Shown here: piece by piece, positions 1 to 20,000 of the stretch
Layout: each line of letters opens with the position of its first letter
Position numbering within the stretch: position 1 is the first letter of the stretch
DNA from: an uncultured virus (IMG/VR IMGVR_UViG_3300020195_000012)
Lineage: Duplodnaviria; Heunggongvirae; Uroviricota; Caudoviricetes
Reading direction: 5' to 3' (one strand)
Virus record (IMG/VR): IMGVR_UViG_3300020195_000012
DNA length: 20,000 bases
Notes under the pieces: model-generated
The model's database searches: none
The model's input: the letters and a program-made list of their open reading frames with translations, nothing else
What the model was told of the DNA's origin: nothing
Translations under genes and position numbers: made by a program

Positions 1-1
1 G

Positions 2-3000
2 TCCAAGTCCGAACGAAGGTTAGTGGAAAAGAAGCTTGAAGAACTTATTAAAATTCAAAAAGACCCAACTAAAGGCAAAAAAGAATTTGACGCGAAAGTT
101 GCGGAATTGGCTCTTCTTGGTGAAAGAAGTTCTAAAATAGCCGAAAAGAAACGTGAAAAAGAAGTACGTGATTCCAGAATCAAAGAGATTGCAGACAAAG
201 GACGTACTTTTATTGAGTACGCACAAATGCTTGCTCCAAGTAGAGCAGGAATAGGAACTAAATTTGATCCAATGGCAGAAGCTGCGAGAGTTCGTGATGA
301 AACTCACGCATGGACGCAAGGCATTCACGAACAAATGTCTCAAAGTTTCGGCATGAGAGGAACAATGCTGGATCGTGGAGACCATGTAGGACCAGGAGAT
401 CAATATCGAAAAGCAACAGAAGGACTCAAAGGATTTTTTGAAGAAGCAAATGATCTTGCTACCGGAACTATCAGCAAAGGCGTTCTCGGAGGTGAAGCAT
501 ACTCGCGTGGAGGTGGTGGATATGGTAGTGGGACTACCTTAAAAGGAGCAACAGGTAAAGAAGTTGGTGGGATGTCATCTTTTGACGTCACTGGACAAAA
601 GACCGACAAAATACAAAAAGTCCTTCTCAAAAATACACAACGTGGCGTTACATCACTAAGCCGTTGGGTTTCACTCAGTAGACAAGGTCTTCAACTTGGA
701 ACTATGATCGGTGCTGATGCAGAACATACAGCAGAAGAACTAACTGATTGGCATCTTCAGATGGGAATGACCGTCGATCAAACATCCCAATACTCTAGAG
801 ACTTACAGACAGTCAGTAAAGTAACTGGCGTTACAGGCGATAAACTACTTGAAGCTGCAAAGAATGGTCGTTCGCTGGCAGACAGTATGCGAAGTGCTGG
901 TACATTGACGAGTGAGGCAGCGAAGAACTTGACTCAGTTTTCAGCAGCAGCATCTCGACGTGGAACTGACAAGATTGTTCAGCCTTTAATTGATGCTTTG
1001 AGTAGTACAGTCAATTTGTTTGATAGTGCTGATCCTGCTACATTTGCGTTGGCGATGCGTTCTGCGCAAATAGGTGGTGGACCAAAACTAATGACTTCTT
1101 TGCAAGCAGGAACTATACCACAAGACCCGAAACAAATGAAGGCATTTGCTCAAGGTTTACGTGGTGTGATGATGCAAATGACGGGTGGTCGTGAACTCAA
1201 TCAAATTGGTCCAGAAGAATTAGCGCAATTGAATTTGGCTGCAAAGAGTGCATATGGTAAGCAACTTAAAGAAATGGAAATGGGTGCTGATACTTTTGAA
1301 GAAGGCAGTATGTCTGTAGCCGAAAAGCTTGAAAAGATAGAAGCCACAATCAAAAAAGGAAATTTAACAGGTAAAGAACTTGAAGATTTAAACATTCAAG
1401 CAAATGCTTTGCTTGCTACACAACACACAGAAGATACGAATAATGCTCTTCGTAATCTTAATAGTATTACTGCCGAGATGAAGGGTGGAAAAACATTCGA
1501 TCAAGCGACAAAGACAGTAAGTGATCGAATTAATTATGTTAATCCAGATACTAAACTTCGTGAAAATATCAATCCCCAACAACAACTTGACAAAGTTATT
1601 GCAGGAATTGAAGCCAGTGCAAACAAATTAGAGGGACCAAGAGCGGAAGATCAAAAGCAACGCTTACTTGCTCGTGCGGCTGAGTTCAAAGAACGAAAAA
1701 CTACAATTGGTAGTGATCCAAAACAATTTGGATTGTTACTCAAGGACATGGATGATTTAATTCAAGCCAATCAAGTATTTGAGAAGCAATATCAACTGGA
1801 TCAGAGTACGTTTCAATTACGCAATCAAGAACGTGTTCAACGTGAATTTTTTGAGGATGAAATTCGCAAGGACTTGTTGTGGATGATGGCTTGGTCGCCA
1901 CCCAATGCATCTTTGGCTAATATTGCTATTGGTATCGCTGCTGGATTTGCTGGAATGCTTGAAATACTAATCAAAATACTATTGGCATTTGTCGGATTTT
2001 CTATACTTGGTAAAGCAATAGGAGCTTTAGCAAGCGTATTAGGCGGTCTTGGTTCAGTTATAGCTCCCAGCGCACTGGGAAGTGCTGCGGCTTTTCTAGG
2101 TGGACCTTTGTTAGTAGCCGGTGTTGGAGGTGCTGTTGTTGTTGGCGTTGGTCAATACCTTTCATCAAAATCCAAAAAAAAAGAGGAAGAACAATGGAAA
2201 GACCTTGGTACAGAACACTCAGCTGTTCGAGACTCTTTTCAACCTGTAATTGACGCAGAAAAAGACCCAAAGCGCAAAGCGCTATTAGAAAAAAAACTAC
2301 AGCTCGAACTAGATGTTAAAGCAGAACGAAAAAATCTGGAAGTATGGAAAACCAGAAGTGATGATCCGGAAACAATGGCACAAAGAACTGCTGAACGACT
2401 AGCGAATCTTTTTAGAAGGCGTGAGCGTGATTATGCAGTTCCAAATGGGCAATTAGAAATGGATGCCAACGTAGAAAAAGAACGAAATGAAGCTGTAATG
2501 GCAATACAAGCACGATTAGATGAATCTATCAAAGAATTAAAAGCATACAAACCAGACAATCGACAAGCAGTAAAAGGGTTGGGTTCTGATACCGCACAAA
2601 TATTTGAGGTAAATGCAAATCTCAATGCTGAAATAGCAAAACGTGGTCAAGAACTCAACCGTGCAGAACAAAGCGCGGCACTTGAAGTAGTCGGGGTTTG
2701 GAGTGCAAGGAGCGAGCAGGAGAAAATTAGTGCGCGCTTCTATTGGAGAAATTGGAGAAAAGCAAATAACCTGGCTCATCGATCACATGAGGATGCGGAC
2801 GTTGATTACATATTGTTCAAACAGTTCATCACAGAACAAATGGCAGCCAGACGTAATGATCCATCTAATCCTATCAATGTAGCACAGTCAAGTCTGAATT
2901 CAGCAGAACAAACACATAGCGATGTTGTTTGGGGAGGAGGAGAAAATATTGGAAATAAACTAGCGGAAATGATGCCCGCCATTGATCCAAAACTTCAAGA

Positions 3001-6000
3001 AACACTGAAACGACATCTTACACATATAGGCGCTCTACGAATCGACCGTGGAGAAACCTGGGACAAAGGACAAGATGTTATTGATTTGTTCAAGAAAATG
3101 AAAAAAGAATTAGGTGGATTTGAAATTGAAACCCACGTAAAAGAAGCTTTGCCAATGTTAGAAACCGCATCTTCCCACCAAAAAGATTTACGCACATGGG
3201 AAAGCACTCTCAAGGCACACCAGGACAAAATACGAAATTATGAAGACGCAATTAAAAATGCGATAAACAATCCAGAATTACTAAAATCGATTAATGAGAA
3301 ATGGGCTAAGGATGAATACCAACCACTTGATGAATTGAAGAGATTGATTGAAGGAACAAAAGAGATGGCAGCTATCACACAAAGATCAATGGCTGCGATC
3401 ACGCCAGCCGCAGCAGCACCACCAGTGCCAGGAGCAGTTGTACCACCAGTGCCAGGAGCAGTTGTACCACCAGTGCCAGGAGCAGTTGTACCACCAGTGC
3501 CAGGAGCAGTTGTACCACCAGTGCCAGGAGCAGTTGTACCACCACCATCGCCACCAACACCATTTATTGGATTGTTTGATAATTTGCTTCCTATGATTAT
3601 ATCTCAAGCAGACAAAGCAAAAATAGAGGCAGATAAAAAAACAGCAGAAGCAGCAGCGGCCGCCAAAAAAGCCGAAGGAGAAGGACTCTCTATTTTCGGC
3701 ATGAAGCTATCTGATATGGTAATCAAGATAAAAGAAGCCAATATCGAATCTGCTAATATCAATAATGCAATAATAAAGGGATTAAGTGGAATACAAATGC
3801 CACTATCTCCAATGCCCGCATATGGAACAGCACCACCCGGAACACCCGGACAGTCCTACGTCATGCCACTTAGCAACAATGCAGTTCCAACGCCAAATCA
3901 ACCTACTGCACCAAATGCCCCATCAGAACCTCGTAATTTTGTACAAAAAGGGTTTGATTGGAGCAAAGATGTAGTCATTGATACTCTAGCTCCAGCTGGA
4001 TTTCAAAAAACTCTTGAGTCATTAAAATCAATTGAACAACAAGGAAGTAATCAAGGTAATATACCATCATTAACATCTAGACCTGGAGAGGGCGGCAAAA
4101 TCAGTCATGGGGCTATGATTGATGAAATGAACGCAGGCGAACGTATTGTACTTGCTAAAAAACTTAATGTTTCTGAAGAAAACTTGAAAAAAATGTCGAC
4201 ATTAGACATTTACAAAAGAATGTCTGTCGCTCCGGATTTATCTACAGAAGCAACTAAATTTCGTTCTAAAATTGAAGAAAAATTCATTCCAAAACATGAA
4301 AAAATCGAACACAAAGACTTGTGGAACAAAATTGATCCAAAAACTCAAGAATACATATTGCAAAATGCAGAAATGACCAAAGAAGAAGCATTATCAATGC
4401 CAACAGAAAAATTCAAGAGCAAAATTGAAAGTTTCAATCCGGAAGGGGTAATGGGGCAAGGAGAGGCAGGTAAAAAAAGAGAGAAAAAAGTAAAAGAATT
4501 ACAAGCAGACGTTCGCACAATTACTGCACCCAAACCTGTACCTGCAACAGACAAAAATTCAATTGCAGTAGCAGGAGGAACAGCACGTGAAACCGGAACG
4601 GCAAAAGCTGGACAAATCGGAAGTGTTGCTACACCAACTGACAGAGTATCTGGAAAAGATATACTTTACTTCCAAAACGTTAATGCAATTGAAGATATGC
4701 TTTGGTCATACAGACCAGACATAGACTTACTCAAGTCCCACGAAATTGCTATCAAAACTTATGAAGATTATCGCGTACTCGCAAAAAATGGGAAAGTAGA
4801 ATCAGACACATTGCGCAAATTGCTTGATACTAACCTCAATGCTGCCACAGGGCAATTTTTGGGTACAACTCCAACGCCACCACTGGCGGAAGGAAAAGGC
4901 ATTGCCGCCCCTACAACACCTGGGATTGTTGGACCACCAGCACCATTGAAAATCTCTGGTAATACTTACGGAATCGCACCAACTCCAGAAGTTGCACCAG
5001 CGCCAAGAGCCGCAGGAACACCACAACCCGTTATAGACGATCCAGCAGAGCAAGCATTTGAAAAAGCTGCATCAGGAGCAGCAATGCCACCAGTACCATT
5101 GCCACCTGAATTCAAAGATGAATTGAATCTTGGTAAGAAATCGTGGACAGGTGAAATGGGAGATAATACTCGTATTTTCCAAATGGACCAAGATGAAAAG
5201 AAACGAAAACGTCAAGGGTACATTGGTGATCTTGGAACTTGGATGAAAACCACTGGGGGAGCAGGCGGTGTAGATGATACTTGGTCTAAATGGGAAGATG
5301 GAAAATGGGGAAAATCATCACTGCACAGTCCAGATGAACAAAAGAAACTCAAAGAAGCAGGCAAACTCAAGAGCGAAAAACCACTTGAGTATTATGATAT
5401 CAATGCAGCATCAGCACTCGGAGCCAATCCAGCAGGAGGTGGATTTGAAAAGAAAATAACAGACATTACCAAACGTATAGAATCACCAGGAGATACTACA
5501 GAATCAGGAATTGACATTGAGAAAATAATAAAATCAATGTTGACCAAATCAGCATACAATTTATCTCCAGAAGAATTAGAAGAATTCATAAAGAAATTTG
5601 AAAACTTCGATAAAATGTTCACAATGCCTCTAGCCCCAACAGACATAATTCCGTGGCTAAATGAGCCAGAAGCAAAGTCTGTCACCGAAAAGGAACCCGA
5701 AACAGCATCATCTACCAAGCCAGGAAGTGTTGGAGACTATGCTTACACAAAGGAAATGACAGACGTAAACGCCGTTGAAATAACCGGACCTCTCAACGAT
5801 GCCGTCAATCACCTAACAGAAATTGAATCAAATACACGTGAAACTGCTCAGGAAACTAGAAACGTAAGAGAACTCATGCAGAAACTCGTTGCCGCAATGA
5901 CTACCCCACGAAGCGAAAGCCGCAGCAACGGAATTGCACCAGGCGATCCTTCTACCGACAATAGACCAGGAAGTCCTCCTAACTACTACACCTGGGCACT

Positions 6001-6055
6001 AGATATGACAATGTCACCAAATCTAGGCGCAAGACGACCTAATGGAGTCACGTAA
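2..6055 (+). CDS. Giant tape-measure-like / tail-associated protein (>2010 aa, 5'-truncated by the window edge)
   Basis: The frame has no stop from position 2 (tcc aag tcc gaa cga agg tta gtg...), so the real start lies upstream. It has a long Ala/Gly/Lys/Glu helical N-terminal part, a Gly/Ala-rich hydrophobic stretch (LANIAIGIAAGFAG...GGAVVVGVG, ~aa 635-712) typical of tape-measure proteins, and a low-complexity Pro-rich C-terminal half. The function is inferred. Confidence 0.65.
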   Translation, partial: SKSERRLVEKKLEELIKIQKDPTKGKKEFDAKVAELALLGERSSKIAEKKREKEVRDSRIKEIADKGRTFIEYAQMLAPSRAGIGTKFDPMAEAARVRDETHAWTQGIHEQMSQSFGMRGTMLDRGDHVGPGDQYRKATEGLKGFFEEANDLATGTISKGVLGGEAYSRGGGGYGSGTTLKGATGKEVGGMSSFDVTGQKTDKIQKVLLKNTQRGVTSLSRWVSLSRQGLQLGTMIGADAEHTAEELTDWHLQMGMTVDQTSQYSRDLQTVSKVTGVTGDKLLEAAKNGRSLADSMRSAGTLTSEAAKNLTQFSAAASRRGTDKIVQPLIDALSSTVNLFDSADPATFALAMRSAQIGGGPKLMTSLQAGTIPQDPKQMKAFAQGLRGVMMQMTGGRELNQIGPEELAQLNLAAKSAYGKQLKEMEMGADTFEEGSMSVAEKLEKIEATIKKGNLTGKELEDLNIQANALLATQHTEDTNNALRNLNSITAEMKGGKTFDQATKTVSDRINYVNPDTKLRENINPQQQLDKVIAGIEASANKLEGPRAEDQKQRLLARAAEFKERKTTIGSDPKQFGLLLKDMDDLIQANQVFEKQYQLDQSTFQLRNQERVQREFFEDEIRKDLLWMMAWSPPNASLANIAIGIAAGFAGMLEILIKILLAFVGFSILGKAIGALASVLGGLGSVIAPSALGSAAAFLGGPLLVAGVGGAVVVGVGQYLSSKSKKKEEEQWKDLGTEHSAVRDSFQPVIDAEKDPKRKALLEKKLQLELDVKAERKNLEVWKTRSDDPETMAQRTAERLANLFRRRERDYAVPNGQLEMDANVEKERNEAVMAIQARLDESIKELKAYKPDNRQAVKGLGSDTAQIFEVNANLNAEIAKRGQELNRAEQSAALEVVGVWSARSEQEKISARFYWRNWRKANNLAHRSHEDADVDYILFKQFITEQMAARRNDPSNPINVAQSSLNSAEQTHSDVVWGGGENIGNKLAEMMPAIDPKLQETLKRHLTHIGALRIDRGETWDKGQDVIDLFKKMKKELGGFEIETHVKEALPMLETASSHQKDLRTWESTLKAHQDKIRNYEDAIKNAINNPELLKSINEKWAKDEYQPLDELKRLIEGTKEMAAITQRSMAAITPAAAAPPVPGAVVPPVPGAVVPPVPGAVVPPVPGAVVPPVPGAVVPPPSPPTPFIGLFDNLLPMIISQADKAKIEADKKTAEAAAAAKKAEGEGLSIFGMKLSDMVIKIKEANIESANINNAIIKGLSGIQMPLSPMPAYGTAPPGTPGQSYVMPLSNNAVPTPNQPTAPNAPSEPRNFVQKGFDWSKDVVIDTLAPAGFQKTLESLKSIEQQGSNQGNIPSLTSRPGEGGKISHGAMIDEMNAGERIVLAKKLNVSEENLKKMSTLDIYKRMSVAPDLSTEATKFRSKIEEKFIPKHEKIEHKDLWNKIDPKTQEYILQNAEMTKEEALSMPTEKFKSKIESFNPEGVMGQGEAGKKREKKVKELQADVRTITAPKPVPATDKNSIAVAGGTARETGTAKAGQIGSVATPTDRVSGKDILYFQNVNAIEDMLWSYRPDIDLLKSHEIAIKTYEDYRVLAKNGKVESDTLRKLLDTNLNAATGQFLGTTPTPPLAEGKGIAAPTTPGIVGPPAPLKISGNTYGIAPTPEVAPAPRAAGTPQPVIDDPAEQAFEKAASGAAMPPVPLPPEFKDELNLGKKSWTGEMGDNTRIFQMDQDEKKRKRQGYIGDLGTWMKTTGGAGGVDDTWSKWEDGKWGKSSLHSPDEQKKLKEAGKLKSEKPLEYYDINAASALGANPAGGGFEKKITDITKRIESPGDTTESGIDIEKIIKSMLTKSAYNLSPEELEEFIKKFENFDKMFTMPLAPTDIIPWLNEPEAKSVTEKEPETASSTKPGSVGDYAYTKEMTDVNAVEITGPLNDAVNHLTEIESNTRETAQETRNVRELMQKLVAAMTTPRSESRSNGIAPGDPSTDNRPGSPPNYYTWALDMTMSPNLGARRPNGVT
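3419..3544 (+). repeat. Perfect in-frame tandem repeat, 24-nt unit CCACCAGTGCCAGGAGCAGTTGTA x5 plus partial (PPVPGAVV)
   Basis: Units start at 3419, 3443, 3467, 3491 and 3515, followed by CCACCA. All copies are identical and there are no spacers. Confidence 0.97.
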
Positions 6056-6082
6056 AATTACCTTTTACCGATATATACAAAT

Positions 6083-7372
6083 ATGAAATCACATGAAGGT
6101 ATGTTAATAGAAAAATACGGGTACAGATTCAAGGAATTCATTTGCTTCAAAGAAGGCAAAGAAAATCTTGAACAACCCCACATTATCAGTTCTGATTCAC
6201 CCATGAAGCTACCTGCTGGAATCACTCGCATCATCGAGGCGTTCAAAAAAAGCAAAGAAGTGCCAATTGGAAAGGAAGTCGATTCCAAGTCAGGAGGTGA
6301 AAAGGACGTCACCCTCAAGTCAAAGAAAATCTTCATCGTAGGCGAGGCTGTACGTGACTTCCTGCTCGGACACACACCAAGAACCTACGATATCGCTACA
6401 GATGCTCACCCAGATGAAGTCGAACGCATCATCAAACACGCCAAACCACCCATCCAAGTTGTCAAAAAAGATAGCAAAAATGGCGTCGTCAAAGTGTCTA
6501 TTGATGGCGAAACTTATAACATCGAAACCATGAAACTACCAGGCGACGACGAAGGAAATATAACTTTTACAACCAACCCAAAAGAAGATAGCGAACGTAA
6601 AGACGTAACAATAAACTCACTGTACTACGAACCATCCAGTAATAAGATTTACGACTATACAGGCGGGCTACGACACCTGAAAGATGGAACCATCAAAATG
6701 ATCGGCAAAGCCAAAGACCGAATCAAGAAAGATGGAATGAGTAAATTCCGCTACGCAAGAATGCTCAACAAAGTCCCTAATGCAAAAATGCACGACGACG
6801 ACAAAGAAGCAATGTCAGACGAAATAGATTCAGAATTGCCACCAGAAAAAATCCGAGACGAGTTCTGGCAGGGCATGGAAGACCTGCATACCAACGCAGC
6901 CAAATACCTGAAAACCTATAATGAAATGGGTCTGCTCAAACAAGTATTCCCAGGACTAGAATTGACCTTGGACTTCCCAGAATGCAAAACTTGTAAATCC
7001 AAGCCACTCGTTCTTGCAAGCCTGCTCAAGAATAACAAGCCAGTCAAATTGGTTGAGAAATTACGTGATCTCAAATACACAGACCGTGACATTAGAGATG
7101 CAGTGTTCTTAATCAATCTGTTACTGTTCAAGCCAGACTACATCTCAGACTTCAAAACTGAAATGACCAAGACAAGTCTAACCAAGCGACAAATAATGGA
7201 TTGGGCTAAGATCAATAACTTGGACACGAACATGATTGAAAAATTCTTGACACACCAAATTAGCACTGACCCCATGGATGTGCATGGAAGAGAAGGACTT
7301 GTCGGAAATGATCTAAAGGACCGAGTTCGTAGAATGGAAGCAATGGCATTTATGAAAGCTATGCGGACCTGA
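6083..7372 (+). CDS. Class II tRNA nucleotidyltransferase (CCA-adding/poly(A) polymerase family) homologue with degenerate active site
   Basis: IFIVGEAVRDFLLGHTPRTYDIATDAHPDEV matches motif A (VGGAVRD..LG..P.D.DIAT). EDSERKDVTINSLYY matches motif B (EDA.RRD.TINA). IYDYTGGLRHLKDGTIKMIG and PPEKIRDEF are also family-typical. Key residues are changed (see findings). Confidence 0.9.
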   Translation: MKSHEGMLIEKYGYRFKEFICFKEGKENLEQPHIISSDSPMKLPAGITRIIEAFKKSKEVPIGKEVDSKSGGEKDVTLKSKKIFIVGEAVRDFLLGHTPRTYDIATDAHPDEVERIIKHAKPPIQVVKKDSKNGVVKVSIDGETYNIETMKLPGDDEGNITFTTNPKEDSERKDVTINSLYYEPSSNKIYDYTGGLRHLKDGTIKMIGKAKDRIKKDGMSKFRYARMLNKVPNAKMHDDDKEAMSDEIDSELPPEKIRDEFWQGMEDLHTNAAKYLKTYNEMGLLKQVFPGLELTLDFPECKTCKSKPLVLASLLKNNKPVKLVEKLRDLKYTDRDIRDAVFLINLLLFKPDYISDFKTEMTKTSLTKRQIMDWAKINNLDTNMIEKFLTHQISTDPMDVHGREGLVGNDLKDRVRRMEAMAFMKAMRT

Positions 7373-7586
7373 TATAATTACCAGAACACCAAACGAGAAA
7401 CCTGTGAGTATTTTCTTTACTCGCAGGTTTTATTTTTTTGCAATCCGAAACTCCGTAAACACCAGTAATAATGTTTAAATTGTCTGCAATCATTACTCTA
7501 GTCGTGATTAAATTCTTTTGATTTGTTGTAATATCGATTATCCTTCCAAGACAATTAAGATATTCAACAATATCTCCAACCTTCAT
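7359..7586 (-). CDS. Small hypothetical protein (MKVGDIV start, possible SH3/KOW-like barrel)
   Basis: 75-aa ORF abutting the HNH gene; its 3' end overlaps the convergent nucleotidyltransferase gene by 14 nt. Confidence 0.6.
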   Translation of the reverse strand: MKVGDIVEYLNCLGRIIDITTNQKNLITTRVMIADNLNIITGVYGVSDCKKIKPASKENTHRFLVWCSGNYIRSA

Positions 7587-7587
7587 G

Positions 7588-7905
7588 TCAGACTCCAGGT
7601 CGATTCTTTATCTTTTCATGCCACAAAGCAACATCTGCCCTTACATCAGCATTCCAAGACTTCCACGACATCAAATGACCAAATGTGTAATGACAACGAT
7701 TGTGATTACAAAGCGTAATCAAATTATTAGGATCAAGTTCTTTTTCTGGATGAATGTGAAATGGCTCGATATGATGAACGTTTAAATCTTCAACTCCATC
7801 ACATATCACACAGTTAGGTTCTTTCTTGAGATGTTCTTGTTGAACTTTTCTCCAGCCTGGGGAACGTGGCGAACCGAAAAAATACTCTATAAATCTAGCT
7901 AGCAT
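7588..7905 (-). CDS. Small HNH endonuclease
   Basis: W...(EP)NCVIC...LNVHHIEPF...ELDPNNLITLC..RCH gives the CxxC...HH...N...C..CH pattern of small phage HNH nucleases. Confidence 0.9.
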   Translation of the reverse strand: MLARFIEYFFGSPRSPGWRKVQQEHLKKEPNCVICDGVEDLNVHHIEPFHIHPEKELDPNNLITLCNHNRCHYTFGHLMSWKSWNADVRADVALWHEKIKNRPGV

Positions 7906-7910
7906 AAAGA

Positions 7911-8126
7911 TTATATACGATTTGCAGCCAGCATATACTCGTGAATTTCTTCAGACGTTGGCTTGAAACAATACTCTTCTAACCACCAACTGCCATTGAC
8001 TTTACATCTCATTCCAGCGTCATACCAACAAATATCTTCAACCTTACCAACACGTCGTCTAGTCTTCCATCCAATTCTATTAGCGTCAGGGACAGAATAC
8101 AAAACAACAACAAGTTCGCCAATCAT
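7911..8126 (-). CDS. Hypothetical protein, paralogue of 8123-8341
   Basis: 71 aa, with RRVGKVEDICW...WWLEEYCFKPTSEEIHEY closely resembling its neighbour; 4-nt overlap. Confidence 0.8.
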   Translation of the reverse strand: MIGELVVVLYSVPDANRIGWKTRRRVGKVEDICWYDAGMRCKVNGSWWLEEYCFKPTSEEIHEYMLAANRI

Positions 8127-8341
8127 ATATTGTTTTTCCCCAACTTGTATGCGTGGATTTCTTCTCGTGTTGGATCAAAACAAAATTCCTCTGGAAGCCA
8201 AAAACTTGATTCTAAAAAATAGGATGCTTGGTCTCCAATTCCCCACGCGATGTCCGTCACTCTACAAACACGTCGTTTTATTTCAAATCCAGACTTAGTG
8301 GGAACAGATTCTTTGATAACAACAAGTTGAGTAATTTCCAT
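8123..8341 (-). CDS. Hypothetical protein, paralogue of 7911-8126
   Basis: 72 aa, with RRVCRVTDIAW...FWLPEEFCFDPTREEIHAY. Confidence 0.8.
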   Translation of the reverse strand: MEITQLVVIKESVPTKSGFEIKRRVCRVTDIAWGIGDQASYFLESSFWLPEEFCFDPTREEIHAYKLGKNNI

Positions 8342-8343
8342 GT

Positions 8344-8925
8344 TCAGCTCTCCAAGCCAATATAGACTGGAACTCCATCCTCAATTAATGTCATACTGGC
8401 ATTCGTGATTGTCATTGGCTCACGCCTGCCACCAAAGCACATTTGCCTAACCATATGCGTAATTGGAGTCATGTGACTCACAATGAAATAGTTCTTGTCC
8501 TTCTCTAATGAGGCAATAAAATCATTGATTCTGGTTCCGTAATCAGCATCAGACTCGTCATCGTAGTTGATGGTATTTTTGTTGCCAAACATGCTCCAAT
8601 CAAATAACGTATATTCACATGCCTTCTTGATAATCTCTGTTGATTGATGTTTGTGTACTGGTTCGGGGCTTTCGCCAATTCTTGTGTCAACACGAAACTT
8701 GACTCCGTTCATCGTCCAGAACTTGTAGGCAGTCTGCAAGCAACGATTGTACGGACTCACAATCCCAATGAAACTTTCAGGTTTTGCACCGATCTTCTCT
8801 CGACCCGCCAACGCCAAACGATGCGCTTGATCTTTACCACGCGGACTAAGATCGCTGTTAAATTGTTCGGTGCTGCCAGCATTGAACTGACTTTGCGCAT
8901 GCCGAACGAAGAAGATTTTTCCCAT
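8344..8925 (-). CDS. Histidine phosphatase (phosphoglycerate mutase-like, branch 1)
   Basis: N-terminal FFVRHAQS (RHG-type motif), DLSPRG..QA, SPYNRCLQTA, RIGE and IVSH. Confidence 0.9.
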   Translation of the reverse strand: MGKIFFVRHAQSQFNAGSTEQFNSDLSPRGKDQAHRLALAGREKIGAKPESFIGIVSPYNRCLQTAYKFWTMNGVKFRVDTRIGESPEPVHKHQSTEIIKKACEYTLFDWSMFGNKNTINYDDESDADYGTRINDFIASLEKDKNYFIVSHMTPITHMVRQMCFGGRREPMTITNASMTLIEDGVPVYIGLES

Positions 8926-8934
8926 TGCGTTCCC

Positions 8935-9432
8935 TTATGATAAAAGACTATACGTTCTTTTTAATTCTTGCCATTCTTGATATCCGAACTCTTGTACTGC
9001 CACGTGTTCATCATGTCCATCGAAGTCAGTTGGACTAATGGTACATTTGAATCTTGGGTACAATTTCTCTAATCTACGTAGTTCTTTCAACTTTTGACTG
9101 AATTGAAAATCTGAAATTGGTTTGAGACCTACAATTTGACAAATATATCTCAACCTAATAATGTCTTTTGCCAGGTTTCGGATTGAGTCGTGGATGACGG
9201 ATTCTCGCGTAGATGAGCCTCTACGCCACGCCATATAATCTTTAACAGGAGGTTCATGTTCGCCCCAAATCCAAACCAATTGTTCTTCGATGCAATACTG
9301 GATGGAGTATTGCATTCGAGCGAATCTGTCTGCTACCCATCTGTGAAATTCCCCAATCTTGTAGCTAAATAAAATCAACAAAATCAAAAAGAACGGGGAA
9401 CAACAACAAAACAATGCAAACACTGCCTCCAT
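8935..9432 (-). CDS. Membrane-anchored protein with a C-terminal NAD-dependent DNA ligase domain-Ia-like segment
   Basis: N-terminal hydrophobic helix (VFALFCCCSPFFLILLILF). KPISDFQFSQKLKELRRLEKLYP....ISPT resembles LigA P.ISD.EYD.L..EL..LE..HP.....SPT. A GGAG RBS lies upstream. Confidence 0.6.
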   Translation of the reverse strand: MEAVFALFCCCSPFFLILLILFSYKIGEFHRWVADRFARMQYSIQYCIEEQLVWIWGEHEPPVKDYMAWRRGSSTRESVIHDSIRNLAKDIIRLRYICQIVGLKPISDFQFSQKLKELRRLEKLYPRFKCTISPTDFDGHDEHVAVQEFGYQEWQELKRTYSLLS

Positions 9433-9458
9433 GACGTTTCTCCCGTCTGGATTCTACT

Positions 9459-10022
9459 TTAGTGCGAAAAAGCATCAATGCGAACTTTACTCTCTCTCGT
9501 ACTTTCCATTAGTTGTTTGACATTTTCCGCACAAAAACCAAACTCTTCACGTTCTATGAATTCGTATATCATGCCAGTCAGCCTATGAGGTTTACTGAAT
9601 ACCTGCTTCAAACCTGGACACGTCATTATATCCTTAGTGGTGAAATCTCCATAGCCCTTTTCCGTCCACTCTGCCATTTTTTTAGCAACAGAATCCACTT
9701 GGTACGCAATATGATGAGCGCCACCAATCCCATTGCGAGCCTCAACCCAATCAAAAACTATTGATCCAATCGTTCCTTCACTAACAAATATCTCAGGAGC
9801 AAGATGATATTCAAGTCGGTCATCTACATGATAAACCCACGGCATGTCCTTATCGAGTTTCTCTGGCGGCTCTAACGCCATGCATAAGGCTTTATCCGTC
9901 TTCTCGTCATTGAAGAAGATTTCAAACTCGGCTTGAATTTTGTATCCAAACGCATCCACAAAGAACTTGACTGCATCATCACGGTTTTTTACTCTGTAGG
10001 CGACGTGATCAATTCTTGACAT
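9459..10022 (-). CDS. VOC/glyoxalase-superfamily protein resembling the catalytic C-terminal half of 4-hydroxyphenylpyruvate dioxygenase
   Basis: RIDHVAYRV, GGAHHIAYQV, LKQVFSKP, YEFIER and GFCAENVKQLMES correspond to HPPD IDH / GIQHIAL / LLQIFTKP / FEIIQR / GFG.GNF.ALFE. Confidence 0.85.
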   Translation of the reverse strand: MSRIDHVAYRVKNRDDAVKFFVDAFGYKIQAEFEIFFNDEKTDKALCMALEPPEKLDKDMPWVYHVDDRLEYHLAPEIFVSEGTIGSIVFDWVEARNGIGGAHHIAYQVDSVAKKMAEWTEKGYGDFTTKDIMTCPGLKQVFSKPHRLTGMIYEFIEREEFGFCAENVKQLMESTRESKVRIDAFSH

Positions 10023-10422
10023 TATTTATCTCCATTCCACACTGACTTTTCAATTGGACAATTTCGTCTTCAACCCAATCTGTTAATACTCTGCTTTTAT
10101 AGCTGTAAACCAAACATAATTCATCCATAGTTTCTCGACCTGGATTGGCAACATAATCCCACTCAACTCCATAAAATTTATGTTTCGTATGAATATGCTG
10201 ATTAATTATTGAAATAACTCCATCTTGTATCGCTGAAAGGTTATTTCGAGTATTGAACATTTTTTCTGAATTAAAATGATCTACATTTTTAATCCACACA
10301 AACAAATAATTATGATCAATCAACATTTTAGAGATCGGTACTCGCCACGAAACATTCGTATTGTAAATTTTATTAATTTCTGCGTCACGCGAATTAAAGA
10401 CGCGCATATACGTTTCTAGCAT
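10009..10422 (-). CDS. Hypothetical protein, likely paralogue of 10422-10772
   Basis: 137 aa, AT-rich, with TRN...DG...HKFYGVE...YKSRV; TAATG junction with the upstream gene. Confidence 0.7.
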   Translation of the reverse strand: MLETYMRVFNSRDAEINKIYNTNVSWRVPISKMLIDHNYLFVWIKNVDHFNSEKMFNTRNNLSAIQDGVISIINQHIHTKHKFYGVEWDYVANPGRETMDELCLVYSYKSRVLTDWVEDEIVQLKSQCGMEINNVKN

Positions 10423-10772
10423 TATAACTCAAAATATTGTGTTTTAACTCTTGCACGGTAACGGAATCCAATTTGTTTAATATACATTAATGCTCCAGAC
10501 TTATCACCACTCAGGTCCGAACACTCAACGCCATAATAAATATGTGTACTTAAATGCTTGTGATCCAAATACAACTTCAATTCCAATATACCATTAAACA
10601 TATTAACAATTGCATTTCTAATGTCAATATTATTATTAAAAGATTTATGATCTTTTAATAATAATTGCAGTCTTCCATTAAATGGAGATATATCAAAGAT
10701 AACGTCAACGGGAGGGCAAATAATCAACCCGTTGACGTCTTTGCAAGTAAACCACACGTCAAGTTTTTTCAT
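10422..10772 (-). CDS. Hypothetical protein, likely paralogue of 10009-10422
   Basis: 116 aa, AT-rich, with IRN...NG...HIYYGVE...YRARV; ATGA overlap with the upstream gene. Confidence 0.7.
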   Translation of the reverse strand: MKKLDVWFTCKDVNGLIICPPVDVIFDISPFNGRLQLLLKDHKSFNNNIDIRNAIVNMFNGILELKLYLDHKHLSTHIYYGVECSDLSGDKSGALMYIKQIGFRYRARVKTQYFEL

Positions 10773-11200
10773 CGCTTTTTCCGTTCCGCTCGTTGCTGCT
10801 TCTTCCTTGCCTCTGCTCGTTCTTTTGGATTCAGGCGAACAATACCCTTTGCCTTACACATCTTTTGAAAATCATTCTGCATCTCTATAACTTCACCTTC
10901 AGTTCCAATATACATCTTGGGCGATACTCCCTTGATCCACATAAAGAACGTACCAATCTTGCCCTTGTCCGTGTCATAGAAATGCGACGCGGCAACATTC
11001 TTAACTCCATCAACTCTTGGCTTGCCTTTAGCCATCATCTCGGCAGAATTCTTGGCGAACTCTTCCAACTGTTCTTTGGAAAACAACGCTGATACTGTGT
11101 CTGTAGCAGCGACATCCGAATAAACAGCATCTTTTTTTTGTTCCGACAAATGTGGACCTTTTGTGTCCACAACAGCATTGTCAATTACTTCAGTAACCAT
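10769..11200 (-). CDS. Hypothetical protein with basic C-terminal tail
   Basis: 143-aa ORF overlapping both neighbours; ends ...ARKKQQRAERKKR. Confidence 0.75.
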   Translation of the reverse strand: MVTEVIDNAVVDTKGPHLSEQKKDAVYSDVAATDTVSALFSKEQLEEFAKNSAEMMAKGKPRVDGVKNVAASHFYDTDKGKIGTFFMWIKGVSPKMYIGTEGEVIEMQNDFQKMCKAKGIVRLNPKERAEARKKQQRAERKKR

Positions 11201-12582
11201 TTTTTGTCAAACTCCCGTGGGATTCCAAAATAAAACCTTTGATACTTTTGTTTCATGTCCTTGTACCAATCGGACTCTAAAATATAACTCAAATAAGCAA
11301 ACACATCACTGTACGGACGACCTGTCTCTTTCCAATAAAGTTTAAACTCGTCCGTCAAGTTGTTTTCAACTCCATCTACGGGAACAGTTCTATTCGCAGA
11401 TGGACTACAATTACGATTCACGTCATAGTCGGTGAACCCATGATAGTCCAAACAACCTTTACTTGGGTTGCCTGGAAAGTAGAAAGACCGGCATGGATTC
11501 GGATTCAACTGGTACACGAAACTTGCTTTTTTCAATGCTTCGTGTCGAAAATAGAACCGAATCTCATGACGGTGCTGGATTGGTTTGTAAAAGTTATCAC
11601 ATTGAAAATCTTTGGTGTCAACCCGTCGCCTAATCTCTTCAACATAACGACTAACCACTTCCAGTTTATTAATATCACCCTTCTTCAACGCCCTCAAATG
11701 CGGTTCACCCTGATAGGACAAACCTTCCATTACCCCAACTTGACCAGAGAACAACCTTATCAATCTTTCCTTGAAATGCTCTCTTGGCTCACATTTCACC
11801 GACAACAAAACACTCTCGCACGGAACACTTCCCAAGTAAGTTTTCTTGAATATGGATTGAAAAGGAATCAAGTCCTCGTCAACTCCATAAAACGAATCTA
11901 AGTTAGATTCAATCCCATCCCACAAAAACTTATCCGAACGTGTTCCATCTACAACAAAATGAACGTAACACAGGTCGGTTGTCACACCAAAAAAATCCTG
12001 TCCAATGTCATTCACTGATACAAGTCTAACATTGTTTTTCAGAAATCCCGTAAACGTCTTGTACGAACGAGAATTGTTCTGGAATATTGTCTTCGGCAAA
12101 ATGTAGTAAATGTGACCACTAACATTATTCTTCAAAATCAAATCAATGCTTTTGATAATGAAAAATACTGCTTCTTCTCGTATTCCTGTTACGCCATACT
12201 TCTCACACATCTTGCGAAGGTATGGCTTACGATTGAAAACCACATCATCGCCCAGTGAACAAGCTGGGGTGCGATAAGGTGGGTTTCCTATAAACGTTAT
12301 ATCGTTACCAACCAGTAAATCAAAATCATAGAAATTCAGATTAGCAACCTGTTCTCCTACGTACTCAAGCTCTTCATCTAACTCAATTCCCAAGATAATG
12401 GTATTTGGCGATTTTGCTCTGATCTTGTCTAAGAAAACACCTTTGCCGCAACTCGGTTCAATCACCAACGGAGTTACTATTTCCGTGTGACTCAAACAAA
12501 AGTCAGCAGTTTTATCCGGAGTGAAGAACTGCCCGAGTTGTTGCTGCTTCTCAGGTAAGTCTTTTGAATTGACTTTACCCAT
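11185..12582 (-). CDS. Amino (N6-adenine/N4-cytosine) DNA methyltransferase, gamma-class motif order, with a long unassigned C-terminal region
   Basis: LGQFFTP (motif X), VIEPSCGKGVF (motif I), GIELD, FIGNPPY (motif IV) and YILP. No cognate restriction gene is adjacent. Confidence 0.88.
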   Translation of the reverse strand: MGKVNSKDLPEKQQQLGQFFTPDKTADFCLSHTEIVTPLVIEPSCGKGVFLDKIRAKSPNTIILGIELDEELEYVGEQVANLNFYDFDLLVGNDITFIGNPPYRTPACSLGDDVVFNRKPYLRKMCEKYGVTGIREEAVFFIIKSIDLILKNNVSGHIYYILPKTIFQNNSRSYKTFTGFLKNNVRLVSVNDIGQDFFGVTTDLCYVHFVVDGTRSDKFLWDGIESNLDSFYGVDEDLIPFQSIFKKTYLGSVPCESVLLSVKCEPREHFKERLIRLFSGQVGVMEGLSYQGEPHLRALKKGDINKLEVVSRYVEEIRRRVDTKDFQCDNFYKPIQHRHEIRFYFRHEALKKASFVYQLNPNPCRSFYFPGNPSKGCLDYHGFTDYDVNRNCSPSANRTVPVDGVENNLTDEFKLYWKETGRPYSDVFAYLSYILESDWYKDMKQKYQRFYFGIPREFDKKWLLK

Positions 12583-13131
12583 CTATATTTTCAATCTCCA
12601 TTCGTTCAATTCTTTCTTTGCCAGTTCAACACATTCATCCGCTTGATCAAATCGAATGTTGTTGTGAGCAGGCCATATAATCGCACTGCCGCCTGCGTCC
12701 ACGAACTTCGTGCAATTGACTGTGTGGTCATCAATCAAGATCGTGTTCGGACCTGCGCACAATTCCTTCTTATGCGTAATTGCATAATCAGTAAAATTGG
12801 ACCCAAAATGCTTCTGCATCCATTGCAACTTGCCAGACAGGGACGAACTGTGTGTGGTTGGTCTGGTGAGTATGTACGTTGGGGCTAAATCCTTGCAGTA
12901 ATGATAAAAGTCCATCGCATATGGGTAAAGTGTCAGGTTCGCCCAGAAACCCTCTCCTGCGGCATTTATGACCTGAAAAAAGGCATCCTCGGAAATGCCG
13001 AGAACCTTCGCCATGTCGTACTCGCCAGAAGGCCAGACAGACAGCAATTCGTCATAATCCAAATCAAATATGTCTGCTGCGCTTTTGACGAAATTAATCA
13101 AAACTCCATCTAAATCTAAAAATATTCGCAT
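12583..13131 (-). CDS. HAD-superfamily 5'(3')-deoxyribonucleotidase (NT5C-like)
   Basis: IFLDLDGVL (DxD), FW.NL..YP, ILTRP, GKLQW, and K...ILIDD. The ATG at 13131 is preferred over the TTG at 13134. Confidence 0.9.
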   Translation of the reverse strand: MRIFLDLDGVLINFVKSAADIFDLDYDELLSVWPSGEYDMAKVLGISEDAFFQVINAAGEGFWANLTLYPYAMDFYHYCKDLAPTYILTRPTTHSSSLSGKLQWMQKHFGSNFTDYAITHKKELCAGPNTILIDDHTVNCTKFVDAGGSAIIWPAHNNIRFDQADECVELAKKELNEWRLKI

Positions 13132-13150
13132 CAATTTACCATAATGTTTA

Positions 13151-13183
13151 TAATAACTCCCAGAACTAATCTGGGAGTTATTA
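13151..13183. terminator. 14-bp perfect inverted repeat TAATAACTCCCAGA-actaa-TCTGGGAGTTATTA (terminator-like or processing hairpin)
   Basis: Seen directly in the gap between two minus-strand genes; there is no clear U-tract. Confidence 0.6.
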
Positions 13184-13191
13184 ATAGATTT

Positions 13192-13425
13192 CTATTCAGA
13201 AACGTCATCAATTTCCACGTGAGGAATTCCATCACCGGATTGGCTAATCACCAGTTTTGCACCTGTGCCCGTGATCAAGTCAACCAATTCAAGGGTTGAA
13301 TCAATTTCAATGAGCCAGTCTTGGCAGTGAAGGTGCCATCTCGCTTCAGGGTGTGGCGACCATTCTGGAGTAGGATGATCAATCGTCATAAACTTGTCGG
13401 AAGCACGTGAAATAGTGAAAATCAT
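13192..13425 (-). CDS. Small hypothetical protein
   Basis: 77 aa with a strong GAGGAG RBS upstream; fills the gap between the HAD gene and clpP. Confidence 0.8.
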   Translation of the reverse strand: MIFTISRASDKFMTIDHPTPEWSPHPEARWHLHCQDWLIEIDSTLELVDLITGTGAKLVISQSGDGIPHVEIDDVSE

Positions 13426-13452
13426 GGAAACTCCTCTAAGTAGAAAGAAAAT

Positions 13453-14004
13453 TCAGACCAATCTGATCTGATCACACAGATTCAGTTCAAGGGCTTCTTT
13501 CGCAGTCAAATAGACATCCGATGGCGGAAGCAAGTGTTTTCTAATCATCTTCTCTGTCAAACCTGTGTGTTTTTTAAAATGACGCATAATCATTTCGCCA
13601 ATAATTTTGTCTCTTTTAATTCCCGCAATCAACTCGTGTTCTTTTCCATCTATACCGCCAGCAAACTGATGTGACATTATCAACGTGTTCGGTGTCAGTA
13701 TTCTATCACCCTTCTTGCCTGCTATAAAGATCAATAATCCCATCGACGCAATAATTCCCATGCCAACTGTGCGTATTGGAATTGTGCTTCCAGCCATCGC
13801 ATCAACCACAGACAACCCGGAACTCACATATCCACCAGGACTATTAATGATCAAAGTCAACATTTCATGACGAGATTCAAAATTCTCTTCAATGATCCAT
13901 CTTATAACATCTGCGCTTTGTTCATCATCCACGTCACCAGAAAATTGCCATACGCCCCAATCCTCTAGACTCTTACTTTCCTCTTCAAAATCATCGTGTT
14001 TCAT
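13453..14004 (-). CDS. clpP: ClpP-family serine protease
   Basis: INSPGGYV..GL.VVDAM, IASMG (catalytic Ser), IMSHQ (His) and DVYLTAKEALELNLCD (Asp); the triad is intact. Confidence 0.93.
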   Translation of the reverse strand: MKHDDFEEESKSLEDWGVWQFSGDVDDEQSADVIRWIIEENFESRHEMLTLIINSPGGYVSSGLSVVDAMAGSTIPIRTVGMGIIASMGLLIFIAGKKGDRILTPNTLIMSHQFAGGIDGKEHELIAGIKRDKIIGEMIMRHFKKHTGLTEKMIRKHLLPPSDVYLTAKEALELNLCDQIRLV

Positions 14005-14008
14005 GAAT

Positions 14009-14347
14009 TTACTCTATTGTTTTAGCATAATTGAATAATACTACATATGTCATTATTATGAAAGAAATTACGGAAGAAATCTCTACTCCAACATGCCAAT
14101 CTCTTCTTTTTGAACGAAATTTAATATAACAAGTTATAAACATTATAAGAAAAACGCCAATCGCTTTACTCAAAAAAAGAACATTCCAACCGTATTCTTT
14201 CAAGACGTAAGCCATAATTGGATTGTCTTCTTCGCATCCATGATAACTAATTGCAACATACGTCGTTAGGCAATCAAAGAAATGTAACACACACGTTAAC
14301 ATAATGATAGCCCAAAACCATCGATTTCCAATATAACCATGTTTCAT
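14009..14347 (-). CDS. DUF5658-like membrane protein
   Basis: FFDCLTTY...EEDNPIM...LSK pattern with about three hydrophobic helices. Start placed at 14347 (ATGA overlap with the pyrB stop) rather than 14380. Confidence 0.75.
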   Translation of the reverse strand: MKHGYIGNRWFWAIIMLTCVLHFFDCLTTYVAISYHGCEEDNPIMAYVLKEYGWNVLFLSKAIGVFLIMFITCYIKFRSKRRDWHVGVEISSVISFIIMTYVVLFNYAKTIE

Positions 14348-15225
14348 AGAATGTCTTGTAATAGAGCAGCGCGAATCCATAAACCATTTTCCGCTTGTCT
14401 AAAATACGCTGCTCGCAAATTATTATCAACTTCTGGAGATAATTCTTCTCGTCTTGGCAGTGGATGCATAACAATACTTGAAGGTTTCATGCTCTCAACC
14501 AACTCATATGTGATCCAAAAATCTGCCCCAAGTTTATCCCCACCACCACGTTCTGTCTGAAGTCTTGTCATGTAAACCACATCTGCCCCTTTGATTCCTT
14601 CCTCAACAGAATTTCTAAAAGCAATTGTCATTCCTTGCTTGAAAGCAAAATTCATCACTTCATCAGGCAAAGACAATTTTTCGGGACTCACCAAAGTCAA
14701 TTTTATTTTTTCATACAATCCAAGCAGGTAAATCAAACTGTGGATTGTTCGTCCATGTTTCAGATCACCAACCAGACAATAATGTTTATTATCCGGCTCT
14801 CCTGTCTCTCGATAAACTGTGTACAAATCCAACAATGCCTGCGTAGGATGCTCACCCGTTCCATCGCCCGCATTGATAATTGGAACGGTCGCTACGCTTG
14901 CAGCTCTTTGTGCTGCGCCATTGTCAGGGTGCCTTAACACAATTGCGTCACAATAAGTAGAAACAATTCTGATCGTGTCTTCCAGTGTTTCGCCTTTGAT
15001 GGCTGATGAGAATTGCGCAGCGTTCTCTGTTGAGATTACGTTTCCACCAAGTTTGAACATTGCTGCTTCGAAACTGAGACGAGTTCGTGTACTTGGCTCG
15101 TAGAACAAAGTGGCAATGATGCTTCCAGTCAAAGTTTTGAGTGGAGACATTCGGATTTGATCCGCCTCCTTGACAAGCCTTTTCACATCTTTGCGACCAA
15201 ACTGACGTGCGCTAATAACGTGCAT
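14344..15225 (-). CDS. pyrB: Aspartate carbamoyltransferase catalytic subunit
   Basis: FYEPSTRTRLSFE, KGETLEDT, VLRH, INAGDG..EHPTQALLD, GDLKHGRT, YMTRLQTER and MHPLPR; RBS AGGAG at 15232-15236. Confidence 0.98.
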   Translation of the reverse strand: MHVISARQFGRKDVKRLVKEADQIRMSPLKTLTGSIIATLFYEPSTRTRLSFEAAMFKLGGNVISTENAAQFSSAIKGETLEDTIRIVSTYCDAIVLRHPDNGAAQRAASVATVPIINAGDGTGEHPTQALLDLYTVYRETGEPDNKHYCLVGDLKHGRTIHSLIYLLGLYEKIKLTLVSPEKLSLPDEVMNFAFKQGMTIAFRNSVEEGIKGADVVYMTRLQTERGGGDKLGADFWITYELVESMKPSSIVMHPLPRREELSPEVDNNLRAAYFRQAENGLWIRAALLQDIL

Positions 15226-15560
15226 TTCCTTCTCCTGGTTTAGTGACTAAAACAAAGTCGAAAGAACCCCTGTGGGACAATAAGGGTTAAGCTGAATTAA
15301 AGCTTAATACGTTTAAAGTCAATTTAAGTACATGCAAAAAGTTAAGCATGCTTAATACACTTGTTACACTTACTAACATCAGCTCTCTTCACAATTGTGA
15401 ATGTCCCTTTGGGTAAAGGGCTGACATAACTTGAGTGTTCGACAAACAGAGTGGGGTTCTAAGAACTCTGGGACCGCCAAAGGTGAAGGCGTTGTCATGG
15501 TTTTTATCAGTGACTTCTGCGAGTGTTGGCTTGTTTCACTAATGTAGCCTCTTGCTACTG
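15226..15560 (-). ncRNA. Candidate structured 5' leader RNA of pyrB (~335 nt) or independent ncRNA; no known family recognised
   Basis: Lies between a consensus promoter and the pyrB RBS. By eye it has two three-way junctions (15441-15496, 15376-15427), several hairpins, and G-U pairs that favour the minus strand. Confidence 0.45.
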
Positions 15561-15566
15561 CGAACA

Positions 15567-15595
15567 ATGTTATGACAAAAATCATTTTCTGTCAA
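15567..15595 (-). promoter_or_regulatory. Sigma70-type promoter TTGACA-17-TAACAT pointing toward pyrB, overlapped by an imperfect inverted repeat
   Basis: -35 at 15590-15595, -10 at 15567-15572, 17-nt spacer; TGACA...TGTCA dyad at 15573-15594. Confidence 0.75.
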
Positions 15596-15632
15596 GTGCT
15601 ATTGTTTTTCACGTCTAAAGTAGTACACTGTC

Positions 15633-16040
15633 TTGAACACTTGGAGAACCTTTGTGATTTTGCTAACTCTATTTGTACTTGTTTGTTGGTGTGTCGCTAC
15701 AATTGCCGTCAACAAACCCGAGATTGCTAAAAACCTACCTGGACAACTTGATCTAGATTTGACTTCTATTTGGATGAAAAGTTATGCAGTAATTGTCTCA
15801 CCAGCAATTGTAGTTTGCCTCGTACTTGGAATTTTGGCTGCATTAATGTTTTTAGTGTTTTATTATCCTTTTGATTTGTGCGCAAGAAGAAGAGTCGCTT
15901 TAGAAGCAAAAAACATAACTTGGCAAAAAGAGCAGAATTTGAACGATTATCGACGTGAAGTTGAAGAGCATAATTTGCAAACCGCAATCAGTCGTTTTCA
16001 ACATCATAACAAACTGAACTCTAGCGGAAATGATATATGA
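15633..16040 (+). CDS. Two-TM membrane protein with a C-terminal soluble helix
   Basis: Hydrophobic segments FVILLTLFVLVCWCVATIAV and YAVIVSPAIVVCLVLGILAALMFLVFY; TTG start is uncertain; ATGA overlap with the next gene. Confidence 0.7.
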   Translation: MNTWRTFVILLTLFVLVCWCVATIAVNKPEIAKNLPGQLDLDLTSIWMKSYAVIVSPAIVVCLVLGILAALMFLVFYYPFDLCARRRVALEAKNITWQKEQNLNDYRREVEEHNLQTAISRFQHHNKLNSSGNDI

Positions 16041-16315
16041 AACATCTATTTGTTTTTTTGGCTGGCATATTTGCAACAATTGCGTTTATGTGGATGTTGG
16101 AGTATTCCACTCCACGTGATTCATGCGAACAAGCTGTGTACGACCACCAACCCAAAGCAGTTTTGTTTATTGTTTATGATCCAAACGCTAAACACAGATG
16201 GGAACATTTTGGTGGAAGCGGTCGGTATGGCGATACTGATACAATCGTATACAGAGATTTAGTTGATATCAATAATATCAAAAAACGTGTTAAAATAATT
16301 GTTAGTTCACCTTGA
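16037..16315 (+). CDS. Small protein with an N-terminal membrane anchor or signal peptide
   Basis: MKHLFVFLAGIFATIAFMW; 92 aa. Confidence 0.75.
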   Translation: MKHLFVFLAGIFATIAFMWMLEYSTPRDSCEQAVYDHQPKAVLFIVYDPNAKHRWEHFGGSGRYGDTDTIVYRDLVDINNIKKRVKIIVSSP

Positions 16316-16340
16316 TCAAATAATTTAAGCTCGGTATAAT
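16312..16340 (+). promoter_or_regulatory. Sigma70-type promoter TTGATC-17-TATAAT, 6 nt before the pyrE ATG
   Basis: -35 at 16312-16317, -10 at 16335-16340, ATG at 16347, and no Shine-Dalgarno. Confidence 0.75.
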
Positions 16341-16346
16341 AAGTTT

Positions 16347-16940
16347 ATGTTACACGTTATTACTGATGGCGGATACGATGATTGGCGAAAACAATTACTT
16401 GATTTATACTTACACACTCCAGGTTGCGTTAAGACTGGTGATGTGACATTAGCCAGTGGAGCCAAATCAGATTTGTACATTGACTCCAAAATGGTTTCAT
16501 TGTCTCATAAAGGATTACAACTCATTGGGGCTTGTTTTCTTGAACGGTTTCTAGAAGAAAGATTGGAGTTCAATGCAATTGGCGGGATGACAGTAGGGGC
16601 AGACCCAATAATTTCAGCATGTACGTTATTATCATCATGTTGGGGACATGGCGCAAAAGGCTTTATTGTACGTAAAGAACCAAAATCACACGGAACTGGC
16701 AAGCTGATTGAAGGACCGTTGAACAAGGGAGACAATGTAATTTTGGTAGAAGATGTGACTACAACGGGTGGTACACTGGTGCAGGCGACCAGAATCGTTA
16801 GAGATTACGGATGCAAAGTGGTTGCTGCGTATACGGTGGTTGATCGTGAAGAGGGTGGCACAGAATCACTTGCAAAAGAAGGCGTCAATCTATTTTCCAT
16901 TTTAGTACGTAAAGACTTGTTAAATGTTAACTCAATCTGA
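16347..16940 (+). CDS. pyrE: Orotate phosphoribosyltransferase
   Basis: TLASGAKSDLYID, GGMTVGADP, VRKEPKSHG, PRPP motif VILVEDVTTTGGT, and VVDREEGG. Confidence 0.97.
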   Translation: MLHVITDGGYDDWRKQLLDLYLHTPGCVKTGDVTLASGAKSDLYIDSKMVSLSHKGLQLIGACFLERFLEERLEFNAIGGMTVGADPIISACTLLSSCWGHGAKGFIVRKEPKSHGTGKLIEGPLNKGDNVILVEDVTTTGGTLVQATRIVRDYGCKVVAAYTVVDREEGGTESLAKEGVNLFSILVRKDLLNVNSI

Positions 16941-17184
16941 CGTATCGTTTTTCCTTCAGCGTCACGCGCCTACGTGGTGGGATCGGGACTGTTTTGAAAC
17001 GGTGGATAAATTAGATTGTTTGAATTACATGGATGCAATTCTTATTGCTCAGAAAATGGTAGTTGGAAGGTGGAGAATTCAAGAGTTTAGACCCCAAGAA
17101 ACAGAACTTGGTGTTAGACTTGGGCTTGACTTTTGGTCGTTGGTAGCTACCTATGATTCTTCTGAGTTGGTAATAATTATTTGA
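16924..17184 (+). CDS. Hypothetical protein
   Basis: 86-aa ORF overlapping the pyrE end, within a tightly packed run of genes. Confidence 0.65.
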   Translation: MLTQSDVSFFLQRHAPTWWDRDCFETVDKLDCLNYMDAILIAQKMVVGRWRIQEFRPQETELGVRLGLDFWSLVATYDSSELVIII

Positions 17185-17196
17185 AAAGGATCGCTG

Positions 17197-17706
17197 ATGT
17201 TTACGGCGAAGGTTTGTTCTAATATCCGAGAAGCAACAGAATATTCCAAAAAGTTGCTTGCGGAGTTAGAAACAACACGTGAATTAGAGTTTCAGGTTGT
17301 TTTGTCGTCGTCGGAGACTGAGTGTTGCGAGGCTGGCGGTGACTGGGATCATACATCATGCATTTTATTAAATGCAATCCGTGAAATGGATATGTTTCAA
17401 GGATATATGATGTATGATCGTAAATATGGTGGGTTCTGGGATTTTGTTGAATGGGAAGTTCCAAACAAGAAAAGACTTACACCCGACCCTGATGAGTGGT
17501 ATGTAACAGCGGGTGAGAAGCTAGTTGTAATACATAATGTTCATGCTTTGTGCGAAGATCAGTTCCCAATTGTGATTGTCAAAGAATCATTTTGGAATAA
17601 TCATGGCGATCAATGTTTGAAAATGTTAAAAGTTATAGAGCCAGGAATTGATTACACGACCAAGATAAGTCCAGCAGTATATGTCGAATTGTTTTTTGCG
17701 GAGTGA
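17197..17706 (+). CDS. Hypothetical protein (acidic, aromatic-rich)
   Basis: 169 aa with an AAGGA RBS upstream. Confidence 0.8.
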   Translation: MFTAKVCSNIREATEYSKKLLAELETTRELEFQVVLSSSETECCEAGGDWDHTSCILLNAIREMDMFQGYMMYDRKYGGFWDFVEWEVPNKKRLTPDPDEWYVTAGEKLVVIHNVHALCEDQFPIVIVKESFWNNHGDQCLKMLKVIEPGIDYTTKISPAVYVELFFAE

Positions 17707-18056
17707 ATATGAGTGAAATTGTGATCGTCCCAAAAGGATGGGGTTACGAAAAGATATTTGTTAACAAATCTTACTGCGGCAAGTTGCTTCATTTCAACGC
17801 AGGAAAACGCTGTAGTTTTCATTTCCATCGCATCAAGGACGAAGTGTTCTTTTTGCATAGTGGATTAATCCGCTTACTCTACAGTATGGATGACGATTAT
17901 TGTCAAGCGAAAGAACTGATTTTACAGCCAGGTGACAAGTTTGAAATTCCTATCGGATTAAGACATCAAATGATTGCACTTGAAGAAAGTGATCTGTATG
18001 AATTTAGCACAACAGATTACCCAGAAGACAGTTACAGAATCATACGAGGCGATTGA
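17703..18056 (+). CDS. Cupin protein (D-lyxose/mannose isomerase-like single cupin)
   Basis: VPKGWGYE...YCGKLL...CSFHFHRIKDEVF...PGD...IP.GLRH...EFST gives an H.H..K.E...H metal site. Start is GTG 17703 or ATG 17709. Confidence 0.88.
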   Translation: MNMSEIVIVPKGWGYEKIFVNKSYCGKLLHFNAGKRCSFHFHRIKDEVFFLHSGLIRLLYSMDDDYCQAKELILQPGDKFEIPIGLRHQMIALEESDLYEFSTTDYPEDSYRIIRGD

Positions 18057-18058
18057 CG

Positions 18059-18087
18059 TTGACACGTCTAATCGTCTGTGCTAATTT
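18059..18087 (+). promoter_or_regulatory. Sigma70-type promoter TTGACA-17-(TGc)TAATTT
   Basis: -35 at 18059-18064, TG at 18079-18080, -10 at 18082-18087. A GACGT-tgac-ACGTC dyad overlaps the -35, and a GGGC-agttc-GCCC hairpin sits just before the ATG at 18128. Confidence 0.6.
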
Positions 18088-18127
18088 AGTGTATAAAGTT
18101 TAAAGAGAAAGTTCGGGCAGTTCGCCC

Positions 18128-18673
18128 ATGTATATGAAGAGAAGAATGATAAATCGTAAAGACAGATATAAGGTTTATGAGGAATTGCTAGATGATCAAA
18201 AAATATACCAAGAGATAGTAGATGCGTCAAACAAAGTGATGAAAATAGTCAAGGCGGAATTGCCTTGGGTTAGTTTCTTGGAAGCGTTCAATTTGTTATT
18301 GTATGGAGATAGTTTTTTCGAAGAATGTTTAGATGAATCATTCTCTGATGATCTAAACCTATTGCCAGTAGAAAAAGTTTATCGCATTGAAACAATTTCT
18401 GGTAAGTTACTAGAGTTTCAACAAAGTGACACAGGACCAGATTACAAAGCTATTGCTGGTTCAGAGTCATCGAAAGTAATTAGATTTACGCCAGACCAAA
18501 TTATTCATGTTAAATGCGCAGATACAGTGGATCAAGGATTCTATCCGTATGGTCTGCCAATGACTGAAAAGTTTATACAACCGGAAATTGATATTGATTT
18601 CGTTGCTGAAGCGTCAAAGAATTTGATTTCTGCGTTGACGACTTGGCGTACAAATAAATTGTGGAGAGAATGA
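18128..18673 (+). CDS. Truncated paralogue of a T4 gp20-type portal vertex protein (181 aa)
   Basis: FNLLLYGDSFFE, LLPVEKVYRIE...GKLLEFQQ, IRFTPDQIIHVK...FYPYG resemble large-phage portal motifs (R....YGD.F.E; IAHFR....F.PYG.S). It ends before the MEDA...RAPERR.FYIDVG motif. Recognised by eye. Confidence 0.6.
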   Translation: MYMKRRMINRKDRYKVYEELLDDQKIYQEIVDASNKVMKIVKAELPWVSFLEAFNLLLYGDSFFEECLDESFSDDLNLLPVEKVYRIETISGKLLEFQQSDTGPDYKAIAGSESSKVIRFTPDQIIHVKCADTVDQGFYPYGLPMTEKFIQPEIDIDFVAEASKNLISALTTWRTNKLWRE

Positions 18674-18674
18674 G

Positions 18675-19181
18675 ATGCGTGCCTTTGCGTTTGTGGTTTT
18701 GGCTTTTTTGATTGCAACGTCTTCAATTAATGCACAACCACCTGTCATTCCTTCAAAAAAGGAAAAGGACAAGGAAAAAGAGCCACCACGTACTGGCAAC
18801 CCTGACGACGTTCCTGTCGTGCCAACAAAGAAGGATGAAAAGCCACCAGCAGAGAAATCTCCTGAAAAGCCTGAGATTATCAGTGGCGAACATGCTGTGT
18901 TGCCCGCAAGTTTAGTCAAAAATACAATTCGGGCACTCAAGAGTGGAAACACTACTTATGTTGCGGTGGATGCGGTCAGGATTGACGCAAAACGCAAAAT
19001 GTGGTTACATCCAACTTTCATAACTGGTGCCAAGACGAATGATCGTCCCATCCAGATCAGAAGAGACACGGAGGGATATCATATTGTTTTAGAACAGATA
19101 GAGCATCAATGGGAGGCGGAAGACGTTGACGGGATTACATCTAAATGGATTCCTGTCAAAAGCGTTTCAGTCAAAGAATGA
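18675..19181 (+). CDS. Secreted/periplasmic protein with a Pro/Lys/Glu-rich linker
   Basis: Signal peptide MRAFAFVVLAFLIATSSINA|Q, a low-complexity linker, then a ~95-aa globular domain. Confidence 0.85.
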   Translation: MRAFAFVVLAFLIATSSINAQPPVIPSKKEKDKEKEPPRTGNPDDVPVVPTKKDEKPPAEKSPEKPEIISGEHAVLPASLVKNTIRALKSGNTTYVAVDAVRIDAKRKMWLHPTFITGAKTNDRPIQIRRDTEGYHIVLEQIEHQWEAEDVDGITSKWIPVKSVSVKE

Positions 19182-19837
19182 GGTTTTGGTTAAATGTTAA
19201 ACAATTCTTCACCGGGAGAGAGCCAGTGTTGAGTCACAACGGTAGTAATGACACTTGGGGTGGGTACTCAGGAGCCGATGAGCAACTCCAATTGTCTCAC
19301 ATGACAAAGTCCAATCGTTTTCCAAAGATATTTGAGAGCGCCAAAGAACTTCAACCAAGTGCCAAAAGAATTATGTCTTTTGGCTGCTCTACTGGTGAAG
19401 AAGCAATGACTTTGGCTGAATTGTTTCCCGATTCTGAAATCGTCGGAGTGGATATCGACAACCACTCAGTCACTACGGCAAGACGAAATAACAAGTTTAG
19501 GGATCGCGTCTATTTTCAAACTGATCCTGGCGCTACTGGCAAGTACGATTTAGTGACATGCCTGATGGTGCTGTTCAGTTTGGAAAAACCTGTTCCTGTT
19601 GAAAAATGGCAAACCGCAATTCGACTGATTGACAAGCACGTCAATTTGGGTGGTGTAGTAATGCTATACACCAGCGACTACGATTTCAAAAGCGTAGAAG
19701 TTTCTGGTAATTATGAGCCAATTCGTGAATGGGTCAGAACGCACGAACGTAACAACAAGAAATACTTCTGTGGGTACTACAGAAAAGTACGCATTAATGA
19801 TTATGTTGAACCGAAAGTAGTTTCTGAGGCAGCATAA
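19178..19837 (+). CDS. Class I SAM-dependent methyltransferase with a CheR-like motif I
   Basis: RIMSFGCSTGEEAMTLA...IVGVDID (CheR: RIWSAGCSTGEE.YS.A...ATDI), plus KYDLVTCL.VL and LGG. Start placed at 19178 (ATGA overlap). Confidence 0.85.
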   Translation: MRFWLNVKQFFTGREPVLSHNGSNDTWGGYSGADEQLQLSHMTKSNRFPKIFESAKELQPSAKRIMSFGCSTGEEAMTLAELFPDSEIVGVDIDNHSVTTARRNNKFRDRVYFQTDPGATGKYDLVTCLMVLFSLEKPVPVEKWQTAIRLIDKHVNLGGVVMLYTSDYDFKSVEVSGNYEPIREWVRTHERNNKKYFCGYYRKVRINDYVEPKVVSEAA

Positions 19838-19959
19838 TGTACTACAGATTTGTTGTTGGCAATTCAGTTGAATCTGAAGGGTCGGGGACGGTAGAGGTGA
19901 AACTTGGAAAAAGTTGGAAAACCTTTGAAGAAAAACGAAAGAAGGAGACTATATTATGA
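19837..19959 (+). CDS. Possible 40-aa protein (MYYRFVVGNSVESEGSGTVEVKLGKSWKTFEEKRKKETIL)
   Basis: Not in the ORF track. It is coupled by TAATG to the upstream gene and by ATGA to the downstream one. Confidence 0.5.
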   Translation: MYYRFVVGNSVESEGSGTVEVKLGKSWKTFEEKRKKETIL

Positions 19960-20000
19960 TAGCAATGAACACGAAACCCCGAAAAGTGATCCGAGTAACC
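19956..20000 (+). CDS. Start of a gene running off the window (MIAMNTKPRKVIRVT...)
   Basis: AAGGAG RBS at 19942-19947, ATG at 19956, and an open frame to the window end. Confidence 0.55.
   Translation, partial: MIAMNTKPRKVIRVT

Follow-up and report, generated by a model that had tools for sequence, protein, structure and literature searches.

Apparent loss of catalytic constraint in a phage clade of class II tRNA nucleotidyltransferase homologues

The CCA-adding enzymes of large phages are routinely annotated, and they are counted as tRNA-repair or translation-support genes. One report describes those of jumbo phages as tRNA-end repair enzymes (PMC7824862), and another lists CCA-adding enzymes among the translation genes of huge phages (PMC7162821). 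The nearest full-length relatives of the protein analyzed here, at 27-37% identity over residues ~80-427, are canonical viral proteins: phrog_2244 ('tRNA nucleotidyltransferase'), the CCA-adding enzymes of jumbo and huge phages, and giant-virus homologues. Unlike the protein described below, they retain the motifs VGGAVRD, KD[FY]D, EIATFR, RRD, and EDxLRxLRxxRF. Motif B (RRD) serves ribose and triphosphate recognition, and motif D (EDxxR) is the amino-acid template for C and A. A full-text literature search found no paper on an inactive phage CCA-enzyme homologue.

The window, i.e., the whole stretch of 20,000 nucleotides that was analyzed, comes from an uncultured virus of the Caudoviricetes (IMGVR_UViG_3300020195_000012). 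It carries a gene of this family with a degenerate active site, which was delimited as follows.

6083..7372, + strand: full-length class II tRNA nucleotidyltransferase homologue with a degenerate active site, 429 aa, designated P0001 (ORF, profile, alignment, and model)
6329..6694, + strand: Pol-beta-type head domain (PF01743), residues 83-204 (Pfam match)
6695..7369, + strand: neck, body, and tail, residues 205-429 (full-length alignment with tRNA-bound class II enzymes)

The reading frame starts with ATG and is unbroken over 429 codons. In the N-terminal alignment with homologues, Met7 at position 6101 appeared as a possible true start.

The Pfam family PF01743 matched residues 83-204 with an E value of 2.2e-25 (89.9 bits against a cut-off of 23), and the top phmmer match in the PDB was human TRNT1 (E 6e-19). 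The AlphaFold2 model had a pLDDT of 93.1 and a pTM of 0.84. Foldseek returned structural matches with TM values of 0.6-0.72, while VIA aligned 324-363 residues across model residues 30-429 with Z values of 24-26.6, the matches being CCA-adding enzymes and poly(A) polymerase (3AQL, 4X4W, and 1MIV, as well as the tRNA-bound 8CBM and 5HC9). The closest structural similarity of all was to viral models in BFVD, a Fadolivirus protein and gp28 of an uncultured marine phage (TM 0.74-0.85). P0001 is a member of the class II nucleotidyltransferase superfamily with the PF01743 fold, and the original prediction of a full-length CCA-adding enzyme homologue was borne out. Its homology to class II CCA-adding enzymes and bacterial PAP (TRNT1 4X4W/8CBM, Geobacillus stearothermophilus 1MIV, Planococcus 6Q52, and E. 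coli PAP 3AQL) is significant in head and neck, and it has their four-part architecture over residues 30-429, with head, neck, body, and tail all retained. The structural residues T106, A108, P110, T176, D191, G194, and G195 are also shared. The best NCBIfam scores lay below the equivalog cut-offs (100.4 bits vs. 305.65 for pcnB and 77.8 vs. 290 for CCA), which do not discriminate here because the canonical viral relative P0129 falls short too (177.5 vs. 290). No PADLOC defence family matched P0001 at E<=0.001, and near-identical DNA was absent from the phage collection searched.

The active-site motifs were read residue by residue against TRNT1 and the canonical relatives. All five changes that had been proposed for the window copy proved real in the alignment.

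6341..6346, + strand: motif A, G87-E88 in place of the canonical GG (IVGEAVRD against IAGGAVRD in TRNT1; G88E)
6383..6391, + strand: T101-Y102-D103 (acc tac gat) in place of the metal-binding DxD (prTyD against pqDiD in TRNT1)
6518..6535, + strand: third-carboxylate strand, N146-I-E148-T-M-K151 in place of E-I-A-T-F-R (YNIETMK against FEITTLR in TRNT1; E146N, R151K)
6596..6604, + strand: motif B, R172-K173-D174 in place of RRD (R173K)
6728..6742, + strand: base-templating motif D, K216-D217-G-M-S220 in place of EDxxR (EDYLR in TRNT1; E216K, R220S)

Chance is not an adequate explanation for these changes, given a significant homology and changes at just those positions that the family conserves best: in 92 canonical relatives, single-site conservation was 100% for G88, 97% for E146, 100% for R173, 99% for E216, and 100% for R220. 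R173K taken alone is weak evidence because the change is conservative. P0001 lacks the GGxVRD, DxD, third-carboxylate, RRD, and EDxxR signatures of an active CCA-adding enzyme or poly(A) polymerase, and its flexible-loop signature (D153) is degenerate. Two-metal nucleotidyl transfer would be impossible for a protein with one of the three catalytic carboxylates, GE instead of GG, RKD instead of RRD, and KDxxS instead of EDxxR, i.e., without the E or R of the template; the first two features and the lost template residues are the grounds on which we infer this incapacity.

P0001 belongs to a clade whose 47 aligned members, at 37-73% identity, come from large uncultured phage contigs, e.g., of 634 kb for P0034 and 554 kb for P0044. 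In the FastTree phylogeny, the clade rows are grouped as one 48-row clade with an SH-like support of 100, which is a local support only. Across 21 gene pairs, pS was at least 0.746 in all 21 and saturated (>=0.75) in 20, and pN was 0.17-0.34. Of 132 columns conserved in the clade, the window copy differs at only seven, each time conservatively. Six metagenome runs contained near-identical copies of the gene, which differed at a single site within it, seen in contigs of four runs (6144 G>A, Cys21 to Tyr by codon reading). Among the 10 runs listed, none was of RNA. These comparisons indicate long-term purifying selection on the clade and a window gene that is not decaying, in agreement with the proposal of retention rather than decay. 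A recently inactivated gene drifting to loss would account for the private motif changes, which are more numerous in the window copy than in its nearest relatives, and for a somewhat longer terminal branch (0.22 vs. 0.15 for its sister). However, the intact 429-codon frame, the 47 intact relatives with saturated dS and low pN, the few and conservative departures, and the near-identical metagenomic copies all speak against it, and this explanation is close to refuted.

What the clade has lost was determined by comparison with canonical rows. The canonical set comprised 92 of the 102 non-clade rows and was chosen for D at positions 101 and 103, with E or D at 146 additionally required for the parsimony comparison. 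Since the set was chosen on D at 101 and 103, the 100% conservation at these two positions is by construction, whereas the contrast at other positions is free of this selection effect. Position 101 is N in 30 clade rows and D in 6, with other residues in the remaining 11, and the DxD motif is intact in only 2 of 47. D103 is retained in 21 rows, and E146 as E in 23 and as D in 14. Retention is similarly incomplete for R151 (18 rows), R172 (30), E216 (21), D217 (33), and R220 (17), while E146, R151, R172, E216, D217, and R220 are 97-100% conserved in the 92 canonical relatives. The Asp of motif C, present in class II enzymes, is replaced by His in 96% of the clade (D198H). By contrast with the catalytic sites, the seven structural residues shared with class II enzymes do not vary in the clade and reach 90-100% conservation in canonical rows.

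Parsimony counted 17 changes inside the clade at D101 (81st percentile), 19 at D103 (85th), 16 at E216 (79th), and 21 at R220 (90th). The catalytic and templating sites are therefore among the faster-evolving sites of the clade, and they are nearly unchanged in canonical relatives at 27-37% identity. One clade member, P0014, carries every canonical motif residue.

The substitutions had been called systematic, a description that did not hold, as they are not characters of the clade. Relatives at 68-73% identity to the window copy retain GG, RRD, and often EDxxR. Only the loss of DxD is clade-wide. T101 occurs in the window copy only, and the other replacements are scattered among the 47 rows (E88 in 6, N146 in 2, K173 in 3, K216 in 10, and S220 in 5). 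GE, N146, RKD, and KD..S are private or sporadic within the clade, and what its members have in common is lost constraint at the catalytic sites rather than the particular replacements of the window copy. The case named in advance as opposing the proposal, intact close homologues combined with neutral divergence of this copy, was found in part: the relatives are more intact at four motifs, but D101 is absent there too, and the window copy is not neutral.

An enzyme with a remodelled metal site, built from N, D, E, and H ligands, with position 148 newly supplying E or H, and acting on a new substrate or nucleotide, was weighed against these data. At position 148, where 97% of the canonical rows have A, 29 of the 47 clade rows have E and 13 have H, and in 33 rows all four of the positions 101/103/146/148 are occupied by residues able to act as ligands (D, E, N, H, or Q). 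GG survives in 33 of the 47 rows, R173 and D174 each in 42, and P0014 again has all canonical residues. The nearest subclade of 13 rows shows a fairly regular pattern of N101, D or N103, D146, and E148, with GG and RRD in 12 of the 13, and its metal site could be remodelled rather than dead. Residues of the nucleotide site are fairly conserved in the clade (G87 96%, R91 83%, D92 81%, R173 89%, D174 89%, N178 83%), so that phosphate or NTPs may still be bound to some extent. On the other side, positions 101/103/146/148 occur in 30 different combinations among the 47 rows, with Lys at one of them in 9 rows (9 occurrences), and metal positions are also occupied by Gly, Ser, Thr, or Val. The acidic residues at these positions number two in 32 rows and one in 4 rows, and E216 and R220 of the template belong to the fastest-changing sites. 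Within its own subclade, the window copy is the most degraded (T/D/N/E, GE, RKD, KD..S). Since it is otherwise conserved, the active site is not what selection holds. Continued catalysis is accordingly a quite unlikely explanation.

P0001 has enzyme homology, unconserved catalytic residues, and the signs of purifying selection, and would on these sequence grounds be classed as a pseudoenzyme. The residue counts, the 30 combinations, and the parsimony changes agree with the pseudoenzyme, in the sense of lost catalytic constraint, that had been proposed. Like pseudoenzymes in general, the clade has an enzyme fold under selection after its catalytic residues were lost.

The clade also has a feature that most canonical relatives lack.

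6254..6319, + strand: clade-specific insertion of ~22 aa, residues 58-79, modelled as a beta-hairpin just before head-domain strand 1 (alignment and model)

The hairpin strands span residues 61-66 and 73-77 of the AlphaFold2 model, with pLDDT values of 95-98. All 47 clade members have K64, G71, G72, and K74, and residues 58-79 are a gap in 87-93% of the canonical relatives. The body and tail helices are strongly conserved in the clade. The body-tail region of P0001 has a net charge of +5, and the clade averages +4.2 +/- 2.4 against +1.1 +/- 4.1 for the canonical rows. A T4-type capsid-targeting peptide with a protease site was considered and rejected, as the 47 clade rows contain no conserved N-terminal targeting or cleavage motif; (L/I)xE occurs in the first 22 residues of 24 rows at shifting places, and the MLIE of the window's closest relatives is merely the protein start.

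The gene lies behind a giant ORF and ahead of a terminator.

2..6055, + strand: 3' part of the giant ORF, whose end lies 27 nt before the equally oriented gene (ORF list and homologues)
1916-2167, + strand: Gly-rich hydrophobic segment in the giant ORF (sequence)
3422-3538, + strand: fivefold PVPGAVV(P) repeat in the giant ORF (sequence)
7397..7440, + strand: intrinsic terminator with a 14-bp stem, a 7-nt loop, and a T run, 25 nt past the stop codon (fold prediction)

The giant ORF is complete in one related locus (L003:2669-9973, 2434 aa). Its length among the loci is 1177-2434 aa, and the N- and C-terminal parts are homologous. A homologous giant ORF stands directly upstream of the degenerate gene in 6 of 7 distinct loci, separated from it by 9-47 nt, and this adjacency persists across ~50% sequence divergence, whereas none of four canonical relatives adjoins such an ORF. 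The predicted terminator has a dG of -20.4 kcal/mol and a z value of -5.3, and 0 of 200 shuffles folded as well. By its arrangement, the gene is predicted to end a transcription unit that begins with the giant ORF and is closed by the terminator. A read-through fusion with the giant ORF was rejected: the frames coincide without a stop in the window and L001 but not in L004, L005, L007, and L008, and two of six is what chance would give.

The giant ORF had been taken for a tape-measure gene. The conserved place of P0001 at the end of the unit upholds the positional part of that claim, while the tape-measure identity is plausible but unproven. Tape-measure profiles (PF10145, PF06791, PF20155, and PHROG tail families) gave no match at E<=0.001, relaxed Pfam and PHROG scans returned noise only (e.g., TMP_2 at E 0.52), and the PDB profile search returned nothing relevant. 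The homologue search found seven proteins, none with a name. Atlas language-model features placed the giant ORF at 0.93 to PF10145 clusters in 22 of 30 matches, with few shared features, so that this is a lead only. The giant protein is possibly tape-measure-like or an ejected virion protein.

Recruitment of the nucleotidyltransferase as a virion- or injection-linked protein, which contacts the giant protein and is co-assembled or co-delivered with it while RNA binding is secondary or lost, would fit this neighborhood. In addition to the conserved adjacency, the short gaps, and the common terminator, a gene upstream of the giant ORF matches phrog_429 'DNA end protector' (E 4e-7 and 3e-4), and the invariant hairpin and highly conserved body and tail helices could be read in the same way. 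However, the giant ORF has no tape-measure or structural profile match, an N-terminal targeting or cleavage motif is not conserved, and locus L013 carries the degenerate gene without the giant ORF. The 424-aa and 170-aa proteins encoded upstream are unlike sheath or tube proteins. The former had only weak nuclease-like Atlas leads, and the model of the latter had a pLDDT of 70 and a best VIA Z of 6.6, too low to be meaningful (YbjN-like and type III secretion chaperone-like folds). PDB sequence searches with the proteins upstream of the giant ORF were empty, and a tail module at this place was rejected, since the neighbors do not resemble sheath, tube, or baseplate proteins. We regard virion linkage as unlikely.

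Another conceivable role is that P0001, itself non-catalytic, assists or regulates an active class II enzyme, which would be a phage paralogue or the CCA enzyme of the host; it would then act as part of a heterodimer or as a tRNA competitor. Class II enzymes often dimerise. The sister group of the clade in the tree mixes canonical and independently degenerate members, so catalytic residues have been lost repeatedly and independently in related viral lineages, and both kinds of gene duplicate therefore exist in this viral lineage. The tRNA genes of one related contig do not encode CCA; therefore, CCA-adding activity is needed from some source. However, the single PF01743 match in the related contig G001 (174.7 kb, estimated 35% complete) is the degenerate copy, with no second gene, and in each of three published huge phages the only copy is canonical. 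No tRNA genes were found near the degenerate gene in the window, L001, L003, L005, and L007. A partner role is very improbable.

We consider it probable that P0001 is a selected non-catalytic descendant, i.e., a pseudoenzyme, of a viral class II tRNA nucleotidyltransferase and was retained for binding. To judge from fold and charge only, the likeliest ligand would be tRNA or a tRNA-like acceptor stem, which the conserved, positively charged body and tail may hold. The hairpin at residues 58-79 and D198H may provide a new surface, and P0001 would be produced late, together with the giant protein. There is also a slim chance of a more specific role, in which a late-made and possibly virion-delivered binder of tRNA acceptor ends, evolved from a phage CCA-repair enzyme through loss of catalysis, acts or travels with the giant protein. 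Such a binder would shield, sequester, or mark tRNA 3' ends early in the next infection, e.g., against host toxins that act on CCA ends.

At least one widespread lineage of CCA-enzyme homologues is very probably not enzymatic, and annotations therefore overstate the metabolic capacity of these phages. The clade provides a natural series of class II active-site decay, from P0014 with all motifs through members with changes in DxD only to the window copy with five changed motifs. The clade also offers a candidate for a new phage function: a putative full-length binder of tRNA-shaped substrates, linked to a giant late gene and long retained in non-catalytic form, which may sequester RNA, protect tRNA ends, or play a structural part made from an old fold. 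If P0001 were indeed a late binder of tRNA acceptor ends, it would represent a new class of phage counter-defence, an RNA-end decoy.

The CCA-like gene is a single intact frame, and profile, sequence, and structure searches assigned its product (P0001) to the class II tRNA nucleotidyltransferases.

6083-7372, + strand: CCA-like ORF, 429 codons, ATG start (ORF reading)

Residues 83-204 matched Pfam family PF01743, which represents the class II nucleotidyltransferase head domain (E 2.2e-25; 89.9 bits, cut-off 23), and the PHROGs family phrog_2244 'tRNA nucleotidyltransferase' matched at E 7.7e-23. A PDB sequence search returned 14 distinct sequences at E<=1, the nearest being human TRNT1, E. coli poly(A) polymerase, and the Geobacillus CCA-adding enzyme. 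The AlphaFold2 model, built from a 150-row alignment of relatives (A3), had a mean pLDDT of 93.1 and a pTM of 0.84 and was poorly defined at residues 1-30 only. Class II CCA-adding enzymes matched this model full-length in Foldseek (TM 0.6-0.72), and VIA-align aligned 324-363 residues at Z 24-26.6, spanning model residues 30-429; the tRNA-bound structures 8CBM (Z 24.5) and 5HC9 (Z 24.4) were among its matches. The closest viral models were a Fadolivirus protein and gp28 of an uncultured marine phage (TM 0.74-0.85). P0001 thus retains the head, neck, body, and tail, and the intact 429-aa ORF with a conserved scaffold described in the original prediction was borne out.

All five motif substitutions listed there were present in the residue-level alignment with TRNT1. 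In motif A, GG became GE (E88), and DxD became T101-Y-D103 (codons acc tac gat at 6383-6391). FEITTLR of TRNT1 corresponded to YNIETMK (N146, K151), RRD to RKD (K173), and EDYLR to KDGMS (K216, S220). The functions ascribed to motifs A-E are those of the motifs in class II enzymes.

A word-indexed protein search with P0001 gave 219 proteins at E<=1e-5, which split in two: a tight set with 37-73% identity (P0002-P0046), to which P0047 was borderline at 30%, and ordinary PcnB and CCA enzymes with ~30% identity over the head only. Contigs bearing members of the tight set reached 634 kb and 554 kb. The phage GenBank collection contained none of its members; the best tblastn match there was to published huge phages at 32% identity. 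An exhaustive HMMER search produced 15,971 matches at E<=0.001, of which 120 reached E<=1e-30, adding a layer missed by the word-indexed search, namely full-length relatives with 27-37% identity over residues ~80-427, many of them fused to other domains and up to 1930 aa long. According to a motif table of 266 proteins, this layer was canonical (VGGAVRD, KD[FY]D[LV], [YFH]EIATFR, RRDLTI, EDxLRxLRxxRF) and the tight set was not.

A FastTree tree was built from the 150 A3 rows and 8 cellular enzymes over 385 columns; two rows had very long branches, and the cellular outgroup rows did not fall on one side of a branch, with one row on the wrong side. The window copy was placed in a 48-row clade, comprising the 47 clade rows and the long-branched P0222, with a stem length of 0.39 and an SH-like support of 100, which, as throughout this tree, is local only. 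The D-D-E/D triad was absent from 46 of the 48 rows. This clade was nested in a 70-row group (support 99), and its 21-row sister contained canonical proteins mixed with degenerate pairs or singletons at five or more separate places, so that the catalytic site appears to have been lost repeatedly in this viral lineage. The degenerate-DxD relatives among the canonical sister rows were P0047/P0182, P0245/P0256, P0137, P0248, P0143, and P0191/P0251.

Conservation was compared within A3. A length filter of 340-600 aa passed 158 rows, of which A3 holds 150; P0042, P0126, and P0127, which are fragments, and every longer fusion are left out. The 47 clade rows were set against 92 canonical rows, which were those of the 102 non-clade rows with D at 101 and 103; the other ten and P0047 were set aside. 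The canonical value of 100% at 101 and 103 holds by construction, while the other positions are unaffected by the selection of the set.

Residues at active-site positions in 92 canonical and 47 clade rows (P0001 numbering)
G88: canonical 100%; clade G 33, D 7, E 6, L 1
D101: canonical by construction; clade N 30, D 6, K 4, E 2, S 2, T 1, H 1, G 1
D103: canonical by construction; clade D 21, N 15, E 8, S 2, Q 1
E146: canonical 97%; clade E 23, D 14, other 10
R151: canonical 99%; clade R 18, K 24
R172: canonical 97%; clade R 30/47
R173: canonical 100%; clade R 42/47
D174: canonical 100%; clade D 42/47
E216: canonical 99%; clade E 21/47
D217: canonical 100%; clade D 33/47
R220: canonical 100%; clade R 17/47

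Only P0014 and P0038 retained the DxD among the 47 clade rows, and the metal-site positions 101, 103, 146, and 148 carried 30 combinations. Acidic residues at these four positions numbered two in 32 rows, three in 9, one in 4, and four in 2, and Lys occurred at 101 in four rows, at 146 in three, and at 148 in two. Parsimony changes counted on the tree inside the clade (48 rows, residues 80-429, median 10 changes per site) amounted to 17 at D101 (81st percentile), 19 at D103 (85th), 14 at E146 (69th), 16 at E216 (79th), and 21 at R220 (90th). The 92 canonical rows, a set additionally restricted at position 146 for this count, showed much greater overall diversity, with a median of 36 changes per site, and had no change at G88, R91, D92, R173, D174, D217, R220, R223, and R226, with one each at R151 and E216. 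Twelve residues were invariant in the clade (T106, A108, P110, T176, D191, G194, G195, F289, A312, L315, L327, and L343) and 86-100% conserved in canonical rows. This pattern is that of a fold held by selection and a catalytic center no longer selected.

The substitutions had been called systematic, a description that did not survive the comparison, as the particular replacements in the window copy were mostly private or sporadic among the 47 clade rows. Its nearest 13-row subclade usually had N101, D or N103, D146, and E148, kept GG and RRD in 12 rows and R220 in eight, and included the window copy as its most degraded member. With such replacements and a more intact subclade, the clade character is the dispensability of the active site, rather than a fixed new motif. 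All canonical motif residues were present in one clade member, P0014, and since the subclade motifs are also more intact, residual or remodeled activity may persist in some members. Likewise, phosphate or NTP binding may still be possible given the partial conservation of G87, R91, D92, R173, D174, and N178 (81-96% in the clade). P0014 also speaks for a remodeled but active transferase, a reading we consider unlikely.

The clade also had gains of its own. A ~22-residue insertion just before strand 1 (58-79), modeled as a beta-hairpin at pLDDT 95-98, corresponded to alignment gaps in 87-93% of the canonical rows, and its K64, G71, G72, and K74 were invariant in all 47 clade rows. D198 of motif C, which is D in 95% of canonical rows, was His in 45 of 47 clade rows, and 42 of the 47 had E or H in place of A148. 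K305, D339, N345, R369, Q370, D373, W374, and K376 in the body and tail were fixed in the clade only, and the body-tail charge was +4.2 +/- 2.4 in the clade versus +1.1 +/- 4.1 in canonical rows.

Substitutions were analyzed in seven full-length genes (window, L001, L004, L005, L007, L008, and L013), giving 21 pairs. The pS was 0.75-1.0 in every pair and saturated in 20, and the pN was 0.17-0.34. Of the 132 clade columns conserved at >=85%, the window copy departed from the consensus in 7, always conservatively (P39S, L104I, R173K, D237H, E336D, K338R, L388F); such departures numbered 0-3 in its nearest relatives and 0-49 across the clade. Decay of the gene is scarcely credible against these values, which agree with the proposed retention, and the CCA-like gene is by this measure no pseudogene. 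The accompanying expectation of clade-conserved substitutions at a dN/dS below 1 held for the ratio (0.09 in the sole computable pair), but not for the mostly private or sporadic replacements.

A giant ORF on the same strand lay directly upstream of the CCA-like gene.

Window 2-6055, + strand: 3' part of the giant ORF, start cut by the window edge, 27 nt before the CCA-like gene
L001: 1177-aa giant ORF upstream, 9-nt gap
L007: giant ORF of at least 1350 aa upstream, 47-nt gap
L005: giant ORF of at least 1117 aa upstream, 32-nt gap
L004 and L008: C-terminal end of the giant ORF upstream

Its full length was 2434 aa at L003:2669-9973, a locus that matches the window at 100% identity across the CCA-like gene, and it has no family assignment. 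The homologues share only a ~400-residue N-terminal domain (BLASTP E 2e-29 and 1e-30, tblastn 1e-45) and the C-terminal 70-180 residues, which close with a P-P-N-Y-Y-x-W motif. The giant ORF was upstream in six of the seven distinct loci having upstream sequence, a count outside which L006, L009, and L010 fall, as they begin inside the CCA-like gene; the exception, L013, had no long upstream frame. Four canonical relatives, namely L002 and L014-L016 (the latter from published huge phages), had no such ORF beside the gene. A hairpin with a 14-bp stem and a T run begins 25 nt past the stop codon of the CCA-like gene (dG -20.4 kcal/mol, z -5.3; none of 200 shuffles folded as well), and the following gene converges on it. 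Given the giant ORF in six of seven loci versus none of the four canonical ones and the terminator after the gene, the CCA-like gene is the last cistron of the giant-ORF unit, in a position specific to the degenerate clade. Fusion by read-through was rejected: the two frames are in phase across a single TAA in the window (6053-6085) and in L001 and out of phase in four other loci, which is probably chance.

The gene had been placed right behind a tape-measure gene; the adjacency stood, while the tape-measure identity received no Pfam, PHROG, or PDB-profile support at any threshold. In favor of that identity, the giant ORF varied in length (1177-2434 aa in the loci, 1271-1959 aa in seven database homologues), had conserved ends, and contained a hydrophobic segment rich in Gly/Ala (84 residues, window 1916-2167) as well as five tandem Pro-rich PVPGAVV(P) units (window 3422-3538). 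Also in favor, Atlas language-model matches reached 0.93 to PF10145 clusters (22 of 30), with few shared features. None of the three genes upstream was recognizable as a tail gene: a 424-aa protein gave weak nuclease-like leads, and the conserved 170-aa P0268 (L003:1336-1848; model pLDDT 70), two genes upstream, had its best structural matches to YbjN-like and type III secretion chaperone-like folds, whose Z of 5-6.6 does not suffice to name it. The gene just before the giant ORF matched phrog_429 'DNA end protector' (E 4e-7 at L001:5723-6418, 3e-4 at L003:1853-2659), which hints that the unit may encode particle-borne or ejected proteins, not a classical tail module. A tape measure is about an even bet, the alternative being an ejected internal protein. 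A role in protein-protein contacts or in the virion, linked to the giant ORF, is rather unlikely as an explanation of the CCA-like gene, though compatible with a binding protein.

The gene content of the window and L001 is that of very large phages.

Window: HNH endonuclease (Pfam/PHROG search); 5'-nucleotidase; SAM methyltransferase
Window 8344-8925, - strand: histidine phosphatase
Window 9459-10022, - strand: glyoxalase-fold protein
Window 11185-12582, - strand: Eco57I-like, type II-like methyltransferase, 465 aa (PF07669 E 5.5e-6; PADLOC MTase_II E 8e-15)
Window 13453-14004, - strand: ClpP-family protease (PF00574 E 4.5e-30)
Window 14344-15225, - strand: aspartate carbamoyltransferase (PF02729 E 9e-46, PF00185 E 1.5e-29)
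Window 16347-16940, + strand: phosphoribosyltransferase (phrog_32468 E 1.8e-31)
Window 17703-18056, + strand: small cupin (phrog_7851 'cysteine dioxygenase' E 1.1e-50; Pfam Cupin_2 sub-threshold only)
L001:13635-14276: histidine phosphatase
L001:14382-15884, - strand: class II Asp/Lys/Asn-type aminoacyl-tRNA synthetase
L001:16371-16946: glyoxalase-fold protein
L001:17425-18702, - strand: class I Met-type aminoacyl-tRNA synthetase
G001:C1:157597-157670 and 26601-26712 (L023, L024): two tRNA genes

The histidine phosphatase and glyoxalase-fold genes lie downstream of the CCA-like gene in both the window and L001 (51% identical), so a wider block is conserved. PHROG families of head-maturation proteases also matched the ClpP-family protease (phrog_94 E 2.9e-24), no nuclease partner of the Eco57I-like methyltransferase was seen nearby, and the aspartate carbamoyltransferase and phosphoribosyltransferase are pyrimidine-synthesis genes in a phage context. 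Both L001 synthetase genes lie <8 kb from the degenerate copy. The related phage contig G001 encodes at least two tRNAs, one being tRNA-Leu(TAG) and the other, of 112 nt, uncalled by ARAGORN. Reading of the flanks found no genomically encoded 3' CCA in either, so these phages would depend on some CCA-adding activity. G001, ~35% complete, holds a degenerate copy only, and each of three published huge phages carries a single canonical copy; that the degenerate protein is a partner of an active enzyme is quite improbable.

PMC7824862 describes jumbo-phage CCA-adding enzymes as repairing tRNA ends, and PMC7162821 lists them with huge-phage translation genes. Full-text literature searching, with subscription journals outside its coverage, found no paper on an inactive phage CCA-enzyme homologue. 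Toxins targeting the CCA end of tRNA exist. We regard it as probable that a viral CCA-type enzyme gave rise here to a non-catalytic protein, retained by selection for binding and made together with the giant protein, whose retained architecture would most probably bind tRNA-like RNA.

Follow-up and report, generated by a model that had tools for sequence, protein, structure and literature searches.

The locus studied here lies in a 20,000-nt stretch of DNA from an uncultured virus, which was analyzed at its full length and is referred to as the window. The genes of this phage-like window are tightly packed, and two blocks of them diverge around a gap of ~430 nt, which is the largest non-coding stretch among the ORFs of the window. 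An earlier reading, made from the letters of the sequence alone (the sequence-only reading), had described this amount of non-coding space as exceptional, which the size of the gap bears out. The minus-strand block extends from ~7359 to 15225 and has its transcriptional start at pyrB (14344..15225, minus strand), the product of which was identified as the catalytic chain of aspartate carbamoyltransferase by the Pfam domains OTCace_N and OTCace and by TIGR00670 (319 bits, cut-off 237). The plus-strand block begins near 15633-15653 with a gene for a small membrane-like protein, and includes pyrE, encoding orotate phosphoribosyltransferase (16347-16940, plus strand; TIGR00336, 131.7 bits, cut-off 106.8). 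Thus placed, pyrB and pyrE flank the divergent region, and the presence of two pyrimidine-synthesis steps in one phage neighborhood is unusual. Scanning for promoters revealed a sigma70-like site ahead of pyrB, TTGACA-17-TAACAT (15567..15595, minus strand; 10 of 12 matches), with a predicted transcription start at ~15560, in agreement with the earlier suggestion that a leader starts at a promoter in this gap.

Further features of the neighborhood were recorded. Immediately 3′ of pyrB and in the same block, a DUF5658 protein and a ClpP-family protease are encoded (13453-14380, minus strand), and beyond the ClpP-family gene the block carries a 5′(3′)-deoxyribonucleotidase-like gene and a gene for a protein with an Eco57I-type methylase domain. 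On the plus strand, a giant ORF of >2017 aa (2-6055) continues beyond the 5′ edge of the window. A tRNA nucleotidyltransferase-like gene is found at 6083-7372 on the same strand (phrog_2244, E 8e-23), yet no tRNA or tmRNA gene was detected in the window by ARAGORN. Where the plus- and minus-strand blocks converge, a strong terminator-like hairpin (14-bp stem, then a T-run) is located at 7397-7431.

Folded RNA upstream of pyrB

The gap before pyrB was found to encode a real, evolutionarily maintained folded RNA of ~300 bases (15558-15258, minus strand), as judged from sequence comparison with a second copy on another viral contig, G001. All helices listed in the sequence-only reading were recovered where it had placed them, with the 52-nt three-way junction 2 matched exactly at 15376-15427 on the minus strand. 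From 5′ to 3′ on this strand, the leader opens with a 5′-terminal hairpin, GUAGC/GCUAC, of 5 bp with a 5-nt purine-rich loop (15544..15558), as identified by sequence and folding. Hairpin H1 (15506..15543) follows, with an 8-bp stem and an almost invariant 22-nt loop; it includes the helix formed by UUAGUGA with UCACUGA (15542-15536 with 15513-15507), and 8 of its 8 pairs are kept in G001, one of them through a U-G to C-G change. Three-way junction 1 (15441..15496) is composed of P1 (5 bp), P2 (4 bp, with the loop UUCACCUUU), J2/3 (GUCC), and P3 (6 bp, with a 12-nt loop); three compensatory pairs were identified in its stems, while its loops and junction are conserved between the copies. A linker, GAACACUCAAGUU (15428..15440), with the potential to pair through its first 8 nt with GGGGUUC in the terminal hairpin, leads into three-way junction 2 (15376..15427), made up of an 8-bp closing helix (8/8 pairs kept) and two small hairpins. 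The remainder is a 3′ domain (15258..15375) that proved almost invariant when aligned with G001, and which contains the helices CAUGC/GCAUG (15350-15331), UUAAGCU/AGCUUAA (15307-15287), and AACCCUU/AGGGGUU (15288-15265, the terminal hairpin) and ends in the tail CUUUCGA. The spacer between this domain and the gene (15226..15257, minus strand) includes the pyrB Shine-Dalgarno sequence AGGAG and UCACUAA (15246-15240); it is not conserved, with no similarity to the G001 copy.

Folding of the minus strand of 15226..15560 yielded an energy of −85.1 kcal/mol (z −2.48), a value reached by 1 of 100 shuffled sequences, compared with 4 of 100 in a plus-strand control (z −1.50). The expectation that the leader folds better than shuffled sequence was therefore upheld in direction, with an effect that on its own is moderate and suggestive rather than decisive; covariation is the stronger support for the structure. 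The strand of the RNA was assigned by its G-U pairs, which occur in H1, the closing helix of junction 2, and the terminal hairpin. As these pairs would become A-C mismatches on the other strand, it is the minus-strand RNA that folds; in each of the two copies the G-U pairs are compatible with that strand alone, as had been claimed from the window by itself.

A second copy and compensatory substitutions

The stretch of the window was detected in 10 microbial-mat metagenome runs, none of which is on record as RNA, and contigs from four of these 10 runs were compared with the window for variants. One contig of 187 nt covers only 15402-15544, differs from the window at 16 positions, and has flanks unlike those of the window. 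Six of the substitutions listed for this contig were found to form three pairs (15496/15441, 15495/15442, and 15466/15451), each an exchange between G-C and A-U, in helices P1 and P3. When contig depth was summed for run X6, it reached 24 over junction 1 versus ~5 beside it, with loose ends at 15541, 15544, and 15402. A third variant contig, also from X6, seems to have one additional base on the 3′ side of the H1 stem, together with a different 5′ flank; read by eye from this fragmentary sequence, 8 pairs would remain. These contig sequences indicate that further variants of the element, with other flanks, exist in the mats.

A full-length homologue was retrieved from IMG/VR with a pattern that fixed the junction 1 loops and left the stems open. 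The single contig matched (L161, that is, G001) is 54.8 kb in length, with a CheckV completeness estimate of 11%, and its positions 31046-31334 are 89% identical to 15544-15258 of the window. The leader was the only similarity detected between the 20-kb window and the 55-kb G001 (blastn, E ≤ 1e-3; tblastx, E ≤ 1e-5). In tetranucleotide composition, by comparison, the two correlate at r = 0.949, with parts of G001 correlating among themselves at 0.93 and 22 unrelated loci of similar GC at ≤0.55. From these values we infer that the window contig and G001 derive either from a single large phage genome or from sister genomes, and the element would therefore be a repeated module of that lineage. 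Genes on G001 include those for a UvsX-like recombinase, an SSB, a DNA polymerase, a DnaB-like helicase, purN, and a TnpB-like protein.

The setting of the G001 copy resembles that of the window copy. It likewise lies at a divergent strand switch, with a promoter-like TTGACT-17-ATTAAT at the equivalent place (read by eye, with a second hexamer that fails the scan rule), and it precedes a co-oriented block that starts with a 494-aa protein and continues with the DNA polymerase and DnaB-like helicase. The 494-aa protein matched no family, and a search of IMG/VR returned only itself. In both copies the folded structure begins 1-2 nt past the predicted start, and the similarity between them ends at 15258, 7 nt past the terminal hairpin. 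From the end of the element to the first ATG there are 32 nt in the window and 46 nt in G001, an interval that has no recognizable promoter and is too short to house another.

Several additional observations were made on G001. A 533-aa protein encoded at 47319-48920 (L166 7319-8920), 16 kb from the element, weakly resembles Rsr, an RNA-binding protein of the Ro60 type (91 bits versus a cut-off of 900). Transposase-like genes of the IS200/IS605 accessory kind (phrog_506, E 2e-100), and a serine-recombinase-like gene with an endonuclease-like gene after it, were also noted (L164 16146-17375 and L166 13049-14771). The label cyanophage-like rests on one cupin gene and on PHROG names, and a search for the host with the G001 purN returned Planctomycetota, Gemmatimonadota, and others (≤57% over partial matches, ≤50% full-length), with no cyanobacteria among the matches.

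Covariation was examined for 52 pairs in nine helices, using the structure that had been drawn from the window only; seven of the nine helices were complete, and hairpin a of junction 2 and the UUAAGCU arms were trimmed. In the two-sequence alignment with G001, 104 of 104 cells were paired: five pairs had changed on both sides, three had changed on one side via G-U, and none of the 52 was broken. When partners were slid by 1-3 columns, compensatory pairs fell to zero and pairing to 29-44%. The shuffle control of the tool, which is weak with two rows, reached the observed value in 14 of 500 shuffles. A random-placement control was also performed, in which the 21 observed substitutions (16 of them transitions) were distributed over 264 alignable columns, omitting the replaced hairpin b (22 columns); among 200,000 trials, none produced at least five compensatory pairs, and 0.36% left no pair broken. 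RNAalifold independently predicted the same 5′ helices, with seven pairs changed on both sides.

The substitutions are spread over the 5′ domains. In junction 1, the compensatory pairs are the three listed above, detected first in the variant contigs and then in G001. The closing helix of junction 2 has two compensatory and two one-sided changes; inside this junction, hairpin a is without its top pair in G001, and hairpin b is replaced by another small hairpin, AUUC-UAAAU-GAAU. The 5′-terminal hairpin of G001, GUGUC-AGAAA-GAUAC, displays by eye one compensatory change (G-C to U-A) and one one-sided change (A-U to G-U); it stands outside the 52-pair count, as MAFFT shifts its 3′ arm by one column. 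With this hairpin included, six compensatory changes are present in four helices. Over the 3′ 118 nt the two copies differ only by a small indel (G versus CUC) at ~15351, and because of this near-identity the 3′ hairpins give no covariation test. A run of 93 nt of perfect identity between the copies suggests, at the level of sequence, recent exchange between them. Overall, the pattern of substitution across two full sequences and contig fragments indicates that the RNA fold is under selection.

Distribution and relation to known RNA families

The leader was compared with known RNA families and searched for in sequence collections. Rfam 15 gave no match at gathering thresholds for the whole window; at E ≤ 10 the matches were noise (16.7 bits versus a cut-off of 55), with noise families that differ between the two copies. 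Infernal thus assigned the leader to no Rfam family, the PyrR site included, in keeping with the earlier remark that no PyrR box is visible. A blastn search of 2.1 kb against 50,697 phage records returned no match. As single-protein queries in IMG/VR, pyrB and pyrE returned no relatives, and a pyrB-alignment search of IMG/VR retrieved 80 loci at ≤54% identity, with the leader in none. The corresponding search of metagenome contigs provided the best 80 among the matches listed, at ≤57% identity. No copy of the element came to light in either set of other pyrB loci fetched in this way (80 viral and 80 metagenomic, 160 in all), of which the 80 viral ones were certainly searched (blastn/nhmmer).

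Searches with parts of the element were similarly restrictive. The junction 1 loop pattern had one match in IMG/VR, the G001 homologue, and none in genome contigs. Within IMG/VR, the 3′ 39-mer and the H1-loop 18-mer matched only the G001 contig, and a window-specific 27-mer of junction 2 had no match; in genome contigs, the H1-loop 22-mer and the 3′ 23-mer had none. A covariance model and nhmmer revealed no further copy within the window and G001 (75 kb), leaving one copy per contig. The P2 21-mer had three matches in high-GC bacterial coding regions (L169-L171), which extend over ~24-37 nt only and were rejected as chance rather than homology; all three encode the same short peptide. No description of the element was found in the open-access full texts searched. 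By its sequence, the leader is a new RNA family, absent from Rfam and known from only two to three sequences.

Terminal hairpin and proposed modes of action

To our knowledge, few RNA elements control the transcription of whole phage or mobile-element operons. The explanation that we favor, with somewhat less than even confidence and on sequence grounds, is that the element is a portable operon leader, an RNA acting in cis to control elongation or read-through. The RNA would be transcribed from its own sigma70-like promoter and continue into the first gene of a long phage block; at least two copies, 89% identical, exist in one large microbial-mat phage lineage, at the heads of operons unrelated in content. 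The comparison establishes the structure, its conservation, its strand, its position, and its portability; the transcription start, the action in cis, and the read-through mechanism are inferred. Acting in cis on its own transcript, the RNA would use its 5′ domains (terminal hairpin, H1, and the two three-way junctions) to bind either RNA polymerase directly or a factor supplied by the phage or its host, and this binding would decide the passage of transcription beyond the terminal hairpin, by attenuation or by processive antitermination. Stabilization of the mRNA by the 5′-terminal hairpin may be an added role. The two most economical mechanisms appear to be control of read-through at the terminal hairpin and modification of the elongating polymerase, the latter in the manner of HK022 put or the conAn2 RNAs.

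The terminal hairpin is predicted to be weak as an intrinsic terminator. Its energy is −6.2 kcal/mol, its U-tract is broken in the window and missing in G001, and it was not flagged by the terminator scan. An alternative partner for its 3′ arm was identified in junction 1, where the P3 loop GAACCCC (15459-15453) is perfectly complementary to GGGGUUC of that arm (15270-15264), allowing seven Watson-Crick pairs. The modeled duplex is more stable than the pairing of the hairpin's own arms (−11.3 versus −7.4 kcal/mol) and is used in the unconstrained minimum free energy structures of both copies; the complementarity is invariant between the copies, and in a sequence of 300 nt chance alone will not infrequently produce a perfect 7-mer match. 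This interaction could be a pseudoknot or a competing pairing, and would fit a gate. The linker is paired by RNAalifold with columns 281-287, with one U-G to C-G change and duplex energies of −4.5 and −7.5 kcal/mol; this modeled linker/terminal-hairpin pairing is weak and speculative.

A further switch had been proposed in the sequence-only reading, in which UUAGUGA pairs either locally with UCACUGA or at long range with UCACUAA next to the ribosome-binding site. The local helix gained support from the U-G to C-G change. The long-range pairing is not conserved: similarity ends at 15258, and where the window has the spacer with UCACUAA and the Shine-Dalgarno sequence, G001 has an unrelated downstream sequence, so that this switch is without comparative support.

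The placement of the two copies is consistent with a cis-acting leader. Each is preceded by a promoter-like site and followed directly by the gene that opens a long co-oriented block, a promoter-proximal position like that of put, EAR, and conAn2; co-orientation in two of two loci is weak statistics. Terminator-like sites were not enriched downstream, with 12 versus 9.6 ± 3.3 expected in one block and 10 versus 14.2 ± 4.3 in the other. This result lends no support to processive antitermination and does not exclude it.

Known systems offer partial parallels. The put RNA of phage HK022, an RNA-only processive antiterminator of a lambdoid phage, is small, with two stem-loops, and a genome carries it more than once, in front of different operons. 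As described in the literature, it is a cis-acting folded nascent RNA positioned just past the early promoters, which acts on the phage's own early transcription (PMC9378689). The leader is likewise promoter-proximal and is present at least twice in one lineage; it differs from put in its size of ~300 nt, its two three-way junctions, the lack of a detected sequence or Rfam relation, and the absence of terminator enrichment downstream. A closer match in size is the conAn2 RNA of pLS20 and other Gram-positive conjugative plasmids, which is described as poorly conserved in sequence, predicted at ~260-600 bp, cis-acting, and situated at the start of a very long operon; where the same paper lists RNA-based antiterminators, it gives only put, EAR, and conAn2 (PMC8191782). 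By these descriptions, the leader and conAn2 are alike as large RNA elements heading very long mobile-element or phage operons. In contrast, conAn is presented as a bipartite system, no partner was identified for the leader, and host range and element type differ.

The element is branched and of considerable size, its stems have clearly evolved by compensation, and it is common to otherwise dissimilar neighborhoods of a large uncultured phage lineage. If the favored reading of a cis-acting leader is true, the element would be a compact, portable regulatory part, and if operon expression is gated by it, the leader would provide a new handle on the timing of early genes in giant phages. A bolder form of this reading is that giant phages use large operon-head controllers of a new class, either RNA-only or RNA plus factor, in which a ~300-nt multi-junction leader is copied to several early operons (nucleotide synthesis, DNA replication), reprograms RNA polymerase or gates read-through and so sets the timing of gene blocks, and has its 3′ domain kept uniform by gene conversion; we put this forward with low confidence and consider it rather unlikely.

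Among the alternatives, a serious rival, although one that we hold to only tentatively, is an independent small RNA gene of the phage, ~300 nt long and equipped with both a promoter and a terminal hairpin. Its product would work in trans, whether as a regulator, a decoy, or a sponge for protein, and its proximity to operon starts would be incidental; a phage ncRNA was the second option of the sequence-only reading. Conservation that runs from the predicted start to 7 nt past the hairpin matches the extent of a transcription unit, and its sharp end fits a separate small RNA equally well as a leader. The almost invariant 3′ 118 nt are as expected for a seed or protein-binding region, and the element moves independently of neighboring genes. 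Counter to this explanation, the weak terminal hairpin has no U-tract after it in G001, both copies are co-oriented with the downstream block, and the lack of a promoter in the 32 or 46 nt before the first ATG suggests that the downstream block depends on read-through.

A metabolite riboswitch, with the tandem three-way junctions as aptamers and the terminal hairpin as platform, and with a pyrimidine, PRPP, or nucleotide-pool signal, is doubtful. In its favor, stems covary around conserved loops and junctions, the P3 loop has an alternative partner in the terminal hairpin's 3′ arm, the region in the window is situated between pyrB and pyrE, and operons for nucleotide synthesis and DNA replication could share a nucleotide signal. 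The sequence-only reading had offered a switch of this kind specific to pyrB and responsive to nucleotides or PRPP, a proposal that the second copy does not support, as that copy heads the block of the 494-aa protein, DNA polymerase, and DnaB-like helicase, the first of no known family. Since the element is not tied to pyrB, as is also apparent from the lack of linkage among other pyrB loci (80 viral searched, 160 fetched), the riboswitch explanation loses its main argument. Neither copy has an Rfam match at gathering thresholds or at E ≤ 10, and the expression platform is weak, with an RBS pairing that is not conserved. The element looks like a general operon-head control RNA rather than a pyrimidine sensor, and it illustrates that an RNA leader in front of a metabolic gene does not necessarily sense the corresponding pathway. 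In E. coli, pyrBI is controlled by a leader-peptide attenuator in which the stop of the leader ORF lies within the hairpin geometry. Like this attenuator and the PyrR leader, the element precedes pyrB and has a hairpin shortly ahead of the coding sequence; it differs in having no PyrR site, in not being specific to pyrB, in a mini-ORF without a ribosome-binding site, and in a second copy with a hairpin that lacks a U-tract.

A DNA-level cassette with a functionless RNA is very unlikely. Under this explanation the element would be either a strand-switch origin or a promoter/terminator recombination module of the kind described as PeSLs (promoter-early stem-loop cassettes) in T4-type phages, which are reported as small composite terminator/promoter sequences, repeated and intergenic, that have unrelated genes on their flanks and mediate module swapping (PMC4122927). 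Unrelated flanking genes and a strand switch are present in both contigs, and the 93-nt identity run suggests recent exchange similar to that attributed to PeSLs. However, six compensatory changes in four helices and strand-specific G-U pairs are unexpected of a recombination site, and a promoter plus stem-loop would be far smaller and less branched than this element of ~300 nt; its compensatory substitutions argue for selection on an RNA fold.

A coding function, finally, is unlikely on the sequence evidence and is hardly to be expected for either candidate, a 68-aa ORF at 15585-15379 (minus strand) or a 20-aa mini-ORF at 15349-15287 (minus strand) that would serve as a leader peptide. The frame of the 68-aa ORF has 8 synonymous and 8 non-synonymous differences, with 1-4 synonymous in each of the other five frames, but the majority of these synonymous differences represent one side or the other of a compensatory pair; G001 has a stop inside junction 1, no start is conserved, the start in the window falls between the −35 and −10 hexamers, and no words are shared with 5.8 billion predicted proteins, in which the pyrB of the same contigs is on record (five contigs). 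The mini-ORF terminates inside the terminal hairpin, with its stop codon in the 5′ arm, much as in the E. coli pyrBI attenuator, but it has no Shine-Dalgarno sequence, and the paired indels of a variant contig would introduce a stop; it is identical in both copies and hence provides no comparative test of coding. The 20 codons of this mini-ORF lie inside the invariant 3′ domain and are Leu-rich, with U-rich codons.

Follow-up and report, generated by a model that had tools for sequence, protein, structure and literature searches.

Few proteins of tailed phages are as well conserved as the portals, which are direct triggers of bacterial immune sensors. Diverged copies of virion proteins can interfere with assembly: in cos-type SaPIs, the satellite protein Ccm, a near full-length capsid homologue, redirects the capsid assembly of the helper, and its effects have been shown. 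For the portal of T4, gp20, the structural description in PMC4493910 assigns residues 70 to 254 and 378 to 450 to the wing, residues 255 to 278 and 359 to 377 to the stem, residues 399 to 428 to helix alpha8, and residues 451 to 524 to the crown. A conserved gene family that encodes the portal wing only, as a compact closed domain and often with an export tag, is undescribed in the literature that we searched. Neither truncated portal paralogues nor virion pieces with Tat tags turned up there.

The DNA analyzed here, which we call the window, is a stretch of 20,000 nucleotides from an uncultured virus (IMG/VR IMGVR_UViG_3300020195_000012). On its plus strand, positions 18128 to 18673 hold a stand-alone portal wing-domain open reading frame (ORF) of 181 amino acids (aa), or 179 aa (MKRR...) if translation starts at 18134. 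Three ATG codons (18128, 18134, and 18149) can open the frame, which ends in TGA at 18671 to 18673, so the clean start and stop codons reported in the initial annotation are present. The start is likely to be at 18134 because the nearest relatives begin with MKRR, as does the gene-caller form of 179 aa (P0001). All three portal-like motifs that had been quoted for this protein are found in the 181-aa ORF (YGDSFFE, YRIETISGKLLEFQQ, and IRFTPDQIIH...FYPYG). In alignments A1, A2, and A4 and by VIA, residues 8 to 142 (18149 to 18553, plus strand) are the homologue of the first segment of the wing in gp20-type portals, and they carry the motif series RYKxY, YGDxFxE, YRIETxxGKLLEFQQS, PDY, IRFxPxxIxH, and FYPYG. 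The ORF stops 39 residues past FYPYG, and residues 143 to 181 (18554 to 18670, plus strand) are a family-specific tail, delimited by its conservation and predicted secondary structure. The protein had been said to diverge from portals right after PYG. This is only partly correct: E147 and P152 still align with portals, and the nearest short relatives share the conserved tail. The ORF is intein-free, with a Ser at the first intein site of related portals. Read-through of the TGA would add 18 further codons up to a TAA, and by eye these are not portal-like.

We compared the ORF with profile, sequence, and cluster collections. Pfam gave no PF07230 match at an E value of ≤1, and its only hit, Pox_A6 (E = 0.078), was below the cutoff of that family. 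No PHROGs family was assigned, and PDB sequences gave 0 matches at E ≤ 10; unlike the ORF, 3 + 1 of 23 short relatives matched phrog_12 or phrog_9232. A tblastn search of 50,697 phage records returned a single record, LR756511.1, a 595-kb uncultured phage, with 34% identity over residues 52 to 162 (E = 1e-14). The matched ORF in that record is 857 aa long, is identified as Portal_T4 (PF07230) at E = 2.6e-73, and has a weak intein-splicing match (33.8 bits versus a 35.8-bit cutoff). When the LR756511.1 portal was used in a reverse tblastn search of the window, it found this ORF alone (E = 7e-17; next best, E = 3). A phmmer search of 1.84 billion cluster representatives yielded 108 proteins at E ≤ 1e-3, with 36 at E ≤ 1e-10. 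In a word-indexed search, no protein of similar length matched apart from the ORF itself, but three longer proteins did, all of them portals with PF07230 and intein domains. The nearest full-length relatives in the tblastn and word-indexed searches were 34 to 40% identical over 56 to 70% of the ORF. The homology of the ORF to T4 gp20-type portals is genuine and far beyond chance. The tblastn, phmmer, and fold matches agree on the portal homology proposed at the outset, although the PF07230 profile itself misses the ORF. At the DNA level, window positions 14000 to 20000 had no match among phages. Searches of phages with three other short forms (P0007, P0009, and P0030) matched the LR756511.1 portal alone. 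The nearest clusters in the ESM Atlas are short viral proteins that are annotated as portals or unnamed.

An AlphaFold model of the ORF, calculated with a 105-row alignment, had a pLDDT of 89.7 and a pTM of 0.85. In this model, three helices at the N terminus precede a six-stranded sheet region, and the chain ends with a helix at residues 156 to 180 (bases 18593 to 18667). Each of the best Foldseek matches in the PDB was a portal (E from 3e-4; TM by query, 0.3 to 0.5). The Avs4-portal complex 8dgf ranked 25th, which is due to the portal fold only. The top VIA-align matches were also all portals, led by the P1 connector (Z = 13.1) and the GTA portal (Z = 12.9). Against the T4 gp20 structures (3JA7 and 6UZC), VIA aligned model residues 7/8 to 181 with residues 67/70 to 429 at Z values of 10.3 to 10.4; for 3ja7_A, 156 residues of the model range 8 to 181 were aligned with chain residues 70 to 429 (Z = 10.3; rmsd, 4.2). 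Because the aligned gp20 range ends at 429 and not at about 278, the last helix of the model would superpose on alpha8, bypassing the stem, clip, and tunnel loop. A model of P0007, a short form with a Tat-like leader, was calculated with short forms only as input and had a pLDDT of 88.0. Its residues 37 to 229 aligned with gp20 residues 70 to 426 (Z = 10.5); the leader lay outside the alignment and was modeled with low confidence. For both proteins, the prediction is a wing closed at the alpha8 site by the terminal helix, as judged by alignment ranges and not by residue-level superposition.

At the sequence level, hhalign found the tail to be contiguous with the first stem helix of the portal (probability of 92.8% to residues 243 to 267 of P0026). 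Homology of the tail by sequence to the alpha8 region was rejected (hhalign probability of 0.8%). Our reading of the models is that a former stem helix may now be folded back, closing the wing. The ORF is without the N-terminal ~70 residues, the stem, the clip, the tunnel loop, the second wing segment, and the crown of the portal. The fold matches, the end point, and these missing parts uphold its original description as a truncated, wing-domain-only relative of gp20-type portals.

The closest relatives of the ORF are few, with one 50% cluster besides its own in the phmmer set. Its members P0005 (187 aa) and P0111 (188 aa) are both colinear with the ORF from MKRR to the stop. Identity to P0005 is 49% over all residues (84/170) and is unevenly distributed: 13/17 in residues 1 to 20, 12/55 (22%) in residues 21 to 83, 33/59 in residues 84 to 142, and 26/39 (67%) in the tail, residues 143 to 181. 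For P0111, identity in the tail is 30/39. In the sequence comparison with P0005, the tail and the N-terminal 20 residues are thus the best conserved parts. The alignment of the ORF with P0005 has several gaps, yet both are full predicted proteins with homologous ends. The ends and the tail are kept at ~50% identity, which would not be expected of a decaying fragment. In alignment A1, the tail resembles the second intein of P0002, but we rejected the possibility that it is the start of an intein, given its conservation in P0005 and P0111 and the hhalign result, which places the tail contiguous with the portal.

We sorted 109 representative proteins into 41 long forms, 56 complete short forms, and 8 fragments, with 4 doubtful proteins set aside. 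The 41 long forms carry a portal continuation of the MEDAM or RAPERR type. The 56 complete short forms are 155 to 376 aa long (median, 226.5 aa), have no MEDAM/RAPERR continuation, and stop 24 to 79 residues past YPYG. With 181 aa, wing motifs, and no portal continuation, the ORF belongs among the short forms. Conservation of the short form in relatives, which the initial annotation had proposed as a check, is evident both from the colinear P0005 and P0111 and from the 56 short forms overall. The short forms are a large undescribed family of portal-wing derivatives.

Many members of this family begin with a Tat-like leader, defined here as RR within the first 25 residues followed by a 12-residue hydropathy of ≥1.4. 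By this rule, 30 of the 56 short forms have a leader (for example, MNRRDFLKAGA...AQA|EP), and six more have one at a laxer cutoff. Curated Tat models recognized fewer: Pfam TAT_signal matched 5 of 23, and TIGR01409 was above its cutoff in 2 of 56. The N terminus of the ORF is MKRRMINRKDRYK, and its maximum 12-residue hydropathy after RR is −0.16, compared to 1.4 to 2.3 in the leader forms. P0005 similarly has MKRR without a hydrophobic stretch (−0.10). The ORF lacks the Tat combination of RR, an h-region, and an AxA-type site, and neither TAT_signal nor TIGR01409 matched it. Because a hydrophobic leader is absent, the ORF protein, like that of P0005, should stay cytoplasmic.

The distribution of the short forms was surveyed in viral contigs. 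IMG/VR scans seeded with the ORF, P0005, or alignment A5 found no relative. A scan seeded with A3 found 127 relatives, of which 80 were kept; the motif was present in 70 of these 80, every one in a long portal ORF, and the 10 without it included an 849-aa frame (L026). A scan seeded with P0014 gave 29 loci, and the 28 examined were 26 full portals, 1 frame cut by a contig end, and 1 short Tat-leader form. An A6-seeded scan recovered the same short-form record again and nothing else. Among genome contigs, four MAG contigs match the core only. In IMG/VR, short forms are a rarity: what the scans seeded with Tat-leader forms recovered was almost always a full intein-bearing portal. No short form was present in five huge-phage records that have full portals, and the short-form gene is therefore sporadic and dispensable.

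A quick, unrooted maximum-likelihood tree was built from 84 rows and 162 shared columns after rows with fewer than 100 of the 143 window positions filled were dropped. A single clade (SH-aLRT, 97) held all 32 long forms and one of the short forms, P0012. The ORF paired with P0005 (SH-aLRT, 99) outside the long-form clade, and the Tat-leader short forms grouped with the ORF outside the full portals. End branches of the short forms were ~0.3 to 1.4 long (one was 2.33), and those of most full portals were 0.1 to 0.4. An old family that evolves fast accounts for this topology better than recent copying of the portal within each phage. Long-branch effects may also have shaped the tree, as may repeated origins of short forms.

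We examined the integrity and surroundings of the locus. The window matched the 93,023-bp metagenome contig Ga0163151_10000269 at 99.99% identity (1 mismatch in 11,873), and this locus (L002) adds 8.7 kb beyond the window for a surveyed total of 28.7 kb. The stretch is present in nine microbial-mat runs. Contigs from two of them (X1 and X3), both of which may be the source sample, cover 16300 to 19900 at ~26× with 0 differences and are the only ones to bridge the 3′ junction. The 5′ junction is also bridged by a piece spanning 17955 to 18315 in X6, a run that is not flagged as the source. The protein is recorded on 4 + 2 contigs of up to 133,538 bp. The ORF is not an assembly artifact.

The ORF lies in an auxiliary part of a huge-phage genome. 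This region encodes a giant ORF of at least 2,017 aa, a CCA-adding-type nucleotidyltransferase, HNH, a histidine phosphatase, a glyoxalase, an Eco57I-type methylase, a 5′-nucleotidase, ClpP, an aspartate carbamoyltransferase, a phosphoribosyltransferase, and a cupin. Downstream lie a methyltransferase, Resolvase+MerR genes, a Glu/Gln-type tRNA synthetase, and a LAGLIDADG endonuclease; the mobile genes among these (Resolvase+MerR and LAGLIDADG) are 1.5 to 10 kb from the ORF. The next gene (18675 to 19181, plus strand) starts 1 nucleotide after the ORF stop and encodes a 168-aa protein with a K/E/P-rich linker and no Pfam or PHROGs family. No counterpart of it is found beside the Tat-leader form in L120. 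Its N terminus, in our reading, has a signal-peptide-like stretch.

By Pfam and PHROGs, there is no terminase or capsid gene in the window or the next 8.7 kb, as the initial annotation had noted for its neighbors. Searches with four full portals by tblastn found no second portal piece in window positions 1 to 20000 or in L002. For the three of these queries used in addition to the LR756511.1 portal, the ORF was again the sole match in both, all others having E ≥ 0.03. The remainder of a split or frameshifted portal is thus absent from the window and the adjoining 8.7 kb. Among GenBank phage records, LR756511.1 is the sole match to the giant ORF, so the phage appears to be a distant relative of the huge phages with this type of portal. 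In 50 kb, this phage and LR756511.1 have only two genes in common, the giant ORF and the portal; positional homology was rejected, as two shared genes are too few.

A 71-nucleotide gap separates the ORF from the upstream cupin gene. In it lies a promoter-like site (18059 to 18087, plus strand) with TTGACA at 18059 to 18064, a 17-nucleotide spacer, and TAATTT. The initial annotation had given the ORF its own sigma70 host-type promoter. The −35 element is indeed perfect, but the −10 element matches at only 3 of 6 positions, and a consensus promoter scan of positions 15000 to 20000 did not call the site. That scan found 16 promoter-like sites compared to 11.5 ± 3.7 expected. A relaxed pattern found 4 sites in the window, including 18059, compared to 1.2 ± 1.07 expected, and 4 sites were reached in 7 of 200 shuffles. 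We consider the site a plausible candidate promoter upstream of the ORF.

One 373-kb IMG/VR record (G006) shows a short form in a larger context. Its 260-aa short form with a Tat leader lies amid small unknown genes with overlapping starts and stops. The record shares with the window phage the giant ORF (28% identity), the nucleotidyltransferase (32%), the phosphoribosyltransferase (43%), and the glyoxalase (55%). A 109-aa ORF in G006 combines a similar leader with a portal-crown piece that is 49% identical to residues 672 to 743 of P0003, and a 216-aa leader ORF contains a piece resembling a tail-sheath stabilizer (phrog_227; E = 2.7e-6). Three kinds of virion piece thus occur behind a leader in G006, one from the portal wing, one from the portal crown, and one resembling a tail-sheath stabilizer. 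The record had no PF07230 match at E ≤ 1, and no terminase, capsid, or portal family was found in 49 of its 53 ORFs of ≥330 aa, the other 4 being 3 antisense overlaps and the homologue of the giant ORF, which is interrupted by the 20-kb cuts used. The head module of this phage is outside the record or unrecognizable. Since the module is unseen, the missing full portal of G006 is uninformative.

From these results, we propose with moderate confidence that the ORF encodes a functional, conserved, wing-only portal derivative that acts as a soluble cytoplasmic mimic of the outer wing surface. The protein keeps the first wing segment, corresponding to about residues 70 to 254 of gp20, and its conserved C-terminal amphipathic helix is predicted to fold back into the place of wing helix alpha8 and close the domain. 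Because the stem, clip, tunnel loop, crown, and other parts are absent, such a protein would form no DNA channel and could not dock with terminase or neck. In the cytoplasm, it would compete for whatever normally binds the portal wing surface. Its partner might be a host factor that recognizes portal folds, in which case the mimic would be a decoy or sponge, an assignment we make very tentatively; a comparably doubtful assignment is to head-assembly proteins (portal subunits, scaffold, or capsid) of its own or a rival phage. At least roughly half of the family (30 of 56) carry a Tat-like leader that points to export, which a cytoplasmic mimic leaves unexplained. A fragment bound to a fold-recognizing sensor might also activate it instead of blocking it.

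The decoy function suggested in the initial annotation would have the wing-only protein bind a portal-sensing STAND NTPase of the Avs4 or Avs11 type without activating it and so titrate the sensor. As outlined in bioRxiv 10.64898/2026.01.04.697583, Avs4 and Avs11 sense portals, and the proteins recognized by the Avs families together cover much of the core virion proteome. Fast evolution and sporadic occurrence of the short forms, the leader-tagged pieces of three virion proteins in G006, and the position of the gene outside a structural module and behind a possible promoter are all consistent with such a function, as is the presence of the Avs4-portal complex 8dgf among the fold matches, which reflects the portal fold only. 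However, target binding activates Avs proteins according to the same source, so that a fragment could trigger the response, and the Tat-like leaders of most relatives would remove the domain from the cytoplasm, where the sensors are. We found no published decoy of this kind in the literature, and on balance we regard this explanation as unlikely.

The protein could instead modulate or poison assembly by inserting beside portal subunits or binding scaffold or capsid; it would then regulate head initiation of its own phage or block that of a co-infecting T4-type phage. The retention of the conserved wing core in the fragment suits this possibility. As described in PMC4493910, it is the wing of the T4 portal that contacts the capsid, and heads do not assemble without the N-terminal region; PMC9320234 describes wing tryptophans that are required for scaffold binding in P22 and HSV-1. 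A phage using such a protein would, however, need to leave its own portal unharmed, the gene occurs only sporadically in relatives, and the exported members cannot meet cytoplasmic proheads. A role in assembly, whether regulatory or hostile, seems to us unlikely.

A third explanation dispenses with mimicry. An old partial copy of a portal may have been exapted as a stable fold with a job unrelated to the portal, with leader-bearing relatives possibly acting in the periplasm or envelope and the ORF protein being a leaderless offshoot. Tat-like leaders with AxA-type ends occur in many relatives, some of them recognized by TAT_signal (5 of 23) or by TIGR01409 above its cutoff (2 of 56). In the ORF and P0005, MKRR directly precedes RYK, as it would after loss of a leader's hydrophobic stretch, and long branches lead away from the true portals. 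Against exaptation, curated Tat models recognize few of the leaders, and no new domain or catalytic motif is found; the near invariance of the motifs shared with portals is compatible with either reading. We judge both exaptation itself and the derivation of the ORF from exported ancestors to be of low probability.

A broader hypothesis would unite the leaderless and leader-bearing forms. Phages may commonly express autonomous pieces of the core virion proteome (portal wing, portal crown, tail, and capsid pieces), separately from the virion genes, as mimics that soak up Avs-type sensors, an undescribed strategy that we think very unlikely to be general. As part of it, leaderless forms would act in the cytoplasm and Tat-leader forms would carry the bound sensor to the translocon or jam it there, which is equally speculative.

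It is highly improbable that the ORF is a relic, a split gene, or an assembly error, that is, rearrangement debris near IS607-like and homing-endonuclease genes or a half-portal broken by a mobile element: mobile genes do lie 1.5 to 10 kb downstream, the closest full portals are intein-rich, and relatives of the ORF are few, but the frame is open with ends and tail conserved at 49% identity to P0005, the predicted fold is compact and of high confidence, 56 complete short forms have the same ends, no second portal piece occurs in the window plus 8.7 kb, and several runs show the same arrangement.

If the proposed mimicry is true, the family would represent a new class of phage counter-defense or inter-phage weapon and would supply a simple reagent to probe portal-wing binders. 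If the domain was exapted, it would be a clear case of new genes arising from pieces of essential virion genes. In either case, the members, being small, soluble, single proteins, lend themselves to experimental tests.

Compared to the described systems, the ORF has the fold of the first wing segment and the motifs in common with T4 gp20 (PF07230; 3JA7 and 6UZC), and the link between the two runs through huge-phage portals that score against PF07230 at E = 2.6e-73. Portals of the gp20 type are about 520 to 860 aa long, and at 181 aa the ORF cannot be a portal. Its nearest full-length relatives are the intein-bearing portals of huge phages (the 857-aa ORF of LR756511.1 and P0002 to P0004), complete proteins of 830 to 1,665 aa with one to several inteins, whereas the ORF is intein-free. 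The short forms with Tat leaders (among them P0007, P0010, P0021, and the ORF in L120) share with the ORF the wing core and an end point after YPYG, and a closing helix is predicted for them as it is for the ORF. These forms have RR plus a hydrophobic leader, while the ORF, P0005, and P0111 have MKRR alone and a strongly conserved tail of their own. The likeness to SaPI Ccm would be by analogy, in that a diverged copy of a virion protein serves as an accessory gene and may act by assembly mimicry. In contrast to Ccm, the ORF encodes a single-domain piece of a portal, belongs to a huge phage, and is known from its sequence.

The gene directly 3' of the portal-like ORF (window 18675-19181, + strand) starts 1 nt past the stop codon of that ORF and encodes a 168-aa protein that had no match in a family search. 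As read from its sequence, this protein would begin with a signal-peptide-like N-terminal stretch, and a linker rich in Lys, Glu and Pro would connect it to a C-terminal domain.

Sequence comparison identified a 109-aa ORF in the 373-kb IMG/VR phage record G006 (G006 86924-87253, + strand; L129:6924-7253) as a Tat-like leader, beginning MMNRRNLFGVLFGG, joined to a portal crown piece with 49% identity to residues 672-743 of the intein-bearing full-length portal P0003. G006 is also the record with a leader-tagged portal wing. The same record has a 216-aa Tat-like leader ORF on the minus strand (G006 104123-104770; L130:4123-4770), in which residues 144-181 gave a match to the "tail sheath stabilizer" family phrog_227 (E = 2.7e-6). 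For two more G006 leader ORFs, at 77714 and 207130, there was no family match.

The metagenome contig stretch L002 differs from the window at a single base in 11,873 (window 14226) and extends past the window end. About 140 bases beyond that end, it encodes a serine recombinase (L002:12016-12714, + strand; Resolvase, E = 6e-21), which we take to be IS607-like and whose N terminus carries a MerR-type HTH. The 77-aa ORF after it may be a transposase-B remnant; a family search with this ORF gave no match. Farther along on the + strand, a LAGLIDADG endonuclease ORF (L002:18544-19482) sits between a second MerR-HTH ORF (L002:18147-18578) and a Resolvase piece covering profile positions 49-141 only (L002:20070-20459), an arrangement that looks like a homing-endonuclease element inside a broken recombinase gene. 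Host-like genes of the phage encode a PolyA_pol/CCA-type nucleotidyltransferase (window 6083-7372), ClpP (window 13453-14004), aspartate carbamoyltransferase (window 14344-15225), a phosphoribosyltransferase (window 16347-16940), and a Glu/Gln-type aminoacyl-tRNA synthetase (L002:15542-17083).

The window starts within a giant ORF (window 2-6055, + strand) that is open at the window start, spans at least 2,017 aa and has no Pfam family. It has a counterpart in G006 (28% match), and its residues 197-419 show a 38% match to the uncultured phage record LR756511.1, the sole match among GenBank phages.

Nearly all of the nearest full-length portals of the clade (L001:3885-6458 and the scanned viral loci L003-L082 and L096-L123) carry an intein at a shared DEA|C site, and some, 1,250 to 1,665 aa long, carry additional inteins. 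The portal gene of this clade is therefore a hot spot for inteins.
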